Shown piece after piece: positions 1-64,000 of a DNA stretch of 64,000 nt. The notes below the pieces were generated by a model. That model was not told the DNA's origin. It worked only from the letters and a program-made list of their open reading frames with translations, and searched no databases. The DNA is from Ignavibacteria bacterium (lineage in GTDB: Bacteria; Bacteroidota; Ignavibacteria; Tepidaquicellales; OLB5). Location: positions 1,671 to 65,670 of the forward strand of contig JBEKSX010000001.1 of assembly GCA_049516635.1 (NCBI GenBank), in the 5' to 3' direction. Positions within the stretch are counted from its first letter, which is position 1; every line of letters starts with the position of its first letter. The position numbers were made by a program, and so were the translations under genes.

Positions 1-22
1 AGGATTCTTCTCTGTTATTCCG

Positions 23-970
23 ATGCTGTTCTATCTCATACTGATATGGCTGATGGATAGGTATGAAAGAGAACCGTTCTGGCTGCTGTCATTGAATTTT
101 TTGTGGGGTGCAACCGGAGCTATCATGTTCGGTATCATCGGAAGCATGATAATGGACGTGGGTATATCCCAGTTCATCTACCAGTTCGCTAATAAATCGG
201 ATGCCATAGAGCTTCATAATCTTGCAGGAGCAGTTGTTGTTGCCCCAATGGTAGAAGAATCGACCAAAGGTGCATTCCTGCTGCTTACAGCTCTGAGCCG
301 CAACTTCGACGGACCCGTAGATGGGGCAGTATACGGCGGAGCAGTGGGTCTGGGATTCGGCATGACAGAAAACTTTCTTTACTTCCTTAGCTTTCCTAAA
401 AGCTATGAAAGCCTTCTGTTCCTGATCATAGTACGTACATTTTTTTCCGCAATACTGCATTGCTGCACTCAAGCTACGCTGGGCGCGGCCATAGGATTTG
501 CCAAGTTCAGAGGATTACTTGCGAAATTCACCATTATCCCTCTGGGACTTGCCGCAGCGATGTTCCTGCATTTCACATGGAACCTGACCGTGAGTTTTGA
601 GTCCACAGCTGTGCTGGGATTCATATTCATGATAGTTGTTATTATCATCATCTTTACAATTTTCCAATTTGGCGTGTACAGGGAAGGAAGGATAATTTTA
701 CAGGAATTATCCGAAGAAACAAATTACGGGATCATCCCGAAAGAGCATTTAAAGTATATTCCCTACACAACGAGGAGATTTAAGCGAGGTTGGCTTCAGG
801 GCAGGATAAATCAGAGAGATTACGTTAAGACAGCAACCAAGCTGGCGCTGAGAAAACATCAATACCGCACGATTAAATCGGCAGGACTAAAAAAATCCTA
901 TCTTAGAGAAATAGACAATCTAAGAAACAAAATTGCAAACATGTTATATTATGCTCAGTATCCTGCATAA
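23..970 (+). CDS. PrsW-family intramembrane metalloprotease, probably 5'-truncated by the window edge
   Basis: 315-aa ORF with multiple hydrophobic helices. It carries PrsW-type motifs DRYEREP, VEESTKG and FLHFTWN. The frame is open back to nt 2, so the true start may lie upstream of the window. Confidence 0.75.
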   Translation: MLFYLILIWLMDRYEREPFWLLSLNFLWGATGAIMFGIIGSMIMDVGISQFIYQFANKSDAIELHNLAGAVVVAPMVEESTKGAFLLLTALSRNFDGPVDGAVYGGAVGLGFGMTENFLYFLSFPKSYESLLFLIIVRTFFSAILHCCTQATLGAAIGFAKFRGLLAKFTIIPLGLAAAMFLHFTWNLTVSFESTAVLGFIFMIVVIIIIFTIFQFGVYREGRIILQELSEETNYGIIPKEHLKYIPYTTRRFKRGWLQGRINQRDYVKTATKLALRKHQYRTIKSAGLKKSYLREIDNLRNKIANMLYYAQYPA

Positions 971-998
971 CTTGAAATAAAGATCATCAGAGTTTCAT

Positions 999-1030
999 AA
1001 GCCAGTCCGATCTTGCGGGTTGGCTTTTTA
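999..1030 (+). terminator. Rho-independent terminator after the PrsW-like gene
   Basis: aagccagtccg / cgggttggctt forms an 11-bp stem (two G-U pairs) with loop atcttg, followed by a T-run. Confidence 0.7.
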
Positions 1031-1044
1031 GTTAAATTATTAAA

Positions 1045-3429
1045 TTGAAACCCGAAGTATCATTAACCGATAAAGTAATAAAAAACACCTTCTACCATCT
1101 GCTTTCGCAGATAGCGGGATTTATTTTTCCTTTGATACTGACACCTTTCATCATTGCGAAGATAGGGCAGATAGAATTCGGCATATATGCCATAGTGCTC
1201 GGTTTCACAGGTACGTTCGGGCTTTTCGACCTCAGCATATCGAGCTCCTTTATCAAGTTCATTTCCGAACACTACAACAGGAACGAAACGGTGGAATTAA
1301 ATCACACTATCAACTCCGGATTATTTTTCTATTTAATCTTCACCATAGTTTTTATAATAGCAGGATACTTTTTCACAGTTCCCCTTCTTTCACTCCTGAA
1401 CATCCCTGCCGAACTGAAGGAACTGAGCATTTATGCTTTCAGGGTTAGCCTGATGATCTTCTTCGTTACTAACTCTTTCGTAATCTTTACCTCTGTGCTT
1501 ATCAGCCTGCAAAAGATGTATGTTACAAGCGTTATTGGAACACTTATCAATTCACTCAGCTTCGCCGCCAATATAATTCTGCTTCTGAAGGGTTTTGGAT
1601 TGAAAGGACTGTTATGGGTGCAGCTTTCTTCGGCATCAGTCACAGCTATAGTGAGTATAATCGCAGCGAAGAGATTTCTCCCCTCTATCAGGATAGGATT
1701 AAAATATTTCAGCAAGCGTGCACTGAAAAAAATGACAGGCTTCGGAATACAAATGGAGATCTCCAAGCTTGCATCATTTGCTTCGGAAAAATATGATGAG
1801 TTCCTCCTCGGTTTCTTTTCCGTAATGAACAACGTCACCTATTATAACATCAGCGGAAGAATATCCCGGTTTGGAAAGTTCCTTCCTTTTCAGGTCATCC
1901 CGCAGGTAGCACCCGTTGCTGCTGAACTGAAAGCTAAAGAATTCAATGAAAAACTTGTCCAGCTTTACAGGGATACAATAAAGTACTTAACGATCATATC
2001 CGTGCCCATATTCGTCTACCTGTTCATTTTTGCCGATACAATAATATTCACATGGATGGGTCCGGGCTACGATATTTCAGCTCATCTGTTAAGGATACTT
2101 GCCGCAGGCAATCTTATCAACCTTGCTTTTTCGGCTCCGGGAAATTCCATTACGCCGAACATCGGTATCCCTAAATACCAGATGAATGAAGGACTTATTA
2201 ACCTTGGTATCAATCTGGTACTTAGCTTCATATTAATTAAATACTATGGCATCTTCGGAGCCGCTATCGGAAATACTGTGGCTGTTGTTATTTCTTCAAT
2301 GTATGTATTTTATGTATCCTCAAAATTCTTTAAGCAGGGCATATCTAAGCTGTTTGCGGAAATTTATTTTAAGCCCCTGCTTATATCCTTGCTCAGCGGA
2401 GTTTTTTCTTATGCCATTTACCTTATAATAGAGAAAACAGGTTATGAAGTCACAAACAGAATATCCGGCGTTATCATGTTGCTTATGACGGGGATCATTT
2501 TCATTGCAGTGTTTTCAGCAGTTCTATTCAATATCAGTTATTTAAATGAAAGAGACAGATCGGTTCTCACAAAAATTATCTCTAAAATAATACCGCTTAG
2601 GTATTCAGCACAATCTTTATCCGGCAAATATACTTATCATAACGAAAAGGTAAGCATATGCATCTTGACCTGTAACCGAGTGGATTTCCTGAGAAAATGC
2701 ATAAGTTCCCTATTACCGACGCTGGATAGTATCAATTATGAACTAATTATCTGGGATAATAACTCAGCTGACGGTACAAAAGAATACCTTGAGAGCTTAA
2801 AAGAAAATAAAAATATAAACATTATTTTGAACAGTACCAATATCGGTACGCAGGCGAGAGGGAAAATGTTCGAGATGACAAAAGGAGAATATCTGGTCTG
2901 TATTGATGATGATGTATTAAAATTTCCTGAAAATTGGCTACAGCAAATACTATCTGCTTATAACACCATTCCGTATGCTGGCTTCTTATCCACAGACGTT
3001 GTGAAAGATGAAACCACGAACGGAGGAAAACAACCCGATGATTCATACCATGAGGAGACCTTCAATGACGGGCAGATAAAGTTTCTTTCCGGTCCTGCGG
3101 GCGGATGGTGCTTTATGATCTCACGAAAAGTATATAGAGAAACGGGAAAGTTTTATTACCCAAAGGGAAGATTATTTTTTTCGGATGACGGCGATTATGC
3201 TCTCAGGGTTCTGGATAAAGGATTTCGGGTAGGAATCCTGAAAGAAATGAAGGTATACCACGCAACAGGTGAGTACCATAACCGTAATTATAAACATATG
3301 TTCGATGAGAAAATGAGAGACTATGAAAAAGGTACGGGGAGTCTTCATCTGTTAAGAAGAAAAATTTCGAAAATACTGAGTTACAAAAGATACATGAGGA
3401 AGCTAATAATATTAGAAAGTAAAAATTAA
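1045..3429 (+). CDS. Fusion protein: Wzx/MOP-type polysaccharide flippase (N-terminal ~500 aa) plus family-2 glycosyltransferase (C-terminal ~260 aa)
   Basis: 794-aa uninterrupted ORF with a TTG start. The N-terminal part is a multi-TM polysaccharide-biosynthesis-protein-like region. From about nt 2647 it reads VSICILTCNRVDFL...IIWDNNSADGT...CIDDD, a typical GT2 fold signature. Confidence 0.8.
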   Translation: MKPEVSLTDKVIKNTFYHLLSQIAGFIFPLILTPFIIAKIGQIEFGIYAIVLGFTGTFGLFDLSISSSFIKFISEHYNRNETVELNHTINSGLFFYLIFTIVFIIAGYFFTVPLLSLLNIPAELKELSIYAFRVSLMIFFVTNSFVIFTSVLISLQKMYVTSVIGTLINSLSFAANIILLLKGFGLKGLLWVQLSSASVTAIVSIIAAKRFLPSIRIGLKYFSKRALKKMTGFGIQMEISKLASFASEKYDEFLLGFFSVMNNVTYYNISGRISRFGKFLPFQVIPQVAPVAAELKAKEFNEKLVQLYRDTIKYLTIISVPIFVYLFIFADTIIFTWMGPGYDISAHLLRILAAGNLINLAFSAPGNSITPNIGIPKYQMNEGLINLGINLVLSFILIKYYGIFGAAIGNTVAVVISSMYVFYVSSKFFKQGISKLFAEIYFKPLLISLLSGVFSYAIYLIIEKTGYEVTNRISGVIMLLMTGIIFIAVFSAVLFNISYLNERDRSVLTKIISKIIPLRYSAQSLSGKYTYHNEKVSICILTCNRVDFLRKCISSLLPTLDSINYELIIWDNNSADGTKEYLESLKENKNINIILNSTNIGTQARGKMFEMTKGEYLVCIDDDVLKFPENWLQQILSAYNTIPYAGFLSTDVVKDETTNGGKQPDDSYHEETFNDGQIKFLSGPAGGWCFMISRKVYRETGKFYYPKGRLFFSDDGDYALRVLDKGFRVGILKEMKVYHATGEYHNRNYKHMFDEKMRDYEKGTGSLHLLRRKISKILSYKRYMRKLIILESKN

Positions 3430-3500
3430 ATCAATAAGCTTGCAATAATGGATCTGAACAAGAACAAACGGATATTCAAAAATCTTAATAACATCTCAAA

Positions 3501-4439
3501 TTGTTGATATCTATAATAATAGTAAATTATAATACAGGGACTATACTGAAACAGTGCATCGATTCCATCTTCGAATTCGAAGACCCTTCTGAATACGAGA
3601 TCATTATCGTGGACAATTACTCTAATGATGGACCGCGTGCATACATAGATGTCCTTCTTCAAAAATACAAAAATATAAAGTGCATCTACCTGGATAGAAC
3701 GGAAAGCTTTTCCCATGCAAATAATATGGGTATAAGTCAAGCTCAAGGTGATTATATTCTCATAATGAATCCTGATATCATTTTTGTCGAGCATGTATTT
3801 CATAGGCTGACCGCTCTTCTTGAAGAGGATAAAAGTATAGGAGCAGTATGCCCCGCATTGCTTGGCAAAGACGGAAAATTTCAAAATAATTATTTCCGGA
3901 GATACCCCTCATTAACTCAATATCTGTTCTTCTATACCTTCACAGCAAAGTTGTTTGAAAGAAACAGGCAATTAACGAACCAATATCTCAGAAATGAGAT
4001 AATAGATATTAATACTAATAAGGTTTACAAGGTTGAACAGATCCCCTGCGCATTTTTTCTAACGTATAAGCAACTGATCATCGATATAGGTTTGATGGAT
4101 GAGAATTTTGTACTTTTCTTTGAAGACGTAGATCTCTCTTACAGGATTCATAAACGCTTCCAACTGTTATTGGATACAAGGATTAAGGTCACACATCTTG
4201 GCGGCATGAGCTTTGGCAAGGAATATAAAACGCTTATGTACGGAAGGTTTCTTATAAGCATGAATTATTTCTTCAAAAAACATTATGGAAAGCTCAGGCA
4301 GTTCCTGTTGAAAGCATTTTCTGAGGTGAATTCCTCTGCAGTAATAACATTTGAATATATAAAGAAAATATTCAATATATCAAATGACACAAGACTGGAA
4401 AAACACAAAATATATCTCAAATTATTGAGAAATACATGA
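3501..4439 (+). CDS. Family-2 glycosyltransferase
   Basis: 312 aa. The N-terminus ISIIIVNYNTG...IIIVDNYSNDG...MNPD is a GT2 (GT-A, DxD) signature. TTG start. Confidence 0.85.
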   Translation: MLISIIIVNYNTGTILKQCIDSIFEFEDPSEYEIIIVDNYSNDGPRAYIDVLLQKYKNIKCIYLDRTESFSHANNMGISQAQGDYILIMNPDIIFVEHVFHRLTALLEEDKSIGAVCPALLGKDGKFQNNYFRRYPSLTQYLFFYTFTAKLFERNRQLTNQYLRNEIIDINTNKVYKVEQIPCAFFLTYKQLIIDIGLMDENFVLFFEDVDLSYRIHKRFQLLLDTRIKVTHLGGMSFGKEYKTLMYGRFLISMNYFFKKHYGKLRQFLLKAFSEVNSSAVITFEYIKKIFNISNDTRLEKHKIYLKLLRNT

Positions 4440-4497
4440 TCTATGAATTCTGCAGATCATGGGAAATTATGTAATATAATTTTCAAAACTAATATAA

Positions 4498-5457
4498 ATG
4501 CTGTCGATCATAATCCCAAATTATAACGGTCTTGAACATCTGGTTACATGTTTCGATTCGATTGAAGCACAATCATATCGTGATTATAAGGTCATACTTG
4601 TAGATAATGGCTCAAGCGATGCATCGGTCAAATATACACAGGAGAAATACGCCGGTTATTTTACCGTCAGGCTCGATAAAAATTATGGATTTGCAAGAGC
4701 AATAAATGAAGGGATAAAATTTTCGTTCGATAAAACGAATTGCGAATTCATTCTCTTGCTGAACAATGATATCGAACTTCATCCTGATTTTCTAAAAACA
4801 TGTATGGAAACATTCACAAGGGTTCCTGAAGCAGGATTTATAGCAGTTAAAATGCTTAATTACTATGACAGAACCATTATAGACGATTGCGGCGATTTTA
4901 TAAAAGGGAACGGCGGCTCACCAATGGCACGAGGGAACGATGAAAAAGATGCTGGTCAGTATGATAAGGAAGAATTTATATTCGGAGCCTGTGCAGGAGC
5001 TGCGTTCTACAGGAAGGAAATGTTCCTGAAGACGGGATTATTTGATGAAAGCTTTTTTGCATATTATGAAGATATAGATTTCAGCTTCAGAGGTCAAATG
5101 CTCGGTTACAAATGTTATTACCAGCCGAAGGCAGTCTGCTACCACAAACGCGGGGGTACCATCAGCATTGCAACCGAAGGTTACCAGACTGAGCTGTGTG
5201 AAAGAAACCTAATTCTTTTAAGGGCTAAGAATTATCCTTTTCTTATATACCTTACTTACCAGCCTTTTTTTCTCGCTGCAAGATTAAAAAGATATATCGG
5301 GTTCATGAGGTATCATTCTGTCATTTTATTTCTAAGGGCTTTAAAAGGATATATCAGGGGTTTGCTCCTTTTTCCTTTCCAGCTGAAAAAACGTTTCTAC
5401 ATTCAGAGAACGAAAATAATTTCTGCCAAACAGATAAAGGAATTTTTTGTTAAATGA
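4498..5457 (+). CDS. Family-2 glycosyltransferase
   Basis: 319 aa. LSIIIPNYNG...VILVDNGSSD...LLNNDIE...YYEDIDFSFR is a rhamnosyltransferase-like GT2 pattern. Confidence 0.85.
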   Translation: MLSIIIPNYNGLEHLVTCFDSIEAQSYRDYKVILVDNGSSDASVKYTQEKYAGYFTVRLDKNYGFARAINEGIKFSFDKTNCEFILLLNNDIELHPDFLKTCMETFTRVPEAGFIAVKMLNYYDRTIIDDCGDFIKGNGGSPMARGNDEKDAGQYDKEEFIFGACAGAAFYRKEMFLKTGLFDESFFAYYEDIDFSFRGQMLGYKCYYQPKAVCYHKRGGTISIATEGYQTELCERNLILLRAKNYPFLIYLTYQPFFLAARLKRYIGFMRYHSVILFLRALKGYIRGLLLFPFQLKKRFYIQRTKIISAKQIKEFFVK

Positions 5458-6482
5458 ACGAACCAGTTTCCGTAATAATCCTCAACTATAACGGAAGGAA
5501 ATACTTAAAAGACTGCCTGACATCGGTACTTGCCCAGTCTTACTCTGAATTCGAGATCATTTTTTTTGATAACGCTTCATCTGACGGGAGCGCGGAATTC
5601 CTTACAGAAACTTTTTCCGACCAACGGATAAAGATTATCGAATCGAAAGAAAACCTCAGCTTCGCAGGAGGAAATAATGAAGCCATTAAGTATACCCGTC
5701 ATGACCTCATCGCCCTGTTGAATAACGATACGGTAGTTGATAAGGATTGGCTTAGCAGCCTTGTCCGCTCAGTAGAAGAGAAAAACACAATCGCTTCATC
5801 CTATGTAATTACAAAAGGCATAGATCCAAAATATTATGAAACCAACGGCTCAGTATCATACCTAATGTATAATGTTATGAACATTTTTGAAAATATCGAA
5901 GATGAGTTTTACCCAAACGGTTGTTCCGTGATATTCAGGAAAAGCGAAATACCGGTTCCCTTTGACGGCGATTATTTCTTTTACAGCGAAGATCTTTATC
6001 TTGGTTTACTATCACGTTTTATGGGGATGAAAGTCAGGTTCGTAAAAGATTCGCTCGTTCAACATCTGGGTGGAGGAACACTTTCCTGTTCATTTACCAA
6101 AACATTCTACCTGGAAAGGAACAGACTTCTTAATCTCTATACATTCTTCAGCGTATCATTCATCATAAAAATATCCCCTCTCATCTGTCTCACCAATTCT
6201 GCTAAAGCGTTACATTCTCTATTTTCACGCTCAGTTTCATTTCGGGGAATAGTAAAAGCGCACTTTTGGCTGTATTTTCACATTCCTCTTATCATCAGGA
6301 AAAGAAATGCTTTGAAAAAAATACAAAGAGTAGATGAAAGGGAAATCATCAAGTTCATGACCTCGAAGCTATTAAACCACGAAAAAATCCTGCCTAAGAT
6401 CATCAATAATATCTCATACACGTATTCAAGAATGGTAGGTTTTAAACCGATAGAATATTTCCAGAAACGAAAAAACTTCTGA
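5454..6482 (+). CDS. Family-2 glycosyltransferase
   Basis: 342 aa. VSVIILNYNGRKYL...IIFFDNASSDGS...LLNNDTVV. It has a 4-nt ATGA overlap with the preceding GT2 gene. Confidence 0.85.
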   Translation: MNEPVSVIILNYNGRKYLKDCLTSVLAQSYSEFEIIFFDNASSDGSAEFLTETFSDQRIKIIESKENLSFAGGNNEAIKYTRHDLIALLNNDTVVDKDWLSSLVRSVEEKNTIASSYVITKGIDPKYYETNGSVSYLMYNVMNIFENIEDEFYPNGCSVIFRKSEIPVPFDGDYFFYSEDLYLGLLSRFMGMKVRFVKDSLVQHLGGGTLSCSFTKTFYLERNRLLNLYTFFSVSFIIKISPLICLTNSAKALHSLFSRSVSFRGIVKAHFWLYFHIPLIIRKRNALKKIQRVDEREIIKFMTSKLLNHEKILPKIINNISYTYSRMVGFKPIEYFQKRKNF

Positions 6483-6655
6483 AAAAATCGTATAATCTTT
6501 AAGGGAACAGCAAAGGTCTTACTCTATAAAAAATAATTTATTATAATTATTAATGTTTACAAATAGGCTATCTCATTCGTCATTCTGAAGGTATGAAATG
6601 TCAAAAAACTCTCTGATTATCAGCAATTTTTGAAACAGTCATAACAATATAAAAA

Positions 6656-7780
6656 ATGGAAAAAATCAAAATACTGGAATTGATAGACGGGGGGTTCCTC
6701 GGAGGAGGACAGACCAATATTCTTTCGATAATAAGCAACCTGGACCCCGATCTTTTTGAGTTCACAGTTGCAGCAAAGGGAGGGGGAAAATTTGAAGCTG
6801 AAGTATCGAATATCAGTGTACAGTTCTTTCCGCTCGAGATGCCGAAGATGCTGAGACACAAGTACTTCAAAAAACTTCAGGAACTGTATAACAGAGAGAA
6901 TTTTCATATTGTCCATTCACATGGCGGCGTTGGAGGATTCTACGGGCGTCTTCTCAAGAAACACAATCCTGAAATTAAATCTGTGCATACTATTCACGGG
7001 ATCCATTATATCAATATCGATAGTTTTTTTGTCAGAAATACATCCAAATCGATCGAACAGTATCTCGTACAGTTCACTGACCAGACAATCTGTGAAACTT
7101 ACAATGATCTTAATACAGCGATAAAGAATAAGATCGCAGATATCAATAAGATCAGAGTTATTCCGAATGGGATCGATATTACACAATTCGGAAAAAAAGA
7201 AAAGAAGATAGGGCTTTTGATGGATCTCGGCTTTGACGAGAACAATTTTATAGTTGGAAATATATCAAGGTTCGATGTACAGAAGAACCAGAAGCTGATA
7301 ATTCAATCGGCATACTACCTGGTAAAAAAATTCCCTGAGATGCGGTTTGTACTTGTAGGTGACGGGAAATATTTTAAGAGAATGAAACAGTATGCAAGAG
7401 ACGCTAACCTTGACCAGTTCATCGCCTTCACAGGAGAACAGCAGAACATTTCGGATTATTATTCGATCTTTGATATATTCGTTTTTCCTTCTCTCTGGGA
7501 AGGAATGCCCTATGTACTTCTGCAGGCTATGGCTTCAAAGCTGCCAGTGGTATGCAGTAATATCCCTAACCACCTTGAGGTTATAAAAAACAATCAGTCG
7601 GCACTGACGATCAACCCTTACGAAGCGGATGATCTATTCCATAAAATATCAGTCCTCTATAATAATAAGGAACTGAGGCAGCTGCTGGGAGAAAACGCAT
7701 ATACTGATGTGCAGAAGTTCGACGAAAAACATACGAACAGGGAAATAGAGAGATTATATAAGGAGGTACTGATAGCTTGA
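6656..7780 (+). CDS. GT4 (GT-B fold) glycosyltransferase
   Basis: 374 aa. The C-terminal motif FVFPSLWEGMPYVLLQAMASKLPVVCSN is the E-x7-E signature of GT4 enzymes. Confidence 0.85.
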   Translation: MEKIKILELIDGGFLGGGQTNILSIISNLDPDLFEFTVAAKGGGKFEAEVSNISVQFFPLEMPKMLRHKYFKKLQELYNRENFHIVHSHGGVGGFYGRLLKKHNPEIKSVHTIHGIHYINIDSFFVRNTSKSIEQYLVQFTDQTICETYNDLNTAIKNKIADINKIRVIPNGIDITQFGKKEKKIGLLMDLGFDENNFIVGNISRFDVQKNQKLIIQSAYYLVKKFPEMRFVLVGDGKYFKRMKQYARDANLDQFIAFTGEQQNISDYYSIFDIFVFPSLWEGMPYVLLQAMASKLPVVCSNIPNHLEVIKNNQSALTINPYEADDLFHKISVLYNNKELRQLLGENAYTDVQKFDEKHTNREIERLYKEVLIA

Positions 7781-8370
7781 AACGATTCGGTGTATTTGGG
7801 GGAGCTTTTAATCCCGTTCACATGGCTCATTTAATCATTGTAGAAGATGTCAGGGAGCAGATGCATCTCGATAAAGTGATATTTATTCCCTATGCAAATC
7901 CTCCCCATAAACCGCATGACGAGCTGATAGATGCAGAGTTCAGGCTCACTATGATAAATCTTGCTATCGCAGGAAATCCGGGTTTCGAATCCAGCGATAT
8001 TGAGATACAGAACGGCAGGGTATCTAAAACATATACCGTTGATACACTGATAAGCTTAAGGGATATTTACGGAACAGATCAAATTATATTTTATCTCATA
8101 ATCGGGCTTGATAATCTTATTGAGCTTCACACATGGAAAGAACCGGGTAAGTTATTTATTTTATCAGAAGTGCTTGTAATTAACAGACCCGGTTATGTAA
8201 TACAAAATGTGAAACATGATTACGGTAAGCAGGTAAAATTTATTTCAGCACCCGCTATTGATATCTCCTCAACGGATATCAGACTGAGGATCAGGGAAAA
8301 TAAAACTATAAAATACCTGGTACCGGAACAGGTGGAAAAATATATATTAATCAATAATTTATATCGTTAA
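7777..8370 (+). CDS. nadD: Nicotinate-nucleotide adenylyltransferase
   Basis: 197 aa. GVFGGAFNPVHMAHL is the HxGH-type nucleotidyltransferase motif, and ISSTDIR lies near the C-terminus. TTG start overlaps the GT4 stop (TTGA). Confidence 0.9.
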   Translation: MKRFGVFGGAFNPVHMAHLIIVEDVREQMHLDKVIFIPYANPPHKPHDELIDAEFRLTMINLAIAGNPGFESSDIEIQNGRVSKTYTVDTLISLRDIYGTDQIIFYLIIGLDNLIELHTWKEPGKLFILSEVLVINRPGYVIQNVKHDYGKQVKFISAPAIDISSTDIRLRIRENKTIKYLVPEQVEKYILINNLYR

Positions 8371-8388
8371 AATTATCATATCCTATTT

Positions 8389-9801
8389 ATGGCGGTAAAG
8401 AGAATGATAGTGATGAAATTCGGCGGAACCTCTGTATCTGACAGTAATGCTATCACCAATGTTATAAACATAGTAAGAAAAAACACAGCCCGCAAGATAG
8501 TGGTCGTTTCGGCCATAGCAAAAGCAACGAACATACTGGAACAGGCTGCACACCTTTCAGCGAACGGCAGAGCCACGGAAGCAAAAAAGATCATCGAGGG
8601 ATTGGTAAGCCGCCATTATACGATCATCAACACGCTTATTAAAAATGATGAGCTCAAAGCAGAAGCAACAGAAAAAGTGATCAACTATCACCTAAAGCTG
8701 GAAGAGCTCATTACCGGACTTGCCGTCATAAAGGAGCTTACACTCCGCACCCTTGATGCTTTCAGGGTGTTCGGAGAGCTGCTTTCATCGTTGGTGATCT
8801 ATTATGCTATGAAAGACAGGGACATGAATGTTGTGCTCGCCGATTCAAGAAATATAATCAAAACGGATAATGAATATTCCCGTGCCTACCCGGATATGGA
8901 GATCACTCAGAACAACATTGACACTCATATTCTTCCTCTTCTTAAAAAGGGAAAGACCGTTCTGACACAGGGTTTTATAGCATCGACCAACGAGGGAATC
9001 CCGACCACGATGGGTCGGGAGAGTTCGGATTTTACGGCAGCTATCTACGGAGCATCGATAGGTGCGGATGAAATTCAGATATGGACGGATGTGGACGGTG
9101 TTTTAACTGCGGACCCAGGCATGATAAAAAAAGCAAAGAAACTATCTGAAATCTCATTCCTCGAAATGGAGGAGCTCTCAAACTTCGGTGCAAAGGTACT
9201 GCATAAAAATTCGATACGTCCTGCTTTCCATAAGAACATTCCTCTGAGAGTGCTAAATTCTAAAAATACAGCTTCTGCCGGAACGGTTATCCACAAAAGG
9301 TTGAATTTTCCCCGGACCATTAAATCCATCACATATAAAAGAAATATTATGGTCCTGCGTTTAAAACCGAAGGAAGGGATAAATCAATATATTTTCTGGG
9401 AAATGCTTCTGAATATTTTGGGCAAACACAAACCCCAGATAGATATACTCGTTTCATCCAATAATGCTATAATTATAGTAATAGCAGAAAATAATTATAC
9501 GAAGATACATTATGACGACCTGAGAAATGAATTTGAAGAAATATCAGATTACGACCTCGTAAAAGACAAAGCACTTTTGACGTTGGTCGGAGCAGACCTG
9601 TATTCGGTAAACAATATCGAGCAGAGGATATTCCGCTCAAACCCGAAGCTAAAAGCAGAGTCGATAATTTTCGGGTATAACCCTCACAGCTTTACACTGC
9701 TCATTGACCAGAAAGAACTCAAAAGCGTTCTTCAAAAATTACACAAGGAATTTTTCGAAAAACAGGACGGCACAATGAATTTATTTCATAAAGCAAAATA
9801 A
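8389..9801 (+). CDS. lysC: Aspartate kinase
   Basis: 470 aa. It shows the KFGGTSV N-terminal motif, the amino-acid kinase core (TTMGRESSDFTAA, IWTDVDGVLTADP) and a C-terminal ACT-like region. Confidence 0.9.
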   Translation: MAVKRMIVMKFGGTSVSDSNAITNVINIVRKNTARKIVVVSAIAKATNILEQAAHLSANGRATEAKKIIEGLVSRHYTIINTLIKNDELKAEATEKVINYHLKLEELITGLAVIKELTLRTLDAFRVFGELLSSLVIYYAMKDRDMNVVLADSRNIIKTDNEYSRAYPDMEITQNNIDTHILPLLKKGKTVLTQGFIASTNEGIPTTMGRESSDFTAAIYGASIGADEIQIWTDVDGVLTADPGMIKKAKKLSEISFLEMEELSNFGAKVLHKNSIRPAFHKNIPLRVLNSKNTASAGTVIHKRLNFPRTIKSITYKRNIMVLRLKPKEGINQYIFWEMLLNILGKHKPQIDILVSSNNAIIIVIAENNYTKIHYDDLRNEFEEISDYDLVKDKALLTLVGADLYSVNNIEQRIFRSNPKLKAESIIFGYNPHSFTLLIDQKELKSVLQKLHKEFFEKQDGTMNLFHKAK

Positions 9802-9816
9802 AAACAATAATTTAAC

Positions 9817-10554
9817 ATGATCAAAACAGCAATAGTTGGGTATGGTAAAATGGGTAAAGAGATCGAGTCAATTCTTGATAGGAATGTTTTTACACTTACC
9901 GGTACATATGATATCGACAATAAGATACGGGATAATATGAAAGAGAAACCGGAAGTTGCAATAGAATTTTCTACACCATCAAGTATGTTCGAAAACATTG
10001 AATTCCTAGCATCGAAGAACATTAATATTGTTTGCGGCACAACGGGTTGGTATGATAAAATAGAATCGGTAAAGAAGCTCGTAGAAAAAAATAACATCGG
10101 ATTTATCTACGCAAGTAATTTTTCCCTGGGTGTAAACATTTTTTATAGTATAGTTAAGTATGCTGCCGGGATATTTAATAAGTTCGAGGGCTATGACCTT
10201 GCTGTAGAGGATATCCATCACAGACAAAAGCTCGACCGTCCGAGCGGAACCGCGCTGAAGCTCGCAGAAATTCTCATGCAAATGATAAAACGTAAAGAGA
10301 AGATAGGCAGAGGTTCACAGACCGATACAGGACTCCAGCGTGAAGGTAAGCTACTGGACGTTACCTCGACCAGGGTGGGAGGTGTGGTTGGCATACATAA
10401 AGTTATGTTCGACAGTCCCTCCGATTCAATACTTCTGGAACATTCGGCTAAGTCAAGGCGCGGATTTGCAGAAGGTGCATTGCTCGCCGCAAAATTCATC
10501 TATAATAAAAAAGGATTCTATAAATTTGAAGAAATATTTAATAACTTAATTTAA
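9817..10554 (+). CDS. dapB: 4-hydroxy-tetrahydrodipicolinate reductase
   Basis: 245 aa. It has an N-terminal GYGKMG dinucleotide-binding motif and the signature EDIHHRQKLDRPSGTALKLAE. Confidence 0.9.
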   Translation: MIKTAIVGYGKMGKEIESILDRNVFTLTGTYDIDNKIRDNMKEKPEVAIEFSTPSSMFENIEFLASKNINIVCGTTGWYDKIESVKKLVEKNNIGFIYASNFSLGVNIFYSIVKYAAGIFNKFEGYDLAVEDIHHRQKLDRPSGTALKLAEILMQMIKRKEKIGRGSQTDTGLQREGKLLDVTSTRVGGVVGIHKVMFDSPSDSILLEHSAKSRRGFAEGALLAAKFIYNKKGFYKFEEIFNNLI

Positions 10555-10561
10555 TAAAATT

Positions 10562-11398
10562 ATGGAAGATAATTTAGAGAATACAACCGACCGGCCGCCA
10601 GGTGAGGAACAATCTTCTTCCGATATATCCCAACCGCCGGAGACTGTTGAGAACATATCTCTGTCCGATGCATTGGCCGGCGTCTTCACTGAGCCGGGCA
10701 ACACATTTGAGGAAGTTAAGAAAGCGACAAACAAAAATTATTGGCTAATGCCGATAATTATCCTGATCGTACTGGCTATAGTTGCAGGTTTCCTTGTAAT
10801 GCGTGATGAAGAGCTTTCCGGTGAGATAAAGGCTAAACAGATGCAAACCGTGAAAGAAAGATTACAGGAACAGGTGAAAGAAGGTAAAATGACACAGGAC
10901 CAGATGAACGAGAGGATGGACCAGATGGAAAAGGGATTCAGCGGTTCCAGTCCCATATTCTATGTTTTTACTATTGTCGGTCCTATTATGGGTATTTTCA
11001 TAGTACTATTTTTTAAAGGACTTGTTTTCTGGGGGGCAATTAAACTACTGAAAGGAACAGTAACCTATATGCTTGTAATTACTGTACTAGGATTAAGCAG
11101 TATTATCGAATCGATACAGACAGTCATTAATACAGCATTGGCTATCATGCTGGGGAGGTTGAGAGTTAATATCGGACCAATATTGCTTTTTGCTCAGAAT
11201 TCGCTTAGTGAGCCCATGTCTAAACTGCTTTCCCATATTGATCTTTTGACTATATGGTATTTCATTATTCTTGGGATCGGATTGGCAAAAGTATCGAATC
11301 TCAAAACATCAAAAGTGATACCGGCAGTATTCATATTATGGCTGATCTGGGTCTGTATATCCTCGTTTGCCAACCTTCCTTTCATGGGCGGTTTTTAA
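10562..11398 (+). CDS. Yip1-domain integral membrane protein
   Basis: 278 aa. An acidic, proline-containing N-terminus is followed by LAGVFTEPGNTFEEV, then 5 hydrophobic helices with a charged coiled insert. Confidence 0.6.
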   Translation: MEDNLENTTDRPPGEEQSSSDISQPPETVENISLSDALAGVFTEPGNTFEEVKKATNKNYWLMPIIILIVLAIVAGFLVMRDEELSGEIKAKQMQTVKERLQEQVKEGKMTQDQMNERMDQMEKGFSGSSPIFYVFTIVGPIMGIFIVLFFKGLVFWGAIKLLKGTVTYMLVITVLGLSSIIESIQTVINTALAIMLGRLRVNIGPILLFAQNSLSEPMSKLLSHIDLLTIWYFIILGIGLAKVSNLKTSKVIPAVFILWLIWVCISSFANLPFMGGF

Positions 11399-11414
11399 CA
11401 CATCGACAGGATAA

Positions 11415-11447
11415 AATAAAAAAGGCGGGTGTAATCCCGCTTTTTTA
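11415..11447. terminator. Bidirectional terminator hairpin between convergent genes
   Basis: gcggg-tgtaat-cccgc flanked by an A-run and a T-run, between the + gene ending at 11398 and the - gene ending at 11467. Confidence 0.65.
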
Positions 11448-11466
11448 TTGTATCAATATAATCTAT

Positions 11467-12897
11467 CTACTTTATTAAAATCATTTTGTTCGTTTCGGAA
11501 AAACCGTCAGTTAATAATTTATAGAAATAGATCCCTGAAGCATAATTAGTTCCATCCCACTTCACTTCATATTTACCAGGCATTAGGTTATCATCAAGAA
11601 GAACTGAAATTATTCTGCCCGCGATGTCATATACAATTATCTTCACATTTGATGTTTCACGTGAAACATAATAAGGAATATAAAAGCTAATTTTTGTGGC
11701 CGGATTGAACGGATTTGGGTAATTCTGGGACAATTTGAAATTCCCTGGAACCTGACTGTTCTGTCTGATTATTCCGATAAGCATGCCTGAAATAAGATCT
11801 GTTCCCTTTCCGCCGTACGCGCCCATATCATTCCTTATAGTCCCTCTGGACGGGTATTTTGCAAAACCCAAATGCTGAGGGTCTTCAGGATCATTATAGA
11901 TGGTGCTCGAGTCACCTTTATCTACACAGGGAGAATTATTGTTGAGAATATAATTCGTATCGGCAAATACCGGATCCAGATTTATGTTACCAGCTCCCGT
12001 ATATCCACCCTGCACATCACAGTAAGTAACATTCGCGATTCCGCTCAATAGCAGTATCTGAACCCCTGAAGGGGAGCTGTTGCCCCAAACGATATTATTC
12101 CTGATAGTGACAGTTGTGGACCATACCAGTATACCGGCTGTACCCACGGTTGCTGAATTATTAACGATTGAATTGTTCTCAAATATTTTCGGCAGACCTG
12201 TGGAGATATTTTGCCAAGCCCATATCCCGGAGCCACCGTTATAATCCTGTCCGCCGCTATTAGAGCAAATGACATTGTTCTTTATAATGCATCCCGTATA
12301 ATTCAGGACTATGCCGGGTCCGTACCTTCCGCTGTTGAACAATATCGCATTGTTCAGTATCATCGGGTAACTATCACCGATACGCATCCCGCCGCCTCCG
12401 GCACTTGTCACGCCCTGTGTGTTTGTCGCCTGATTATTTATAATTATATTGTTCTGTATCACGGGTGATGAAAGCTCTATTAAAATTCCGCCGCCTTCTC
12501 TGTACCTGCCAGCATTATGTATATCCTCCCATTTTGTCCCCGTACCGCCAGTGATAGTAAAGCCCTGAAGAACTGTTGTAGAATCTTCTCCCGATGTTAT
12601 CCTAACACAGCTTGCACTATCAGGCTGGGAGGGACTGCTGCCGTTGATGATTGTACTATTAATAAATGTTGGGTCGTTGTTCAAATAATACCTGCTGGTA
12701 ACGACAATTCGTTTACCGCGGAAATTTATGTTCTCCAGATAAGTACCTGGCTCAACGAGAACCGTATCCCCATTAGAAGATGAATTGATAGCTGATTGTA
12801 TCGTAGCATAACTGCCGGGGACGTGGAGAATGTTAGAATAAGCTTCTGTAACACCCAAAAATGTTAAAATGAATATAATAAAAAATATTTTTTTCAT
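11467..12897 (-). CDS. Secreted right-handed parallel beta-helix repeat protein with T9SS C-terminal sorting domain
   Basis: 476 aa with a signal peptide. It has repeated PbH1-like turns (NNIIINN, NNVICSN, NNSIVNN, RNNIVWGN). The C-terminus reads NYPNPFNPATKISF...GIYFYKL...NKMILIK. Confidence 0.8.
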   Translation of the reverse strand: MKKIFFIIFILTFLGVTEAYSNILHVPGSYATIQSAINSSSNGDTVLVEPGTYLENINFRGKRIVVTSRYYLNNDPTFINSTIINGSSPSQPDSASCVRITSGEDSTTVLQGFTITGGTGTKWEDIHNAGRYREGGGILIELSSPVIQNNIIINNQATNTQGVTSAGGGGMRIGDSYPMILNNAILFNSGRYGPGIVLNYTGCIIKNNVICSNSGGQDYNGGSGIWAWQNISTGLPKIFENNSIVNNSATVGTAGILVWSTTVTIRNNIVWGNSSPSGVQILLLSGIANVTYCDVQGGYTGAGNINLDPVFADTNYILNNNSPCVDKGDSSTIYNDPEDPQHLGFAKYPSRGTIRNDMGAYGGKGTDLISGMLIGIIRQNSQVPGNFKLSQNYPNPFNPATKISFYIPYYVSRETSNVKIIVYDIAGRIISVLLDDNLMPGKYEVKWDGTNYASGIYFYKLLTDGFSETNKMILIK

Positions 12898-13018
12898 AAA
12901 ACATATAATTTATTTATTAATGAACTCTCTAAAATTTAGTAGTAGAATATCCCCCGTCCGGCACATACTTCCGCGAACCATCTGCTCAATTCTTCCATAT
13001 GGTATTCATGCATTAAAA

Positions 13019-13936
13019 TTAGTTCATATTTAGATTAAAAATATCTTTGAATTCATCAGTCTCCAGGATCTTTCTCAAAGTCATAACAAAATCAGGCGAC
13101 TGCTGGAACGGATGGCTGTTAAATAAAGCCTGGCACTTTTCATCCAGATAATCGGTAAGCTCACCCAAACGTCCTCCTGCAGTTTGTTCTATCCGGCTGA
13201 CATAGTTCCTGTTAAATCTCAACTTTTCGGGATTTACATATCCAGAATCCACCAGAGCTTTAGTCTTTTTATTGCAGCGACAGGGATTAGCCGGATCTAT
13301 AAGCCCGCATTTATCATACATAAAATTAAACAAGTCTCTTCGAGTCCTTGAAAGTATTTTCCTGAAATTCTCCTTGCTGATCTCCATTATTTCGCTTCCT
13401 ATCCTATCCGGAACCCCAAAAATTCCACCCAGTATGTATATCATTCTCTGCTCTCTATCCAGGCATAACAACATCCCGAACATACAGCTTATCTTTACTT
13501 CTTCAATAATTATGTTCATATCAATAGGAACACTGTTCGGGTCGGGAAGATCATGATCCGGTGTTTCATCTATGCTTCTTCCATAATCAGCAAAGTTTGT
13601 GTTATGCATACTCTCTCCCCTACTTTTCTTCATATTCAGCACATGATTAACCACTATCCTGTATGCCCAGGTTCTGAAACTGCTTCTGCCTTCAAATGAG
13701 GAAAGTTTGGTAATGATCTTTATAAGGACTTCCTGTGTTGCATCAGCAGCTTCATCGGGATTAAATACCATACGCAGTGCTATGTTATATATCCAGTCCT
13801 GGTGACGCCTTATGAGCGTCTCGAGCGAGTCCTTATTGCCCGAAACTGCTTCTTTTATAAGATTCACATCGGTTTTATCGTTCGTATATTTTTCAGAAAA
13901 GGGATTTATCATATCTCTTCTATAATTATTAGACAA
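13019..13936 (-). CDS. ECF-type sigma-70 family sigma factor with ~90-aa C-terminal extension
   Basis: 305 aa. Region 2 (HQDWIYNIALRMV...DATQEVLIKI...FRTWAYRIVVNHVLN) and region 4 (REQRMIYIL...EIMEISKENFRKILSRTRRDL) are recognisable. An extra tail contains CGLIDPANPCRC. Confidence 0.8.
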   Translation of the reverse strand: MSNNYRRDMINPFSEKYTNDKTDVNLIKEAVSGNKDSLETLIRRHQDWIYNIALRMVFNPDEAADATQEVLIKIITKLSSFEGRSSFRTWAYRIVVNHVLNMKKSRGESMHNTNFADYGRSIDETPDHDLPDPNSVPIDMNIIIEEVKISCMFGMLLCLDREQRMIYILGGIFGVPDRIGSEIMEISKENFRKILSRTRRDLFNFMYDKCGLIDPANPCRCNKKTKALVDSGYVNPEKLRFNRNYVSRIEQTAGGRLGELTDYLDEKCQALFNSHPFQQSPDFVMTLRKILETDEFKDIFNLNMN

Positions 13937-14099
13937 TTTAAAATGTGCACTGTGACAGTTTCAAGATAAATGGAAGGAGATAATGGGATTATCAGGCAAT
14001 ACCGCAATTCATCAAAGCCTTTTTCAAGAGACTCCGAAGGGATATAGAAGACCTGAATAAAATGGAATGATTAACTTGTAGCCGGTTATAAAATTGTTA

Positions 14100-15797
14100 T
14101 TACTTGCTTCCGTTCACCTCATGGATACTTAACCAGTTCTCGATATCCTTAATAACATCTTTTATGCTTCCGCTTTGAAATGGAGAATTCAATCCCGCGA
14201 GCTTCACCAGATCAAGGAACGATTTGCTTCCTCCTGCATTGCACAAACGGATATAATCTTCTATAGCCTTTTTCATACTCTCGTGGGATCTTTTCCAGAA
14301 CTGGAATGCGCATATCTGTGCCAGACAATAATCAATATAATAGAACGGGTAGAGATAAATGTGCCTTTGCTGCTGCCATCTCCCGCCGTTCAGCAGAAAC
14401 TCATTTTCATCATAATCAAGATAAGGAAGATATTTTTTCTCAATCTCAAGCCATGCCTTCTTTCTCATTGCAGGGGTAGCGTCGGGATTCTCATACACAT
14501 AATGCTGGAATTCATCAACGGTCACTCCGTACGGGATAAAGATAAGGGCACCCTTTAAATGCGAATATTTAAATTTATCCACTTCCTCTTTAAAAAAACA
14601 ATTCATATACGGCCATGCGAAAAATTCCATGCTCATGGAATGTATCTCGCACGCTTCTGATGTAGGTGAATAATATTCGGGTATCTCAAAATCTCTGCTT
14701 CTGAACGCCTGGAAAGCATGACCTGCTTCGTGTGTCAGCACTTCGACATCACCTGCAGTCCCGTTAAAATTAGAAAAGATAAACGGGCTTTTGTAATCCT
14801 CGAGAAAAGTACAGTATCCCCCAGTATCTTTACCTTTTTTGGTAACCAGGTCCATCAATTCATTTTCTACCATATAGTTGAAGAACTCTGCGGTTTCAGG
14901 GGATAAGGATTCATACATACCTTTTGCACAATTTACGATCCAGCCCGGCTGCCCGTGAGGTTTTGCATTACCATCCTTGAAATCCAGCGGCTGATCATAA
15001 TATTTCATCTGATCCAATCCCAGTCTTTTCATTTGTTTTTTATTCAGAGCAACAGCTACGGGAACGATGTAATCCTCAACCTGTTTCCTAAATACCGATA
15101 CCATGTCAGCATTATAATCCGTTCTGCCCATCCTAGCATAGCCCATTTCGATGAAGTTTTTGTATCCTAATTTTACCGCCATACTGTGACGGAGCTTTAC
15201 GAGCTCATCATAGAGACGGTCAAATTCATCTCCATTATCGGAGAAGAATTTCCATTTTGCAAGATTAGCTTCCCTTCTTATCTCACGATCGGTCGACTCT
15301 ATATACGGGTTTAATCCGGAAAGGTTCAGCTCTTCTCCGTTGAAATTGATCTTTGCAGATGCCAGGAGCTTGGTATACTCGGTCTTCAATTTATTTTCCA
15401 GCTTAAGATCTTCCATAATTTCAGGTTTGAAGGTTCGTACCATCTGCTCGGCGTAATCGAACAGCTGTTTGCCCCATTTCTCTTTGAGCTGCTTTTTGAA
15501 TTTTGAATTTATTATGGATTGATAATATTTAGTAATCAATCCTTCGTATACCGGATAACTCTGGTCGAAATATTCCCTTTCCAGACGGTAAAATTTATCA
15601 GTGGTATCAATTGAGTATTTAATGCTGGCTATGGTTCCCATGGTCTCAAATTCTCGTCGCAGGGAATTGATCTCCTTCATAACCACATCCTGAACTTCAA
15701 ACGTATCGGCATTATCAAAACCGGATAGGAGAAAATAAAATTTTTTTTCCAGTTCGTTGATATCCGGCCTCTCATACATGATCTCACTAAATTTCAT
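14100..15797 (-). CDS. pepF: M3B oligoendopeptidase F
   Basis: 565 aa with the zinc motif LTHEAGHAFQ (HExxH). The overall length and pattern are typical of PepF-like M3 peptidases. Confidence 0.85.
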   Translation of the reverse strand: MKFSEIMYERPDINELEKKFYFLLSGFDNADTFEVQDVVMKEINSLRREFETMGTIASIKYSIDTTDKFYRLEREYFDQSYPVYEGLITKYYQSIINSKFKKQLKEKWGKQLFDYAEQMVRTFKPEIMEDLKLENKLKTEYTKLLASAKINFNGEELNLSGLNPYIESTDREIRREANLAKWKFFSDNGDEFDRLYDELVKLRHSMAVKLGYKNFIEMGYARMGRTDYNADMVSVFRKQVEDYIVPVAVALNKKQMKRLGLDQMKYYDQPLDFKDGNAKPHGQPGWIVNCAKGMYESLSPETAEFFNYMVENELMDLVTKKGKDTGGYCTFLEDYKSPFIFSNFNGTAGDVEVLTHEAGHAFQAFRSRDFEIPEYYSPTSEACEIHSMSMEFFAWPYMNCFFKEEVDKFKYSHLKGALIFIPYGVTVDEFQHYVYENPDATPAMRKKAWLEIEKKYLPYLDYDENEFLLNGGRWQQQRHIYLYPFYYIDYCLAQICAFQFWKRSHESMKKAIEDYIRLCNAGGSKSFLDLVKLAGLNSPFQSGSIKDVIKDIENWLSIHEVNGSK

Positions 15798-16038
15798 TAT
15801 GATTACACCTTTCCATCAATAAATAATTGATAATTAATTATTTAAAATCTATTGAGGATACAGATTTCATAAAAATCCCCTACTTTTTTAACAGATAAAT
15901 CAAAAACTTTGTTCTAAGATACAAATATTTTTTTAATAATTCGGGGATAAATAAAGGTAAAAAGTGGTAAGAAAGAATATCGATCCCTAAACAGATTAAA
16001 TTTCTTCATTTACCATAAGAACATAACTCCTTTAATCC

Positions 16039-16800
16039 TCAATTCTTCCTGCAAGTCACTACGAATTCTTTTTTAGCTTCCTCGAGAGAATGACTATAGA
16101 AATCTCCGAAAATCTGCTCAATTCTCAATTTTGCCCTCGTCATCAAATGCTCGAGTTCATAACGGAAAAAGTATCTGAACGGAAAATTGGCGCTATCTTC
16201 ATGCTGACCGTCAATATCATTCCACACAAATTTGAAAGTGATATGCTGAATCTGATGAATATAATCAGGTTTTACCGTATCGTAACGCTTTAGACTCTTT
16301 CCGGGTTCGTATTGGACATCATAAATGAGCTGTTCCCGGGTTCCCTCCGATATAAGTTCAAGTTTCGGTACGAACACATCAAATATGAATTTACCATCAT
16401 CTGTAAGATGTTCACGAATAGAATTAAGAGCATCGAGCTGGTCATCGACCGCGATCAAGTGTGAGAACATCCTGAAGGGTGCTATTATGAGTTCGAATTT
16501 TTTATCCAATTTAAAGTTCCTTACATCCTGATAGTGAAGTCGGTAATGCTGGTTTTCCAGCATCTTGCTTTTTAAATTATTCAGCATGTTAGTACTAATA
16601 TCTATGCCATATATATCAGCGCCTCCAGAAAGCGCCCTAAGAAATATTCTCCCTGTACCGGTACCGATCTCAAGTACGGGGCCTCCGCATTCCGCAATGC
16701 GTTCTAAGTAATAATCCCTGCTCTGCTTTTCCAGAATATGATCGTAAATGATATCATAGAAACGAACCATTGTTTCGGAATATATAAAAGTGTCCTTCAT
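16039..16800 (-). CDS. Class I SAM-dependent methyltransferase
   Basis: 253 aa. Motif I VLEIGTGTGRI is followed by an acidic loop (IYGIDIS). The substrate is unknown. Confidence 0.8.
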   Translation of the reverse strand: MKDTFIYSETMVRFYDIIYDHILEKQSRDYYLERIAECGGPVLEIGTGTGRIFLRALSGGADIYGIDISTNMLNNLKSKMLENQHYRLHYQDVRNFKLDKKFELIIAPFRMFSHLIAVDDQLDALNSIREHLTDDGKFIFDVFVPKLELISEGTREQLIYDVQYEPGKSLKRYDTVKPDYIHQIQHITFKFVWNDIDGQHEDSANFPFRYFFRYELEHLMTRAKLRIEQIFGDFYSHSLEEAKKEFVVTCRKN

Positions 16801-16819
16801 GGTTATAATATAAATTTAT

Positions 16820-17896
16820 TTAATGTTGTTTGTACTTCATTTTCATAACCTGTTTTACATCTTTACGGATCTTTTTCCATTTCTTTCTTTCAGCCAGAAT
16901 TGAACTTTCGTATTTTCTTCTTTCAAAATAATTAATTTCACGCTGCATTTTATTATAGCTTTTTAGCCTGTCCTCATCGAGTGTTCCATCCTCAAATGCT
17001 TTTCGGACGGCGCAGCCCGGCTCTTTTGTGTGAGTACAGTCTTTGAACCGGCAACTCTGCGCCAATGCTTCAATATCGGAGAAAATGTCACTCAATCCTT
17101 CGCTGCCCTCCCACAGCTGAAGCTCACGTAGACCGGGTGTGTCGATTATCATCCCTCCATCCTGAAGAACTACCAGTTCTCTGCGTGTTGTGGTGTGGAC
17201 ACCTTTATCTTTATAGCCGGTGATTTCGTTCACCTTCATAATATCACTGCCTATGAGTGTGTTTATAAGTGTTGATTTACCTACTCCTGAAGAACCGAGC
17301 AGTGCTACCGTTCTATTACCGGTAAAATATTTTCTTATCTCCTTCAATCCATAACCGGTAATACAGCTTATCATTTGGGAAGGAACATCGTTGAACAGGT
17401 CCTTAAGTTCTTCGAACGTAACATCAGGATTTTCGCAGAGATCAGATTTGCTTAGTACGATGACAGGCATTATTCTGTTTTCTTTAGCGAGTATAAGATA
17501 CCTTTCCAATCGTCTTAGATTCAGGTCCTTATTCATCGAAGTCATAATAAATACAGTATCTATATTCGAAGCAAGTATTTGTTCATCCGTTTTCGCGCCA
17601 GCAGATTTTCTCGAGAACTTAGTCCTTCTAGGCATTACATCTTCGATAATTGCCTTTTTTTCTTCGGGAAAAGGACGAAATAGTATCCAATCCCCGACTG
17701 CCGGGAAATCCACTTTATTTTCACAATTAAAGTACATTTTCCCGGACATTTCGCCTGCTAGCTCTCCGTATTCGGAGTAAATTATGTGGTTGTTCTTATT
17801 CTCGACAGCAACCCGTCCGGGAGATAAGCCATCCTGATTAAGTTTAGAAAGATGTTCCTTAAAAAAAGAATTCCAACCGTATTGTTTTAGATCCAT
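16820..17896 (-). CDS. rsgA: Ribosome small-subunit-dependent GTPase A
   Basis: 358 aa. It has circularly permuted GTPase motifs (VLSKSDL ... GSSGVGKSTLIN ... DTPG) and the C-terminal zinc knuckle CRFKDCTHTKEPGCAV. Confidence 0.9.
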   Translation of the reverse strand: MDLKQYGWNSFFKEHLSKLNQDGLSPGRVAVENKNNHIIYSEYGELAGEMSGKMYFNCENKVDFPAVGDWILFRPFPEEKKAIIEDVMPRRTKFSRKSAGAKTDEQILASNIDTVFIMTSMNKDLNLRRLERYLILAKENRIMPVIVLSKSDLCENPDVTFEELKDLFNDVPSQMISCITGYGLKEIRKYFTGNRTVALLGSSGVGKSTLINTLIGSDIMKVNEITGYKDKGVHTTTRRELVVLQDGGMIIDTPGLRELQLWEGSEGLSDIFSDIEALAQSCRFKDCTHTKEPGCAVRKAFEDGTLDEDRLKSYNKMQREINYFERRKYESSILAERKKWKKIRKDVKQVMKMKYKQH

Positions 17897-17976
17897 TTAT
17901 TAATATTTAGTTGTTAAAATTTAGTGTATTTGTAGTTAGACCTGACAGATTGGAAAACCTGTCAGGCCGAGATTTC

Positions 17977-19806
17977 CTACATTGCCATCACTTCTTTTTC
18001 TCTTTGTTCGCGGAGCTGACGGGTATAAAGGCTGTAATAATAACCTTTCTTTTTCATCAGTTCGTAATGACTGCCATCTTCTATTATCTTTCCTTTGCTT
18101 ATAACGAGTATCCTGTCACAATTCTTGATGGTGGAAAGCCTGTGTGCTATCAATATCGAAGTTCTGCCTTCCATCATGCTTAATATACCCTTCTGTATCC
18201 TTGCTTCAGTAATTGTATCTACTGATGAAGTTGCTTCATCCATAATGAATATCCTCGGATCGGCTAGCACAGCCCTGGCAAATGACACAAGCTGTTTTTC
18301 ACCCATAGAGAGATTTTCACCACCTTCTCCGACCTCTTCATCAAGACGGTTGCTAAAATCCTCAGCACCGACGAGATTTAACGCATCGATTATTTCGCCG
18401 TCACTGGTATCATCCCTTCCATAGCGTATGTTATCGCGTACGCTTCCGGAAAAAAGGTGCGGGGTCTGGAGTACAACACCAAGACGGCTTCTCAAGCTGA
18501 ACAAAGACTTTTTCCTGTAATCTACACCGTCAATTCTCAGAACACCTCCTGTAGGTTCATAGAACCTGCAAATCAGGCTCGTAATAGTTGACTTACCTCC
18601 ACCTGTCTCACCGACCAGAGCAATAGATTCCCCCGCTTCTATCTTTAAATTGAAGTTCTCGATAACGGGTTTACCCTGTTCATAATGGAAGGATACATTT
18701 TCGAACTCTATATCGCCATTGATATTCTTGAAATCAGTACTGTCGGTGGAGTCATAGATCAATGGCTTTGTATCCACGAGCGAAAATATCCTTTCACCGG
18801 CGGAGATGCTGTTCTGCGCTTGGGAATAGAACCTGGTAATATCGAGTATCGGTTCAAATATCAGCGTTGCATACCCGAAAAAAGCCGCAAGCTTTCCGAC
18901 AGTGATCTCCGGCGGTATAGCCAATACCATATTCCCTCCGAAGTAAAGTACAAGTGCGGCTCCAACCGAGCCTATAAAAACTACCATCGGAATGAATATC
19001 GCGCTAAAGAAAGCCGACCTGTAAGCAGACCATCTCATTTTTTCACTCAATCCTCGGAATTCCTTACTTACTCTTTTTTCCTGAACCATACTTTTATTCA
19101 CTTCCACACCGTTGATGTGTTCATTGAAGCTGGCAGTAATCTCGCTGTTATATTTTCTTGCCTGCCGGGAATACATCAAAATAAGCATCCTTATCTTTAT
19201 GGAAACGACCATGAGAACAGGAATTGTCAGGGTAACAATTGCTCCCAGCTTCCAGTTATATATGAACATCGCTATCACACAAAACACAATCATGCCCGTT
19301 CCCCAGATGACTGAGATCATTTCCCACGAGATAAGCTCGGTCACTTTCACTGCATCTGAAGAGATCCTGGAAAGGAGCCAGCCGACAGCAGACTTATCAA
19401 AGAAAGAGAACGAAAGCCTCTGCAGTCTAATAAACATCTGCTGCCTGATATCAAACATCACGTATTCCTGTATCCTGCCCGCATAATAAATAAATCCCAT
19501 CACACAAACGGCAATCAACGACCCCATCCCAAACAGGAGCAGACAATAAAATTTCAATCCTGCCAGATCCGCCGGGGTTCTAAGGCCGGGATGCTCTTTA
19601 TATGTGTTCGTGACAGGGAATATCACCTTATCCAGCAAGTTCATCCATACGAGCGGGAATACCGATTCCACGGCAGCCACGAGCAGGATAAATATTGTGA
19701 AGGCAGTTACCCACTTCGGATACTTTAAGCTGTATGTGAACAGCCTCTTCAGAAAAGGCAGTAAAGCCCCTTTGGTCTTATAATGCTGTTCCTGCATTTG
19801 TGCCAT
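17977..19806 (-). CDS. ABC exporter half-transporter (TMD-NBD), consensus catalytic subunit
   Basis: 609 aa with 6 TM helices then an NBD. Walker A is GETGGGKST, Walker B is IFIMDEATSSVD (canonical D-E), and the signature is degenerate (LSMGEKQL). Confidence 0.9.
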   Translation of the reverse strand: MAQMQEQHYKTKGALLPFLKRLFTYSLKYPKWVTAFTIFILLVAAVESVFPLVWMNLLDKVIFPVTNTYKEHPGLRTPADLAGLKFYCLLLFGMGSLIAVCVMGFIYYAGRIQEYVMFDIRQQMFIRLQRLSFSFFDKSAVGWLLSRISSDAVKVTELISWEMISVIWGTGMIVFCVIAMFIYNWKLGAIVTLTIPVLMVVSIKIRMLILMYSRQARKYNSEITASFNEHINGVEVNKSMVQEKRVSKEFRGLSEKMRWSAYRSAFFSAIFIPMVVFIGSVGAALVLYFGGNMVLAIPPEITVGKLAAFFGYATLIFEPILDITRFYSQAQNSISAGERIFSLVDTKPLIYDSTDSTDFKNINGDIEFENVSFHYEQGKPVIENFNLKIEAGESIALVGETGGGKSTITSLICRFYEPTGGVLRIDGVDYRKKSLFSLRSRLGVVLQTPHLFSGSVRDNIRYGRDDTSDGEIIDALNLVGAEDFSNRLDEEVGEGGENLSMGEKQLVSFARAVLADPRIFIMDEATSSVDTITEARIQKGILSMMEGRTSILIAHRLSTIKNCDRILVISKGKIIEDGSHYELMKKKGYYYSLYTRQLREQREKEVMAM

Positions 19807-19839
19807 ATTATTTCTCCGTTTCTTTCATTATAATCTTGA

Positions 19840-21747
19840 TTATTCAGTGCTGATTATTTGTTTATCGATAAATCTTTTACTTTTCTTTTCTCTAATTATA
19901 TTTTCCTTCTTTAATTCGGAATCTATCTCATCTTCGATAGATACTTGTATATCAAATATTTTCCTGTAAAAGCCGTGGTTCATGATAAGTTCCTCATGCG
20001 TTCCGGACTCTTCGACCGTACCTTTATCAAGAACTATGATCCTGTCGCAGTCCTGTATGGACGTAATCCTGTGTGCAATGATGAAGGTTGTCTTACCTTT
20101 CAGGATACGCCTGAGAGCACGCTGTATAGCATATTCCGTTTCGGAATCCACTGATGAAGTGGAATCATCCAGAACAAGAATATCCGGGTTTTTCAGAAGA
20201 GTCCTTGCAAGGGTTACACGCTGTTTTTGACCTCCTGAAAGAGTCACACCTTTTTCGCCCACGACTGTATCATATGAATCCGGAAAAGCTTCCTCAATGA
20301 TGCCGTGTATGTTAGCTATCTTTGCCGATTCTATTACTTCTTCTATGTGCGTATCCGGTTTTACATATGCGATATTATCCTTTATTGTAGTAGAGAAGAG
20401 GAACGGTCTCTGCAGCACAACACCGAACCTGCTCCTCAGGTACTCTTTCGAATATTCACTTATATTCCTGCCGTCTATCCTGATGGTTCCTGAATCCGGT
20501 TCATAGAATCTCATCAAGAGCGAGATGATGGTAGATTTACCGCAGCCCGTAGGACCCAGAAGTGCTATCTTCTCACCCTGCTTCACCGAGAAGCTGATAT
20601 TATTCAATACATTGTCTTTTGAATTCTTATCATATTTAAAACTGACGTTCTCGAACAGTATCTCACCTTTCAGCTTCTTGTAATCGTTGTAGCTGCCCGA
20701 ATAATTTTCTTCCGGGTAATTCAAAATGGAATAGACTCTCTGTATTGCAACAGAAGTCATTCCCATTTCACTTACAAGTTGAGGTACTCTTCTCATAGGC
20801 CAGGTTACCATCATTGCATAAGAATAGAATGCAATATACTCACCCGCGGAAATAACACCGGTCAATGCAAAGTAGCCTCCAATAAATACGGATATGGTTA
20901 TCTGCAGGTGAACGATAAAATCCGATGAAGGCCAGAATATCCTGTGGAGGTTAGCCAACTTTATTCCCCAGTCGCGAGCTTCCCTGTTCTGTCTGGTGAA
21001 CTTATTAATCTCGTATTCCTCTTTAGCAAAAGCTTTCACCACTCTAATACCTGATAGATTTTCCTGAACGATAGAAGTTAATCTATCTTGCCTCTTCTCG
21101 TGCTCGGTCCATACTTTGCTTTCCTTTCTGAAGAAGTACATAGAACCGATCGAAACAATTGGCAGTGAGGTTATCGCTATTAACGCATAGGTAAGGTTAA
21201 TGCTTAGCATCATGAAGAACGAACCGAAGAATACAGCGGTCATCCTCACAATTTCTACAACCTGGATCGACGAGAATTTCCGTATTGTTTCCACATCGCC
21301 TGTACATCGCTGTACCAGTTCACCTGTCGGTGTCCTGCTGAAATACTCCAGCGGTAAATGCTGTATATGTGTGAAAAGATTATCCTTCAGCTTTTTAACA
21401 GCCTTTTCTGTAGATGAGGCACTTATAGCACTGGCAGCAAACATAAAAGCCGCCCTGGACAGCGATATAACGAGAAATAATAAGCCCAGGCTAACCAATA
21501 CTACACGCAAGTTATCCGGCTTCATTTCCGGCAGGAATGAGTACAGCATTCTTGTGACAAAGTCATCAGCCGTGACCTTTTCTGTTCCATTGCTGAGAAA
21601 GAAGACTATTACTTTATCAACGGCTATTTGCAGTACTCTCGGCTCAAGCATCCTTATGATTATCGAAATAATGAGAAATATGCCCGAAGTCAGGTAGAAA
21701 TACTTCCACCTGTCCAGAATTTCAAACAATTTTGTAAGACTTTTCAA
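19840..21747 (-). CDS. ABC exporter half-transporter (TMD-NBD), degenerate-site subunit
   Basis: 635 aa. Walker A is GPTGCGKST, the signature is LSGGQKQR, and Walker B is ILVLDDSTSSVD (D-D, catalytic Glu replaced). TTG start is preceded by aaggag. Confidence 0.9.
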   Translation of the reverse strand: MKSLTKLFEILDRWKYFYLTSGIFLIISIIIRMLEPRVLQIAVDKVIVFFLSNGTEKVTADDFVTRMLYSFLPEMKPDNLRVVLVSLGLLFLVISLSRAAFMFAASAISASSTEKAVKKLKDNLFTHIQHLPLEYFSRTPTGELVQRCTGDVETIRKFSSIQVVEIVRMTAVFFGSFFMMLSINLTYALIAITSLPIVSIGSMYFFRKESKVWTEHEKRQDRLTSIVQENLSGIRVVKAFAKEEYEINKFTRQNREARDWGIKLANLHRIFWPSSDFIVHLQITISVFIGGYFALTGVISAGEYIAFYSYAMMVTWPMRRVPQLVSEMGMTSVAIQRVYSILNYPEENYSGSYNDYKKLKGEILFENVSFKYDKNSKDNVLNNISFSVKQGEKIALLGPTGCGKSTIISLLMRFYEPDSGTIRIDGRNISEYSKEYLRSRFGVVLQRPFLFSTTIKDNIAYVKPDTHIEEVIESAKIANIHGIIEEAFPDSYDTVVGEKGVTLSGGQKQRVTLARTLLKNPDILVLDDSTSSVDSETEYAIQRALRRILKGKTTFIIAHRITSIQDCDRIIVLDKGTVEESGTHEELIMNHGFYRKIFDIQVSIEDEIDSELKKENIIREKKSKRFIDKQIISTE

Positions 21748-21802
21748 TTATTTCTCCTTTTTTTATCCTTATCTCCCATTACGATCGGGGAAATGTATAG
21801 GG

Positions 21803-21844
21803 GTTAAAAAAAAACCGCAGACTTATTTTATTTGTCCGCGGTTT
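21803..21844 (-). terminator. Rho-independent terminator or attenuator hairpin about 60 nt upstream of the ABC operon
   Basis: On the minus strand, aaaccgcggac-aaataaaataa-gtctgcggttt (one mismatch) is followed by a run of about 9 T. Confidence 0.65.
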
Positions 21845-22313
21845 AAAACTCTTTTTATTATGGGTATGATTATTCTGTACTCCTCCATTTAAACCACGGA
21901 CATACTGCACCCATAGGTGTAATGCAATTGACTGAGTCAAACTTAATATGTAAATAGGTAATTGCCATTTTAGTTAATGATACACCTAAGTTTTATTTAA
22001 GTTAGTAAAACGTGGTTCATTTAACACACAAAGTTATGGAAAAAAACCGAAAGTGTCAAGAGGAAGAGAAAAATTCTATATAATATAATAAAATTTCTAT
22101 CATATTAGTATCTTAGTTCATTATTTATTAATAAAAATTGAATGGAAGAATTCCATATGAAATTCATCCTGCGTTGATATGACCTTACCGATCCTAGATA
22201 CACAGATTACTTGTACTTGGCATTTCTATCTGGATCCCCTCTTGCCTCTCTCTGCAGATCAACGAGTCGAATCGTCGACAGGCAGGCAGGAATAACAAAC
22301 AGTGTTGAACCGC

Positions 22314-23108
22314 CTATGCAGTCATTTCGACTGTTAGGACTGTGACAGCTTTGCCGGTTAGATATACACGGTCTCCTTGTACTCTTACGCCCAACGTTCC
22401 GCCTCGTTTTGATGCCTGGTAAGCCTTGAAAATATTCTTATTCAGCTTCTTCATCCAGTACGGACCCAGTACGCAATGCGCAGAACCTGTTACCGGGTCT
22501 TCATTAACTCCCATTGACGGAGCAAAAAATCTTGAGATGAAATCATATCCCGGCATATCAGCTTTTGCCGTCACAAGCACTTCACCGCTGAAAGGAAGCG
22601 TTCTCATCGTTTCAATATCAGGTTTAAGCGAACGGATTTCTTCTGCGTTCTTCAATTCTGCAATATAGATCCATTTCGATTTTCCTGTATAGACAGGTTT
22701 TGTTCCAATAGCTTTTTCAAGATCAGGGAATATAGAAATCTCTTCTGTATCCATTGCAGGAAAATTAAGCTCAATCTCTTCATCTTTAAATCGAGCGGTC
22801 AGCAGCCCGCTTTTAGTATGAAAATGTATTATGTCTTCTACTTTAACAATTCCTTGTTCCCGCAAAAGATGTGCACTCGCTAAGGTGGCATGTCCGCAGA
22901 GGTTTATCTCCGCAACGGGTGTAAACCACCGGAGCAGAAAATCTTTACCCGATCTCACAATAAAAGCGGTTTCCGACAGATTCATTTTAAATGCAATGTT
23001 CTGCATCTGCTTATCGTTGAGCTCTTTTTCGAGTATGCATACACCGGCGGGATTTCCGGAAAACGGCTTATCGGTAAATGCATCGACTGTATGAATTGGT
23101 ATTAACAT
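22314..23108 (-). CDS. PhzF-family isomerase-like protein
   Basis: 264 aa. The N-terminus IHTVDAFTDKPFSGNPAGVC, LSETAF, and the internal and C-terminal halves are typical of the PhzF/YddE family. Confidence 0.85.
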   Translation of the reverse strand: MLIPIHTVDAFTDKPFSGNPAGVCILEKELNDKQMQNIAFKMNLSETAFIVRSGKDFLLRWFTPVAEINLCGHATLASAHLLREQGIVKVEDIIHFHTKSGLLTARFKDEEIELNFPAMDTEEISIFPDLEKAIGTKPVYTGKSKWIYIAELKNAEEIRSLKPDIETMRTLPFSGEVLVTAKADMPGYDFISRFFAPSMGVNEDPVTGSAHCVLGPYWMKKLNKNIFKAYQASKRGGTLGVRVQGDRVYLTGKAVTVLTVEMTA

Positions 23109-23180
23109 AGAAATTATATTATTTTTATGTTTTTAAGTCTATGATGTGCAAGAGAAAAATCTTTATAACAAAACCCGGGG

Positions 23181-23212
23181 TAAAATAAAAAACCCCGCTT
23201 CTGAGCGGGGTT
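23181..23212 (-). terminator. Rho-independent terminator of the 23242-24156 gene
   Basis: aaccccgc-tcagaa-gcggggtt on the minus strand, followed by a T-rich run. Confidence 0.8.
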
Positions 23213-23241
23213 AATTTAAAATCGAATTATTAAAACAGCAA

Positions 23242-24156
23242 TTACTTTGCTAATACCATTTTTTTTACTTCAGTCTTCTCTGTTGTTTTTAACCTGTAGA
23301 AGTAGATTCCGCTTGGTAGATTCGATGCATTGAACTTTATCGAATGTTCTCCTTCATTTTGCTGTCCGTCTACCAAAACGGAAACTTCTCTGCCCAGCCT
23401 GTCATATATAGTTATTTTAACATAGGTAGAGTTTTTAAGTACATAGCTAATATTGGTTTCGGGATTGAAGGGGTTCGGATAGTTCTTCAGGTTAAAGTAA
23501 GATTCCGTAGAATTATCCTGGCTGTTTGCTGTTTCCTGTTTTACTTCTTTATTAGGTCTCTCGGAAATCAGGGCAATCCCCGTTTCGATCTTAGCTGTTT
23601 TGAAATCTTTTCCAGTCTGGTAGGAAATCTGAATGCCCATCGCTTCGTTTTCAAGAATAGAGAAATCTTCTCCAGCTAATTTCGATATGACCTTAAATTC
23701 GTTCTCGTTGATATTGATATGTATCTCTTTCCAGCCTGAGAAATTGAGGGAAATAGGTTTTGACTCGAGCCTGGTATCGAAATTCTCGTCATATCTCCCG
23801 TCATTATTCCTATCAAAAAGGATCTGGACGGTTGCGTTCATGTCTAAACTTACACCCTGAAGCATTAATGTTAGAATATTATCCTCGGTCACCTGTATTT
23901 TTTGTTCTTTCCTGATGAGGCCTACAAAGGAATTCGCTCCCGTTACAGCATCGGTAGCTAAAATCTCAGCATATCCATTCTCAAGATTATCATTTTCATG
24001 AGAATATTTCATAGTGAGATTTCCGCCCCAATACCAACCCGGAAGCTTATGGTCTCCGAAACTATCGATTACGTTATTAGTTTGTGAATATGCACTGGAA
24101 AGGCAAAAACACAAGGTAAGCAAGATTGCGCAAAGTCCACCAATGATTTTCTTCAC
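23242..24156 (-). CDS. Secreted hypothetical protein with T9SS C-terminal sorting domain
   Basis: 304 aa. A signal peptide is followed by ~190 aa of unknown function (beta-rich by composition), a Q/N/S/E linker, and then NYPNPFNPETNISY...GIYFYRL...KKMVLAK. Confidence 0.7.
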   Translation of the reverse strand: MKKIIGGLCAILLTLCFCLSSAYSQTNNVIDSFGDHKLPGWYWGGNLTMKYSHENDNLENGYAEILATDAVTGANSFVGLIRKEQKIQVTEDNILTLMLQGVSLDMNATVQILFDRNNDGRYDENFDTRLESKPISLNFSGWKEIHININENEFKVISKLAGEDFSILENEAMGIQISYQTGKDFKTAKIETGIALISERPNKEVKQETANSQDNSTESYFNLKNYPNPFNPETNISYVLKNSTYVKITIYDRLGREVSVLVDGQQNEGEHSIKFNASNLPSGIYFYRLKTTEKTEVKKMVLAK

Positions 24157-24197
24157 TCTTAAATTTACCTCCTTTAATATTTAGAATATGAGTCAGA

Positions 24198-24566
24198 CTA
24201 CTTAACAAGGGTCATCCGTTTTACGGATGAATAGTCTCCCTGCTGCAGTCTGTAGAGGTAAATCCCTGCGGGAAGGTTAGTAGCATCGAACGAGTATTCA
24301 TAGTCCCCGGCTATTTGATACTCATCTATAACTACCTGCACCACCTGTCCGACTAGATTGTAAACCGTTAATTTTACTGCTCCGTCGGTTTTCAGAGTAT
24401 ATGAAAGTATAGTGGATGGATTGAAAGGATTCGGATAATTCTGATTTAAAACAAACTTATCCGGGTTACCCTTCATATCATCAAGATGTTTTTTAGTAAA
24501 GGCGCTTGAATTAAACGTACCTAAAATAAAAAACAAACTTAATAAGTAAACATATACTTTATACAT
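24198..24566 (-). CDS. Mini-protein: signal peptide plus ~20-aa linker plus T9SS C-terminal sorting domain only
   Basis: 122 aa. MYKVYVYLLSLFFILGTFNSSAF, then TKKHLDDMKGNPDKFVLNQ, then NYPNPFNPSTILSY...GIYLYRL...VKRMTLVK. No passenger domain is present. Confidence 0.65.
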   Translation of the reverse strand: MYKVYVYLLSLFFILGTFNSSAFTKKHLDDMKGNPDKFVLNQNYPNPFNPSTILSYTLKTDGAVKLTVYNLVGQVVQVVIDEYQIAGDYEYSFDATNLPAGIYLYRLQQGDYSSVKRMTLVK

Positions 24567-24654
24567 TACCTCTTATTTAATTAACCGAAACTACGCAAAA
24601 AAGATGAAATTGTCAAGATATTATTCTTGAACGGAGGTATTAAAAACCTTCAAT

Positions 24655-24690
24655 AATAAGCGGGAAATGGCATTTTTGCCATTTCCCCTA
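24655..24690 (-). terminator. Rho-independent terminator of htrA
   Basis: Perfect 10-bp stem gggaaatggc / gccatttccc with a 6-nt loop, immediately downstream of the htrA stop (minus strand). Confidence 0.75.
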
Positions 24691-24702
24691 AAATTATTTC
24701 CA

Positions 24703-26220
24703 TTACTGTATCTCAACAGCTACAATTCTCTCCTGTTTATCGGGAGTAACGATTCTCATTAGTATAGAATCACCTTCCTTTTTCCCATTAACTATTTCAG
24801 CTAAGTCATCTACGTTACTAATTTTCTTTTTGTCAGCTTCAGTGATTACATAATTCTCTCTTATACCTCTCATGAAAGCTTCAGAGAAATTATCAACGGA
24901 GGTGACCAGTATACCATTCTTTACATCATATTTATCTTTTATCGTATTATCGATATTCGTCACCTGCATACCCAGCGGTTTTATAACTTTGGATGAAAGA
25001 GAACCTTCGTTCTTCTGTTCACTTTGATTTTCATTCATTGCCTGATTTTCATTTTCATCTGTACGGGGTTTCAAAGTAACTTCTTTATCAATATTCTTAC
25101 CGTCCCTGAAGAGAGTGAGTTTAACAACTTCACCCGGGTGCTTGCTTCCGATCAAAGCCTGCAATTCATTTGCTGCATCTACAGTTTTTCCATCTACTGA
25201 TAATATGACATCACCTACTTTGATACCTGCTTCTTCACCGGCTCCTCCTTTTACAACTCCCTGTACCAGGACACCTTCTGCTTTGCTCAATCCGAGTCCT
25301 TTAGCCATTGTTTCATCTATGGATTGGATGTTCACACCGATATAGCCCCTAATCACTTTACCGTTCTTTATTAATTCGGGGACTACGTTCTTTACCAAAT
25401 TAACCGGAATTGCAAATCCATAACCCTGGTAATAACCGGTATTTGTTTTAATTGCCGAATTGATTCCGACCAGCTGACCGTTCATATCAACCAAGGCACC
25501 TCCGCTGTTGCCCGGATTAATCGCAGCGTCGGTTTGTATGAAATCCTCAATACCGTATCCTTTTGCGTCAGCATTTATGCCGATATTCCTACCCTTTGCA
25601 CTAACAATACCGGCTGTAACCGTTGAATTTAATCCGAGCGGATTCCCGATCGCCAGCACCCATTCACCTACCTGCACATTATCCGAATTTCCAAAAGACA
25701 TAACCGGCAGATCATTAGCATCGATCTTTATCACTGCGATATCTGTGTTAGGATCTGTTCCAATCAACTTTGCGTTGAACTCACGCTTATCAGTAAGAGT
25801 GACCTTTATCCCATTCTTGCCGGCATCCCTGACAACATGGTTATTTGTAACAATGTAACCATCCTTTGAAATGATCACACCTGAACCGCTACCAACTTCC
25901 GGCATTTGATCGGGCATTTTGAAATCAGGACCGAAGAAAAAATGGAACGGGTTGTTCTCATCACCCTGTTGATTATTTTTAGGTTCTGTTTTCACAACAA
26001 TACTGACAACAGTAGGTGTGACTACCTTGCTAACTTCAATAAAAGCATCATTAAGGGCTTTTATTTCAGGATTAGGTTTTACGGGCGGAGTTGTGTTAAA
26101 ATCTATCGGTGAATCCGAGAATAATACTTTTGCTCCGCTGAAGTTCGCAATTAAAGCTGCACCGAAAATTAATGCGAATAATACCACTAATCCCGCTGCT
26201 ATTATTGATTTTCTTGACAT
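24703..26220 (-). CDS. htrA: HtrA/DegP/DegQ-family periplasmic serine endoprotease with two PDZ domains
   Basis: 505 aa with an N-terminal anchor or signal. The triad context is TNNHVV, DIAVIKI and NPGNSGGALV, followed by two PDZ-like segments. Confidence 0.9.
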   Translation of the reverse strand: MSRKSIIAAGLVVLFALIFGAALIANFSGAKVLFSDSPIDFNTTPPVKPNPEIKALNDAFIEVSKVVTPTVVSIVVKTEPKNNQQGDENNPFHFFFGPDFKMPDQMPEVGSGSGVIISKDGYIVTNNHVVRDAGKNGIKVTLTDKREFNAKLIGTDPNTDIAVIKIDANDLPVMSFGNSDNVQVGEWVLAIGNPLGLNSTVTAGIVSAKGRNIGINADAKGYGIEDFIQTDAAINPGNSGGALVDMNGQLVGINSAIKTNTGYYQGYGFAIPVNLVKNVVPELIKNGKVIRGYIGVNIQSIDETMAKGLGLSKAEGVLVQGVVKGGAGEEAGIKVGDVILSVDGKTVDAANELQALIGSKHPGEVVKLTLFRDGKNIDKEVTLKPRTDENENQAMNENQSEQKNEGSLSSKVIKPLGMQVTNIDNTIKDKYDVKNGILVTSVDNFSEAFMRGIRENYVITEADKKKISNVDDLAEIVNGKKEGDSILMRIVTPDKQERIVAVEIQ

Positions 26221-26284
26221 TTATTTATCTCCTTTGATTAAATAATAACTTATTTCAGTAAATATCAGAATGTACGCCTTTATA

Positions 26285-27073
26285 CTATAAATCCGTCTCC
26301 TTCGTGTTAAATACTCTTTTTGTTTTTGAAAAATTTATGCTGTCAAAATGCTCTTCAAAATATTTTTCAAAGAAATTATCCAGAGCTTTCACAGATGGCT
26401 TTAAAATATTAAATCGTGTAATCTCCTCAAAGTTCCCGTTTTTAAGAACATCAAATATTGATTCGCCGGGTATGTTTGAAGCAGGTTTATCCATTACTTT
26501 CTGGTTATCAAACCCGTGCCCATCGTCCCGTTCGTGTTTATAATTATATAAATTATGGAATTTACTATCAATAGATTTATTAATATTACCTTTATCTAGT
26601 ACTTTCATTGCATTTTTATCCACCTCGAAACCGAGGATTTTAGCTAACTTAAACTCATAAATAAATAACACATTAACATAATTTTTAGTTGCGTTATCAA
26701 GATGCTTGAGAGCCTGAGTAATAAGGTTAAATAAAGTTTTATTTTCCTGATTTTCCATAGTTGCTTTATTTACCAGTTCAATAATTCTGAAGCCCAACTC
26801 GACTTTTCTGTCATTATCATGTATCCTTCTAAAAGAATTAATATATTCAGCACCCGAGAGTAAATGCAAAGTTCTGTTTTCCTTAAAATACAGCATGGCT
26901 TCGATGTATGCCATTGACTGGAGAACCCCTCCCCAACGTGTCTTAGTATTTCTGACTCCTTTTGCAATAGTTCTTAATTTACCATGCGTTTGGGTGTACA
27001 GTGTTACTACCTTGCTGGACTCGCGGTAATTATCCGATTTCAGAACTACGGCAGGTGTTTTGATTATAGGCAT
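26285..27073 (-). CDS. recO: DNA repair protein RecO
   Basis: The RecO N-terminal OB-fold pattern is MPIIKTPAVVLKSDNYRESSKVVTLYT..GKL..IAKG. I chose the internal ATG at 27073 because the track start at 27136 adds 21 non-conserved aa and overlaps mtnA. Confidence 0.8.
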   Translation of the reverse strand: MPIIKTPAVVLKSDNYRESSKVVTLYTQTHGKLRTIAKGVRNTKTRWGGVLQSMAYIEAMLYFKENRTLHLLSGAEYINSFRRIHDNDRKVELGFRIIELVNKATMENQENKTLFNLITQALKHLDNATKNYVNVLFIYEFKLAKILGFEVDKNAMKVLDKGNINKSIDSKFHNLYNYKHERDDGHGFDNQKVMDKPASNIPGESIFDVLKNGNFEEITRFNILKPSVKALDNFFEKYFEEHFDSINFSKTKRVFNTKETDL

Positions 27074-27086
27074 ATTCTTAAGTCTT

Positions 27087-28178
27087 TTACTTTTCCTCCT
27101 TGTTAAAATCATCTGCATGAGAAACAGACTGTACATAAGCCCGGAACAGATGTTTTATCCCTTTGAAATTATACGGGGGATAATGGACTTTGTATTCGGT
27201 CACTATAGCAGTAACCAGCTCATTTGGAACCAAATCAAAAGCTGGATTCAGTACAGGTGCATTTTCTTCAGTAATCATGTATCCGTTTATCGTTCTCACT
27301 TCATCGGGATCACGTTCTTCAATAATAATTTCTTCACCCGAGTTTATATCAAAATCTATAGTAGTGCTCGGTGCTGCAACATAAAAAGGAACATTATGGA
27401 ATTTACAGTTGACTGCAAGCGAATAGCTTCCGACTTTATTAACCACATCACCGTTGGATGCTATCCGGTCTGCACCTATTATCACACAATCCACCAGACC
27501 TTCTTTCATAAGATTCGCAGCCATAGAATCGACGATAAGCTCATAATCCACGGCATTCTGTTCCAGCTCGTATGCCGTGAGGCGTGAGCCCTGTAAAAGC
27601 GGTCTTGTTTCATCTGCATAAACGAATATTTTCTTAGCCTGCTTTATAGCGGTCGTGATTATACCCAATGCCGTACCTATACCGCCTGCCGCCAGCTCAC
27701 CGGTGTTGCAATGTGTAAGAATATTCATGGATTCACCTATCAGGTCGGAACCGTTCACACCTATACGCCTGCAAAGTTCGATATCTTCGTTATATATTGC
27801 ATCGGCTTCATCGAGTATTATGGATTCTATCTCGTCTATTGCCCTTTCACGGTTCAGTTCATAAGCATTCTGTAATCTATCCAGAGCATAAAACAAATTC
27901 TTCGCAGTGGGTCTTGATTTTCGGAAATCCTCAAGCAGTTCATAAAAAAAATTTTCCTGCTGTTTTTTACTCTCGAATTTAGCGTTAGATATACCAAGTA
28001 CTATACCATAAGCAGCTGCTATGCCTATCAGCGGCGCTCCCCTTATTTTTAACTGTACGATAGCCGACAGGATGTCTTTGTAGTTCCTCGTTTTGATATA
28101 CTTTTCTTTCTGGGGCAGTAAAGATTGGTCGAGAAAGATAATTTCGTTTTTATCAGTATATTCTAATTTGTTGATCAT
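27087..28178 (-). CDS. mtnA: S-methyl-5-thioribose-1-phosphate isomerase (eIF-2B alpha/beta/delta-like family)
   Basis: 363 aa. It has the N-terminal FLDQSLLP, then LKIRGAPLIGIAAAYG, THCNTG, and GADRIASNGDVVNKVG. Confidence 0.85.
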   Translation of the reverse strand: MINKLEYTDKNEIIFLDQSLLPQKEKYIKTRNYKDILSAIVQLKIRGAPLIGIAAAYGIVLGISNAKFESKKQQENFFYELLEDFRKSRPTAKNLFYALDRLQNAYELNRERAIDEIESIILDEADAIYNEDIELCRRIGVNGSDLIGESMNILTHCNTGELAAGGIGTALGIITTAIKQAKKIFVYADETRPLLQGSRLTAYELEQNAVDYELIVDSMAANLMKEGLVDCVIIGADRIASNGDVVNKVGSYSLAVNCKFHNVPFYVAAPSTTIDFDINSGEEIIIEERDPDEVRTINGYMITEENAPVLNPAFDLVPNELVTAIVTEYKVHYPPYNFKGIKHLFRAYVQSVSHADDFNKEEK

Positions 28179-28232
28179 TTATATCGTATTAACTGAAATA
28201 AAACGAATTTTATAGTAATCTGCCTACCGGTA

Positions 28233-29147
28233 TCAAATAGATGTGAATTCTGATAATCTTTTAAATTCGTTGAACCTGTCTTTGATCTCGAATGTTGATA
28301 GGTCTCTCATACGATCCAGCGAAAAACTTTCTACCGCAAATGAAGCTATGGTGCTGCCGTAAATTACCGCACGTTTCATGTTTTCATATGAAAGATCCTC
28401 GGTCCTGGCAAGGTGACCGATAAAGCCTCCTGCAAAGCTGTCACCTGCCCCGGTCGGGTCATATATCGCTTCCAGAGGGTATGCAGGAGCGATGAACAGA
28501 TCATCGTGGTAGAACAGAAGTGCTCCATGCTCACCTTTTTTTATTATAAGTATCCTGGGTCCGAATGACTCTATCACTTTTGCTGCTCTAATAAGATTTG
28601 CCTCATGTGACATCTCCCTTGCTTCGGAATCATTTATTATCAGAACATCTACATACTTCAACACATCCAGAAGTTCATTAAGCATGCCCCCTATCCAGAA
28701 ATTCATCGTATCGGCAACAACCAGCTTCGGTTTTTCAACCTGAAGAAGGACCTTTTTTTGCAGTACGGGATTGATATTACCCAGGCAAACATAGGTACTC
28801 TTCTTGAAAGGATCCGGAACAACAGGATCAAAGTTGGCAAAGGCATTTAATTCCGTTGTTATGCTGTCTCTTGTGTTAAGATCAAAGCTGTATTTACCAT
28901 GCCAGTGGAAAGTTTTCTCATCTTCCTTTATTTGCAGGCCTTCAAGATCAATTTCCTTTTCCCTCAAAAAATCCAGTTCCTTTTTAGGAAAATCATACCC
29001 TACCACTCCCACAAGCCTGACCGGTTGTATGAAATAACTGGCAGCAACCGAAATAAACGTAGCAGAACCGCCGAGAGTCCTTTCAGCTTTTCCAAACGGG
29101 GTTTCTATAGTATCAAGCGCTAATGAACCAACAACGAGTAAAGACAT
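28233..29147 (-). CDS. PfkB/ribokinase-family sugar or nucleoside kinase
   Basis: 304 aa. It has an N-terminal GSLALD motif and the C-terminal PfkB signature DPTGAGDSFAGGF. The substrate is not assignable. Confidence 0.8.
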   Translation of the reverse strand: MSLLVVGSLALDTIETPFGKAERTLGGSATFISVAASYFIQPVRLVGVVGYDFPKKELDFLREKEIDLEGLQIKEDEKTFHWHGKYSFDLNTRDSITTELNAFANFDPVVPDPFKKSTYVCLGNINPVLQKKVLLQVEKPKLVVADTMNFWIGGMLNELLDVLKYVDVLIINDSEAREMSHEANLIRAAKVIESFGPRILIIKKGEHGALLFYHDDLFIAPAYPLEAIYDPTGAGDSFAGGFIGHLARTEDLSYENMKRAVIYGSTIASFAVESFSLDRMRDLSTFEIKDRFNEFKRLSEFTSI

Positions 29148-29337
29148 ATGATATTATTTGGATAAAGGATATAAAAAAATTTCTAATTAAGCAAATTACA
29201 AAACACATAAACAAAATAAAAGGTAAGGCAGTAAGGTTGATATGTGATAAGAACTACAAGCTAAAATAAGTATATATCTTTTAAAAGAAAGCCTCGGGGA
29301 ATAAGTACCTTTGAAGTCCCGGTAGAAATTGAATTTC

Positions 29338-30624
29338 TTATTTATTCTGTTTAAAATCGACTCCGGTGAACATGATGGATAAAGTTTCTCTATCGAGGCG
29401 CTGCCATATACAAGCAACAAAGTCATTATAAGAAGAAATACCGATATAATCACCAAAGAAGGTTTTCTTCTCAGGAATAAAAGGTTCTTCGGAAATCTTA
29501 ATATTCTCGAATGTTTCACCTCCATCTGTGGATCTGGCAAGATATACGTCTGTTTGAAGATCTTTATAATTTCTTCTGTCATAAAATAAAATATTAACAG
29601 CCCCCGTGATCGGGTCAACAGACATCCAGCTCATGAACTGCTGCTTTTTATTTCCAACAGAATCATCATTTACCCTTTTCACATCACTCCAGGTATTGCC
29701 ACCATCGGTCGATTTTACGAGAAATATATCAACATCATCAGTTCCGTTCCTGCGGTCTGAAAAATTGATATATATAGTCCCTCTATATGCATCATTGCTA
29801 ATATCACAGGCAGTTACGGGCATTCCATTGCAGCGGTATAACCCCGGTATGTCATATTCCCAACCACCATATTGCTGGGCTACGGGAATTTCCTTATCGA
29901 GCCATGTTGACCCGGCAGTATGTGAAACATTAAAAACTATCCCTGCCGGACCTGACCAGGAAACATAGACCTCCCCGTTCGGTCCTACGCATGGTACCGC
30001 TCCTTCATCTGTATTAGATGAATCAAGGCAGTCTCCAAAAGTGCTGTTGATCTGACGTGCGTCATTCCAGGTAAAGCCCCTGTCAGTTGAACGTGAAAAC
30101 ATTATATTTGAATGATGATCGGGGTCCTTGCTCCTATACCGGTCGAATTGCGTCCAGGCAAGATATACGTAACCATTCCTCTTCCAGTCGCTGCAGGCCC
30201 AATCTTTATCCTGTATCTTAGGCGGGTTCTTTCCTACGTAACTCCCCGGGTCTGACCATGACATCCCTCCATCTGCAGACACCTGGCATACAATTCTGTC
30301 AAGCCACTTTGTGACTGAGGGTTTAGCGAGATGAAAATAACACGCATTTCCCTTTTTATCGAAGACCACACACGGATCGCCCCACACACCGCTTTCAGAC
30401 GATTCGATCGTTCCTTCATTCCAGGTAGAACCTCCATCGAAAGAATAATAATAGTTATCAAGATTTGCTCCTGCTATCAGGTTTAAGGGATTGTGCGGGT
30501 TTATAGAAATGCTGACCTCGTTCGGGCTGTTATATTTTGAGTTCACTCTGATATTTTTGTATTGAGAATAGAATAATGAAGTTATTGAAAGCAGGTATAT
30601 GATACTAAACAGGTATTTCCTCAT
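29338..30624 (-). CDS. BNR/Asp-box repeat beta-propeller protein (sialidase-like fold), no T9SS sorting domain
   Basis: 428 aa with a signal peptide. Asp-boxes are SFDGGSTW, SADGGMSW, STDRGFTW, STDGGNTW and STDGGETF. It is a paralogue of the next two genes but ends right after the propeller. Confidence 0.8.
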   Translation of the reverse strand: MRKYLFSIIYLLSITSLFYSQYKNIRVNSKYNSPNEVSISINPHNPLNLIAGANLDNYYYSFDGGSTWNEGTIESSESGVWGDPCVVFDKKGNACYFHLAKPSVTKWLDRIVCQVSADGGMSWSDPGSYVGKNPPKIQDKDWACSDWKRNGYVYLAWTQFDRYRSKDPDHHSNIMFSRSTDRGFTWNDARQINSTFGDCLDSSNTDEGAVPCVGPNGEVYVSWSGPAGIVFNVSHTAGSTWLDKEIPVAQQYGGWEYDIPGLYRCNGMPVTACDISNDAYRGTIYINFSDRRNGTDDVDIFLVKSTDGGNTWSDVKRVNDDSVGNKKQQFMSWMSVDPITGAVNILFYDRRNYKDLQTDVYLARSTDGGETFENIKISEEPFIPEKKTFFGDYIGISSYNDFVACIWQRLDRETLSIMFTGVDFKQNK

Positions 30625-30746
30625 AAATATGTATTAATACTTACAAATAATCTTTTAGAATTCACATTCTTGATTCTGGATATCGCTAACGAATTTATTA
30701 AAAAAGTATTTGATGACAATAATCTTCTGCTGATGTTTTTAATAAA

Positions 30747-30779
30747 TATAAACCCACGATGATCGATCGTAGGTTTATA
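30747..30779 (-). terminator. Terminator hairpin after the 30802-32424 gene
   Basis: An imperfect palindrome tataaacccacgat-gatcg-atcgtaggtttata lies just downstream of the stop (minus strand), in AT/T-rich context. Confidence 0.5.
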
Positions 30780-30801
30780 TAATAAATACTATAAAAAACA
30801 T

Positions 30802-32424
30802 TTATTTAGACAGTACCATTTTCTTTGTTTCGGTGAATGAGTTATCTCCTGCCTTAATCGTATAAAAATATACTCCGCTCGAATAATTCATTGCATTCCA
30901 TTCATATTCGTAGGTGCCCGGTGCAAGATCTTCATTCACTAAAACCGTAATTTCTCTTCCCAGAATGTCATATATAACGAGCTTCACCGGCACTGAGTTC
31001 AAATTGCCTGAAGGAATATCAAATCTGATCTTCGTGCTCGGATTAAAAGGATTCGGGTAATTTTGTGACAAACTGTAAGATTTCGGCAACTCGTTTGAGG
31101 GATTTTTTACCGGTAACGGATAATCAACGATCGCAGCCCATATACTAAGCTGTCCGCTTTGTAATCTAGCCCATATTGGTCTGACACTGCCATTTGCTGC
31201 CGTAACATTTGTATAATCACCGAAGAATGTCCCCGAGGTTGGAGTAAAAGGTGAAGAGCTGACCTTAAAATTTGTGAATGTCGTTCCGCCATCTGTTGAT
31301 CTTGCCATATATACATCCGTTTGGTTATCTGTGTAATTTCTTCTGTCATAAAATACGAAATACAGATATCCTGTAGATTGATCTATGGTCATCCAGGTGA
31401 AGAATTGCTCTTTCCCTGCAGGATCGTCATTGACCTTACTGGGAGTGCTCCAATTCAAGCCTCCATTAGTTGATCTTACCATCTTCACATCGTGGTCAGC
31501 TGGACCTGCCGAGTCGGTCCAGTTAATATAAATATAACCATTGTATGGACCTCCGCTGAGATCGCAGCATGTAACCGGTAATCCATTGGCCCTGTAAATA
31601 CCTGAAATATTATAATCCCAACCGCCCGGCTGGTCGCATACATAGGTCGGGGCTGCAAGCCAAGTAGTTCCTCCATCGGTAGACTTTTGAAAATAAATAC
31701 CATATTGTGAGTTTAAAATTTTAGGACCTGCCCAGCCGACATAAAGAACGCCGTTGGGTCCCACTGCCGGAACTGCCCCTTCCATTGTATTATCCATATC
31801 GTGACAGTCACCGGAAAGTGCATTCAATCTTATAGGCGGGTCAAGCCAGTTCAATCCGCCATTTGTTGATCGTGAGAATAATATTCTTGAGCTGTCATTC
31901 GGTTGACTGCTGTTATAGGAATCAAATTGTGTCCATGTCACATAAATCCAGTTACCGCGCGTGCCATGAGTCCAGTCTACCGCAGACCATGCTTTGTCCT
32001 GCTCTGCCCTCCCATTGGGATTTAGACCCATGTATGTCCCAGGGTTTCCGTAGCTGACACCGGCATTTGTAGATTTAGCACATACTATTCTATCGATCCA
32101 GATAGCCGGCGCAGGCGGATTCGAGAGGTGGAAAAAGTAGAAATTACCTGCAGTATCAACCTGCATAGCGGGATCGCCCCAAACACCGCTTATATTATCA
32201 ACGAGAGTACCTTTTGTCCAGTTATATCCGCCGTTAGAAGACCAATAGTAGAAATCAATATTAGCTCCGGCAACTAGTTGGTTAATATTTTTAGGATTTA
32301 TTGCAATCGAAGGTTCTTCAGGTGCCCCAACATTATCTACCATCACATTTAGATATGTCTGAGCATTTAATATACCATAGAACGATAGTAAAAAAGAAAG
32401 AATATAAATGTATTTTTTCATCAT
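30802..32424 (-). CDS. BNR/Asp-box repeat beta-propeller protein with T9SS C-terminal sorting domain
   Basis: 540 aa with a signal peptide. Asp-boxes include STNGGLNW, STDGGTTW and STDGGTTF. The C-terminus reads NYPNPFNPSTKIRF...GVYFYTI...KKMVLSK. Confidence 0.8.
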   Translation of the reverse strand: MMKKYIYILSFLLSFYGILNAQTYLNVMVDNVGAPEEPSIAINPKNINQLVAGANIDFYYWSSNGGYNWTKGTLVDNISGVWGDPAMQVDTAGNFYFFHLSNPPAPAIWIDRIVCAKSTNAGVSYGNPGTYMGLNPNGRAEQDKAWSAVDWTHGTRGNWIYVTWTQFDSYNSSQPNDSSRILFSRSTNGGLNWLDPPIRLNALSGDCHDMDNTMEGAVPAVGPNGVLYVGWAGPKILNSQYGIYFQKSTDGGTTWLAAPTYVCDQPGGWDYNISGIYRANGLPVTCCDLSGGPYNGYIYINWTDSAGPADHDVKMVRSTNGGLNWSTPSKVNDDPAGKEQFFTWMTIDQSTGYLYFVFYDRRNYTDNQTDVYMARSTDGGTTFTNFKVSSSPFTPTSGTFFGDYTNVTAANGSVRPIWARLQSGQLSIWAAIVDYPLPVKNPSNELPKSYSLSQNYPNPFNPSTKIRFDIPSGNLNSVPVKLVIYDILGREITVLVNEDLAPGTYEYEWNAMNYSSGVYFYTIKAGDNSFTETKKMVLSK

Positions 32425-32574
32425 TTTTTAATACAATAACATCAAAATTCCTTATAATGTTAAAGGGCTAACAAATAAGATATATTGATAAAATTAAAGT
32501 TTAAAATAAATTATTATTTAATAGATATTACTAACTTAAAATTATACTTGCAGTTTCTAAACTATTGAATGAAT

Positions 32575-34194
32575 CTATTTCGATAATATCATTTTCCTGG
32601 TTTCACTGAATGAATTATCACCGGTTGTAAGTGTATAAAAATAAACTCCACTCGAATAATCCGCTCCATTCCATTCGTATTCGTAAGTACCCGGAGGAAG
32701 CTTCTCATTTGCAAGAACTGAAAGCTCTCTTCCGAGAATATCGTACACCAGCAGCTTAACCTGCACAGGACTTCCCATGCTCTCCGGAATATCAAATCTG
32801 ATCTTAGTCGACGGGTTAAACGGATTAGGATAATTCTGAAATAAACTATACGATTTTGGAATTTCAGAAGTTATGCTTTTAACAATAAGGGGTTCTTCCA
32901 GGATAGCAGTCCATATACTAAGCTGACCGCTCTGTAGTCTTGTCCAGATAGGCCTTACACTTCCGTGCGAAACAGTTATGTTATTATAATCACCAAAGAA
33001 CACGCTGGAGGTTGGTGTGAACGGACTTGAACTTATCCTGAAATTATAGAAGCTCGCTCCTGCATTCGTCGACCTTGCTATATATACATCTGTCTCGTTA
33101 TCTGTGTAATTACGCCTGTCATAAAAGACAATGTAAATATATCCGGAAGTTTGATCAACTGTCATCCATGTGAAAAACTGTTCTTTCCCCGGAGCGTCAT
33201 CATTAACCCTAACAGGTGAGCTCCAATTGAATCCTCCGTTAGTGGATCTTATGAACTTTACATCGTGGTCACCTGTTCCTGCTTCATCACTCCAGTTTAT
33301 ATAAATATTCCCGTGATATGGTCCCGGGCTAAGATCGCAGCATGTTATAGGCATCCCGTTGCACCTGTAGATACCCGGTATGTCATAAGTCCACCCGCCC
33401 GGTTGATTGGTGACGTAAATATCATCCGGGAGCCAGGTTATTCCACCGTCAGTTGATCTATCGAAGAAAATCCCATACTGAGAATTAATTACTTTCGGAC
33501 CTGCCCACGCTACATATATCTCGCCATGCGGTCCAACGACTGGTACTGCTCCTTCAGTAGTATTATCACCATCAAGGCAATCGCCTCCGAGCCTACTAAT
33601 GCGAACCGGAGTACTCCAGTTAGCTCCGCTGTTCGATGAACGTGAAAATAGGATTCTCGAACTATCCGAAGTATTAGAACTGCCATAGCTATCGAATTCG
33701 GTCCATGTAACATAGATCCAGTTGCCCCGAGGACCATGTGACCAATCAACACCGGTCCATGCTTTATCCTGAGCTTTTGTTCCGTTCAAACCGGTATAAG
33801 TTCCTGGGTTCCCGTAATTAATTCCGCCGTTTGTTGATTTAGCACATACTATTCTATCGATCCAGTTACCCGGTGAAGGCGGATTCGCAAGGTGGAAAAA
33901 GTAGAAATTACCAGCAGTATCAACCTGCATGGAAGGGTCACCCCAAACACCGTTCTGGTTATCAACAAGGGTTCCCTTAGTCCAGTTAAAACCGCCATTC
34001 GAAGACCAGTAATATAAATCAATATTGGCACCTGCAACCAGCTGGCTGATATTTTTAGGGTTTATACTTATAGAAGGTTCTTCAGGCGCACCGACATTAT
34101 CTATCATCACATTCTGGAATGTTTGTGCAATAACAATGCCATAAAGAAAAGTGAAAAATAAAAAAGAGGAAATTAAAATGTACTTTATCTTCAT
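32575..34194 (-). CDS. BNR/Asp-box repeat beta-propeller protein with T9SS C-terminal sorting domain (tandem paralogue)
   Basis: 539 aa, colinear with the 540-aa neighbour over the full length (roughly 70 percent identical by eye, not computed). It has the same Asp-boxes and sorting domain. Confidence 0.8.
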   Translation of the reverse strand: MKIKYILISSFLFFTFLYGIVIAQTFQNVMIDNVGAPEEPSISINPKNISQLVAGANIDLYYWSSNGGFNWTKGTLVDNQNGVWGDPSMQVDTAGNFYFFHLANPPSPGNWIDRIVCAKSTNGGINYGNPGTYTGLNGTKAQDKAWTGVDWSHGPRGNWIYVTWTEFDSYGSSNTSDSSRILFSRSSNSGANWSTPVRISRLGGDCLDGDNTTEGAVPVVGPHGEIYVAWAGPKVINSQYGIFFDRSTDGGITWLPDDIYVTNQPGGWTYDIPGIYRCNGMPITCCDLSPGPYHGNIYINWSDEAGTGDHDVKFIRSTNGGFNWSSPVRVNDDAPGKEQFFTWMTVDQTSGYIYIVFYDRRNYTDNETDVYIARSTNAGASFYNFRISSSPFTPTSSVFFGDYNNITVSHGSVRPIWTRLQSGQLSIWTAILEEPLIVKSITSEIPKSYSLFQNYPNPFNPSTKIRFDIPESMGSPVQVKLLVYDILGRELSVLANEKLPPGTYEYEWNGADYSSGVYFYTLTTGDNSFSETRKMILSK

Positions 34195-34294
34195 AGATTT
34201 TAAATAATAAATAGTAAAATCTTTAAAATTGTTAAATGATTCAAGCTAAAAAGCAGGCTGGTTATCCAATTATTTAAATCATCTGGAAATCAGT

Positions 34295-36826
34295 TCATTC
34301 CTTTACTTCAATGCCCTTATCATCTTCAAATCCGAATAATTTTGCCAGACTGTGCTCCAGATATTTTACGATCGAATTTGTAACTATATCATCGATAGTA
34401 CTGCCGCCGGGCACAGCATAATAAACAAGCCTGAATCTGCTGCTAAGATGAGCCTCTTTTTTCGCATAATTAACTGTTTCGTAAAGTCCTCCAATCTCAT
34501 CTACAAGTCGTTTATTGAAAGCATCCGTTCCCAGCCAAACTCTGCCCTGAGCTACCTGTTCAACTTCGCTTTTAGAGAGTTTTCTGCCTTCACTAACCGT
34601 ACTTATAAACCTGTCATAATAATAATCGATCAGTCCCTGCAGGATCTCCAATTCATCCGGGCTAAGCTCCTTGTACAAAGAGCCAATATCGGAATGCTCC
34701 CCTCGCTTAAATGTCTCAACTCTGATTTTTTGGCTTTGCATTAAGCTGTCAAGATTAGGCTTTGCACCGAAAACCCCTATGCTCCCCGTAACGGTCAGCT
34801 CGTCACAAAATATTTTATCCGCATTGCATGAGACATAATATCCTCCTGATGCTGCCGCAAATCCCATCGAAACATATAAAGGTTTTTTATATTTCTTTTT
34901 AAGTCTTATTATGGCAGCATTGATCTCTGCAGAAGCCAGGGCTGAACCTCCTCCTGAATCGACACGCAGGATAATCGCCTTGACTCTCGGGTTCGCAAAC
35001 GCATCCTCAAGCTGACGCACCACGGTTTCGGAACCGGTACTTCTGCCCTTGCTAAGAAAAGGAATTTGTATCGGATCAGGCGCTTCGCTTTCGCCTGAAG
35101 TGATCGTACCGTGTACACCGACAACTGCAATGGCATCCGGTTCCCCCCAGCCATCATCCCATACTGAACGGTTAACATTGCTTAAAAAACGTGAGGAACG
35201 GTTGTTTTTTTCAACCAGGTCTTTAGCATCCTGATACCAGCCGTTCGCATCTACCAGACCCAGCCGTTTTGCTTCCCTACCCGAAACCGGTTGTGAAAGT
35301 TTTTCACGCATGTAATCATCAAGAGTAATATTTCTTGCTGTTATTACTCTTTGATTCATTTTATCATATACAATGTCGAGAATCCTGTTAATCACTTCTT
35401 TTGCTTCAGTTGTGGTTGAATCGAGCAATCCCTGAAAGGTAAGTTTATATTTCCCTGCATAAAATGTTTGTAGTTCAATACCATACTTCTGAAGAAATTG
35501 TTTATAATTCATTACATCAATAGATAATCCGTAAAATAGTATCGCTTCATCAGGCATCACTATATCATTGGCGAATGTGGCAATATAATATTCTACGGGT
35601 CCTGCATCTTCGGGGAAATAAGCAGTAATTTTTTTACCCTTAGATTTAAACCGTTCCAGTGCGTTCGTAAGCTCTTCTACGGCAGCTGATATTGCAACTA
35701 TCCTGGTTCCCTCATGAGGGTATATCTTCAGAAGCATACCTCTGATCGATTCATCTTTCGAGGCATAGTCAATATCAGCGATTACTTCATGGATACTCCT
35801 TTCCCCTTTTCCAAGTACACCAAAAAACACATCATCAGTAGAATAATCCTGTAGTGAGCCGGATAAAGTTATTTCTACGATCTTCTTACTTTCCCTTATA
35901 ATGCTCTTCCTTTTTTCTAAATTAAATGATAAAGAAAAATCCGAACCTGCGCTTCTATATGATGTGAATGAATTATCCCAGTCAGTGAATTTATGAAATG
36001 AATTATTATATCTCGCAGAAAAATTCGGCAAATCAAAACGTACGCCAAAATTAAAATAATCATCGGTGTTTATATCATTTATCCTTGTGAAATTTCCGTT
36101 AAAATGGACACCGTCAGCAGCTTTAATATCACATCCGAGTTTAATCAGATTTTTTTCAAAAAATCCAGAATTTGTGTATGGAATACAGCTGAAATCCGCC
36201 AAAAATGTCAGCCAGTCTTTTATAAATGGACGGACAGCGGCTCCAACAGTATATTTTACACAAGGTGTATTATTCTGGCTAAAGCTTTCATCATATTTGA
36301 CAGTTACAGCTGTGGAAATATAGCCTGAAGGTCTGAATAAAAATCCAAACCCGCCTCTGAAACGTGGCATATTGCTATCAAAAAAATCAGCAGATTCTAT
36401 TTTCCTCATATTAAGCCATTCTGCGAGCACCCCGACATCCAAGCTCTTGTTGCCTATACCAAATCCTAATGAGATCGTACTAAGCTCGTTGCTAAAGGGT
36501 TTGACGGAAAGATCATTAGCCGCACTTCTGCCTGTAATAGCATTCCTGTAAGATAATCCAAAATTACCAGCATTAATCAATATGTCATATTCGTCTAATT
36601 GGGAACTCCCTAAATAATTATTAATGAAAAAATTTAAGTTCAGGTTCAATTTGTGTTTCAATCCCAGCACAGCCGGATTCAGTCTGAATGCATTTGCGCC
36701 CTCATCATTAGCAGAGAACTGGTACATTTCATTTGACGGATTAAAAAGATCAATATCCTGTGGAAAGATGTTTTGAAAAGTCAACAAAATGAACAAGCTT
36801 AGAAAAAGCAATGGATTCTTTTTCAT
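34295..36826 (-). CDS. sppA: Signal peptide peptidase SppA (67K-type, tandem S49 domains) with an extra ~300-aa N-terminal beta-rich domain
   Basis: 843 aa. The C-terminal ~540 aa carry two S49/ClpP-fold halves (ILRVDSGGGSALASAEI, SMGFAAASGGYY, GSIGVFG). The N-terminal 300 aa follow a signal peptide and show alternating aromatic/polar beta-strand-like patterns. Confidence 0.8.
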   Translation of the reverse strand: MKKNPLLFLSLFILLTFQNIFPQDIDLFNPSNEMYQFSANDEGANAFRLNPAVLGLKHKLNLNLNFFINNYLGSSQLDEYDILINAGNFGLSYRNAITGRSAANDLSVKPFSNELSTISLGFGIGNKSLDVGVLAEWLNMRKIESADFFDSNMPRFRGGFGFLFRPSGYISTAVTVKYDESFSQNNTPCVKYTVGAAVRPFIKDWLTFLADFSCIPYTNSGFFEKNLIKLGCDIKAADGVHFNGNFTRINDINTDDYFNFGVRFDLPNFSARYNNSFHKFTDWDNSFTSYRSAGSDFSLSFNLEKRKSIIRESKKIVEITLSGSLQDYSTDDVFFGVLGKGERSIHEVIADIDYASKDESIRGMLLKIYPHEGTRIVAISAAVEELTNALERFKSKGKKITAYFPEDAGPVEYYIATFANDIVMPDEAILFYGLSIDVMNYKQFLQKYGIELQTFYAGKYKLTFQGLLDSTTTEAKEVINRILDIVYDKMNQRVITARNITLDDYMREKLSQPVSGREAKRLGLVDANGWYQDAKDLVEKNNRSSRFLSNVNRSVWDDGWGEPDAIAVVGVHGTITSGESEAPDPIQIPFLSKGRSTGSETVVRQLEDAFANPRVKAIILRVDSGGGSALASAEINAAIIRLKKKYKKPLYVSMGFAAASGGYYVSCNADKIFCDELTVTGSIGVFGAKPNLDSLMQSQKIRVETFKRGEHSDIGSLYKELSPDELEILQGLIDYYYDRFISTVSEGRKLSKSEVEQVAQGRVWLGTDAFNKRLVDEIGGLYETVNYAKKEAHLSSRFRLVYYAVPGGSTIDDIVTNSIVKYLEHSLAKLFGFEDDKGIEVKE

Positions 36827-36904
36827 ACTTTTTAGGTTTAATAATTTAGCAAAAATGATTGGTGCTATTGTAAACTATTCTAATATAACTATTTAAAAAA
36901 ATTT

Positions 36905-37438
36905 ATGAACAGCCAAATTTCATTAGTAACAAAGATAATACCTATATTAATGTTTTCATTATTTTCATTTATTTCGTGCAAAGGACAGGATATTACATTG
37001 AAAGAAGGTGATCAAGCACCTGATTTCACACTTCAATCGGATGAAGGCCAGCAGGTTAAACTGTCAGACTATAAAGGTGTTTCTAACATTATTCTTTATT
37101 TTTATCCTAAAGATGAAACACCGGGATGTACGAAAGAAGCCTGCAACTTCCGTGATAATCTGTCTCAATTCAAAGACATGAACACTGCAGTTCTCGGAGT
37201 CAGCGTGGATGATATTGACTCTCACAAAGAATTTAAACAAAAGGAAAATCTTAATTTCACATTGCTCGCAGATCCCGATAAGAATGTAACAAAGGAGTAC
37301 GGGGTATTGAGTGTAATAGGGTTTGCTTCAAGGGTTACATTTGTGATTGATAAGGATGGCATCATTAGGAAGATTTATCCGAAAGTTGATCCGAGTGAGA
37401 ATTATAAGGACCTTCTGGCGTTTCTAAAAACGATGTAA
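36905..37438 (+). CDS. bcp: Exported Bcp/PrxQ-type thiol peroxidase
   Basis: 177 aa. The active site is FYPKDETPGCTKEAC (C-x4-C). The N-terminal hydrophobic leader ends in FISC, a possible lipobox. Confidence 0.85.
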   Translation: MNSQISLVTKIIPILMFSLFSFISCKGQDITLKEGDQAPDFTLQSDEGQQVKLSDYKGVSNIILYFYPKDETPGCTKEACNFRDNLSQFKDMNTAVLGVSVDDIDSHKEFKQKENLNFTLLADPDKNVTKEYGVLSVIGFASRVTFVIDKDGIIRKIYPKVDPSENYKDLLAFLKTM

Positions 37439-37533
37439 AACAGCAAACTTTTTAAGTATGCTGTTTCAGACGGCTTTGTTTTGCCTTTATGGACATGTTG
37501 TGAGAACTTTTCGGTGTGAGAATTATACAAAAG

Positions 37534-37565
37534 AAAAAGGAGGATCATTAGGGATCCTCCTTTTT
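37534..37565. terminator. Bidirectional terminator between convergent genes
   Basis: aaaaa-ggaggatc-attagg-gatcctcc-ttttt is a perfect 8-bp stem flanked by A and T runs. Confidence 0.8.
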
Positions 37566-37585
37566 ACTTAAATTCACTCCATAAA

Positions 37586-39586
37586 CTATTTGACCAATAC
37601 CATTTTCTTCACATCTGTGAAATCACCAGCTGTCAGCCTGTAATAGTAAATACCGCTGGAGAGGTTTTGCGCATTAAATGTAATATCATAGTTACCAGCA
37701 GGTTTTGTTTCATTGTTTATCAATGAAGATACTTCTCTTCCAAGAACATCATATACTTTCAAGTTAACCAGTGATTGCTTTGGCAACGCGTAATATATTA
37801 TGGTAGTAGGATTGAAAGGATTAGGGAAATTTTGGTCCAAATTATAAACAGTCGGAATAGAATTTTGATTTTTTTGAATTCCAAATAAATTACTCACCAT
37901 TAGCTGCCAGGTTCTGTTATGCGACCTGATCCCGCTTGCTTCAGTGCCTGTTACTGAGATAAAATAAGTTGCATTAGGAACCGTTGATGAAACTACTGTA
38001 TTGAGTGTCAATGAATCCGGATTTCCGTTAATAGTCTTTACGTTGCTTGGTGACCAGTTGAATGTAATAGTACCTTGAGCCGGAGGTGATACTGAAGCTG
38101 TATATGTAATAGTTCCTGCATAAGGACCATGTAACGGTATATATACTTTATTAACTGAAGTTGCCCCCTGGGTTACAGAATCTACAAATTTACTGAATGT
38201 CAAACCGAAATCAGGCAGATATGCTGTATAATCGTTCAGGTTATTACCCTGGCAGCAATAGAACGGGAAAGTAATACCTCTACTGGCTATCATCTGGTAA
38301 TCACCTAAATAATAATGGCTCGGTCCCTGATATATCTTTATCACAGCCGGGTTAAAATTCTGGTTCGATATCATAAAGTTACGCGCAAAGCTCGCACCAC
38401 CGTCGGTTGATACTGTTCCCCATGTTTCAACAAAATTATTATTTGTGGTATCAGTCCTTGAATCCCACCAATAACACCATACCCTACCAGCCGTATCGAC
38501 AGATACATACGGCATAAACTGATCGCAAAATGTATTATCATCGTTCACCCTCAAAGGTGAAGCAGAGTTCCAGGTCTGCCCACCGTCGGTGGAACGAGTC
38601 ATATAAATATCAGCCTGGTCAGGTCCCGGAGGATTGCAAGGATATATGTGATATACATATCCTCTGTAAGGACCATTTGTCATATCGACAGCAAGCATTC
38701 CCCATCCACTGACCCTGACATCTGTTTTCAGTACATATCTGCCCGATGCATTAATAGAGCCCGGGTTTGAATGAACCGAAGCTACTACACCGGCGGCAAA
38801 GGATGCACCGCCATCGGTGGATTTTCTAACGGTTGATCCCCCTCCATTATAAAAAGCAACGTACACTTCTCCATTAGGTCCTGTAGCAATATTCGGACCG
38901 GGATTAGGTGTTCCCCAACCCATCGGCAACGGTCCTGTCCAGGATGCACCACTATTCGTACTTCTCCAGAAGTCTACCGAGTAAGTGGCAAAATTCACGT
39001 ATGCGGTATATACATAAGTTCTATACGGACCGGAGGTTTGATCGCACGCTATCCATTCTTTATCTGCCGAAGAGTTGGAATTAATATTTCCAAGACTATT
39101 CCATGTAACACCCATATCAGTTGATTTAAAGACGAGCATTCCGTTATTGAGAACAGCGAGATAGAAGTTTCCAAGACTATCTGCTGCGAGTACATCATCA
39201 CCCTGATTATTGGTTAGATAATTTAAAGTTTGGTTCCAATTTACACCGCCATTTGTTGTATAGAAAATATACTTACCTCCTGCAAAACCGGTAACCCTGT
39301 TATCGGTGCCAACTGCATTCATTGAATTTCGTGGATTTACAGCCACTGAAGTCTCACAAAAACCTGCGGATTGCGAAACCTGGTAAACGTCGAAGGTACC
39401 ATATGGAACGACAACGTCAACACCATAGGGTTCGGTCGCAACAGCCAAAATCGGGATGAATCTTGTAGGATAAGCTATATCACTTTTCTTTTCATTTGGA
39501 TCTACCTGTGCATATAAATTAACTGCAATCATAATAAATAATACGACTGCAATTAATGTGATGAAGTAATTTTTGTTATTAACCAT
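37586..39586 (-). CDS. BNR/Asp-box repeat beta-propeller protein with Ig-like spacer and T9SS C-terminal sorting domain
   Basis: 666 aa. Asp-boxes are TTNGGVNW, STDMGVTW, STNSGASW, STDGGASF and STDGGQTW. The C-terminus reads NFPNPFNPTTIIYY...GIYYYRL...VKKMVLVK. Confidence 0.8.
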   Translation of the reverse strand: MVNNKNYFITLIAVVLFIMIAVNLYAQVDPNEKKSDIAYPTRFIPILAVATEPYGVDVVVPYGTFDVYQVSQSAGFCETSVAVNPRNSMNAVGTDNRVTGFAGGKYIFYTTNGGVNWNQTLNYLTNNQGDDVLAADSLGNFYLAVLNNGMLVFKSTDMGVTWNSLGNINSNSSADKEWIACDQTSGPYRTYVYTAYVNFATYSVDFWRSTNSGASWTGPLPMGWGTPNPGPNIATGPNGEVYVAFYNGGGSTVRKSTDGGASFAAGVVASVHSNPGSINASGRYVLKTDVRVSGWGMLAVDMTNGPYRGYVYHIYPCNPPGPDQADIYMTRSTDGGQTWNSASPLRVNDDNTFCDQFMPYVSVDTAGRVWCYWWDSRTDTTNNNFVETWGTVSTDGGASFARNFMISNQNFNPAVIKIYQGPSHYYLGDYQMIASRGITFPFYCCQGNNLNDYTAYLPDFGLTFSKFVDSVTQGATSVNKVYIPLHGPYAGTITYTASVSPPAQGTITFNWSPSNVKTINGNPDSLTLNTVVSSTVPNATYFISVTGTEASGIRSHNRTWQLMVSNLFGIQKNQNSIPTVYNLDQNFPNPFNPTTIIYYALPKQSLVNLKVYDVLGREVSSLINNETKPAGNYDITFNAQNLSSGIYYYRLTAGDFTDVKKMVLVK

Positions 39587-39945
39587 GTTGTTTTTGTTAA
39601 ATTGAATTATATATTATAATATAATATCATTCTAATAAATAAATTTCAACATATTTTTTAGTAGCTATCAAAATCAGAGCCAAAAGGAATATATATTCTT
39701 CTTTATTCATCAATTTAAGAACAAAAATTCATCATGTGAACTGACGTATCCGAGCAGTAGTTTTAGTATTTTCCCTCGTTCAGGTGCATACCCTCTAAAT
39801 ATGAAAAACGGTCTATTTTGTTATTAAATTCCATACAGAACAGGAGTTAAATATTATAGTATATTTTATAACTTTCTCCATATTTTTTTAAAGCTTTTTT
39901 GATTAAAATATAGTATAATTAATTAATATGTAAAGAATAACCACT

Positions 39946-41721
39946 TTGCCAAAGGAATTTGAATATAAGGAGGAAGAACAGTACCGCGTCACGGCACGTA
40001 AATGGAGACCCCGGGTCTTCTCAGATGTAAGCTCCCAGGAATTTATAACTACTACCCTTAAAAATTCCATTAAAAGCAACCGTATTTCACATGCTTATCT
40101 ATTCTGCGGACCGCGGGGTGTAGGAAAAACAACAGTAGCCAGGATTCTGGCAAAATCGCTCAACTGTCAAAATCCGCATGAAGACGGAGATCCCTGCAAT
40201 GAATGTGAAAGCTGCAAGGAAATAGATAATGATAACCGAAATCATCCTGATGTTTTCGAAATTGACGGGGCTTCCAATAGGAATATTGAGGACGTCAGGG
40301 AATTAAAAGAAAAAGTAAAATATGGTCCAATCCGTTCGAGGTATAAAATATTCATTATAGATGAAGTTCACATGCTTACGGGTCCCTCATTCAATGCTCT
40401 TCTGAAAACGCTGGAAGAACCCCCCGAATATGTTGTTTTTATATTTGCTACAACCGCACCGGAGAAAGTACCTTTGACAATTCTGGGCAGGTGCCAGAAA
40501 TTTGATTTCAAACGTCTTACTATAGATGAAATAATCACCCGCATAAAGATGATAGCTGTTAGTGAAAAAATTAAGATAGATGACGAGTCTTTATTTTTTA
40601 TCGCAAAGAAAGGTGACGGTTCGATGCGTGATGCACAGGGACTCTTCGATATGTCATCGGCTTACTGTGATAATAATATTACGTTCGAAAAACTAAAAGC
40701 ATTTTTCAATCTTGCAGAGAGCGATGTATATTTCAATATTACCGACCTGGTTAAATCGAAAGATTTCAGAGGAATATTACAATACTTCAATGAGCTGCTA
40801 AACAAGGGATACGATATGCAAAGCTTCCTTGACGGACTTACAGAACATTATCGCAACTTGCTCATAGCAGTTTCTACCAATTCAGCTGATCTGATCATCG
40901 AATCGGAACCGGTCAAACAAAAATATGAAGCTTATATTAACAAATTCACCCAGATAGAGATAATAAATTCTTTAAAGCTTATCCTTCAGACAGAATACGT
41001 TTTCAAATATTCTTCGAACCAGAGAACTCTTATCGAGGCATTGCTTATCGAACTGATAAAGTTTACCGATACCAGGGATATATCAGCGATACTTGAAGAG
41101 CTTAAACTGCTTAAAGAAGAAATGGGCAAAAATAAAAACAGGGACCTGTTGACATCTAATATTACAAGAGACCATTCTGCACCATCTTTTAAAGAAACTC
41201 CTTCTGAAAATATTTACCATAATGAAAGCATTAATATAAAAGATAAGCCGTCCGGACCCGGTACACCTACCACTGACATTCAGAAAGACTATTCATCCCG
41301 GATAATAACCGGGGAAAATCCAAATATAAATATTACCGCTGAGGTTAATGATCTCCCTTCACACTGGACTACAATAATGGATCAGATCAAAACCGAAAGC
41401 AAGTGGGTTTCGAGCCTGTTAAAAGATTCTTTATGTGAATCAGATGAGAAAGGAAATTATTACATTACCGTAAATGACAGTAAATATGAGATCCTGTGCA
41501 GCCATAAAGATTATGTTCGCGGAAAGATGTCCACTTATTTCGGTGAACCTACGAACCTGCGTTTCGTAAAATTTTCCGAATCACATCCGGAAAAACGCCA
41601 GCAAACAGATATTGTTGAAGAAGGTGATAAGACAAATGTAAAGGCGAAGGATAAAGATAATTTTGATAAGATCTGCTCTATACTTATCGAAAATTTTAAT
41701 GGCAAGGAAATCAAACCCTGA
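39946..41721 (+). CDS. dnaX: DNA polymerase III subunit gamma/tau
   Basis: 591 aa. It shows ARKWRPRVFSDV, Walker A GPRGVGKTT, the zinc module CQNPHEDGDPCNECESC, DEVHML and the SRC-type motif GRCQKF. TTG start. Confidence 0.9.
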   Translation: MPKEFEYKEEEQYRVTARKWRPRVFSDVSSQEFITTTLKNSIKSNRISHAYLFCGPRGVGKTTVARILAKSLNCQNPHEDGDPCNECESCKEIDNDNRNHPDVFEIDGASNRNIEDVRELKEKVKYGPIRSRYKIFIIDEVHMLTGPSFNALLKTLEEPPEYVVFIFATTAPEKVPLTILGRCQKFDFKRLTIDEIITRIKMIAVSEKIKIDDESLFFIAKKGDGSMRDAQGLFDMSSAYCDNNITFEKLKAFFNLAESDVYFNITDLVKSKDFRGILQYFNELLNKGYDMQSFLDGLTEHYRNLLIAVSTNSADLIIESEPVKQKYEAYINKFTQIEIINSLKLILQTEYVFKYSSNQRTLIEALLIELIKFTDTRDISAILEELKLLKEEMGKNKNRDLLTSNITRDHSAPSFKETPSENIYHNESINIKDKPSGPGTPTTDIQKDYSSRIITGENPNINITAEVNDLPSHWTTIMDQIKTESKWVSSLLKDSLCESDEKGNYYITVNDSKYEILCSHKDYVRGKMSTYFGEPTNLRFVKFSESHPEKRQQTDIVEEGDKTNVKAKDKDNFDKICSILIENFNGKEIKP

Positions 41722-41723
41722 CC

Positions 41724-42614
41724 ATGAAAGCTCCATTTCCGACTCTACGTAAAAAAGATAATTTTCTGGGATTAGAGAAAAAATATTCTGGCTTCGAAGA
41801 ATCTGGAATTACCATACTCCCATGTCCTTATGAAAAAACTACTTCTTACGGTAAAGGAACAAAGCTGGGACCTCAGGCGATTCTGGCTTCATCACACTTT
41901 GTAGAATTCTTTGATGAGGAAACTAAAAAAGAAGTATGTTTCGAACATGGCATAGCGGTAATAAAACCATTGAACTTTTCCAAGTTAAAACCTAAAACGT
42001 CTTTAGATCTTGCTCACGATATTGCAAAAAAACTGCTCACAAAAAATAAATTTGTAGTAACACTGGGCGGTGAGCATACCATTTCACTCGCACCGTTAAA
42101 AGCACATGCTGATTTTTATAAAGATCTTTCGATACTTCAATTCGATGCTCATTCGGACCTCAGGATTGAATATGAAGGAAGCAGATTTTCACATGCTTCT
42201 TTTGCGGCCCGTGCAGCAGAAATTACTTCAAAAATTACACAGATAGGTATAAGAGCACAATGCAAAGAAGAATTTGAGTTCATCAAAGAAAAAGGTATTC
42301 ACACATTTTATGCTTACAATATCAAAGAAAAAGGGTTAATCAACATAATAAATGACATAATATATACACTGGATAAGAATGTATACATCACATTTGACGT
42401 CGACTATTTCGATCCTTCAATAATGCCTTCTACCGGCACACCTGAACCGGGGGGATTTTATTGGGATGAAACCTTATGTTTACTGAAAGAGGTTATCGGA
42501 CATCGGAACCTAGTCGGGTTTGATGTCGTAGAACTGTCCCCGCGGAAGAGTTTTCCTTTTCCTGATTTTTTAATAGCTAAATTAGTTTATAAGATCCTTA
42601 ACTATAAATTTTAA
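41724..42614 (+). CDS. speB: Agmatinase / ureohydrolase-family enzyme
   Basis: 296 aa. Manganese-ligand motifs are GGEHTIS, FDAHSDLR and FDVDYFDPS...TPEPGG. Confidence 0.8.
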   Translation: MKAPFPTLRKKDNFLGLEKKYSGFEESGITILPCPYEKTTSYGKGTKLGPQAILASSHFVEFFDEETKKEVCFEHGIAVIKPLNFSKLKPKTSLDLAHDIAKKLLTKNKFVVTLGGEHTISLAPLKAHADFYKDLSILQFDAHSDLRIEYEGSRFSHASFAARAAEITSKITQIGIRAQCKEEFEFIKEKGIHTFYAYNIKEKGLINIINDIIYTLDKNVYITFDVDYFDPSIMPSTGTPEPGGFYWDETLCLLKEVIGHRNLVGFDVVELSPRKSFPFPDFLIAKLVYKILNYKF

Positions 42615-42633
42615 CAGTTACAGGTTAAATAAA

Positions 42634-42666
42634 TAAAAAACCCGCTATTCTTTAGCGGGTTTTTAT
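42634..42666. terminator. Bidirectional terminator between convergent genes
   Basis: aaaaaa-cccgct-attcttt-agcggg-ttttt. Confidence 0.8.
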
Positions 42667-42689
42667 TATAATGTGTGTCTTTTATTGCT

Positions 42690-44255
42690 TCAATTGTTAT
42701 ATCCGTTTGTCCTTAACCATTCCTTCGCATCGGAATCACCCAATGAAGCTGCTTTCTCGAAATATCCGGCTGCTGTTTCTTTGTTACCCAAATTAACGTA
42801 CGCAACACCAAGGTTAAAATAACCATATGCTGAATTCGGGTTCACTTCGACTGCTCTGTTATAATCTTTTACCGCTTTCTTATAATTTCTTTGTTCAGCA
42901 TAAATATATCCCCTGTTAACATAGGCCTTTTCATAATCAGAGTTGAGCTGTATTGCTCTGGTGTAATCGTCAATGGCATCCGCGTAAGAATACAGTTCTG
43001 TATAAGCCTTTCCTCTGTAAAAATATGCATCCGCCGAGCCTGGATCGGCACTCAGCGAAATATTCAGATTGGCAACTGCGTTTTCGTAATCCCTATGCTC
43101 AATGCAATTTATTCCTTTGTTTAGATATTCTACTGCTGAAACAGAAGGTGCTTCGGATATCTGGTTTTCCTCTTTCGGCGTTTCTTCAACTCTAGGGGTC
43201 TCTTCGACCTTTGGGGCTTCAGTTACTTCTCTCTCTTCTGCTTTTGGTGTTTCAACTTTAGGCTGCTCCTGAAGTTCTTTTATCTCTTCTTTTGGAGCTT
43301 CTTCAATTTTTGGCGCTTCAGTGACCTGTTTCTCCTCAGCTTTATTTACTTCAGTCTTTGGTTCTTCCTTCTTCGGTTCAGTTACAACATTTTTTTCTTC
43401 TACCTTTGGTGTCTCCTCAACTTTAGGAACTTCCGCTATGGGTTTTTCTTCAATCTTTGGTTGTTCCACCTGGGGCTGTTCAACAGGTTGCTTCTCTTCC
43501 ACTTTTGGGGCTTCGCTTATTGGTTTTTCTTCAACTTTAGGTTGTTCTACTTTCGGAGCTTCTGTTACCGGTTTTTCTTCAACCTTTGGTTGTTCTACTT
43601 TAGGGATCTCTGTTACCGGTTTTTCTTCAACCTTTGGTTGTTCCACTTTAGGCTGTTCCTCGATTTTAGGTGCTTCAGTAATCTGATTATCCTCTGACTT
43701 CGTTGTCAAGCCTGCATCGACAAATTCTTTTGCGGACAGACGATCTTTTGCAAGGCCATAGTTAGGATTGATATCTATAGCTTTTGAAAAATCATTGAAT
43801 GAATTTTTATAATCCTTTAGAGCGAAATACGCATTACCGCGGTCATAGTAGAATTCCGAGTTTTGAGGTTCCATACCGAGAGCAGAAGTATAATCACTTA
43901 CAGCTTTGGCATATTCCCTGTTATCGTAATACGAAAGCCCGCGGTTCACGAAACCTCTCGTTGTCTTCGGTTCAAGAATAATGACTCTGGTAAAATCGCT
44001 TATGGCTTTGTTGTAGATTTTAATCTTTCTGTACAGGGTACCCCTATTGAAATATGCATCTATATAATTATAATCGATCCCCAGGGCCATTGAATAATAT
44101 ATTATCGCTTCATCATAATTATTTGCCTTTTCGGATTCGAGAGCTGAATTAAAAAATTTCACAGCTTCCCTGTCCTGTGCCTGGGTCCGAAAGGAAGATG
44201 ATAATAAAATGAACAAAAAAATAAAAAAAGAAGTATATTTAACTATTGCTTTCAT
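42690..44255 (-). CDS. TPR-repeat protein with central Pro/Glu/Lys/Val-rich tandem-repeat spacer
   Basis: 521 aa. A signal peptide is followed by four or five TPR units (AIIYYSMALGIDYNYIDAYFNRG...), about 180 aa of EQPKVEEKPVTEAPKV-type repeats, and three or four more TPR units. Confidence 0.8.
   Translation of the reverse strand: MKAIVKYTSFFIFLFILLSSSFRTQAQDREAVKFFNSALESEKANNYDEAIIYYSMALGIDYNYIDAYFNRGTLYRKIKIYNKAISDFTRVIILEPKTTRGFVNRGLSYYDNREYAKAVSDYTSALGMEPQNSEFYYDRGNAYFALKDYKNSFNDFSKAIDINPNYGLAKDRLSAKEFVDAGLTTKSEDNQITEAPKIEEQPKVEQPKVEEKPVTEIPKVEQPKVEEKPVTEAPKVEQPKVEEKPISEAPKVEEKQPVEQPQVEQPKIEEKPIAEVPKVEETPKVEEKNVVTEPKKEEPKTEVNKAEEKQVTEAPKIEEAPKEEIKELQEQPKVETPKAEEREVTEAPKVEETPRVEETPKEENQISEAPSVSAVEYLNKGINCIEHRDYENAVANLNISLSADPGSADAYFYRGKAYTELYSYADAIDDYTRAIQLNSDYEKAYVNRGYIYAEQRNYKKAVKDYNRAVEVNPNSAYGYFNLGVAYVNLGNKETAAGYFEKAASLGDSDAKEWLRTNGYNN
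43522..43665 (-). repeat. Three near-identical 48-bp in-frame tandem repeats (core of a longer degenerate array, about 43140-43690)
   Basis: Copies of ggtttttcttcaacctttggttgttctactttagggatctctgttacc start at 43522, 43570 and 43618. Each encodes a 16-aa unit. Confidence 0.85.
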
Positions 44256-44443
44256 TTTTGTATGTAATAAAAATTACTAAAGGCATTTGAAAAGTGCAGT
44301 TCTGCTTTATGATAATAAAAAGAGCAGACTGCCCGGAATGTTTTGTTTACTATTATAATAATCTCCATATGATTTTGTTCCAGTATTACCGCACATATTT
44401 CAATCCCCCAAAGGACTATCCGTGCGGCAGTTTAACATTTTTG

Positions 44444-44533
44444 CGGAGAGAGAGAGATTCGAACTCTCGATACCCCTTTACAGAGTATGACGGTTTAGCA
44501 AACCGTTGGTTTTAGCCACTCACCCATCTCTCC
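44444..44533 (-). tRNA. tRNA-Ser (anticodon GCU), type II with long variable arm
   Basis: The reverse complement folds as acceptor GGAGAGA/TCTCTCC, a 3-bp D stem, anticodon arm ACGGT-TTGCTAA-ACCGT, a 6-bp variable arm, T arm GAGAG-TTCGAAT-CTCTC and discriminator G. CCA is not encoded. Confidence 0.9.
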
Positions 44534-44828
44534 AGGTGAATTGTTAAATTTATAATCATTATTATAATGTTAGAACTACAAATTATGACGATTTAGTCCC
44601 GAGTACTAAACAAGCTTTTTCCGGAGAAATTATCCAAATAAAAGATAAAGGAAAGCACTCATCTCTATATAATAATCAATTGGTATCTAAAATTTTAATC
44701 TATTAGTGATTATCATAAGATACCTCTTGTAAATATAATAGTATACAGATTAAAGTAAAATAACAAAAAAGGTGGGAAAATGAAATTATTGTTATCTATA
44801 ACACCCACATAGCTGCATTGAAACTGTA

Positions 44829-45368
44829 TTAATGCACGCACAAATTATAATTATGTGTCTTTTCCAAACAGCTTTTACAATAAATATTCCCTTTTATATC
44901 AATTTCTTCTATTTCAAGCGAGGCATGCATCACACAGTCCCAGTCAATGCAATGTATAAGCCCAAAATTATGTCCAAGTTCATGCAGTACCTCTTTCATT
45001 GAACGTTGGTACAGCAATTCATCATCCGAACGCCCGGAATAGAATTCTTCATGCAGCCGGCAAATAGAGACTATGCAGTGTTTACCCCCGAGCTGCGCTT
45101 CACCGTAAATAAAAGTAAGCACCGGGACAAACAGGTCATGTTCGGTAAGGAGGATGATCTTTCCATCATAATCCGATGTTCGGTTCATTGCCTGTGAGAT
45201 AATCTGTGTTGAGTAGTACTGTCTCCGTTCTGCAGAGTAAGCAGATTCTATATCTAGATTCAGATCTACGATTTTAACCGATATGTGGAAAATATCAGAA
45301 AGACCATTACGAATCTTTTGGATCAGTGTTGTATTGGAAAATTTAACCGGGACAAGATAGAGGTTCAT
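44829..45368 (-). CDS. amzA: Archaemetzincin-like zinc metalloprotease (M54 family)
   Basis: 179 aa. HELGHNFGLIHCIDWDCVMH-x15-CKSC matches the archaemetzincin signature HExxHxxGx3Cx4CxM...CxxC, with spacing one residue shorter than the published X17. The start ATG overlaps the upstream stop (ATAATG). Confidence 0.8.
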   Translation of the reverse strand: MNLYLVPVKFSNTTLIQKIRNGLSDIFHISVKIVDLNLDIESAYSAERRQYYSTQIISQAMNRTSDYDGKIILLTEHDLFVPVLTFIYGEAQLGGKHCIVSICRLHEEFYSGRSDDELLYQRSMKEVLHELGHNFGLIHCIDWDCVMHASLEIEEIDIKGNIYCKSCLEKTHNYNLCVH

Positions 45369-46717
45369 TATTGGGAATTTTTTCGGAACCCGTATTTATT
45401 GATCTTGTTATATAAAGTAACCCTGTCGATCTGGAGCAATTCAGCACTCCTCGAGATATTCCATTCATTTTCCACGAGTATCTTATATATATGCTTTTTC
45501 TCCATTGCAGAGAGACTTTTATCGGAATCATCGTCTGTGATCTGGCTTACGCTGAACGGAAGATCTTCGAACTTTATTGTATCCGATTTACCTATCACGA
45601 CTGCTCGTTCAATGGCATTCTCAAGCTCACGCACATTACCGGGCCAGGAATAATTAAGCATGAAATTCATAGCTTCGGGGGAAATGCTCTTTATGTTCTT
45701 GTTCATTGCAGAAGTGAGCTTGTTAAGGAAATAATAAGCAAGCACCGAAATGTCCTCTTTACGTTCTCTCAAGGGTGGAATAAATATTGTAAATACATTC
45801 AGACGATAGAATAGATCTTCACGGAACTTCCCTTCTTTTACAAGCTCTTCTAAAGATTCGTTCGTAGCAGCAATCACCCTGAAATCGCTCGAAATGAGTT
45901 CGTTGCCTCCTACCCGGTTAAACTTCTTCGTTTCAATGACACGAAGCAATTCTATCTGTACCTTTTGAGATACTGAGCCTATCTCATCCAGAAATATGGT
46001 ACCGCCCTGTGCCATCTCGAACTTACCCTTTCTTTTGTACTGTGCCCCTGTGAAAGCCCCTTTTTCATGCCCGAAGAGCTCGCTTTCCAGCAAAGATTCT
46101 GCAAGAGCTCCGCAGTTGACAACAACTATCGGGAAATATCTTCTTTTGCTGTTTATGTGTATTGCTTTAGCTATTAACTCTTTCCCGGTGCCGCTTTCTC
46201 CCCGGATCATTACGGTCGTATCAGTAGGTGCTACTGTATTTATCAGGTCGAATATCTTTTTCATCTGTTTGCTTTCACCGGCAAGATTATCAGGCATTAT
46301 GAGTTCTTTAATCTTTGATTTTAGCTGTACATTCTCGCTCCTCAACTCTCTCTGTTCAAGTGCCTTTTTAACAAGGTGATTCAATTCATCAGGATCGACA
46401 GGTTTTGTAACATAATCAAATGCCCCGTCTTTTAGTGCCTTTATGGCAGATGAAACTGATGCGAAAGCAGTGATCAATATGACAATACTGTCCTTATCGA
46501 TCTCCTTAATTTTAACCAGGAGGTCTAATCCGTTCATACCCGGCATTTTCATATCAACGAGCAGGAGATCATATTTATCTTTGGTAAATTTCTTCAATGC
46601 CGTTTCAGCATCCTCAGCTGTATCAACGTGGTATCCTTCTTCTTCAAACCAATGAAAAAGAGAATCCCTTACGATTTTTTCGTCATCAACTATTAATATA
46701 CTTGCTCTTGAATTCAT
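45368..46717 (-). CDS. Sigma-54-dependent response regulator (NtrC family: receiver, AAA+ and HTH domains)
   Basis: 449 aa. It has a receiver (ILIVDDE...DLLLVDMKMPGMNG), an AAA+ domain (GESGTGKE, GAFTGA loop as EKGAFTGA, FREDLFYRL) and a C-terminal Fis-type HTH. Confidence 0.9.
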   Translation of the reverse strand: MNSRASILIVDDEKIVRDSLFHWFEEEGYHVDTAEDAETALKKFTKDKYDLLLVDMKMPGMNGLDLLVKIKEIDKDSIVILITAFASVSSAIKALKDGAFDYVTKPVDPDELNHLVKKALEQRELRSENVQLKSKIKELIMPDNLAGESKQMKKIFDLINTVAPTDTTVMIRGESGTGKELIAKAIHINSKRRYFPIVVVNCGALAESLLESELFGHEKGAFTGAQYKRKGKFEMAQGGTIFLDEIGSVSQKVQIELLRVIETKKFNRVGGNELISSDFRVIAATNESLEELVKEGKFREDLFYRLNVFTIFIPPLRERKEDISVLAYYFLNKLTSAMNKNIKSISPEAMNFMLNYSWPGNVRELENAIERAVVIGKSDTIKFEDLPFSVSQITDDDSDKSLSAMEKKHIYKILVENEWNISRSAELLQIDRVTLYNKINKYGFRKNSQ

Positions 46718-46723
46718 ATTTAT

Positions 46724-48316
46724 TCACTTGTTGTTTAAATTTATGGGTAAAGTAATTTTGAAAGTTGTACCTTGCTGCGAGGTTTCTTCTACTTCCACAT
46801 GTCCGTTATGCAGGCTGATAATTCCATAAACAACAGATAGCCCGAGTCCCGTTCCTTTAGCAGCTTCTTTTGTTGAGTAGAAAGGCTCGAAGATATGAGA
46901 TAGATCTTTTTCAGGTATGCCGAAACCCTCATCTTTTATACGAATTACAGCAAGATTATTCTCATGCTTTACATCAATGATAATCTGACCTCCATTCGGC
47001 ATAGATTCTATCGCATTGATCAACAATGACATTAAAGCCTGCTGTATCTTCTGGGAATTACAGTAGATTTCAATCTTTTCAAGGGGGTAATATTTTGTAA
47101 GTTTTACATTATTTATTTCAAGATGATGGTTAATTAGAGTAATGCTTTTATCAATTATCTGGGAGAGATCCGATTTAGTAAACTCATCCGTATCTCTATG
47201 AGAAAAGAGGAGGAGATCCTTAACGATCTTACCACACCGGGCAGACTCCTCGGCGATTAGGGTCAAAAATTCGATGATTTTTGTATAATCTTTGCCATCC
47301 TCAGAAGCTTTGAGTTTTTTTTGTATCAATTTACTGTATGTGAGTATACCTTCGAGCGGATTATTAAGTTCATGAGCTACCGTTGCCGATAACTTACCAA
47401 GAGATGCAAGACGCTCTATCTGAACCACCTGGTCGTAAATGTTTTTGAGCTCTTCTGTCTTTTGCTCCACCTTTACATTAAGATTTTCAGACCAATCCTT
47501 AATCTCTTTGTATGCCGTATCAAGTTTTCGAGACATGTCATTGAATTGCCTGGCGATTATACCCAGTTCATCTCTCGATTTTAATGGAATCCTATAGCTA
47601 AGGTTCCCTTTACCCACTTCCTCAATTCCTTTGGAAAGCTTTTTTAAAGGTTTGTTCACGAGCAAGAGGATAAATACACCACTGAACAGAGATATGAAAA
47701 CTGTAATAATAACAGAATTCAGGATCACCGTTTTTCGATTAGAGGATATAGTTTCATCTGCCTTCTTCATCGAAATCATTACATCGAGGACTCCCAGCAT
47801 TTCTAGATTCTTTTGATGAGCGTGACAGTCGGAATTGTAACAATCAGGTTCATTCTTTATGGGATTAATCAAACCCAGCACTCTTTCTTCTTTAGAAGCA
47901 TAAAAGAATCGCATTCGTTCATTTGCCGATATATAGCTAGATACCCCACTTTTCCCATGGCAAGCTATGCATGCCTCTGCCTTCATATCAACTGTTTTAT
48001 TTATTTCCGAAGAATCTGTCGAAAAAATAATGGTTCCCATTTTATTATATATCCTGATACCCTTCACACCGGGTTCATCGCCAATTGTCCTTATTATCTG
48101 GTAAACATCATTCCTTTTATTGAGAAGCATACTATATCGTGTTGAACGCTTAATTATATCACTGATATTATAAGCATTTTGCTGGTATAATTTAGTGATG
48201 TCATTTTCAAGGTAATAGATGGTAATATAGGTATGCAAGGAAAATATTGCTATCAGTATAAGAGAAGTTACAAGCAGCAGCTTAACGCTTAGTTTATTAA
48301 ATAATTTCACTTTCAT
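46724..48316 (-). CDS. Sensor histidine kinase with periplasmic domain carrying c-type heme-binding motifs, HAMP, HisKA and HATPase
   Basis: 530 aa with two TM helices bracketing ~150 aa that contain CIACH (CxxCH) and CYNSDCH (Cx4CH). HAMP follows, then H-box SATVAHELNNPL, N-box LINAIESM, and G-boxes DEGFGI and GTGLGLS. Confidence 0.85.
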   Translation of the reverse strand: MKVKLFNKLSVKLLLVTSLILIAIFSLHTYITIYYLENDITKLYQQNAYNISDIIKRSTRYSMLLNKRNDVYQIIRTIGDEPGVKGIRIYNKMGTIIFSTDSSEINKTVDMKAEACIACHGKSGVSSYISANERMRFFYASKEERVLGLINPIKNEPDCYNSDCHAHQKNLEMLGVLDVMISMKKADETISSNRKTVILNSVIITVFISLFSGVFILLLVNKPLKKLSKGIEEVGKGNLSYRIPLKSRDELGIIARQFNDMSRKLDTAYKEIKDWSENLNVKVEQKTEELKNIYDQVVQIERLASLGKLSATVAHELNNPLEGILTYSKLIQKKLKASEDGKDYTKIIEFLTLIAEESARCGKIVKDLLLFSHRDTDEFTKSDLSQIIDKSITLINHHLEINNVKLTKYYPLEKIEIYCNSQKIQQALMSLLINAIESMPNGGQIIIDVKHENNLAVIRIKDEGFGIPEKDLSHIFEPFYSTKEAAKGTGLGLSVVYGIISLHNGHVEVEETSQQGTTFKITLPINLNNK

Positions 48317-48373
48317 AGCTATCGAACCTGCAATTTATTTAAAATTATTAAGGATTTTAATTAATAACAATCT

Positions 48374-48409
48374 TATAAAAAAACGCAGTCTCATTATTGA
48401 ACTGCGTTT
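48374..48409 (-). terminator. Rho-independent terminator between the GcvH-like gene pair and the kinase operon
   Basis: On the minus strand, aaacgcagt-tcaataatgag-actgcgttt is followed by TTTTTTT. Confidence 0.8.
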
Positions 48410-48471
48410 AATTCAAGCTATATGAAGTTTAATAGGGGTTGGAAGACTGAATTAAGTCTTTATGAAAAAAA

Positions 48472-49209
48472 CTATTTTTTAAAAAAACTATTAATAAGAC
48501 AGGAATAGTTCTTCTTACCGATTGCTTCATATAAATATCTTACATTCTTACCCCCATCCATTATGGTTACTCCTGTTTCAGGATAAGTTGTAAGATAATT
48601 ATGCAAAGTATCTTCCATATTGGATAAATTGATCTCATATTCCGTTTCGCTGTAAGATGCATTCAAAATATCTTCGCGGTCAGCTTCAATCAGACCAAAC
48701 CATTCATTCGTTAAAAAGTCAAAAGAATCAAACTCAGATTTGTTAAGAAAGAGAAAAGTTATAGGAGAAGCAATATCGACCGAACCCCACTCTCCCTGGA
48801 TCTTAAGAAAAGATACACCGCGTTGGACATACCGGTCTCCATTTGTAAGGAAACGAACCGAATTTTGACAGTCAATCAGAATCAACACAGCAGGATTAAT
48901 GCCTATATAGAAAATATTCCCAAATAGATTTTTTACGATAAGGTTATTTTTTAAATAATAGTATGGAGGCCTGCGGTACTTAACATCATTCTTCAGCTTT
49001 TGTATTATTTTTTTGAAGAAGTCCGCATTCGGTGAATCATATTGTCCCTCGCCCTGCTTTATGCTCGCCTGGTTTCTCATAACCTGGTCAAATTCGCAAT
49101 TTTCACAGTCGAAATCTTTATCACAAAGCTTGTACTCAACCAGATTAGATGACATCCAGATACATTTCAGGTCATCGAATTTCTTATATGGTAGATCCTG
49201 TACGCTCAT
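48472..49209 (-). CDS. Hypothetical protein: N-terminal Cys4 motif plus diverged GcvH-like (H-protein fold) domain
   Basis: 245 aa. The Cys motif is C16-x12-C29-x5-C35-x2-C38 (KCIWMSSNLVEYKLCDKDFDCENCEFD). The core FYIGINPAVL...VQRGVSFLKIQGEWGSVDIASPI resembles the neighbouring GcvH-like protein. It shares the C-terminal GVTIMDGGKNV motif. Confidence 0.6.
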   Translation of the reverse strand: MSVQDLPYKKFDDLKCIWMSSNLVEYKLCDKDFDCENCEFDQVMRNQASIKQGEGQYDSPNADFFKKIIQKLKNDVKYRRPPYYYLKNNLIVKNLFGNIFYIGINPAVLILIDCQNSVRFLTNGDRYVQRGVSFLKIQGEWGSVDIASPITFLFLNKSEFDSFDFLTNEWFGLIEADREDILNASYSETEYEINLSNMEDTLHNYLTTYPETGVTIMDGGKNVRYLYEAIGKKNYSCLINSFFKK

Positions 49210-49246
49210 ACTATGTTATTGATACCTGTATTAAATTACAAAAATA

Positions 49247-49927
49247 TCAAAATGATAAAAATTCTTCTTCAAATTGCTTCATCCCCTCATCATCGATCTT
49301 TGCAAGAGCTCCCTGTATAACATTACCGCCGTCATACATAGTTACACCGACGGGTTCAGCCCTGAATGCATTCTCGCTTAAAAAATCCTTTAATCTTTTG
49401 AACTCATCTTTCATCCAGTTAATAGCAATATGGCTCTTCTTCAATGTATTTAAGTTATCTTCCATATTGATAGGAGCTATTACCAGACCCCAGTCTTCAT
49501 ACGGGTCGTTCAAAGCTTTGCCGATTATATTTTGATTTACCGATCTTACAATCCCAAAGACAGGAGAACGGAATTTTACAAATTTAGAATCAAATTTACC
49601 TTCAAGTATAATATCTCCTTGTTTAACAAATCTGTTTTCCGGGACGATCTTTTCTATGGAAATCTTTCCTAAAGCTTTAAGCACAAAATCGTCTACTCCG
49701 ATCTTCAACAACCCGTTTTCAAATATCTTTGCCCAGGTATGACCTTTATAAAAGTAATATCCTTCAGGCGCTAATATGCTCTTTTTAGTAAATACGGGGG
49801 CAGTAGAAGCCAAAGGTGATCTTGAATACTTTTCAGTTGCCGCTTTACTAGCTTTTCTATGCTTTATTACAAGAATATCTCCAATAATAAATAGTACTGC
49901 TGTAATTAAGACTAATAATGCTATCAT
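49247..49927 (-). CDS. Membrane-anchored GcvH-like (glycine cleavage H-protein fold) protein without the canonical lipoylation box
   Basis: 226 aa. An N-terminal TM helix is followed by YKGHTWAKI..G.LKIGVDDFVLKALGKI...VKQGD...FRSPVFGIVRSVNQNI...LNDPYEDWGLVIAP, which tracks the H-protein pattern. ESVKA is replaced by EGKFDSKFVKF. Confidence 0.65.
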   Translation of the reverse strand: MIALLVLITAVLFIIGDILVIKHRKASKAATEKYSRSPLASTAPVFTKKSILAPEGYYFYKGHTWAKIFENGLLKIGVDDFVLKALGKISIEKIVPENRFVKQGDIILEGKFDSKFVKFRSPVFGIVRSVNQNIIGKALNDPYEDWGLVIAPINMEDNLNTLKKSHIAINWMKDEFKRLKDFLSENAFRAEPVGVTMYDGGNVIQGALAKIDDEGMKQFEEEFLSF

Positions 49928-50376
49928 GATAAATCTCCTTTAAATTATGGTTTACATATATTTATAGCTCAAATCTTGTTCCAAACTTACTGTAATATAA
50001 TCATTCTTAAACATCTGTTATTCTTATATTTATATTTAACTTAATAAGCATTTGTATTTCTTAAGATGTATGATGTTTAATATTTTTACATATTTATTTG
50101 TGTAATTGCATATTATTGACTTCAATACCATTTGAAATTAATGTCATTGATGAATTTTTATACATAATACTGTTGAATAATTTTACACATATATAGGATA
50201 TTAAATGATTTCTTTTAAAATCTTTGTAGAATTTAAAGGTTTAACCAACTACACAAGTAAATTTGGTTTAATTACTATGTTTTTCACATTACTGATATAT
50301 TTATCCTATGAATCAAAAGACATTATTTATTAAATTTGATTTTACTGAATAATATTTCGTTACTGTAAATATTCGA

Positions 50377-51684
50377 GTGGCCAATAATACAACTGTACCT
50401 AAAAACAATTATGGCTTAAAATCGATACTTCGTGCTCTGCACTCACGAAATTACAGATTGTTCTTTTTTGGCCAGGGTATTTCTTTGATTGGCACATGGA
50501 TGCAGCAAATTGCCATGAGCTGGCTCGTTTACCGCCTGACAAATTCAACAGTCCTCCTAGGTGTAGTCGGTTTTGCGAGCCAGATCCCGATTTTCATTTT
50601 ACCTCCATTTATTGGTGTGTTTGCGGATAGGTGGAACAAACGCAGATTTGTCATCATTATCCAGTCCCTGGCTATGCTCCAGGCTTTCATACTTGCTTTT
50701 CTAATTCTTTCAAATATGATAGAGGTATGGCACATCATTATATTGGGATTATTTCTTGGTGTGGTAAATTCAATGGATATTCCCGTCAGGCAATCCTTCG
50801 TAATTGGGATGGTTGAGAATAAAGAAGATTTAGGAAATGCGATAGCATTAAACTCTTCCCTGGTCAATGTTGGAAGACTCTTAGGTCCTTCCATAGGAGG
50901 AATCTTAATATATATTGTCGGTGAAGGATTATGTTTCCTCTTAAACGGAGTGAGTTATATTGCTGTCATAGCAAGTCTTTTTGCTATGAAGATAAAGCCT
51001 GTGAAATCAGTGGTGCAGCACCCGAATATACTTAGAGGTATTAAAGAAGGATTCACATATTCATTCGGATCAGTTCCTATCCGATCAATTCTATTGCTTC
51101 TCACCCTCGTTAGCATCATCGGTATGCCTTACCAGCTATTGATGCCCGTATTCGCCCGTGATATTTTGCACGGGACTTCCCAGACACAGGGATTTCTCAT
51201 GGCGGCTTCAGGCATTGGAGCATTAGGAGGCTCAATATTCCTCGCTTCAAGAAAGAGTGTAATCGGACTTGGAAAATTAATTTCATCCGCAACAATAATT
51301 TTCGGATGCGGGTTAATTTTCTTTTCAGTATCACGCCTTGTAATTATTTCACTTATTTTTATGATGATAACGGGATATGGAATGATTGTACAACTCGCAT
51401 CAAGTAATACAGTTCTGCAAACTATCACAGATGACGATAAAAGAGGCCGAGTAATGAGTTTCTACACAATGTCATTCAGAGGGATGTCACCTTTCGGAAG
51501 TTTAATGACCGGGATATTAGCTAGCTCGGTTGGTGCTCCCATAACGTTAACTATCGGAGGTATTTGCTGTATATTGGGCGGATTGTTGTTCGCAAGGAAA
51601 CTCCCTTCACTGCGGAAGCTGGTAAAACCGATTTATATACAAAAGGGTATCTTACCACAAACCGAAGAATCAGCAGCCATGTAA
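50377..51684 (+). CDS. Major facilitator superfamily transporter (EntS/DUF894-like)
   Basis: 435 aa with 12 predicted TM helices. N-terminal YRLFFFGQGISLIGTWMQ and GVFADRWNKRR motifs are typical of this MFS subgroup. GTG start. Confidence 0.8.
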   Translation: MANNTTVPKNNYGLKSILRALHSRNYRLFFFGQGISLIGTWMQQIAMSWLVYRLTNSTVLLGVVGFASQIPIFILPPFIGVFADRWNKRRFVIIIQSLAMLQAFILAFLILSNMIEVWHIIILGLFLGVVNSMDIPVRQSFVIGMVENKEDLGNAIALNSSLVNVGRLLGPSIGGILIYIVGEGLCFLLNGVSYIAVIASLFAMKIKPVKSVVQHPNILRGIKEGFTYSFGSVPIRSILLLLTLVSIIGMPYQLLMPVFARDILHGTSQTQGFLMAASGIGALGGSIFLASRKSVIGLGKLISSATIIFGCGLIFFSVSRLVIISLIFMMITGYGMIVQLASSNTVLQTITDDDKRGRVMSFYTMSFRGMSPFGSLMTGILASSVGAPITLTIGGICCILGGLLFARKLPSLRKLVKPIYIQKGILPQTEESAAM

Positions 51685-51892
51685 TTAAAATCTTTACTCA
51701 TCACAAATCTTACAATTATCACGATAATTGATGTCCAGTCATTATCCGATGATCTTGCTTGCATTTCAAGCTGCAATTTTTATTTGCGATACAGATCTCG
51801 CTTATAAATAACGGTAATCCTCCTTTACGAGTCTTGATTGTACACGCAGCGATATGGTTTCGACGGGCAGTAAAGTGCCTGATATAAATTGT

Positions 51893-52099
51893 TTAATCCA
51901 GAATTATGACCTGGTTTTTTCTAGGCACGTAATATACACTCATTCCCCTTACATTATTAATTCTTCTCGGGGTCATATTGAATTGTCCGCTTTGATTAAG
52001 AAATTTTTCCAGAGCATTATTTTTCTTTGAACGAACATTCTTGAGCGGTTTCTCTCTTTTCATCTGTTCATCGGTAAGATATTGCATATCTTGAAACAT
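51893..52099 (-). CDS. Hypothetical small basic protein
   Basis: 68-aa ORF in an AT-rich spacer with no recognisable motif. Coding status is unproven. Confidence 0.35.
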   Translation of the reverse strand: MFQDMQYLTDEQMKREKPLKNVRSKKNNALEKFLNQSGQFNMTPRRINNVRGMSVYYVPRKNQVIILD

Positions 52100-52129
52100 G
52101 AGTATAATTATTATTAAAGAAATAAAAAA

Positions 52130-52378
52130 TTATTTATTTAAGTTTAAAATCGAATTATCTTCTGACTTAGAATTATCTGCATTTCTGAATCCATGAAATC
52201 CGGGATTAAATTTAAAATTTTTTCTTAACAATACTTTATATCCGGTGTTATCGTTACTGATACAACCTTCCGGTTTATAAGACCATGTAAAATCAACAGG
52301 AATGTCTTCTGTAGTAATAATAAATGAACTTTTTTTAGATGGTTTCTCTATAATCATTAGGATTTCTCTTTTTTTCAC
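52130..52378 (-). CDS. Hypothetical small protein
   Basis: 82-aa ORF 30 nt upstream of the 68-aa ORF on the same strand, with no recognisable motif. Confidence 0.4.
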   Translation of the reverse strand: MKKREILMIIEKPSKKSSFIITTEDIPVDFTWSYKPEGCISNDNTGYKVLLRKNFKFNPGFHGFRNADNSKSEDNSILNLNK

Positions 52379-52618
52379 TTTCTTAATAAAGATAGCAATA
52401 TTTATGCCAAATCTAATAAATCTAAGGGGAGATGAATAATTATTTAACTCGTTGATATTCAGAAGAATATTACAAAATAATTAGGATTTTGAGCCCTTTC
52501 TAAAAGTCAAGAGTGTTAATTGTAGTGAAATTGGACAGTCTGAAGGTAAAATGTGGACACGAAAAGTTATGATTCATAACTAACAGAATAACAGTAACCG
52601 TATATAGAAAATATTTTA

Positions 52619-55600
52619 TTACTCGAATATAATTGTGAATAAAGTACCCTTTGGTCGGGTTATCTGGATTGAACCTCTAATCTGCTCAACTAAAGTAGAG
52701 ATGAGCTTCAATCCGAACGTACGGGATTCTGTGATATTGATTTTATCAGGAATACCAATTCCATCGTCTTTGACTTCGAGGGTGTATTTGTTTTGCTTAA
52801 GTGTTAACCTGATAAGAATCATTCCTTTCTTACGTCCTTTAAAGGCGTGTTTATATGAATTCGTTACAAGCTCATTAATAATAAGTCCACATGGTATGGC
52901 ATTATCGATGGACATAAAAATGTCCTTGGCTTCAAGGTTGACCTCAACAGCCGGTTTGCTTGTTCCGAAAGACTGCATGATGTAGGCAATTAGTGTTCTT
53001 AGATATTCATCGAAATTTATTTTACCCAGATTCTTCGATTGATACAGTTTCTGGTGTATGAGAGCCATAGATTGTACACGGTTTTGACTTTCTTTGAACA
53101 ATTCCAGTGCTCGTTTATCTTTTACATAGGTTGATTGTAGCTTCAGCAGGCTCGTGATTATCTGAAGATTATTTTTTACCCTGTGATGAATTTCTTTAAG
53201 AAGCACCTCTTTTTCAAGAAGCGATTGTTTTATTTCATCTTCGGATTTCTTCAGCTCGGTAATATCACGTCCCACTGACTGGTATCCAATAATTTTTTTA
53301 TTCTCATCGAATAAAGCCCTATCGGTCCATCTTTGCCATCTTATCTCTTTATCAGGCATCACCATCCTATGTTCGATAGTGGCAACAGGGTTTTGAAAAT
53401 TAAGAGATTTAAAATGTTTTTCGAACTTTTGATACTCTTCTTCGGGAATGGTGATATAAAACTTAGTCCCTATCAATTCGTTCTTAGATTTTTTGAAATA
53501 CCTGCTATAAGCATCATTCACATAAGTCAGAGTGCCATCCGGCATCCATCGGTAGATCATTTCCGTTTGGTCCTCAACTATGGCGCGGTATCTTGCTTCA
53601 CTTTCACGAAGAGCTTCTTCAATTACTTTGCGTTCTGTTATATCTATAGCAGTTCCGAGTACTGCCGGTTTACCATTATAAATTACCTGCGCTGATGAAT
53701 AATCCACCCATTTTTCGGTTCCCTCTTTTGTTAAAATCTTCATTTCATATCTTACCGGTTCTTTCTTACCGAGCAGTTTATTGAGCCCTCTTTGTTTTGC
53801 GACATCCTTAAAATCGGGATGCGTAAATTCCCAAAAATTCTCACCTACTATTTCATCAACTTTGTATCCTGTAAGAATTTCAGCATACGGATTAGCATAC
53901 ACGAATCTTTCATCTTGAAAGATGACTATTTCCGCGGGCATACATTCAGCCACAACACGAAATTTTTCTTCACTTAGTTTGATGAGATCCTCAGCATTTT
54001 TAACTTCAGTTACATCCAGTACGAGACTTAAAATTGCTTTTTGATTCTCGTATTCTATAAGCACTGATGATATTTGTGCCCACCTTTCTTTACCTGACCT
54101 GGAAATTATTATAAAATCATAGACAGGATCTACATATTCTCCTTTCATCTGTGTTATGATTCTTTCTTTTATAACTTTCTTGTAATCGGGACGAACCAAA
54201 TCAAGAAAGTTCATCTTAAAGAGATCTTTCGCTTCATAACCGAATATGTGCTCAAAGTACGGATTCACATACACAATTCTTTCTCCTTTTGTAATTACAA
54301 TTGATGCCTGTATTGCTTCCGTAACAGCACGGAATTTCAGCTCACTTTGCTTTAATGCTTCTTCAGCAGCCTTACGCTCACTGATATCAATGCATATCTG
54401 GATAACTGCATGTGTGTTTCCGAAAGAATCAAATTCCGCATACAAATAAGTATCAAGCCAGACAACTTTTTTATTTCGGTTAATAATTCTGTAATCTATT
54501 CTCTTGACCCCTTTAAAGTTCTCTTTCCTCCACTGGTTATAGAATGAAAACACTCTTTCCCTATCTTCAGGATAAATCATATCAATAAGCTCGGTATCGG
54601 ACAGGGCATTGAATTCATCTTTAGTATATCCCGATTGCCGTGTGAATTCATCATTAACAAATTCGTAAGTACTGTCTTTCACTAACAAACGTGTTACAGC
54701 TAAAGGAGAGTTCTCAGCAAGTTTTCTATATTTCTCCTCACTTAATTGTAGTATATCACGTGACTTTTTTTGTTCTGTAATATCGAGGCCATTTCCGAGG
54801 ACAGCCGGTTTTCCATTCAATTCGAACAAAGTAACAGTAAAATCAAGCCATTTCTCTTCACCGCTCTTTGTCATTATTTTGGCTTCATATCTATTAATAA
54901 CTTTTTCCCCGCGGATTCTGGCGAGCCCCCGGCTCTTCAATATCTCCTTGAAATCTGGGTGGACTACGTCCCAGAATTTCATTTTTTTCACTTCATCGAG
55001 TGTATATCCCGTTAATTCTAGCGCGTACTCATTCCCATAAAGAAATTTTTCATTCTGAAAGATGTATATCGCGGCAGGGCTAATATCACAAACTGCCCTA
55101 AACTTTGCTTCGCTTAAGCGGACTGCTTCTTCGTATCGCTTTTGTTCGGTGATATCTATGTATAGCTGGTTAATTGCAACCGGATTTCCATTTGTATCCA
55201 GATCTGCATAATGATATGTATCAAGCCATAGTTGTTCGCCGAATTTATTAAATGCCCTGTAAATGATGTGATTTATTTCTTTAAATCCATCTTTCACCCA
55301 TGTATTATATATATTTGTTAAATTATCAAGATCATCCGGATGTATAAGCTCGTTCAGCTGATCTATGGATAGCTGATTAAATTCATCAAGGGTATACCCG
55401 GACTGTCTAATAAACTCATCATTTACAATTTCATACCTTTTGGTTTTTATTGATAATCTCGTTATAGCAATGGGAGCATTATGTGTTAGCTTTCGATATT
55501 TTTCTTCGCTATCCCGCAAAGAGAGATCAGCTTTCTTTCGTTCAGTAATATCACGCATTATTGCAAGTATTTCATCTTCACCGCTAACGACCAGACGGGT

Positions 55601-57028
55601 TTCAAAGCAAGTATCTTCTCCATTTTTTGAAATTGTAAATTCGAATGTTTGTGTTTCACCGGTCTTAAACGCTGCCGTAATATTTTTCTTCAGAGTTAAA
55701 GCAAATTCCGAAGGGAGCACATCATCAATTTTTTTATTTAGAAAATCCTGAGGTAAAAAGAAAAGGTCACTGATATTTTTTGCCTTACAATCTAAAAAAG
55801 TTCCTTCACTGTTGAATTGGAACATAATATCAGGTATAGTATTTATCAGTATAGTATTCCTGCGTTCGCTTTTCAACAGCTGTTCTTCAGCCTGTTTTTG
55901 CTGTGTAATATCCTGTGTAAATGCAATAACCCCTACTATTTGCCCTTTTTCATTTCGGTAAGGAATTTTATCGGTTTTAATCCATAAACTCTCACCCTTA
56001 TCCGTTTTGATCCTATCTACTATACCAAATTTGGGAATTCCTGTGCTTATTACTTCCCGGTCTTCTTCCAGGAACTTGGCTGCCTCATCAGGATAAAACT
56101 CCTCGGTATATTTACCCTCCATTTCTTCAACAGTACATCCTTTTATTTTTGCTGCAAGTTTATTCACTCTGAGAATCCTGTTGTTATCATCTTTATATGT
56201 AATCATTGCAGGCACGGTATCCAGTATTAATCTATACTCCTCTTGCTGTTTTCTTATTATCTGTTCTGCCCTTTTCTGTTCGGTAATATCGGTCATGATG
56301 CTTTCCAGGGCTATAGGCAGGTTTTTATCATTTGTTATGAGAACATTTCTTTGGTTTATCCACTTAATATCCCCATTTTTATGAATAATCTGATATTCAT
56401 ATATAGGCTGAACATCCCCTTCCAGTAGCCGGGACCATTGCACATCAAAATAGTGCCGCCAATCAGGATGTATGATATCCTTTAATAATAGAGGTTTATG
56501 ATAGAATTCTTCAGGACCATAACCTGTAATTTCTAAAGAAGCTTTATTCACGTATTCATAATGACCATCGGCTAGAGATATTCTATTAATCATATCCCGT
56601 GCATTTTCTGCAAGCCTGAAATAACGTTTTTCGCTCTCCTCTAACTTCTTTTCAGCATCAAATTTATATAGTGCCATTCTTATAGTGGCTTTCAGGTCTC
56701 TATCTTGAAATGGTTTAAGAATAAAACCATAGGGTTTAGTGGTTTTTGTTCTGTTCAGCGTATCATCATCTTCGTGCGCTGTTAGATAGACTACGGGTAT
56801 TTGATATAGATCTAATATCTTTTTTGCTGCTTCTATTCCATCAATATCTCCCTTCAAAAGTATGTCCATTAATATTAGATCGGGTTTGTATTCACCTGCT
56901 AATTTTATAGCTTCTTCTCCGGTTTCCACTATGTCAGAAGTTTCATATCCTAAACCTATGAGAGTCCTTTTAATATCAAATGCAATGATACTCTCATCTT
57001 CGACGATCATTATTTTTACCTTTGGCAA
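52619..57028 (-). CDS. Hybrid signalling protein: N-terminal receiver, about nine PAS domains, and a HisKA_2-type histidine kinase core
   Basis: 1469 aa. It has a receiver (IMIVEDE...DLILMDILL..DIDG), repeated PAS/PAC units each ending in DIT[EQ][QR]K, a HisKA_2 H-box EIHHRVKNNLQII, and HATPase motifs (NELVTNSYKHAF, DDGIGIP). Confidence 0.9.
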   Translation of the reverse strand: MPKVKIMIVEDESIIAFDIKRTLIGLGYETSDIVETGEEAIKLAGEYKPDLILMDILLKGDIDGIEAAKKILDLYQIPVVYLTAHEDDDTLNRTKTTKPYGFILKPFQDRDLKATIRMALYKFDAEKKLEESEKRYFRLAENARDMINRISLADGHYEYVNKASLEITGYGPEEFYHKPLLLKDIIHPDWRHYFDVQWSRLLEGDVQPIYEYQIIHKNGDIKWINQRNVLITNDKNLPIALESIMTDITEQKRAEQIIRKQQEEYRLILDTVPAMITYKDDNNRILRVNKLAAKIKGCTVEEMEGKYTEEFYPDEAAKFLEEDREVISTGIPKFGIVDRIKTDKGESLWIKTDKIPYRNEKGQIVGVIAFTQDITQQKQAEEQLLKSERRNTILINTIPDIMFQFNSEGTFLDCKAKNISDLFFLPQDFLNKKIDDVLPSEFALTLKKNITAAFKTGETQTFEFTISKNGEDTCFETRLVVSGEDEILAIMRDITERKKADLSLRDSEEKYRKLTHNAPIAITRLSIKTKRYEIVNDEFIRQSGYTLDEFNQLSIDQLNELIHPDDLDNLTNIYNTWVKDGFKEINHIIYRAFNKFGEQLWLDTYHYADLDTNGNPVAINQLYIDITEQKRYEEAVRLSEAKFRAVCDISPAAIYIFQNEKFLYGNEYALELTGYTLDEVKKMKFWDVVHPDFKEILKSRGLARIRGEKVINRYEAKIMTKSGEEKWLDFTVTLFELNGKPAVLGNGLDITEQKKSRDILQLSEEKYRKLAENSPLAVTRLLVKDSTYEFVNDEFTRQSGYTKDEFNALSDTELIDMIYPEDRERVFSFYNQWRKENFKGVKRIDYRIINRNKKVVWLDTYLYAEFDSFGNTHAVIQICIDISERKAAEEALKQSELKFRAVTEAIQASIVITKGERIVYVNPYFEHIFGYEAKDLFKMNFLDLVRPDYKKVIKERIITQMKGEYVDPVYDFIIISRSGKERWAQISSVLIEYENQKAILSLVLDVTEVKNAEDLIKLSEEKFRVVAECMPAEIVIFQDERFVYANPYAEILTGYKVDEIVGENFWEFTHPDFKDVAKQRGLNKLLGKKEPVRYEMKILTKEGTEKWVDYSSAQVIYNGKPAVLGTAIDITERKVIEEALRESEARYRAIVEDQTEMIYRWMPDGTLTYVNDAYSRYFKKSKNELIGTKFYITIPEEEYQKFEKHFKSLNFQNPVATIEHRMVMPDKEIRWQRWTDRALFDENKKIIGYQSVGRDITELKKSEDEIKQSLLEKEVLLKEIHHRVKNNLQIITSLLKLQSTYVKDKRALELFKESQNRVQSMALIHQKLYQSKNLGKINFDEYLRTLIAYIMQSFGTSKPAVEVNLEAKDIFMSIDNAIPCGLIINELVTNSYKHAFKGRKKGMILIRLTLKQNKYTLEVKDDGIGIPDKINITESRTFGLKLISTLVEQIRGSIQITRPKGTLFTIIFE

Positions 57029-57250
57029 TGCACTATCTCCTTTTCTAATATAGAGGGGGATTAAAGCGATATCGGTGAAAATCCATATAATTCTACCTTG
57101 AGAATTACGGGTATTAACGAATTCCTGAATTATTAAACAATAATATGCTATTATGTAAAATAATAAAACACATTTATTTTACGCCAATTTATGCAAGTTT
57201 GTTAATCTATGATCCGAATGGAAGAATATATCATCATTTATTGGATGAAT

Positions 57251-57268
57251 TCTTGAGCTGGCAGAGGG
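57251..57268 (-). repeat. Direct repeat of the 3' end of tRNA-Thr (second copy at 57391-57408)
   Basis: The identical 18-mer tcttgagctggcagaggg occurs twice, 140 nt apart. The flanking atgaa and the aggtcgg of the T-arm region are also shared. Confidence 0.85.
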
Positions 57269-57395
57269 GTCTCTTCGGGAAACCATATTCCGACCTTCTA
57301 GCATATAGAAATGTAGTCGTACCCATGCTAGTGCAAATGGGACCGCAATATCAATGATCAGGTAAGTTTAGGTTAGTTTTCTAATGAAACTCTTG

Positions 57396-57467
57396 AGCTG
57401 GCAGAGGGACTTGAACCCCCGACCTGCGCATTACAAGTGCGCTGCTCTACCACTGAGCTATGCCAGC
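57396..57467 (-). tRNA. tRNA-Thr (anticodon UGU)
   Basis: The reverse complement is GCTGGCATAGCTCAGTGGTAGAGCAGCGCACTTGTAATGCGCAGGTCGGGGGTTCAAGTCCCTCTGCCAGCT. It forms a clean 72-nt cloverleaf with anticodon loop CTTGTAA. CCA is not encoded. Confidence 0.9.
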
Positions 57468-57527
57468 ATGAAATACAAATATAAAATTTCCCCGCAAAAT
57501 TAACAATAACAATAAGAAACAATGATT

Positions 57528-58127
57528 TTAAGATATTCTTACGAGGAATGTTCTCAGGCTGGTTAATGCTTTGCCCCGGTGAGAAATTTTATTTTTAGTT
57601 ACCAGATCAAGCTCGGCAAAAGTTTTGTTGTATCCTTCGGGTACAAAAAGAGGATCATAGCCAAAGCCATTTTCGCCTTTCATCTCCTCAATTACGTATC
57701 CCCTGCATTTTCCTTCGAACAGCATGTTATTGTAGAGAGAATTGTGCAGAACCAGTATGCATTTGAACCTTGCTGCTCTATGGTCTATATCCACACCTTT
57801 CAGTTCGTCCAATAATTTTTGGCAATTTTGAAGATCACTTGCACTTTCCCCTGCGTATCTGGATGAATGAACACCCGGCTGGTTATTAAGATAAGGAATT
57901 TCGAGTCCGGAATCGTCTGCGATAGTAGTAATTTTTGTGTGGTCGAAAACAATTTTTGCTTTCTTCAAAGCATTATCTTCAAAAGTCTTACAATCTTCCT
58001 CCATAATAGGAACTTCAGGAAAATCATCAATAGAGAAACACTCGATATCCAGCCCGTGAAGAAAATTTTTTATTTCCTTTATCTTACCTTGATTTTTTGA
58101 GGCGATTACGATTTGTCTCATAATCAA
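57528..58127 (-). CDS. rdgB: dITP/XTP pyrophosphatase (Ham1/RdgB family)
   Basis: 199 aa. Motifs are IASKNQGKIKE, DDSGLE and GFGYDPLF...ISHRGKA. Confidence 0.9.
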   Translation of the reverse strand: MIMRQIVIASKNQGKIKEIKNFLHGLDIECFSIDDFPEVPIMEEDCKTFEDNALKKAKIVFDHTKITTIADDSGLEIPYLNNQPGVHSSRYAGESASDLQNCQKLLDELKGVDIDHRAARFKCILVLHNSLYNNMLFEGKCRGYVIEEMKGENGFGYDPLFVPEGYNKTFAELDLVTKNKISHRGKALTSLRTFLVRIS

Positions 58128-58129
58128 AA

Positions 58130-59917
58130 TTATGCAAAAGTTTCCTTATATTGCAATTGATATAATTTGGAATATATTCCACCAAGTTCAAGAAGTTCAT
58201 GGTGGGTACCCATTTCCCTGATTTCACCTTTATGCATAACTATGATCTTATCACATTTCTGTATTGTAGAAAGTCTGTGTGCTATTATGATCGAAGTTCT
58301 TCCTTCCATTAATTTTTCAATTGCTTGCTGGATCAGTATCTCGGATTGGGTATCGACGCTAGAAGTTGCTTCATCGAGTATAAGTATCCGCGGATCAAAT
58401 GCAAGTGCTCTTGCGAAAGTAATAAGCTGCCTTTGTCCCTGTGAGAGAGTGACTCCCCTTTCCTTAACATTTTGCTGATACCCCTGGGGCAGTTTCATTA
58501 TAAAGTCGTCTATACCGATGATCTTTGCAGCTTCACGTACTTTCTCAAAGCCAACATTATTCTTGCCGAGCTTAATGTTATTTTCGATAGTATCGGAAAA
58601 CAGAAAAATATCCTGAATAACCAAGCTTATATTCTTCCTCAAGTCCTCCTGCAAAATGTCTTTTATATTTACCTGATCCAACAATATTTCGCCTTTTTGA
58701 ACATCATAGAACCGGCAGATGAGATTCATTATAGAAGTCTTTCCGGCACCGGTAGCACCTACAAATGCTACTTTTTCTCCCTCCCTGATATCGAAAGAGA
58801 GGTTCTTAAGTACATATTCATCTTTGTTATAAGCAAAGAACACATTCTTAAATTCAATATGCCCTTTTACATCTTTAAGCTTGATCGGATGGTCAGGATC
58901 GGGAATGACGTTATGCTGATCGAGAAGCCTGAAAATCCTCTCAGATGAAGCCATAGCAGTCTGCATAATATTGTATTTTTCAGAGAGATCTCTTATAGGT
59001 CTGAAGAACATTTCTGCATACTGCATGAACGAAATCAGTATGCCGATCGTCAGCGTATTTTGTATCACCCTTCCGCCGCCGTACCAAATTATCAGAGCAA
59101 TCGAGATCGCACTTATCAGCTCAACAATAGGGAAAAAGACCGAATAATACAAAACAGAACGTTTGTTAGCCAGTGTGTGCTCGTAATTAATTTCTTTGAA
59201 TTCATCGTATGTTCGTTCCTCTTTGCCGAAGATTTTGACCACCAGAATTCCGCTTATATGTTCCTGAAGGTAGGCATTCATTTTAGCTACCAGTGTTCTT
59301 ACATCACGGTAAGCTGCTCTTACCTTTCTTCTGAAAATTGCGGTAGCATAGATAAGAGGGATTATCACCGATAAGGAAATTAAGGTCAATTCCCAGCTTT
59401 GTGAGAACATGAAGAATAAGATTCCTGCAATTGTAAATATATCTGCAAAAACCATCACGATACCAGATGAAAACATCTCGTTTAATACTTCGATATCGTT
59501 TGTAAGCCGCGTAACAAGCCGACCCACGGGATTTTTATCGAAAAAGCTCATCGATAAACCCTGCAGATGCCTGAACAGCTCCATACGCAGGTCATATATC
59601 GTTCGCTGGCCAATCCACTGAGTCAAATAGGTCATTAGATACTGCAATAAGCCCTGGATAATCAATGTGCCAAAGAGTATCAGAATAATATTCCGTAGTC
59701 CTATTGCATCTTTATTCACTATATATTTATCTATTGCAATCTTGGTAAGATAGGGCCTAACGGTTGTGGCAAGTGAAATACCTATAGTCAGAATGATAGC
59801 TACTATTATCCATCCCCTATACGGTCTCAAGTATTTCAGGAGGCGCTTCATAAGGTGGGAATCGTAAGCTTTCCCGAGTACTTCGTCTTCGGTCAGTTCT
59901 TTTTTATTATTTGCCAT
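58130..59917 (-). CDS. ABC exporter half-transporter (TMD-NBD), consensus catalytic subunit
   Basis: 595 aa. Walker A is GATGAGKTS, Walker B is ILILDEATSSVD, and the signature is degenerate (LSQGQRQL). Confidence 0.9.
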   Translation of the reverse strand: MANNKKELTEDEVLGKAYDSHLMKRLLKYLRPYRGWIIVAIILTIGISLATTVRPYLTKIAIDKYIVNKDAIGLRNIILILFGTLIIQGLLQYLMTYLTQWIGQRTIYDLRMELFRHLQGLSMSFFDKNPVGRLVTRLTNDIEVLNEMFSSGIVMVFADIFTIAGILFFMFSQSWELTLISLSVIIPLIYATAIFRRKVRAAYRDVRTLVAKMNAYLQEHISGILVVKIFGKEERTYDEFKEINYEHTLANKRSVLYYSVFFPIVELISAISIALIIWYGGGRVIQNTLTIGILISFMQYAEMFFRPIRDLSEKYNIMQTAMASSERIFRLLDQHNVIPDPDHPIKLKDVKGHIEFKNVFFAYNKDEYVLKNLSFDIREGEKVAFVGATGAGKTSIMNLICRFYDVQKGEILLDQVNIKDILQEDLRKNISLVIQDIFLFSDTIENNIKLGKNNVGFEKVREAAKIIGIDDFIMKLPQGYQQNVKERGVTLSQGQRQLITFARALAFDPRILILDEATSSVDTQSEILIQQAIEKLMEGRTSIIIAHRLSTIQKCDKIIVMHKGEIREMGTHHELLELGGIYSKLYQLQYKETFA

Positions 59918-59918
59918 T

Positions 59919-61667
59919 TTAATCCATACCCTCCAGTTCCTGTTCCAGCAGCTGCTTGAAATAAATATCGGCGTAAATACCTTCCTGCTGTATCAGTGAT
60001 TCGTGTGTACCCTCTTCAGCGATACTTCCTTTCTTGAGTACAACAATTCTGTCGGAATTCTTAAGTGTCGATACACGGTGGCTTATTAGAATTGTGGTTC
60101 TCTGTTTCATCACATCTTTTAAAGCTTTTAAGATCTCCTCTTCAGTATATGTATCGACTGCAGAAAAGGCATCATCGAGAATGAGTATCCTGGGATTTAT
60201 TGCAATTGCACGGGATATTGAAGTACGTTGTTTTTGCCCGCCGGATAAATTGATACCCCTTTCTCCAAGGATCGTCTCAAAACGGTTTGGGAAAGTATCA
60301 ATCTCTTTATAGATCTGTGAGATTTTAGAAACTGCTATAATGCCGTCTTTATCCATGGTCTCATCTCCGTATGAAATATTATTTTCAATCGTATCGGAGA
60401 ATAAGAATGTCTCTTGAGGCACATAACCGATAGAAGTTCTTAATTTCTTTATAGGGATCTTCTTAATATTTGTTCCGTCTACAAGTATCTCACCTTCAGA
60501 ACACTCGAATAATCTTGGTATCAAATTCACCAGTGTGGATTTTCCCGAACCGGTATGGCCTATCAAACCTATGGTTTCACCTTCCTTAATTTTAAGATTA
60601 AGGTTTTTCAGCACATACGGCAGCTCACTGCTATACCTGAAGCTGAGATTTTTAAATTCGATGCTTCCTCTTATCGCCTGAATATTATAGTCTGTTAATT
60701 CAGTGTCATTAATTTTAGGTTCAGAATCGAACACCTTGCATAATCTCATCATAGAAGCGTTCGCTCTCTGCGTAAGATTGATAATCCATCCGAAAGCTAT
60801 GATTGGCCAGGTTAAAAGTCCCAGGTATATAATGAACGCTGTCAGCTCACCTAGCGTAAGTGAACCATTTATAACTTTGTTACCACCAACGAAGAGAACT
60901 ATTACCACGGAAATACCCGTCAGGAGGAACATCATCGGAAACGAAAATGACTGAACCAATGCCAGAGACATGTTTTTCTTTTGATAATCCAGTGATTCTT
61001 CCGCAAAACTGTTTATCTCGCTTTTCTCTCTCACATAAGCTTTTATTACTTTTATACCTGAAAGATTCTCCTGTGCACGGGTTGTCATATCAGAAAATTG
61101 AGTTTGCACTTTCTCAAACTTGTAGTTGATGCTTTTTCCGACCCTGTATACAAAATAGGATATCAATGGAATAGGAATAACAGAAACTATTGTAAGCTGT
61201 AAGTTTAGTGACATCATAAGAGATATCGCCATCAAAAAGTTTATGATAGTTTCTGCTGAATACATGATCCCCGGCCCGAGAAAATTCCGGACTGCGGATA
61301 TGTCATTTGTAGCCAGAGCCATTACCTCACCGGTAGAATGATTATGGAAGTACTGCAGATCCTGTTTTCTTACGCATTTAACAAAATCATTTCTCAGATC
61401 ATTCTCGATTTCCCTTGATATTACTATTATTGTTTGCCTTGTAAAATAAAGGAATATTCCGCTCAACACTGCAAATCCGACAGTAACTAGTGCATATTTA
61501 AACAGTAATACGGTATCAGGGTGCGATTTTATCGAGTCAATCGCTCTTGAAATGACGAAAGGCACTATGTTTGTAAATACAGCACCTAAGAGAATTACCG
61601 TAAATCCTAAGATTAACTTGTTTTTGTATTCAAAAAGATATGGTAGAAGTCGTTTAAGGTATGTCAT
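59919..61667 (-). CDS. ABC exporter half-transporter (TMD-NBD), degenerate-site subunit
   Basis: 582 aa. Walker A is GHTGSGKST, the signature is LSGGQKQR, and Walker B is ILILDDAFSAVD (D-D). Confidence 0.9.
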   Translation of the reverse strand: MTYLKRLLPYLFEYKNKLILGFTVILLGAVFTNIVPFVISRAIDSIKSHPDTVLLFKYALVTVGFAVLSGIFLYFTRQTIIVISREIENDLRNDFVKCVRKQDLQYFHNHSTGEVMALATNDISAVRNFLGPGIMYSAETIINFLMAISLMMSLNLQLTIVSVIPIPLISYFVYRVGKSINYKFEKVQTQFSDMTTRAQENLSGIKVIKAYVREKSEINSFAEESLDYQKKNMSLALVQSFSFPMMFLLTGISVVIVLFVGGNKVINGSLTLGELTAFIIYLGLLTWPIIAFGWIINLTQRANASMMRLCKVFDSEPKINDTELTDYNIQAIRGSIEFKNLSFRYSSELPYVLKNLNLKIKEGETIGLIGHTGSGKSTLVNLIPRLFECSEGEILVDGTNIKKIPIKKLRTSIGYVPQETFLFSDTIENNISYGDETMDKDGIIAVSKISQIYKEIDTFPNRFETILGERGINLSGGQKQRTSISRAIAINPRILILDDAFSAVDTYTEEEILKALKDVMKQRTTILISHRVSTLKNSDRIVVLKKGSIAEEGTHESLIQQEGIYADIYFKQLLEQELEGMD

Positions 61668-61852
61668 TATCGTAACTTAATATATTTACAATTTTATAAC
61701 CATATACAAATTTATAAAGTTCATTGGAAACAGCAGTATCATTTATATTAATGCGTTTTCATAATACAACTATTCAAGAAATTTCTTTTACAAAAAATAT
61801 GAAATATAGAATTTTAAATAGAGATAGTACATTATATACCTCAATACTTTCC

Positions 61853-61881
61853 TTGACAAACAATTCTAAATTGAGTATTTT
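61853..61881 (+). promoter_or_regulatory. Candidate sigma-70-type promoter of groES-groEL
   Basis: TTGACA (61853-61858), a 17-nt spacer, then TATTTT (61876-61881), overlapping the CIRCE left arm. The promoter consensus in this lineage is uncertain. Confidence 0.45.
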
Positions 61882-61906
61882 AGCACTCCTCTAATGAGAG
61901 TGCTAA
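61880..61906 (+). promoter_or_regulatory. CIRCE operator (HrcA binding site)
   Basis: A perfect TTAGCACTC-N9-GAGTGCTAA lies 54 nt upstream of the groES start. Confidence 0.9.
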
Positions 61907-61959
61907 TATATATTTATAAACTATTAATAAACAATACATTAATTTAAGGAGGATTTAAA

Positions 61960-62247
61960 ATGAATCTTAAACCACTTGGAGACAGGGTCGTAGTGAAGCC
62001 CAAAGAACCTGAAGAGGTTACTAAAGGCGGGATCATTCTTCCCGATACCGCAAAGGAAAAACCAATGGAAGGTGAAATAGTAGCGGTAGGAGCAGGAAGA
62101 ATAGCCGATGACGGCAAGAAGATTAATATGGAACTCAAGGTCGGTGATAAGGTGCTGTACGGTAAATACAGCGGAACCGAGATAAAGATCAACGATGAAG
62201 AATATCTTATCATGCGCGAAAGCGATGTTTATGCCATCATTAAATAA
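61960..62247 (+). CDS. groES: Co-chaperonin GroES
   Basis: 95 aa. [14 protein letters not shown]...[20 protein letters not shown] is preceded by aaggagga. Confidence 0.95.
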
Positions 62248-62258
62248 TTTTAATATAG

Positions 62259-63929
<1,671 letters not shown>

Positions 63930-63955
63930 GAATAGCTTAAAACAGATTAGATGTT

Positions 63956-63990
63956 AAAAAACCCCGCTGAACATGCGGGGTTTAATTTTT
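63956..63990 (+). terminator. Rho-independent terminator of groESL
   Basis: aaaaaccccgc-tgaacat-gcggggttt is followed by aattttttc. Confidence 0.8.
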
Positions 63991-64000
63991 TCATTTGGTT

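Follow-up and report, generated by a model that had tools for sequence, protein, structure and literature searches.

A gene encoding an archaemetzincin (peptidase M54) overlaps the end of a sigma-54-dependent response regulator (RR) gene and closes a compact three-gene unit that begins with a sensor histidine kinase (HK) gene. The unit lies in the 64,000-nucleotide stretch of Ignavibacteria DNA analyzed here (the window). The junction of the RR and M54 genes is conserved across phyla, the M54 proteins encoded in this way differ from their relatives along the substrate cleft, and the M54 gene follows that of the RR when operons are rearranged. The reading we favor, with a probability of roughly 0.45, is that HK, RR and M54 form a signaling unit in which M54 would act as a dedicated partner or hydrolase of the RR.

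Identity and active site of the archaemetzincin

The following features describe the M54 gene and its product.
44829..45368, minus strand: archaemetzincin (M54) gene of the RR-coupled subfamily, 179 aa, from the ORF call and profiles
Catalytic and zinc residues of the M54 protein: H129, E130, H133, H139 and M147
Cys4 site of the M54 protein: C140, C145, C164 and C167

Archaemetzincins are found in archaea, in bacteria and in vertebrates, including humans (AMZ1/AMZ2), and we know of no natural substrate for the family. The first-pass annotation had recognized the archaemetzincin signature in the 179-aa product, in agreement with the motif (HELGHNFGLIHCIDWDCVMH...CKSC, with H129, E130, H133, G136, H139, C140, C145, M147, C164 and C167), with Pfam PF07998 (87.5 bits, cutoff 24.4) and with NCBIfam NF033823 (155.3 bits, cutoff 145). 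The HExxHxxGxxH stretch (H129, E130, H133, G136, H139) is invariant in 27 relatives and, together with the four Cys and the Met-turn, aligns to the solved structures 2X7M and 3ZVS with no gap in the motif region. The catalytic residues and the second Cys4 zinc site, which that annotation had wanted checked by proper alignment, are consequently all in place, and sequence E-values against solved archaemetzincins range from 1e-18 to 1e-23. Two of its other statements need correction. The 16-residue spacer had been regarded as a deviation, but the M. kandleri and A. fulgidus enzymes also have 16 residues in a gap-free alignment, motif length is identical in 131 of the 133 cluster representatives in which the motif is complete, and the motif of the related protein CarG is written with x16 as well (PMC8156234). 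The family had also been described as mainly archaeal and vertebrate, whereas bacterial entries are numerous among the named members of the 3599 cluster representatives that match it at E<=1e-3. The catalytic Glu and the Met-turn are kept in 131/133 representatives with the full motif.

The AlphaFold model of the M54 protein was best matched by Foldseek to 3ZVS, 3LMC, 2X7M and 4AXQ (E ~1e-11, TM-score 0.69-0.79). Its mean pLDDT is only 72.6, with values below 50 at residues 84-89 and 137-159, which comprise the cleft segments and most zinc ligands. The N-terminus aligns with the A. fulgidus enzyme (AfAmzA) from residue 1, no signal peptide is present, and the protein is cytoplasmic as judged from its sequence. 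Where AfAmzA has Phe136, the typical Phe two residues past the Met, the window protein has A149. Since Phe136 has been called "highly, although not strictly conserved" (PMC3427221), this substitution was taken as a mark of the subfamily and not as a reason for exclusion.

Organization of the operon

The features upstream of the M54 gene are given below.
45368..46717, minus strand: NtrC-type sigma-54 response regulator (RR), 449 aa, with REC (D55), AAA+ with GAFTGA at 220-225, and HTH_8
45366..45370, minus strand: TAATG stop/start overlap of the RR and M54 genes, shared base 45368
46724..48316, minus strand: sensor histidine kinase (HK), 530 aa, with HAMP, HisKA and HATPase_c
48375..48409, minus strand: hairpin (AAACGCAGT, 11-nt loop, ACTGCGTTT) with a T-run behind it, in the stretch that separates the HK gene from P245, the GcvH-like gene upstream
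48472..49209, minus strand: P245, a Cys-rich, weakly GcvH-like protein, 245 aa

The RR exceeds the cutoffs of PF00072, PF00158 and PF02954, and both the acceptor Asp (D55) and the GAFTGA loop (G220-A225) are present in its sequence; F222, T223 and A225 are 100% conserved in an alignment of 91 full-length linked RRs. The periplasmic domain of the HK carries one CxxCH (CIACH) and one Cx4CH (CYNSDCH) heme-c motif, both of which are conserved in 83/83 orthologues.

Reading of the junctions bore out what had been noted about them earlier. The minus strand at 45371..45366 is ATAATG, in which the RR stop codon (TAA, 45370-45368) and the M54 start codon (ATG, 45368-45366) have nt 45368 in common, and the RR gene starts 6 nt past the HK stop codon (46718-46723). 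Given this start/stop overlap, we infer that RR and M54 are translationally coupled; ribosomes finishing the RR would probably go on to translate M54, so that both proteins would be made together. The hairpin between P245 and HK was read by eye from the sequence, while a generic terminator scan did not list it. It is likely a terminator or attenuator, and for this reason HK-RR-M54 would represent a separate three-gene unit.

Conservation of the RR-M54 linkage

It had been asked whether the linkage of M54 to two-component genes might be unique to this genome. It is recurrent: the RR gene lies directly upstream of M54 in 80/80 species-representative Ignavibacteria-like genomes, with an overlap in 60 of them (1 nt in 52/80, 4 nt in 8/80), a gap of 0-15 nt in 18/80, and two outliers, one with a gap of 96 nt and one with an apparent overlap of 26 nt. 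The genes downstream of M54 vary across these 80 loci. At an M54 identity of only 38-45% the same junction was found in other phyla, the phylum labels being the source names of the M54 proteins, and in metagenome contigs, some of them high-GC, with 18 contigs found through a query alignment of 14 M54 sequences. Examples of the junction elsewhere are as follows.
L089 (high-GC): 4-nt overlap
Calditrichaeota locus: 4-nt overlap
Thermodesulfobacteriota locus: 5-nt gap
Bdellovibrionota locus: 6-nt gap

Among all members of the linked clade with usable flanks, a few redundant contigs included, the RR gene adjoins that of M54 in 110/110 cases (108 upstream, 2 downstream). Judged from these gene orders, the linkage is not due to chance. 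The description of the protease as a fixed third component of the two-component operon thus holds when seen from the side of M54 and within the linked clade only; a search for orthologous HK/RR pairs starting from the HK sensor domain returned one weak match.

Short stop/start overlaps are frequent in bacterial operons and are no proof of a protein-protein relationship. Moreover, the synteny could go back to one ancestral event, after which the cassette as a whole spread vertically or horizontally. M54 could be a general cytoplasmic peptidase, its place behind the RR being an inherited arrangement with no specific functional tie. We consider this quite unlikely, given that the synteny persists across phyla at the low identities mentioned above while other flanking genes change, that the linkage survives two different rearrangements (L163 and L178), and that it coincides with cleft-lining substitutions missing from all 54 unlinked relatives.

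The two rearrangements also bear on the choice of partner. In L178 the RR and M54 genes overlap by 4 nt and the HK gene lies in a divergent operon, while in L163 the gene order is HK-M54-RR; as far as gene order shows, M54 stays with the RR and not with the HK. M54 could nevertheless target the HK, e.g., by cutting the HAMP or DHp region on its cytoplasmic side and thereby resetting signaling, as in most loci the unit begins with the HK gene, which in L163 is directly followed by M54. The L178 arrangement, together with a cytoplasmic location that puts the sensor domain out of reach, makes this a very improbable explanation. M54 may process a component of the pathway, and its candidate partner can be narrowed towards the RR and away from the HK periplasmic domain, because M54 is without a signal peptide and remains with the RR when the HK has moved. 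Comparison of the sequences of linked RRs with unlinked paralogues, which have lost GAFTGA, revealed no M54-specific surface, and no natural RR-M54 fusion was seen among the loci examined. One candidate fusion of AAA_lid and M54 (P0139) was rejected, as it is located on a "2x" contig with RR matches broken into three pieces and looks like a frameshift artefact.

An RR-linked M54 subfamily

In a neighbor-joining tree all sampled RR-linked M54 sequences fall into one pure clade, the sister of a bacterial M54 clade represented by 54 loci, none of which is RR-linked. The linked proteins keep every catalytic and zinc-binding residue, and differ in two cleft-lining segments. They are characterized by T85, Q92 and S/A149, as opposed to N85, mostly D92, and F149 in the 54 unlinked loci. 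At position 149, S or A is present in 96/110 linked loci, where F is never common, and F in 54/54 unlinked ones. Positions 85 and 149 of the window protein correspond to Asn79 and Phe136 of AfAmzA, which belong to the bulge-edge and S1'-wall segments, respectively, and both shape the substrate cleft (PMC3427221). The residues at 85, 92 and 149 predicted linkage correctly in 3/3 blind look-ups, two of which, additional to the 110 cases above, again placed M54 beside an RR. According to these sequence comparisons, the RR-linked M54 proteins constitute a distinct subfamily with a clade-specific change of the substrate cleft.

Neighboring redox genes and a candidate sigma-54 promoter

Two further features precede P245 in the direction of transcription.
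49247..49927, minus strand: membrane-anchored GcvH-like protein, 226 aa, first gene of the neighboring unit
49968..49983, minus strand: candidate sigma-54 promoter TGGAAC-N5-TTGAG, 56 nt before the GcvH-like ATG

The HK-RR-M54 module usually adjoins GcvH-like, NrfC or NrfD redox genes, and does so in several phyla. Most Ignavibacteria-like loci keep P245 ahead of the HK, and in L097 a Pfam GCV_H protein stands where P245 would be. The candidate promoter is degenerate at -12, with GA in place of GC. Sigma-54 matches of at least 9/11 occur near 25% of GcvH-like gene starts versus 4% of background windows, with stronger matches 47-65 nt upstream in other loci, while a consensus scan of the whole window gave 23 matches versus 21 expected. 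The unit headed by the 226-aa GcvH-like gene is probably sigma-54-dependent.

This neighborhood raises the possibility that M54 acts on the regulated products, processing or deacylating the membrane-anchored GcvH-like carriers, and that its position in the regulator operon reflects co-expression only. Most loci with the module do have GcvH-like genes beside it, and in one locus a GcvH-like domain is fused to an acetyl-CoA-synthetase-like adenylating enzyme, which hints that these domains bear a covalently bound acyl group, a possible target for removal by an amidase. However, it is the RR and not the GcvH-like genes to which M54 is coupled, the hairpin and T-run part these genes from HK-RR-M54 in the window, and four loci (L094, L160, L165 and L177) carry HK-RR-M54 on a sequence that, as far as examined, contains neither a GcvH-like nor an NrfCD gene. 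We therefore regard an action on the carriers as rather unlikely.

Proposed function of the unit

The favored reading, M54 as a dedicated partner or hydrolase of the RR, can be outlined as follows. A membrane HK with a probable two-heme periplasmic redox sensor would phosphorylate a sigma-54-dependent AAA+ RR. The third gene would supply a cytoplasmic zinc hydrolase of the RR-coupled archaemetzincin subfamily, which would bind the RR and hydrolyze either the RR itself or a substrate that the RR presents; for example, it may trim or turn over the activator and in this way set or end the response. That response would probably be the sigma-54-dependent expression of the neighboring GcvH-like (elsewhere NrfC/NrfD) membrane redox genes.

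A more specific and clearly tentative proposal is that RR and M54 form a signal-controlled activator-protease complex. Phosphorylation would drive ring assembly of the RR, which would open the occluded cleft of M54 or present a substrate to it, and M54 would then cut either the RR, for example so as to take off its receiver domain or to break up the active oligomer, or a bound client. Catalysis is best treated as a predicted activity for the whole family, because the archaeal members, the cleft of which is occluded, have shown no activity on standard substrates (PMC3427221).

Our search for literature on archaemetzincin or peptidase M54 together with sigma-54 or a response regulator returned nothing. 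The cross-phylum lock of M54 to one activator leaves few candidate partners, with the RR first, followed by the HK and the GcvH-like proteins. If the activator-protease complex proved true, it would provide a first physiological substrate and an activation mechanism for archaemetzincins, as well as a new layer of control for bacterial enhancer-binding proteins. Furthermore, the findings point to an undescribed conserved redox-sensing circuit composed of a two-heme kinase, a sigma-54 activator and GcvH-like/NrfCD membrane proteins.

Comparison with known systems

Among NtrC-family systems, the named models with the best scores are AtoS/AtoC and ZraS/ZraR, which share the HK and RR domain sets of the window. 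All equivalog scores are below the cutoffs, however, and the window pair is thus neither AtoSC nor ZraSR. It also differs in the CxxCH and Cx4CH motifs of the HK sensor and in a conserved third cistron, a metalloprotease-family gene.

The archaeal AmzA proteins (M. kandleri 2X7M; A. fulgidus 3ZVS/4AXQ; M. labreanum 3LMC; MEROPS M54) are, like the window protein, single-domain proteins of ~160-195 aa, and have HExxHxxGxxH, the Met-turn, the Cys4 site and its spacing in common with it. Asn79 and Phe136 of AfAmzA are replaced by Thr and Ser/Ala in the linked clade which, in contrast to AmzA, is bacterial and always encoded beside a sigma-54 RR. To our knowledge, archaea have no sigma-54 response regulators.

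The closest parallel in gene arrangement is carG of Myxococcus xanthus, which codes for an archaemetzincin-like protein and is translationally coupled to carD, the gene directly upstream. Its product is found in a tight complex with CarD, and the two act as a single unit; CarG has the two-zinc archaemetzincin fold, carries HQxxH and shows no protease activity (PMC8156234). In the window, too, the gene lies downstream of that of a transcription factor with an overlap that is kept in relatives. On account of this precedent a non-proteolytic alternative has to be considered, namely that M54 is a structural cofactor of the RR needed for sigma-54 activation, hydrolysis being irrelevant. The inactivity of the archaeal enzymes in standard assays and their occluded cleft (PMC3427221) would be in line with such a role. 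On the other hand, CarG has lost the catalytic Glu that is retained in the window protein (HELGH) and in nearly all representatives with the full motif, and the clade-specific substitutions sit precisely in substrate-cleft segments, so that a purely structural role seems improbable.

CarG and the window protein differ in further respects. The CarG model NF033824 scores the window protein at 77.2 bits against a cutoff of 250, and the partner of CarG is an HMGA-type or CarD_CdnL-type factor that acts with ECF sigma factors, while the neighbor of M54 is a sigma-54 AAA+ activator. CarG is also nearer to the unlinked bacterial clade, and its descent from the RR-linked clade was rejected (118-139 bits for unlinked versus 79-108 bits for linked sequences with the CarG model). 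The RR-linked M54 would thus have been recruited independently and, if the dedicated partnership with the RR is correct, would represent a second recruitment of the archaemetzincin fold to a transcription factor after CarD-CarG.

Organization of the HK-RR-M54 unit

The archaemetzincin gene (M54) follows the genes of a sigma-54 response regulator (RR) and a histidine kinase (HK). The features surrounding it in the window are as follows.

Features around the archaemetzincin gene (HK, RR and M54 from ORF calls)
44443..44533, minus: tRNA-Ser, ~295 nt downstream of M54
44829..45368, minus: M54 ORF, 179 aa
45368..46717, minus: RR, 449 aa
46724..48316, minus: HK, 530 aa
about 48375..48409, minus: 9-bp hairpin, then a T-run, between P245 and HK
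48472..49209, minus: P245, Cys-rich, weakly GcvH-like, 245 aa, upstream of HK
49247..49927, minus: membrane-anchored GcvH-like protein, 226 aa, upstream of P245

At the RR/M54 junction the minus-strand sequence is ATAATG, so that the TAA stop codon of RR and the ATG of M54 have base 45368 in common, while the HK stop lies 6 bases from the RR start. Both junctions are thus as the first-pass annotation described them. Since the interval between P245 and HK holds the hairpin and T-run, HK-RR-M54 seems to form a separate three-gene unit, for which we infer translational coupling and co-transcription from the sequence.

Two other genes of the window may be mentioned. A 521-aa protein (42690-44255, minus) has TPR repeats at both ends, an N-terminal signal-like segment and long central E/P/K/V-rich repeats, variants of EEKPVTEAPKVEQPKV. 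A 1469-aa protein (52619-57028, minus), as read from its translation, carries an N-terminal receiver domain, many PAS-like repeats and a C-terminal kinase core, and a sigma-54-like element, TGGCATAAATATTGCT, is found just downstream of its gene (52394-52409, minus).

Identity of the archaemetzincin

The M54 protein exceeded the cutoffs of two family models, Pfam Peptidase_M54 (87.5 bits; cutoff 24.4) and NCBIfam 'archaemetzincin family Zn-dependent metalloprotease' (155.3 bits; cutoff 145). Among the solved archaeal enzymes, that of A. fulgidus can be aligned with it starting at residue 1, and those of M. kandleri and M. labreanum along most of the M54 protein (E = 1e-18 to 1e-23 for the three); the region HELGHNFGLIHCIDWDCVMH...CKSC is gap-free in these alignments. 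The same archaeal structures were the best PDB matches of its AlphaFold model (TM-scores 0.69-0.79), the mean pLDDT of which is 72.6, with low values in the metal-binding loops. When properly aligned, the catalytic and metal-binding residues first read from the sequence alone are all present and invariant across 27 relatives, and 131 of the 133 cluster representatives whose motif is complete keep the catalytic Glu. No signal peptide was found in M54 and its first residues align with the A. fulgidus N-terminus, so the protein is cytoplasmic.

A spacer of 16 rather than 17 residues had initially been regarded as a deviation. This view does not hold, because 16 is also the number in the solved archaeal enzymes. 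The published archaemetzincin consensus is CxMx17CxxC; a spacer of 16 is found in the M. kandleri and A. fulgidus sequences and in almost every relative examined (residues 147-164 in the window protein), and x16 is also given for CarG, an archaemetzincin-like protein of Myxococcus (PMC8156234).

Linkage of RR and M54 across genomes

A recurrent linkage of M54 to two-component genes, which the first-pass annotation had proposed to look for, was found in Ignavibacteria-like genomes and in several other phyla. In a scan of one genome per species of bacteria and archaea, M54 has an orthologous RR (67-78% identity) immediately upstream on the same strand in 80/80 of the best 80 of 165 relatives, nearly all of them labelled Ignavibacteria-like MAGs. 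Among these 80, HK precedes RR wherever the contig is long enough, and the window genes 3' of M54 (TPR protein, arginase-family protein, DnaX) are not kept. The RR stop and M54 start overlap by 1 nt in 52 of the 80 loci and by 4 nt in 8, and are 0-15 nt apart in 18; the two outliers have a 96-nt gap and an apparent 26-nt overlap. Two loci labelled as Syntrophomonadaceae and Acidobacteriota MAGs (L041 and L048) carry a cluster 78% (RR) and 55-56% (M54) identical to that of the window, and given this similarity their contigs may be mis-binned.

The family comprises 3599 members at E<=1e-3 among 1.84 billion cluster representatives. Look-ups in other phyla concerned representatives only 38-45% identical to the window M54, or their close relatives. 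The end of a sigma-54 RR gene and the M54 start are a few bases apart in a high-GC MAG (L089) and in Calditrichaeota, Thermodesulfobacteriota and Bdellovibrionota loci, these names being the MAG labels that the sources attach to the M54 proteins, mis-binned contigs possibly included. The same holds for short contigs with only the end of the upstream gene. In contrast to these loci, a Zixibacteria member has M54 alone. A metagenome scan seeded on this unlinked type returned 80 loci, 75 of which extend 150 nt or more upstream; RR is directly upstream of M54 in 17 of the 75 (and in one locus with a shorter flank), the order is HK-M54-RR in 2 (confirmed in L163), and the remainder lack RR. Pooled, with seeding from M54 rather than from the HK/RR pair and with several loci redundant (L089-L092 are copies of one organism), RR is upstream in 108 loci and downstream in 2, and 54 are unlinked.

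Signalling proteins and redox neighbours

RR consists of a receiver (acceptor D55), a sigma-54 AAA+ domain whose GAFTGA loop (220-225) is intact, and an HTH of the Fis type. It reaches the cut-off of no named equivalog; AtoC, NtrC and ZraR score best. A second RR paralogue, 59-64% identical and with the GAFTGA loop lost, occurs about 0.8-3.3 kb past the M54 start in L008, L021, L026, L039, L046, L050, L079 and L086, with no M54 gene adjoining it. A P245-like gene is detectable between this paralogue and a strong sigma-54-like promoter (TGGCTCGTTGTTTGCT) in L021, L026, L050 and L079.

HK comprises HAMP, HisKA and HATPase_c domains. Its periplasmic domain, in which no Pfam family was recognised, contains CIACH and CYNSDCH (residues about 105-165), and 83/83 HK orthologues from several phyla have a single CxxCH and a single Cx4CH in the same positions. 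As both are c-type haem attachment motifs, the domain probably senses redox state through two haems.

Genes for membrane-anchored GcvH-like, NrfC-like 4Fe-4S and NrfD-like membrane proteins precede the unit, or face it, in most loci. This set accompanies the signalling unit in several phyla, and no published description of the combination was found; the window has two GcvH-like genes only, without NrfC/NrfD.

GcvH-like gene sets (with NrfC/NrfD-like genes except in the window)
Window, 48472-49927, minus
L012, 1510-4928
L089, 2348-5002
L097, 1371-5036
L178, 248-4365
L179, 8634-12122

In L096 the gene directly upstream of HK-RR-M54 (2202-4802) joins an acetyl-CoA-synthetase-like adenylating enzyme (ACAS_N, AMP-binding, AMP-binding_C) to a GcvH-like domain, a fusion which hints that the GcvH-like domains may bear a covalently attached group.

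Sigma-54 -24/-12 matches of at least 9/11 were found near 25% of GcvH-like gene starts vs 4% of background windows, and those of at least 8/11 near 66% vs 24%. Where the match is strong, the element is situated 47-65 nt ahead of the GcvH-like gene. The candidate in the window, TGGAAC-N5-TTGAG, is 56 nt before the GcvH-like ATG and its -12 part is degenerate. Given this enrichment and the degenerate -12, it is plausible that the GcvH-like/redox genes form a sigma-54-dependent regulon of RR.

M54 tracks RR more faithfully than it does HK or the redox genes. In L178 (1-8537) RR and M54 still overlap by 4 nt and HK has become the last gene of a divergent GcvH-GcvH-NrfC-NrfD operon. Neither a GcvH-like nor an NrfCD gene accompanies HK-RR-M54 in the DNA covered for L094, L160, L165 and L177. 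In L163 (3355-6892) the order is rearranged to HK-M54-RR. We assign a probability of about 0.45 to M54 acting on or with RR. The rest is split between action on the GcvH-like proteins, a scaffold role like that of CarG, mere co-expression, and action on HK.

Clade-specific changes in the substrate cleft

All 40 sampled upstream-linked M54 sequences formed one pure clade in a neighbour-joining tree; the two HK-M54-RR variants fall outside it, sharing T/S85 and Q92 without F149.

Residues of M54 loci with (linked) and without (unlinked) an adjoining RR, window numbering
Position 85: linked, T in 109/110; unlinked, N in 52/54
Position 92: linked, Q in 109/110; unlinked, D in 36/54
Position 149: linked, S or A in 96/110; unlinked, F in 54/54
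Position 154: linked, E in 108/110; unlinked, A, R or others

Context predictions based on this signature were right for 3/3 proteins not previously examined (P0290 and P0293 linked, P0303 unlinked). Positions 85 and 149 correspond to Asn79 and Phe136 of the solved A. fulgidus enzyme, AfAmzA, which belong to the 'bulge-edge segment' and the 'S1'-wall-forming segment', respectively, and both segments were shown by Graef et al. to shape the substrate cleft (PMC3427221). The linked clade thus has a remodelled specificity site, with its catalytic machinery kept.

Comparison with known archaemetzincins

Natural substrates of archaemetzincins are described as unknown in the family literature (PMC3427221), and full-text searches found no paper on archaemetzincin or peptidase M54 together with sigma-54 or a response regulator. 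The M54 gene family is already known, but neither the RR-coupled subfamily with its cleft signature nor the conserved dihaem-HK/sigma-54-RR/M54 module appears to have been described.

The closest functional precedent is CarG of M. xanthus, an archaemetzincin-like protein with two zincs, encoded downstream of carD and translationally coupled to it (PMC8156234). It forms a tight complex with the transcription factor CarD and has no protease activity, since Gln replaces the catalytic Glu (PMC8156234; PMC3427221). In the RR-linked M54, by contrast, this Glu is kept. Since the Met-turn and every ligand are retained as well, and the substitutions typical of the clade fall in the cleft, we favour a catalytically competent hydrolase dedicated to RR, presumably proteolytic, over a purely structural cofactor of the CarG kind. 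The CarG model gives 118-139 bits for the unlinked bacterial clade and a lower 79-108 bits for the linked one (77 bits for the window M54), which argues that the RR-linked clade represents an independent recruitment of the archaemetzincin fold to a transcription factor.

What the first reader, a model, noticed from the sequence alone, without database searches (positions are those of the whole stretch)
47746..48196. Periplasmic sensor domain of the histidine kinase carries CxxCH and Cx4CH heme-c motifs
Between the two TM helices of the 530-aa kinase, the sequence contains AEACIACHGKSG (canonical CxxCH, nt ~47957-47980). About 40 residues later it contains EPDCYNSDCHAH (Cx4CH, nt ~47815-47845). 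Cx4CH is a spacing known from heme sites of tetraheme cytochrome c3.

Covalent heme-c sensor domains are known for a few Geobacter chemoreceptors and kinases. A di-heme periplasmic input feeding a sigma-54 activator is not a standard annotated architecture. It would imply sensing of redox state or of a small ligand (O2, NO, sulfide or a metal).
Basis: partly seen in the sequence, partly recalled or inferred. Interest (0 to 1): 0.55.

Follow-up and report, generated by a model that had tools for sequence, protein, structure and literature searches.

The report
Two-haem periplasmic redox sensor kinase
The outward-facing sensor part of this bacterial signalling kinase almost certainly carries two covalently bound haem groups. 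It belongs to a large, little-studied family of redox or gas sensors first noticed in Geobacter, so it is a good example of a known kind, not a new one.

Summary
The 530-aa kinase (46724..48316, minus strand) has C116-IA-C119-H120 and C159-YNSD-C164-H165 between its two membrane helices. These are the only CxxCH or Cx4CH motifs in the window's 43 large ORFs.

The motifs are strongly conserved:
- All 80 related genome loci carry both, as do 140 of 150 distant family representatives. Nine of the other ten are truncated, frameshifted or chimeric; one has Ser for the first Cys of site 2.
- The Cys-Cys spacing at site 2 varies from 2 to 5 residues while the CH stays fixed, as in haem-c attachment sites.

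A family profile matches the solved Geobacter haem-c sensor domains GSU0935 (E=3.9e-6) and GSU0582 (E=2e-4). Site 2 aligns with their haem site Cys140/Cys143/His144. The invariant Met63 aligns with their redox-labile distal ligand Met60. Site 1 is an extra haem motif in a longer loop, and His167 (90% conserved) is its likely distal ligand. The predicted fold is a single Cache/PAS-like domain.

Two-motif relatives were already noted in the literature (GSU0599, which by locus tag sits next to the sigma-54 regulator BccR, and Adeh_2011/3383). I therefore call this a new member of a known but uncharacterised kind. Haem binding itself is untested.

In passing, the kinase sits in a gene cluster conserved across phyla, behind a sigma-54-type promoter.

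The parts
46724..48316 (-). Sensor histidine kinase, 530 aa: TM1, periplasmic domain, TM2, HAMP, HisKA, HATPase_c
   Evidence: ORF; Pfam domains; phospho-acceptor H-box SATVAHELNNP.
48212..48289 (-). TM1 (about residues 10-35), preceded by the Lys-rich cytoplasmic N-terminus MKVKLFNKLSVK
   Evidence: Hydropathy and flanking charges. The AlphaFold2 model shows one continuous helix over residues 8-64.
47732..48211 (-). Periplasmic single Cache/PAS-like (PDC) sensor domain, residues ~36-195
   Evidence: AlphaFold2 model with mean pLDDT 80.3. Foldseek matches WalK, GSU0935 (3b42), KinD, DctB and CitA sensor domains. Family profile against 3b42 gives E=3.9e-6.
48128..48130 (-). Met63, the predicted redox-labile distal ligand of the site-2 haem, at the end of the helix that continues from TM1
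   Evidence: Conserved in 133 of 133 sequences. Aligns with Met60 of GSU0935. Met60's role as distal ligand is from PMC8396549.
47957..47971 (-). Site 1: C116-I-A-C119-H120, a canonical CxxCH. It is an additional haem motif in the long connector between strands 2 and 3.
   Evidence: Present in all 80 loci and in 148 of 150 representatives; the two without it are fragments. No counterpart in GSU0935/0582: the profile has about 31 positions in this connector against about 15 residues in 3b42.
47816..47842 (-). Site 2: C159-YNSD-C164-H165 (Cx4CH), followed by A166-H167
   Evidence: Aligns with Cys140/Cys143/His144 of GSU0935. Spacing among representatives is 4 in 134, 3 in 3, 2 in 2 and 5 in 1. 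His167 is 90% conserved.
47663..47731 (-). TM2 (about residues 196-218)
   Evidence: Hydropathy, and four Lys/Arg just after the segment.
47522..47662 (-). HAMP domain
   Evidence: PF00672, E=8e-14.
46742..47401 (-). HisKA (47192-47401) and HATPase_c (46742-47056) kinase core
45368..46717 (-). Cognate NtrC-type response regulator: REC, sigma-54 AAA+ domain with GAFTGA at residue 220, and HTH_8. It starts 6 nt after the kinase stop codon.
   Evidence: The kinase-regulator pair is adjacent in all related loci long enough to show it.
44829..45368 (-). Archaemetzincin-family metalloprotease gene. Its start overlaps the regulator's stop, and it is conserved in the cluster.
   Evidence: NCBIfam NF033823, 155 bits against a cut-off of 145. 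Synteny.
48472..49209 (-). 245-aa protein with an N-terminal 4-Cys motif (C-x13-C-x5-C-x2-C) and a divergent GcvH-like body, conserved immediately upstream of the kinase
   Evidence: Homologues in distant loci hit PF01597 GCV_H.
49247..49927 (-). 226-aa protein with an N-terminal TM helix and a GcvH-like domain. It is the first gene of the conserved cluster.
   Evidence: PF01597, E=1.8e-6. Synteny.
49968..49983 (-). Weak sigma-54 -24/-12-like element TGGAACAAGATTTGAG, 56 nt upstream of the first gene of the cluster
   Evidence: Near-consensus elements such as TGGCACGGTAATTGCA lie at the same position in orthologous loci. 13 of 63 upstream regions score at least 9.5, against 0 of 63 on the reverse strand. 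The window's own copy is poor.

Best explanation
**What it is.** The periplasmic domain is a single Cache/PAS-like sensor of the Geobacter GSU0582/GSU0935 haem-c sensor lineage, and it carries two covalently attached c-type haems.

**The two haems.**
- Haem B is attached at C159x4C164H165, the site homologous to Cys140/Cys143/His144 of GSU0935. His165 is its proximal ligand. Met63 is its distal ligand and sits at the end of the long helix that runs straight out of TM1.
- Haem A is attached at the extra C116xxC119H120 motif, in the lengthened loop that covers the Cache pocket. His120 is its proximal ligand and His167 is probably its distal ligand.

**How it signals (inferred by analogy).** In the Geobacter domains the haem is low-spin with Met bound when reduced, and loses the Met when oxidised or when NO or CO binds. 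By analogy, the redox state of the periplasmic electron-carrier pool, or a diatomic gas, sets the ligation of haem B. The resulting movement of the Met63 helix passes through TM1/TM2 and the HAMP domain to the kinase core. Haem A would act as a low-potential entry or relay haem.

**Output.** The kinase controls phosphorylation of the adjacent sigma-54 activator. That activator most likely drives the sigma-54-type promoter in front of its own cluster: GcvH-like genes, the kinase, the regulator and an archaemetzincin. In most relatives the cluster also holds an HmcB/HmcC-like quinone-linked FeS/membrane module.

**Shown versus inferred.**
- Shown: the motifs, their conservation, the homology and site correspondence, the predicted fold, the topology and the synteny.
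- Inferred: haem attachment, the ligand assignments, the identity of the signal and the regulon.
For: - **Rarity.** The motifs are real and unique in the window.
- **Topology.** The domain lies between two TM segments with positive charges on the cytoplasmic sides, so it is accessible to periplasmic cytochrome c maturation.
- **Conservation.** C116, C119, H120, C159, C164, H165, H167 and M63 are invariant in 23 homologues. In 133 diverse sequences M63 is 100%, C159 and C164 98%, H165 95% and H167 90%; site 1 was the selection anchor for this set. All 80 genome loci carry M63 + CxxCH + Cx4CHxH.
- **Spacing.** Site-2 spacing varies (4 in 134, 3 in 3, 2 in 2, 5 in 1) while the CH is fixed, the pattern expected of haem-c attachment sites.
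- **Homology.** The family profile hits 3b42 (GSU0935) at E=3.9e-6 and 3b47 (GSU0582) at E=2e-4. Site 2 aligns with their CxxCH and Met63 with Met60.
- **Pfam.** 18 of 25 diverse members match PF21563 Mcp40H-20_sensor, best E=3e-8.
- **Fold.** The AlphaFold2 model is a Cache/PDC fold, and Foldseek finds WalK, 3b42, KinD, DctB and CitA.
- **Properties of the Geobacter domains.** Met60 on/off behaviour, midpoint potentials of -156 and -251 mV, and NO/CO binding are reported in PMC8396549.
- **Output.** The regulator has REC, Sigma54_activat, a GAFTGA motif and HTH_8. Sigma-54 -24/-12 elements sit at a conserved position upstream of the cluster.
- **Redox context.**
  - HmcB/HmcC-like genes lie in 57 of 80 loci and in most of the distant relatives examined.
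  - c7/c3-type cytochromes are fused or adjacent in three relatives, and one carries a CcsBA cytochrome c synthase gene nearby.
- **Functional analogue.** The sigma-54 regulator BccR (GSU0598) is required for low-potential induction of cbcBA. GSU0599 is a two-haem-motif two-component protein.
Against: - There is no biochemical evidence for haem in this protein or in any two-motif member.
- The window protein itself matches PF21563 only at 16.8 bits against a cut-off of 27 (E=0.0087).
- Both motif loops are the least confident parts of the model, with pLDDT about 56-72. Model coordinates could not be inspected, so the Met63 and His167 ligand assignments rest on alignment and conservation only.
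- The window contains no cytochrome c maturation genes and no rpoN.
- This window lacks the HmcB/HmcC-like genes found in most relatives. Its sigma-54-like element is weak, with TTGAG in place of TTGCW.
- The GSU0599 sequence could not be retrieved, so its relationship to this protein is known from the literature only.
Confidence: 0.65

Rival explanations
1. The domain has the same two-haem architecture, but its physiological signal is a diatomic gas or small ligand (NO, CO, O2 or sulfide) that displaces Met63 or binds a five-coordinate haem. It would not be reading ambient redox potential.
For: - The Geobacter domains bind NO in both redox states and CO when reduced.
- Signalling members of the wider haem-Cache family behave as NO sensors in vitro (PMC12889525).
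- About 10% of family representatives lack His167, which could leave haem A with an open coordination site.
Against: - The conserved neighbours are quinone-linked FeS/membrane modules and c7-type cytochromes. No NO- or CO-detoxifying genes were seen.
- The only functionally studied analogue with a sigma-54 regulator, BccR, responds to falling redox potential.
- Four conserved axial ligands for two haems suggest both are six-coordinate at rest.
Confidence: 0.2
2. Only the ancestral site 2 binds haem. The extra CxxCH at site 1 is a periplasmic thiol/disulfide switch or a metal site, not a second haem.
For: - Site 1 has no counterpart in the solved Geobacter domains.
- It lies in a low-confidence loop.
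- No two-haem member has been characterised.
Against: - The His directly after the second Cys is invariant along with both cysteines in every complete sequence examined. A CxxC redox switch would not need that His.
- A second conserved distal-ligand candidate, His167, exists.
- The literature treats the second motif in GSU0599/GSU0591 and Adeh_2011/3383 as a haem-binding motif.
Confidence: 0.1
3. The four Cys and three His residues form a Zn, Cu or Fe-S site, and the domain is a metal sensor with no haem.
For: - Homologues give weak, sub-threshold Pfam hits to the CusS sensor and HMA_2.
- Cys/His-rich periplasmic metal sensors do exist (general knowledge).
Against: - Site 2 aligns residue for residue with a crystallographically proven haem attachment site, and Met63 aligns with its distal ligand.
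- Variable Cys-Cys spacing with an invariant CH is typical of haem attachment, not of metal clusters.
- The two motifs are 43 residues apart, each with its own His.
Confidence: 0.03

Closest known systems
Periplasmic haem-c sensor domains of the G. sulfurreducens chemoreceptors GSU0935 and GSU0582 (PDB 3B42, 3B47; Pfam PF21563 Mcp40H-20_sensor; placed in the 'sCache_heme' family by PMC12889525)
   Same: - A periplasmic Cache/PAS-like domain between two TM helices, followed by a HAMP domain.
- The haem attachment site lies at the same alignment position (C159/C164/H165 against Cys140/Cys143/His144).
- A conserved Met aligns with the distal ligand Met60.
- The profile-to-sequence match is significant: E=3.9e-6 and 2e-4.
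   Different: - Those domains have one haem with CxxCH. This protein has Cx4CH at that site, plus a second CxxCH in a connector about 16 residues longer.
- A conserved His lies two residues after the site-2 His.
- The output is a histidine kinase paired with a sigma-54 activator, not a chemoreceptor.
- The window protein scores below the Pfam threshold.
G. sulfurreducens GSU0599, a two-component protein with two CX2-4CH motifs, next to GSU0598/BccR; also Adeh_2011 and Adeh_3383 of Anaeromyxobacter
   Same: - Two haem-c motifs in a sensor domain homologous to GSU0935/0582 (PMC8396549, PMC3831638).
- A neighbouring sigma-54-dependent response regulator. BccR is required to induce the quinone-linked cytochrome CbcBA at low redox potential.
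- The family found here is likewise clustered with quinone-linked membrane modules and c-type cytochromes.
   Different: - The host phylum differs (Ignavibacteriota).
- The associated module is HmcB/HmcC-like with GcvH-like proteins, not CbcBA, and it is absent from this window.
- Sequence-level orthology to GSU0599 was not tested because the sequence was unobtainable.
- GSU0599 has never been characterised, and its link to BccR rests on locus-tag adjacency.
DcrA of Desulfovibrio vulgaris (c-type-haem chemoreceptor) and the DUF3365/Tll0287 haem-Cache domains
   Same: A covalent c-type haem sits in a periplasmic sensor domain proposed to sense redox state, O2 or NO.
   Different: - They have a single CxxCH.
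- There is no detectable sequence match to the window protein. PF11845 gives only weak hits in two homologues (E=0.002 and 0.012).
Tetrahaem cytochrome c3 and c7-type cytochromes
   Same: The Cx4CH attachment spacing occurs in cytochrome c3 (general knowledge).
   Different: - The fold is Cache/PDC, not c3.
- Only sub-threshold Pfam hits to Cytochrom_c3_2 and Cytochrome_C7 appear, in homologues.
- The similarity is limited to the motif.

Membership tests
Haem-c periplasmic Cache/PAS-like sensor domain (GSU0582/GSU0935 family; Pfam PF21563) | Extracytoplasmic location between two TM helices | tested here: met
   Two hydrophobic segments with positive-inside flanks. The model's helices are continuous with the TM segments.
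Haem-c periplasmic Cache/PAS-like sensor domain (GSU0582/GSU0935 family; Pfam PF21563) | Single Cache/PDC (PAS-like) fold | tested here: met
   AlphaFold2 model with pLDDT 80.3 and pTM 0.72. Foldseek finds WalK (E=6e-6), 3b42 (E=4e-6), KinD, DctB and CitA. This is a prediction, not a solved structure.
Haem-c periplasmic Cache/PAS-like sensor domain (GSU0582/GSU0935 family; Pfam PF21563) | Haem-c attachment motif (Cys-Xn-Cys-His) at the position of Cys140/Cys143/His144 | tested here: met
   C159/C164/H165 align with the C-Q-S-C-H of 3b42 and 3b47. The spacing here is 4, not 2, and a few family members have 2 or 3.
Haem-c periplasmic Cache/PAS-like sensor domain (GSU0582/GSU0935 family; Pfam PF21563) | Met in the N-terminal helix acting as distal ligand (Met60 of GSU0935) | tested here: met
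   Met63 is invariant in 133 of 133 sequences and aligns with chain residue 26 of 3b42, which is Met60 (numbering).
Haem-c periplasmic Cache/PAS-like sensor domain (GSU0582/GSU0935 family; Pfam PF21563) | Sequence match to the family model above the curated threshold | tested here: inconclusive
   The window domain scores 16.8 bits (E=0.0087) against a cut-off of 27. 18 of 25 diverse relatives match at E<=0.01, best 3e-8. Several close homologues score 27.8-31.2 bits. The family profile against 3b42 gives E=3.9e-6.
Haem-c periplasmic Cache/PAS-like sensor domain (GSU0582/GSU0935 family; Pfam PF21563) | Covalently bound haem c demonstrated | not testable with these tools
   This needs expression with a Ccm or Ccs system, haem staining, a pyridine haemochrome assay and mass spectrometry.
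Two-haem-motif subgroup (GSU0599, GSU0591, Adeh_2011, Adeh_3383; Londer et al. 2006) | Two CX2-4CH motifs in one periplasmic sensor domain homologous to GSU0935/0582 | tested here: met
   The definition is taken from PMC8396549 and PMC3831638.
Two-haem-motif subgroup (GSU0599, GSU0591, Adeh_2011, Adeh_3383; Londer et al. 2006) | Sequence relationship to GSU0599 itself, with the same positions for the two motifs | not tested
   The GSU0599 sequence could not be obtained. The one genome-contig scan returned only Ignavibacteria loci. The protein searches returned no Geobacter entries.
NtrB/NtrC-type two-component system with a sigma-54 enhancer-binding regulator | HisKA + HATPase_c kinase adjacent to a REC + sigma-54 AAA+ (GAFTGA) + HTH_8 regulator | tested here: met
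   The genes are 6 nt apart, and the pair is conserved in related loci.
Cytochrome c3 / c7 family | Multihaem c3/c7 fold with bis-His haems | tested here: not met
   The window protein has no Pfam c3/c7 hit. The predicted fold is Cache/PDC. Only the Cx4CH spacing is shared.
DUF3365/Tll0287 (Pfam PF11845) | Match to PF11845 | tested here: not met
   The window protein has no hit. Two homologues give sub-threshold hits only.

The most novel reading that the evidence does not exclude
This protein would represent a large two-haem branch of the haem-Cache sensors that spans several phyla. The branch has about 2,300 clusters at 50% identity, and all members examined are histidine kinases.

In this branch the ancestral haem site has shifted to Cx4CH and a second relay haem has been inserted. 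That relay haem would wire the sensor directly to the periplasmic cytochrome pool.

Together with its sigma-54 partner, the kinase would be the dedicated redox-potential switch for a previously undescribed conserved cluster. The cluster holds two GcvH-like proteins, an HmcB/HmcC-like quinone module, often a c7 cytochrome, and an archaemetzincin. It would be a second, wider example of BccR-type control of respiratory branching outside Geobacter.
Probability: 0.3. Interest if true: 0.6.

Novelty: new member of a known kind. Interest (0 to 1): 0.38.

Why it matters
How anaerobes sense extracellular or periplasmic redox potential and choose between respiratory branches is only partly understood. 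In Geobacter the sigma-54 regulator BccR is needed for low-potential respiration, but its sensor has not been studied.

This locus shows that a two-haem Cache-type kinase paired with a sigma-54 regulator is widespread:
- About 2,300 clusters at 50% identity match the sensor profile.
- Source names place members in Ignavibacteriota, Acidobacteriota, Myxococcota, Calditrichota and 'Deltaproteobacteria'.
- In most of the loci examined the kinase sits next to quinone-linked membrane modules.

The analysis gives specific residues to mutate: Met63, His167 and the two Cys pairs. It also points to a family gap in Pfam, because the domain is missed or scores below threshold.

For this particular window the result is a confident functional annotation, not a discovery of a new kind of system.

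Tried and rejected
**Searches that gave nothing useful**
- Searching the PDB with the single sensor-domain sequence gave only an insignificant hit on the cytochrome c4 motif (E=0.29). A family profile was needed.
- Model coordinates are not exposed, so I could not measure haem-ligand geometry (His120-His167, His165-Met63).

**Attempts to reach GSU0599**
- I tried two profile searches and a cluster-member look-up.
- All returned only metagenomic or MAG proteins without Geobacter names.
- Londer et al. 2006 is not held in the paper library.

**Context checks in the window**
- A window-wide scan for the sigma-54 consensus was at chance level: 23 matches against 21 expected. Only comparison at the orthologous position gave a signal.
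- Pfam scans of all large window ORFs for cytochrome c maturation genes, other cytochromes or rpoN found none.

**Readings considered and rejected**
- A cytochrome c3/c7 domain: the fold and the Pfam results do not fit.
- A metal-binding Cys/His site: the alignment to a proven haem site and the variable spacing argue against it.
- A chance motif: the expectation is about 2e-4, and the motifs are conserved.
Full report
**1. Observation**

The minus-strand ORF at 46724..48316 encodes a 530-aa histidine kinase. Its Pfam domains are HAMP (219-265), HisKA (306-375) and HATPase_c (421-525).

Hydropathy shows only two hydrophobic segments, at about residues 5-35 and 195-225. Four Lys/Arg lie in the first 12 residues and four just after the second segment. 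Residues ~36-195 therefore face the periplasm.

That stretch contains C116-I-A-C119-H120 (nt 47957-47971) and C159-Y-N-S-D-C164-H165-A-H167 (nt 47816-47842). These four cysteines are the only cysteines in the periplasmic domain. No other CxxCH or Cx4CH motif occurs in any of the 43 large ORFs of the window (18,928 aa). The expectation is about 2e-4 per motif per domain.

**2. Conservation**

A search with the N-terminal 215 aa found 43 homologues, mostly from Ignavibacteria or Bacteroidota MAGs. In a 23-sequence alignment C116, C119, H120, C159, C164, H165, H167 and M63 are invariant. One member has CTSCH, a canonical CxxCH, at site 2.

An exhaustive profile search of 1.84 billion representatives clustered at 50% identity gave:
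- 2,292 hits at E<=1e-3
- 1,277 hits at E<=1e-10
- 409 hits at E<=1e-30.

Among the best 150 representatives, 140 carry both motifs. Site-2 spacing is 4 residues in 134, 3 in 3, 2 in 2 and 5 in 1. Nine of the other ten are truncated, frameshifted or chimeric. One has Ser in place of the first Cys of site 2.

In an alignment of 133 diverse sequences:
- M63 is 100% conserved.
- C159 and C164 are 98% conserved.
- H165 is 95% conserved.
- H167 is 90% conserved.

Site 1 served as the anchor for choosing these 133 sequences, so its 100% there is not an independent result.

A scan of one genome per species found 484 genomes encoding a relative. The best 80 are nearly all labelled Ignavibacteria or Bacteroidota. 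All 80 carry M63, CxxCH and Cx4CH-x-H.

An invariant Cys-His pair with a variable Cys-Cys spacing is the signature of haem-c attachment sites. A metal cluster or a disulfide switch would not show it.

**3. Homology and fold**

No Pfam or NCBIfam family covers the window's sensor domain at default thresholds. Close homologues reach the gathering score of PF21563, Mcp40H-20_sensor. The only PDB sequences my family profile matched significantly, GSU0935 and GSU0582, are class-40H Geobacter chemoreceptors, and I take these to be that model's founders.

The window domain itself scores 16.8 bits (E=0.0087; cut-off 27). 18 of 25 diverse family members match at E<=0.01, best 3e-8.

A profile of 25 diverse members matches the PDB sequences 3b42 (GSU0935) at E=3.9e-6 and 3b47 (GSU0582) at E=2e-4. 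In that alignment:
- C159/C164/H165 fall on the C-Q-S-C-H haem site (Cys140/Cys143/His144).
- M63 falls on chain residue 26, which is Met60, the distal ligand seen in the GSU0935 crystal structure (numbering from PMC8396549).

The region holding site 1 is about 16 residues longer than in the Geobacter domains. Site 1 is therefore an added motif.

An AlphaFold2 model (pLDDT 80.3, pTM 0.72) gives a long N-terminal helix continuous with TM1 and ending at residue 64, followed by a five-stranded Cache/PDC core. Site 1 lies in the connector between strands 2 and 3. Site 2 lies between the last two strands. Both loops are the low-confidence parts, as expected for a model built without the cofactor. 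Foldseek against the PDB finds WalK, GSU0935, KinD, DctB and CitA sensor domains.

**4. Output and context**

The kinase stop codon is followed after 6 nt by a 449-aa regulator with REC, a sigma-54 AAA+ domain (GAFTGA at residue 220) and HTH_8. An archaemetzincin gene overlaps the regulator's stop codon.

The gene order in related loci is strongly conserved:
1. a GcvH-like membrane-anchored protein
2. in 57 of 80 loci, an HmcB/HybA-like 4Fe-4S protein and an HmcC/HybB (NrfD-family) membrane protein
3. a 4-Cys GcvH-like protein
4. the kinase
5. the sigma-54 regulator
6. the archaemetzincin.

This window and its closest relatives lack the HmcB/HmcC-like pair.

Most of the distant members examined (29-45% identity) keep the cluster, and several add cytochromes:
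- One has NrfD fused to a c7 cytochrome domain.
- An Acidobacteriota contig has a triheme c7 gene, then HmcB-like, HmcC-like and the kinase, with a CcsBA-type cytochrome c synthase gene nearby.
- One distant locus showed none of these neighbours.

A sigma-54 -24/-12 element lies 47-69 nt upstream of the first GcvH-like gene in most loci. L001, for example, has TGGCACGGTAATTGCA. 13 of 63 upstream regions score at least 9.5, against none on the opposite strand. The window's copy, TGGAACAAGATTTGAG at 49983..49968, is weak. The cluster is therefore probably sigma-54-dependent and autoregulated. This step is inferred.

**5. Mechanism**

The Geobacter domains are high-spin when oxidised and low-spin with Met60 bound when reduced. 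They bind NO and CO, and have midpoint potentials of -156 and -251 mV. They have been proposed to signal through redox-linked Met ligation (PMC8396549).

My proposal for this protein:
- Haem B (His165/Met63) is the switching haem. Met63 sits at the end of the TM1-continuous helix, so Met binding or release would couple directly to the TM helices and the HAMP domain.
- Haem A (His120, probably with His167) is an extra low-spin relay haem that equilibrates with periplasmic carriers.

The signal is most likely periplasmic redox poise. NO or CO sensing is the main rival.

**6. Comparison with what is known**

Two-motif members with a CX2-4CH signature are already listed for G. sulfurreducens (GSU0599, a two-component protein, and GSU0591) and for Anaeromyxobacter (Adeh_2011, Adeh_3383). 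GSU0598, adjacent to GSU0599 by locus tag, is BccR, the sigma-54 regulator required for induction of cbcBA at low potential.

A 2026 preprint (PMC12889525) defines a broad 'sCache_heme' family with a single strictly conserved CXXCH.

The present protein is therefore a new member, from Ignavibacteriota, of a known but experimentally untouched two-haem subgroup. I could not obtain the GSU0599 sequence to test orthology.

**7. Verdict**

The novelty is modest.

The family-level picture may deserve more follow-up than this single gene. It comprises the size of the family, the Cx4CH shift, the added haem, and the conserved cluster of GcvH-like, HmcBC-like, sigma-54 and archaemetzincin genes.

Noticed in passing
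window 48472..49927 (-); related loci L010 4477-7810, L082, L083, L086, L087: Two divergent GcvH-like proteins always precede the kinase. One has an N-terminal TM helix. The other has an N-terminal C-x13-C-x5-C-x2-C motif. By a rough hand alignment to E. coli GcvH recalled from memory, the lipoyl-lysine position in the first protein is a Ser, with a Lys one residue along. Their function is unknown.
   Followed up: partly
L010 5171-7104; 57 of 80 Ignavibacteria loci; L082-L084, L086, L087; absent from the window: An HmcB/HybA-like 4Fe-4S protein and an HmcC/HybB (NrfD-family) membrane protein sit inside the cluster in most relatives but have been lost from this window's lineage. The FeS protein aligns to HmcB only from profile position 37, so no Tat signal is visible. 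Its sidedness may therefore be unusual.
   Followed up: partly
window 44829..45368 (-): An archaemetzincin-family Zn protease gene overlaps the stop codon of the sigma-54 regulator. It is conserved at that position across phyla. It is an odd, unexplained partner for a redox two-component system.
   Followed up: partly
window 49968..49983 (-) and the orthologous positions in L001-L080: A sigma-54 -24/-12 element is conserved in position 47-69 nt upstream of the first GcvH-like gene. It is near-consensus in many relatives and degenerate in this window.
   Followed up: yes
window 52394..52409 (-) and the ORF at 52130..52378 (-): A one-mismatch sigma-54 consensus, TGGCATAAATATTGCT, lies 16 nt upstream of an 82-aa ORF, downstream of the large PAS kinase gene. 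It could be another sigma-54 target or a chance match.
   Followed up: no
window 52619..57028 (-): A 1469-aa protein has an N-terminal receiver domain, many PAS repeats and a C-terminal histidine-kinase-like region.
   Followed up: no
window 42690..44255 (-): A TPR protein has a central low-complexity region of about 200 aa made of PKVE(E/Q)-type repeats.
   Followed up: no
L049, around nt 3400 (+): A second, paralogous two-haem sensor (CYACH ... CWKSDCHAH) is encoded about 4.6 kb upstream of the orthologue in one Ignavibacteria MAG.
   Followed up: no
window 11467..12897, 23242..24156 and 37586..39586 (all -): Three proteins carry type IX secretion C-terminal sorting domains. This fits the Ignavibacteria/Bacteroidota origin suggested by the closest loci.
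   Followed up: no

Follow-up and report, generated by a model that had tools for sequence, protein, structure and literature searches.

Glycine cleavage H proteins (GcvH; Pfam GCV_H, PF01597) adopt a barrel-sandwich hybrid fold, framed by an N-terminal (K/G)H(T/E)W and a C-terminal PY..W motif, and present their lipoyl-lysine in an E-S-V-K hairpin. Paralogues of the H protein also occur in redox contexts other than glycine cleavage, i.e., LbpA of sHdr sulfur oxidation and GcvH-L of Streptococcus (PDB 5A35). These paralogues keep the lipoyl-lysine and are encoded together with lipoate ligases or SirTM/macrodomain genes. In PspF-PspA and ZraSR-ZraP, the enhancer-binding protein is encoded beside its main sigma-54-driven target, a small accessory protein that is no enzyme and acts back on the activator or kinase. 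Quinone modules of the NrfC/NrfD type, composed of an iron-sulfur (FeS) protein and an NrfD-type subunit, are represented by HybA-HybB of Escherichia coli hydrogenase 2 and HmcB-HmcC of Desulfovibrio. The biological role and the substrates of the archaemetzincins (AmzA; peptidase family M54) are essentially unknown, and standard assays of the archaeal enzyme showed no activity on any substrate tried (PMC3427221).

The window, i.e., the whole stretch of 64,000 nucleotides from an Ignavibacteria bacterium that we analyzed, contains two adjacent genes on the minus strand, ORF A (49247-49927, 226 aa) and ORF B (48472-49209, 245 aa), whose extent and strand agree with the original prediction. A consists of an N-terminal transmembrane (TM) helix followed by the stretch KHRKASK, a non-lipoylated GcvH-fold domain, a helix, a loop with the sequence VTMYDGG and C-terminal helices. 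Judging from KHRKASK behind the TM helix, the soluble part of A probably resides on the cytoplasmic side, a topology read from the positive-inside rule rather than from a predictor. In B, a Cys4 module (C16-x12-C29-x5-C35-x2-C38) occupies the N terminus; the GcvH-fold domain behind it is diverged and is followed by a helix, the loop VTIMDGG and C-terminal helices. B shows neither a signal peptide nor a TM segment. The four cysteines, which the original prediction had singled out, are invariant across 30-37 homologues, and no cysteine is conserved outside this module. We found no Pfam match for the Cys4 module, which is present in one to four tandem copies among distant relatives of B.

The GcvH-like core that had been proposed for both genes is well supported for A, which scores 28.3 bits against GCV_H (cut-off 22.2; residues 58-166). 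The A family profile retrieved solved GcvH structures from the PDB with an E-value of 7e-17, and the AlphaFold model of A (pLDDT 81.9) matched GcvH structures in Foldseek with TM-scores of 0.82-0.86. Residues H63, W65, T196, D199, G200 and G201 are invariant among 46 homologues of A. Sequence searches with B returned no match in Pfam, NCBIfam or the PDB. Its AlphaFold model (pLDDT 75.6, with residues 1-60 poorly modelled and the Cys4 region unreliable at a pLDDT below 50) reached a TM-score of ~0.75 against GcvH, and distant members of the B family matched GCV_H at E-values of 1e-13 to 1e-30. The H-protein fold of B is recognized only by structure, by hhalign and by distant relatives. PDB 5A35 is a structural match to both models. 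The predicted paralogy is weak in BLASTP (E 0.016) and clear in a profile-profile comparison with hhalign (97.8% probability, E 8e-13), which spans the core and the C-terminal extension. Taken together, A and B are paralogues, and both have the GcvH fold. The B family is large: it comprises 53 close homologues and, by profile search, 904 clusters at 50% identity, with relatives in 319 species genomes.

Both proteins differ from GcvH in several respects. A adds the TM helix and B the Cys4 module, each carries a C-terminal extension of ~70 aa with the TMxDGG loop, and the GcvH equivalog models of NCBIfam score far below their cut-offs on A (TIGR00527, 15.0 bits versus 115.85; NF002270, 26.9 bits versus 117). 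The conserved lipoyl-lysine is missing from both, in line with the lack of a lipoyl-lysine box noted originally. In A, the lipoylation position is a serine; in B, the hairpin tip is an invariant W141-G142, and distant relatives carry His, Asp or Phe at the lipoylation position, as read from the sequences by eye. Genes for gcvT/gcvP, lipoate ligase/synthase, 2-oxoacid dehydrogenase or sHdr were absent from a Pfam scan of the 45 window ORFs of at least 100 aa, which upholds the earlier statement on glycine cleavage, lipoate and 2-oxoacid dehydrogenase genes. Likewise, no gcvT/gcvP, lipoylation or sHdr genes were found in the related loci with tabulated genes, and no Hdr, DsrE/TusA or LplA domains in the window or the listed related loci. 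A and B thus do not belong to the LbpA/sHdr group, which combines a lipoyl-lysine with nearby sHdr, lipoate-ligase and sulfur-transferase genes. They differ from LbpA and GcvH-L also in their conserved partner genes, which encode a kinase, a sigma-54 activator and an M54 protease.

The residues at the hairpin bear directly on the original proposal of a swinging-arm-like acyl or sulfur carrier, taken here to include lipoyl groups and a mode of action like that of GcvH or LbpA. Such a role could draw on the fold, which is real in A and B, and on a lysine that in A directly neighbours the canonical lipoylation position. This lysine, however, varies across the A family, the B tip is Trp-Gly throughout, the only conserved cysteines are those of the N-terminal module, and the genes for attaching or using lipoate are lacking among the window ORFs and the tabulated loci described above. 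As neither family conserves a Lys or Cys at the hairpin tip, we reject the carrier role, which is largely refuted and very improbable. We also considered C-terminal Gly-Gly processing as known from ThiS/MoaD; no E1-like gene was present in the loci with tabulated genes, and the idea remains speculation.

Downstream of B, on the same strand, lie the three signaling genes that had been predicted from sequence motifs, and Pfam and NCBIfam scores agree with these assignments. The sensor histidine kinase (46724-48316; HAMP, HisKA and HATPase domains by Pfam) carries two c-type haem-binding-like motifs, CIACH and CYNSDCH, in its periplasmic domain. Of the Ignavibacteria orthologues, 118 of 121 share this pair of CxxCH and Cx4CH motifs, as do 23 of 44 distant ones. 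The kinase gene is followed by a sigma-54-dependent response regulator (45368-46717; receiver, AAA+ sigma-54 interaction domain and Fis-type HTH by Pfam and NCBIfam), for which ZraR is the third-best NCBIfam match among response regulators. The start of the archaemetzincin gene (44829-45368) overlaps the stop codon of the activator by 1 nt. Its product scores 87.5 bits in Pfam and 155.3 bits with NCBIfam NF033823 (cut-off 145) and resembles described archaemetzincins in the full signature HExxHxxGxxHC-x4-C-x-M...CxxC; all 119 orthologues, like the window protein, keep an intact HExxHxxGxxHC motif. Counted by hand, 16 residues precede the final CxxC versus the published 17.

Upstream of A, a sigma-54-type -24/-12 promoter-like element (TGGAAC-N5-TTGA; 49969-49983, minus strand) is located 56 nt ahead of the ATG. 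Taken alone, this element is not significant, with 3 matches in the window versus 2.5 expected, and it deviates from the consensus. An equivalent element is present in the same place in 46 of 59 distinct upstream regions of distant loci, at a background of 0.019 per 340 nt, and most Ignavibacteria loci carry [CT]GGCA[CT]-N5-TTG[CGA], as read by eye. A sigma-54 promoter is thus conserved in position ahead of the first effector gene. Aligning the upstream regions of the window and of locus L006, a relative of 70-78% identity, revealed a further conserved block with a repeated TATGT(G/A)TAAAA (50145-50199, minus strand); it derives from these two sequences and might at best be a candidate activator binding site. 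Between B and the kinase gene, RNA folding predicts an intrinsic-terminator-like hairpin with a U-run (48374-48409, minus strand) of -13.2 kcal/mol (z -4.1), a stability that none of 200 shuffles reached. A scan for consensus terminators did not detect it, presumably because the hairpin loop is longer than the scan permits. A and B therefore likely constitute a separate sigma-54-dependent unit that ends in a terminator and is not part of the kinase operon, an arrangement that the original prediction had overlooked. The conserved -24/-12 promoter ahead of the operon further suggests that A-B is likely the output of the adjacent two-component system, with gene adjacency and the promoter as the link between activator and operon. 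This recalls PspF-PspA and ZraSR-ZraP, a likeness that here is one of gene layout alone. In contrast to these systems, A and B are unrelated to PspA or ZraP in sequence and fold, and the M54 protease is an extra conserved part.

The link of A/B to the haem-motif kinase, the sigma-54 activator and M54 recurs in ~160 loci of several phyla, including relatives of ~25% identity, so that the synteny on which the original prediction had been made to depend is indeed conserved. The dominant layout is A-FeS-NrfD-B-HK-RR54-M54 (HK, histidine kinase; RR54, sigma-54 activator). Among 80 Ignavibacteria loci, A is present in 75, FeS in 75, NrfD in 78, HK in 78, RR54 in 74 and M54 in 67; for 42 distant loci of at least 6 kb, the counts are 36 for HK, 36 for RR54, 33 for M54 and 16 for FeS. 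In distant loci, B stands alone after kinase, activator and M54, or ahead of NuoEF/formate-dehydrogenase-like genes. A and B are separated, in 75-78 of the 80 Ignavibacteria loci, by two genes, one for a HybA/HmcB-like 4x[4Fe-4S] protein and one for a HybB/HmcC-like NrfD membrane protein. Both are absent from the window, where only the genes that flank them in this operon are left. By comparison of the loci, the window is evidently a rarer short form of the four-gene operon A-FeS-NrfD-B, derived by loss, a relationship that had gone unnoticed originally. A 56-aa FeS remnant is left between A and B in locus L016, and short forms are scattered over several separate lineages, each with long-form nearest neighbours. 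Judging from a pN/pS of ~0.17-0.22 for A and B (window versus L006, with synonymous sites saturated), both genes of the short form are evidently under purifying selection. As FeS and NrfD were deleted while A and B were kept, the role of the pair does not appear to require them in cis.

The FeS protein of the relatives shares the C-terminal anchor of the HybA/HmcB group and scores best with HmcB/HybA (251 and 210 bits), and NrfD scores best with HmcC/HybB (268 and 266 bits), all below the equivalog cut-offs. Its best solved match is FdnH; NrfD found no match among PDB sequences. Unlike in HybAB/HmcBC, no hydrogenase or large cytochrome gene is alongside, and none of the 25 FeS sequences inspected, out of 118 distinct A/B-associated ones, has a Tat signal. 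In these 25 proteins, the first Cys cluster lies 12-17 residues from the start methionine, and the C-terminal helix and KRK tail are kept. Paralogous FeS proteins of loci L041, L080, L086 and L154 do have twin-arginine signals. We considered an inverted, cytoplasm-facing FeS-NrfD module, an idea that arose from the Tat-less FeS proteins. The NrfD loops show the same Lys/Arg pattern whether the paired FeS protein has a Tat signal or not; hence the face on which FeS docks is expected to remain periplasmic, and we rejected the inverted module. A tetrahaem cytochrome was rejected as a core member, occurring in only ~10 of 85 loci. Together with the quinone module, this cytochrome and the NuoE/NuoF/formate-dehydrogenase-like genes make up the redox neighbours of the relatives, and further ones of the B family are NuoE/NuoF-GltD, molybdopterin enzymes, RseC and CxxCxxCC proteins. 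Of the originally suggested redox or acyl/sulfur-carrier module, the redox association is thus retained through the neighbours of the relatives, while the carrier part falls with the missing Lys and Cys.

The best-conserved element of both families is the C-terminal TMxDGG motif common to A and B, so that the shared DGG motif noticed originally is real. The loop that carries it has a low pLDDT in both AlphaFold models. TMxDGG also occurs in an 86-aa protein at 25 loci, which consists of a TM helix and the motif, nothing else, and has no match in Pfam. Where M54 is nearby, 116 of 120 distinct B proteins keep DG[GA]; where it is missing, none of the 4 B proteins, from three lineages, does so (Fisher p = 7.5e-6, uncorrected for phylogeny and based on three independent losses). 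At locus L008, which lacks M54, A still has DGG, and at L123 and L145 M54 is present yet the motif is degenerate. As the Asp of the B DGG motif is kept with M54 and lost without it, this co-variation hints that the protease might act on, or be controlled by, the DGG loop. The element that co-varies with the protease is the DGG motif and not the H-protein hairpin, which the original prediction had overlooked.

With this information at hand, we propose that A and B are non-lipoylated H-protein derivatives that form the sigma-54 output operon of the haem-motif kinase, the activator and the archaemetzincin, with the fold as scaffold and the loop recognized by the protease, a reading to which we give roughly even chances. 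The kinase would use its two haem-c-type motifs to detect a redox or ligand signal in the periplasm and would phosphorylate the activator, which in turn would open the -24/-12 promoter of A. A and B would then be made from one transcript ending at the hairpin after B. Both would act on the cytoplasmic side, A tethered by its helix and B equipped with a putative Cys4 metal site (Fe-S or Zn), and the H-protein fold would serve as an interaction scaffold rather than as a cofactor arm. The functional element would be the exposed, low-confidence TMxDGG loop, recognized by the co-encoded cytoplasmic archaemetzincin either as a cleavage site or through its Asp as a zinc ligand for latency, resulting in proteolytic control; for this step we draw solely on the co-variation. 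Most Ignavibacteria additionally encode, in this operon, the Tat-less HybA/HmcB-type FeS protein and the HybB/HmcC-type quinone-interacting NrfD subunit. That A and B share a tight operon with FeS and NrfD at ~75 of 80 Ignavibacteria loci would fit a structural or assembly role equally well, which we count against this explanation.

Such a role is the content of the strongest alternative, in which A and B would serve the HybA/HmcB-HybB/HmcC-type quinone module as dedicated cytoplasmic subunits or as assembly/export chaperones; the window pair would then either serve a paralogous module elsewhere in the genome or be a relic. In those loci, the four genes adjoin one another at close spacing, and a FeS protein that lacks a Tat signal, while its paralogues have one and the NrfD loops predict a periplasmic docking face, may need help with assembly or co-export. 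FdnH, the best solved match, hitch-hikes on its partner for export. The operon, however, encodes no protein with a Tat signal, FeS and NrfD are absent from 26 of 42 distant B-family loci of at least 6 kb, and purifying selection on A and B persists in lineages devoid of both. Moreover, the near-universal M54 link and the DGG co-variation are left unexplained, and we consider this alternative rather unlikely, at about half the weight of our proposal. The same two observations weigh against a further reading, drawn by analogy with PspA acting on PspF, ZraP on ZraSR and NifL on NifA, in which B is a putative cytoplasmic redox sensor that would use a Cys4 Fe-S site to feed back on activator or kinase without the protease, A and the small helix-plus-DGG protein being membrane-tethered versions. 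B is the universal sigma-54-driven gene beside kinase and activator, often the sole one, and the tandem Cys4 copies and redox neighbours of its relatives would suit a sensor; leaving M54 conservation and the Asp of DGG without explanation, this reading appears improbable to us.

Going beyond the proposal of an output operon with a protease-recognized loop, we tentatively suggest, as a possibility that we rate as doubtful, that the Cys4-GcvH-fold proteins, the membrane-anchored paralogue and the small helix-plus-DGG protein are the physiological partners of bacterial archaemetzincins, the TMxDGG loop being cleaved or holding the protease latent. Together with the haem-sensing kinase and the sigma-54 activator, they might form a widespread four-component redox-signaling circuit over quinone-linked and NAD(P)H/formate-linked Fe-S oxidoreductases. 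The M54 family would, if this is true, gain its first substrate and a physiological context for the first time. We found no literature linking archaemetzincin with sigma-54, GcvH-like proteins with NrfD, or a sigma-54 regulon with glycine cleavage H, and no description of the A/B-kinase-activator-M54 gene set in the literature searched. The main text of the M. roseus multi-omics paper makes no mention of the A/B cluster, and in a 2026 Thi4 paper archaemetzincin appears only as a structural neighbour of DUF6775.

A large family that in nearly every case is linked to the same three signaling genes represents a conserved regulatory gene set and offers a concrete candidate partner for bacterial archaemetzincins. 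A and B would exemplify a new use of the H-protein fold in which the cofactor has been dispensed with. Public annotation of both families reads 'glycine cleavage system protein H' or 'hypothetical'; the former label is misleading, since A and B are unable to carry lipoate by the canonical route. The gene set may also provide a regulatory handle on the Tat-less HybA/HybB-like quinone module, which many Ignavibacteria possess and which earlier work on Melioribacter roseus recorded only as 'NrfCD' (PMC3534657).

Two adjacent minus-strand genes, encoding a membrane-anchored 226-aa protein (A; 49247-49927) and a 245-aa protein with a four-cysteine motif (B; 48472-49209), lie 37 bp apart, exactly as described in the original prediction, which took them for paralogues with the fold of the glycine-cleavage H-protein (GcvH). 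A passes the Pfam GCV_H threshold (28.3 bits against 22.2), and a profile of 26 A-family members matches solved H-proteins at E 7e-17. When superposed on H-proteins, its AlphaFold model (pLDDT 81.9) gives TM-scores of 0.82-0.86. The sequence of B gave no match in Pfam, NCBIfam or PDB sequences; its model reaches a TM-score of ~0.75 against H-proteins. Profile-profile comparison connects A and B over the core and the C-terminal extension (97.8% probability, E 8e-13), and distant B-family members match GCV_H at E 1e-13 to 1e-30. Thus, A and B are true paralogues built on an H-protein core, as the Pfam result for A, both models and the profile comparison agree. B matches a protein from an Ignavibacteria metagenome-assembled genome at 100% identity, and homologues of both proteins come for the most part from Ignavibacteria.

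The missing lipoyl-lysine box and the lack of a glycine-cleavage context, both pointed out earlier, were borne out. A HMMER alignment to Thermus GcvH places a Ser of A in the lipoyl-lysine column, and a neighbouring Lys is not conserved within the A family. The hairpin tip of B is an invariant Trp141-Gly142, and distant B relatives, as read from their sequences, carry His, Asp or Phe at the lipoylation position. Scores against the NCBIfam GcvH equivalog fell far under the cut-off, and a Pfam scan of the 45 window ORFs of at least 100 aa revealed no gcvT/gcvP, lipoate or 2-oxoacid dehydrogenase genes. These results do not support a canonical swinging-arm carrier role, and we rejected it.

Downstream of A-B and on the same strand lie a kinase (HAMP/HisKA/HATPase; 46724-48316), a sigma-54 activator (receiver/AAA+/Fis; 45368-46717) and an M54 protease gene, archaemetzincin (44829-45368), whose start overlaps the activator stop codon by one base. 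The suspected synteny with these genes recurs in most of the 80 Ignavibacteria and 42 distant loci surveyed. The former were collected by encoding-contig look-ups and a scan of species genomes (319 genomes matched; 80 Ignavibacteria-type loci returned), with genes labelled locally using profiles and phmmer. The gene order that prevails among them is A - FeS - NrfD - B - kinase - sigma-54 activator - M54, in which FeS is a 4x[4Fe-4S] protein scoring best against HmcB/HybA, with FdnH as its best solved relative, and NrfD a membrane protein scoring best against HmcC/HybB. A was found in 75/80 loci, FeS in 75/80, NrfD in 78/80, the kinase in 78/80, the activator in 74/80 and M54 in 67/80. Only ~10 of 85 loci have a gene for a Sec-exported tetrahaem cytochrome after B. 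Two contigs binned as Syntrophomonadaceae and Bacillota (L014, L030) carry an Ignavibacteria-type locus including this cytochrome and are likely mis-binned.

A profile of B retrieved a wider family of 904 clusters at 50% identity. Its members, found in Aminicenantes, Acidobacteriota, Marinimicrobia and other groups, bear no annotation beyond 'glycine cleavage system protein H'. Distant loci were obtained by a metagenome scan with a distant alignment and labelled locally. Among those of at least 6 kb, the kinase and the activator each occur in 36/42 and M54 in 33/42, with A, FeS or NrfD in only 16-17/42; kinase-activator-M54-B is the most frequent order. B and the three signalling genes thus make up the conserved core, to which A-FeS-NrfD is accessory. 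Distant B genes also neighbour NuoE-like and NuoF/GltD-fusion proteins, molybdopterin (formate-dehydrogenase-like) proteins, RseC/MucC and CxxCxxCC-domain proteins. The quinone-type FeS/NrfD, tetrahaem cytochrome, NuoE/NuoF and molybdopterin neighbours seen in relatives support the redox association suspected earlier.

The window itself contains no FeS, NrfD or cytochrome genes and shares its short A-B-kinase-activator layout with L006/L007, its 70-78%-identical relative, and L008/L009. Such short forms are scattered over several lineages, each with long forms as nearest neighbours, and the layout is derived, the FeS-NrfD module having been lost in the window lineage. In L016, A and B are separated by a 56-aa FeS-gene remnant (L016:9750-9917), and the activator gene is broken into two parts; the locus resembles a deletion still under way, or else an assembly error. 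Between the window and L006, A and B differ by 0.13-0.18 non-synonymous changes per site against saturated synonymous differences (0.76-0.81), so both were kept by selection after the loss.

A -24/-12 element precedes the first effector gene by 50-120 nt: TGG[CAT]A[CT]-N5-TTG occurs in 46 of 59 distinct upstream regions of distant loci (0.019 expected per region), and most Ignavibacteria loci have [CT]GGCA[CT]-N5-TTG[CGA]. The window's sigma-54-type element (TGGAAC-N5-TTGA; 49969-49983, minus strand), not significant as a lone site, is conserved in position and equals that of L006 except for the spacer. Together with a stable hairpin and U-run after B (-13.2 kcal/mol, z -4.1), it marks A-B as a separate sigma-54-type unit, for which the adjacent activator would be the obvious regulator. 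The CxxCH and Cx4CH motifs of the kinase, 43 residues apart, are kept in 118/121 Ignavibacteria orthologues. An upstream block shared with L006 (50145-50199, minus strand) holds three TATGT(G/A)TAAAA-like repeats and could serve the activator as an enhancer site.

C16, C29, C35 and C38 of B, earlier proposed as a metal site, are invariant among homologues. The ~40-aa Cys4 module has no Pfam model and an AlphaFold confidence below 50, with Fe-S or Zn as candidate metal; distant relatives carry from one to four copies of it in tandem. Those with two to four copies (P0184, P0199, P0211, P0237 and P0240; loci L091-L093, L113, L127, L136, L140, L156, L165 and L173) have RseC/MucC, CxxCxxCC-domain, NuoE/NuoF-GltD and molybdopterin-enzyme genes as neighbours.

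The C-terminal extension common to both families comprises a long helix, a (V/G)-T-M-x-D-G-G loop and two helices. This DGG loop, already noticed as a shared motif, is the most conserved motif of both families, modelled at low confidence in A and B. Directly upstream of A, 25/80 Ignavibacteria loci encode a ~86-aa protein made up of a transmembrane helix and a linker, then 'ETMYDGG(K)' ahead of an acidic/Ser-rich tail (e.g. L020:7042-7302, plus strand; also L011, L025, L054, L055, L061, L065, L068-L070, L077, L083, L088 and L089). This ORF, absent from the window, has neither an H-protein domain nor a Pfam match, so the loop looks functional in its own right.

The loop may also be linked to the protease, whose HExxHxxGxxHC motif is kept in 119/119 M54 orthologues. 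DG[GA] is retained in 116 of 120 distinct B proteins with M54 nearby (of the four exceptions, one is ended by a contig edge and one seems an assembly variant) and in 0/4 from M54-less loci, where the activator gene is complete and there is space enough for M54 but the gene is absent. These four, from three lineages, read NGG (L008), EGE/EDE (L080/L085) and SGG (L154). The association (Fisher p = 7.5e-6, without phylogenetic correction) is suggestive rather than proven, since A of L008 still has DGG. The DGG loop probably serves as the interface with archaemetzincin. KHRKASK follows the N-terminal helix of A, and B and archaemetzincin lack a signal peptide or transmembrane segment; by the positive-inside rule, all three would be cytoplasmic. 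According to the literature, next to nothing is known of what archaemetzincins do or which substrates they act on (PMC3427221), and our literature search found no paper connecting them with sigma-54.

A Tat signal was absent from all 25 FeS sequences read, out of 118 distinct A/B-associated ones (e.g. L001:8679-9449), and all 25 have a C-terminal helix and KRK tail. Four loci carry FeS paralogues with twin-arginine signals elsewhere on the same contigs (L041:5903-6823, L080:2440-3348, L086:8199-9101, L154:4986-6038). As the NrfD loop charge pattern is alike with both groups, the docking face of the signal-less FeS should still be periplasmic. A periplasmic docking face combined with a missing export signal keeps alive the alternative that A and B are assembly or export factors. 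On the best-supported reading, A and B are non-lipoylated proteins of the H-protein fold, expressed from a sigma-54 promoter as the output of a haem-sensor kinase-activator-archaemetzincin set, and the window lineage has lost the HybA/HybB-like quinone module from between them. The original prediction stands in its observations, synteny and redox association; its carrier arm is not supported, as no lipoyl-lysine is conserved in either family.

Further sigma-54-type sites were seen in the window. A perfect one (TGGCATAAATATTGC; 52395-52409, minus strand) lies 17 nt upstream of two small minus-strand ORFs (52130-52378 and 51893-52099; 82 and 68 aa, no Pfam match), a possible second target for a sigma-54 activator; L006/L007 have small ORFs of similar size at that position. 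Another perfect site, TGGCAT-N5-TTGC (34127-34141, minus strand), falls at the 5' end of a BNR-repeat protein gene when this is read as its longest ORF (32575-34194); the protein has a type IX secretion sorting tail, and its true start codon may lie downstream of the site. A TPR protein (42690-44255, minus strand) has a long low-complexity (E/Q)PKVEEKP(V/I)TE repeat run between two TPR blocks. Finally, a 1469-aa hybrid sensor (52619-57028, minus strand) runs from an N-terminal receiver through many PAS-like repeats to a C-terminal kinase core; it is also found upstream of the L006 locus.
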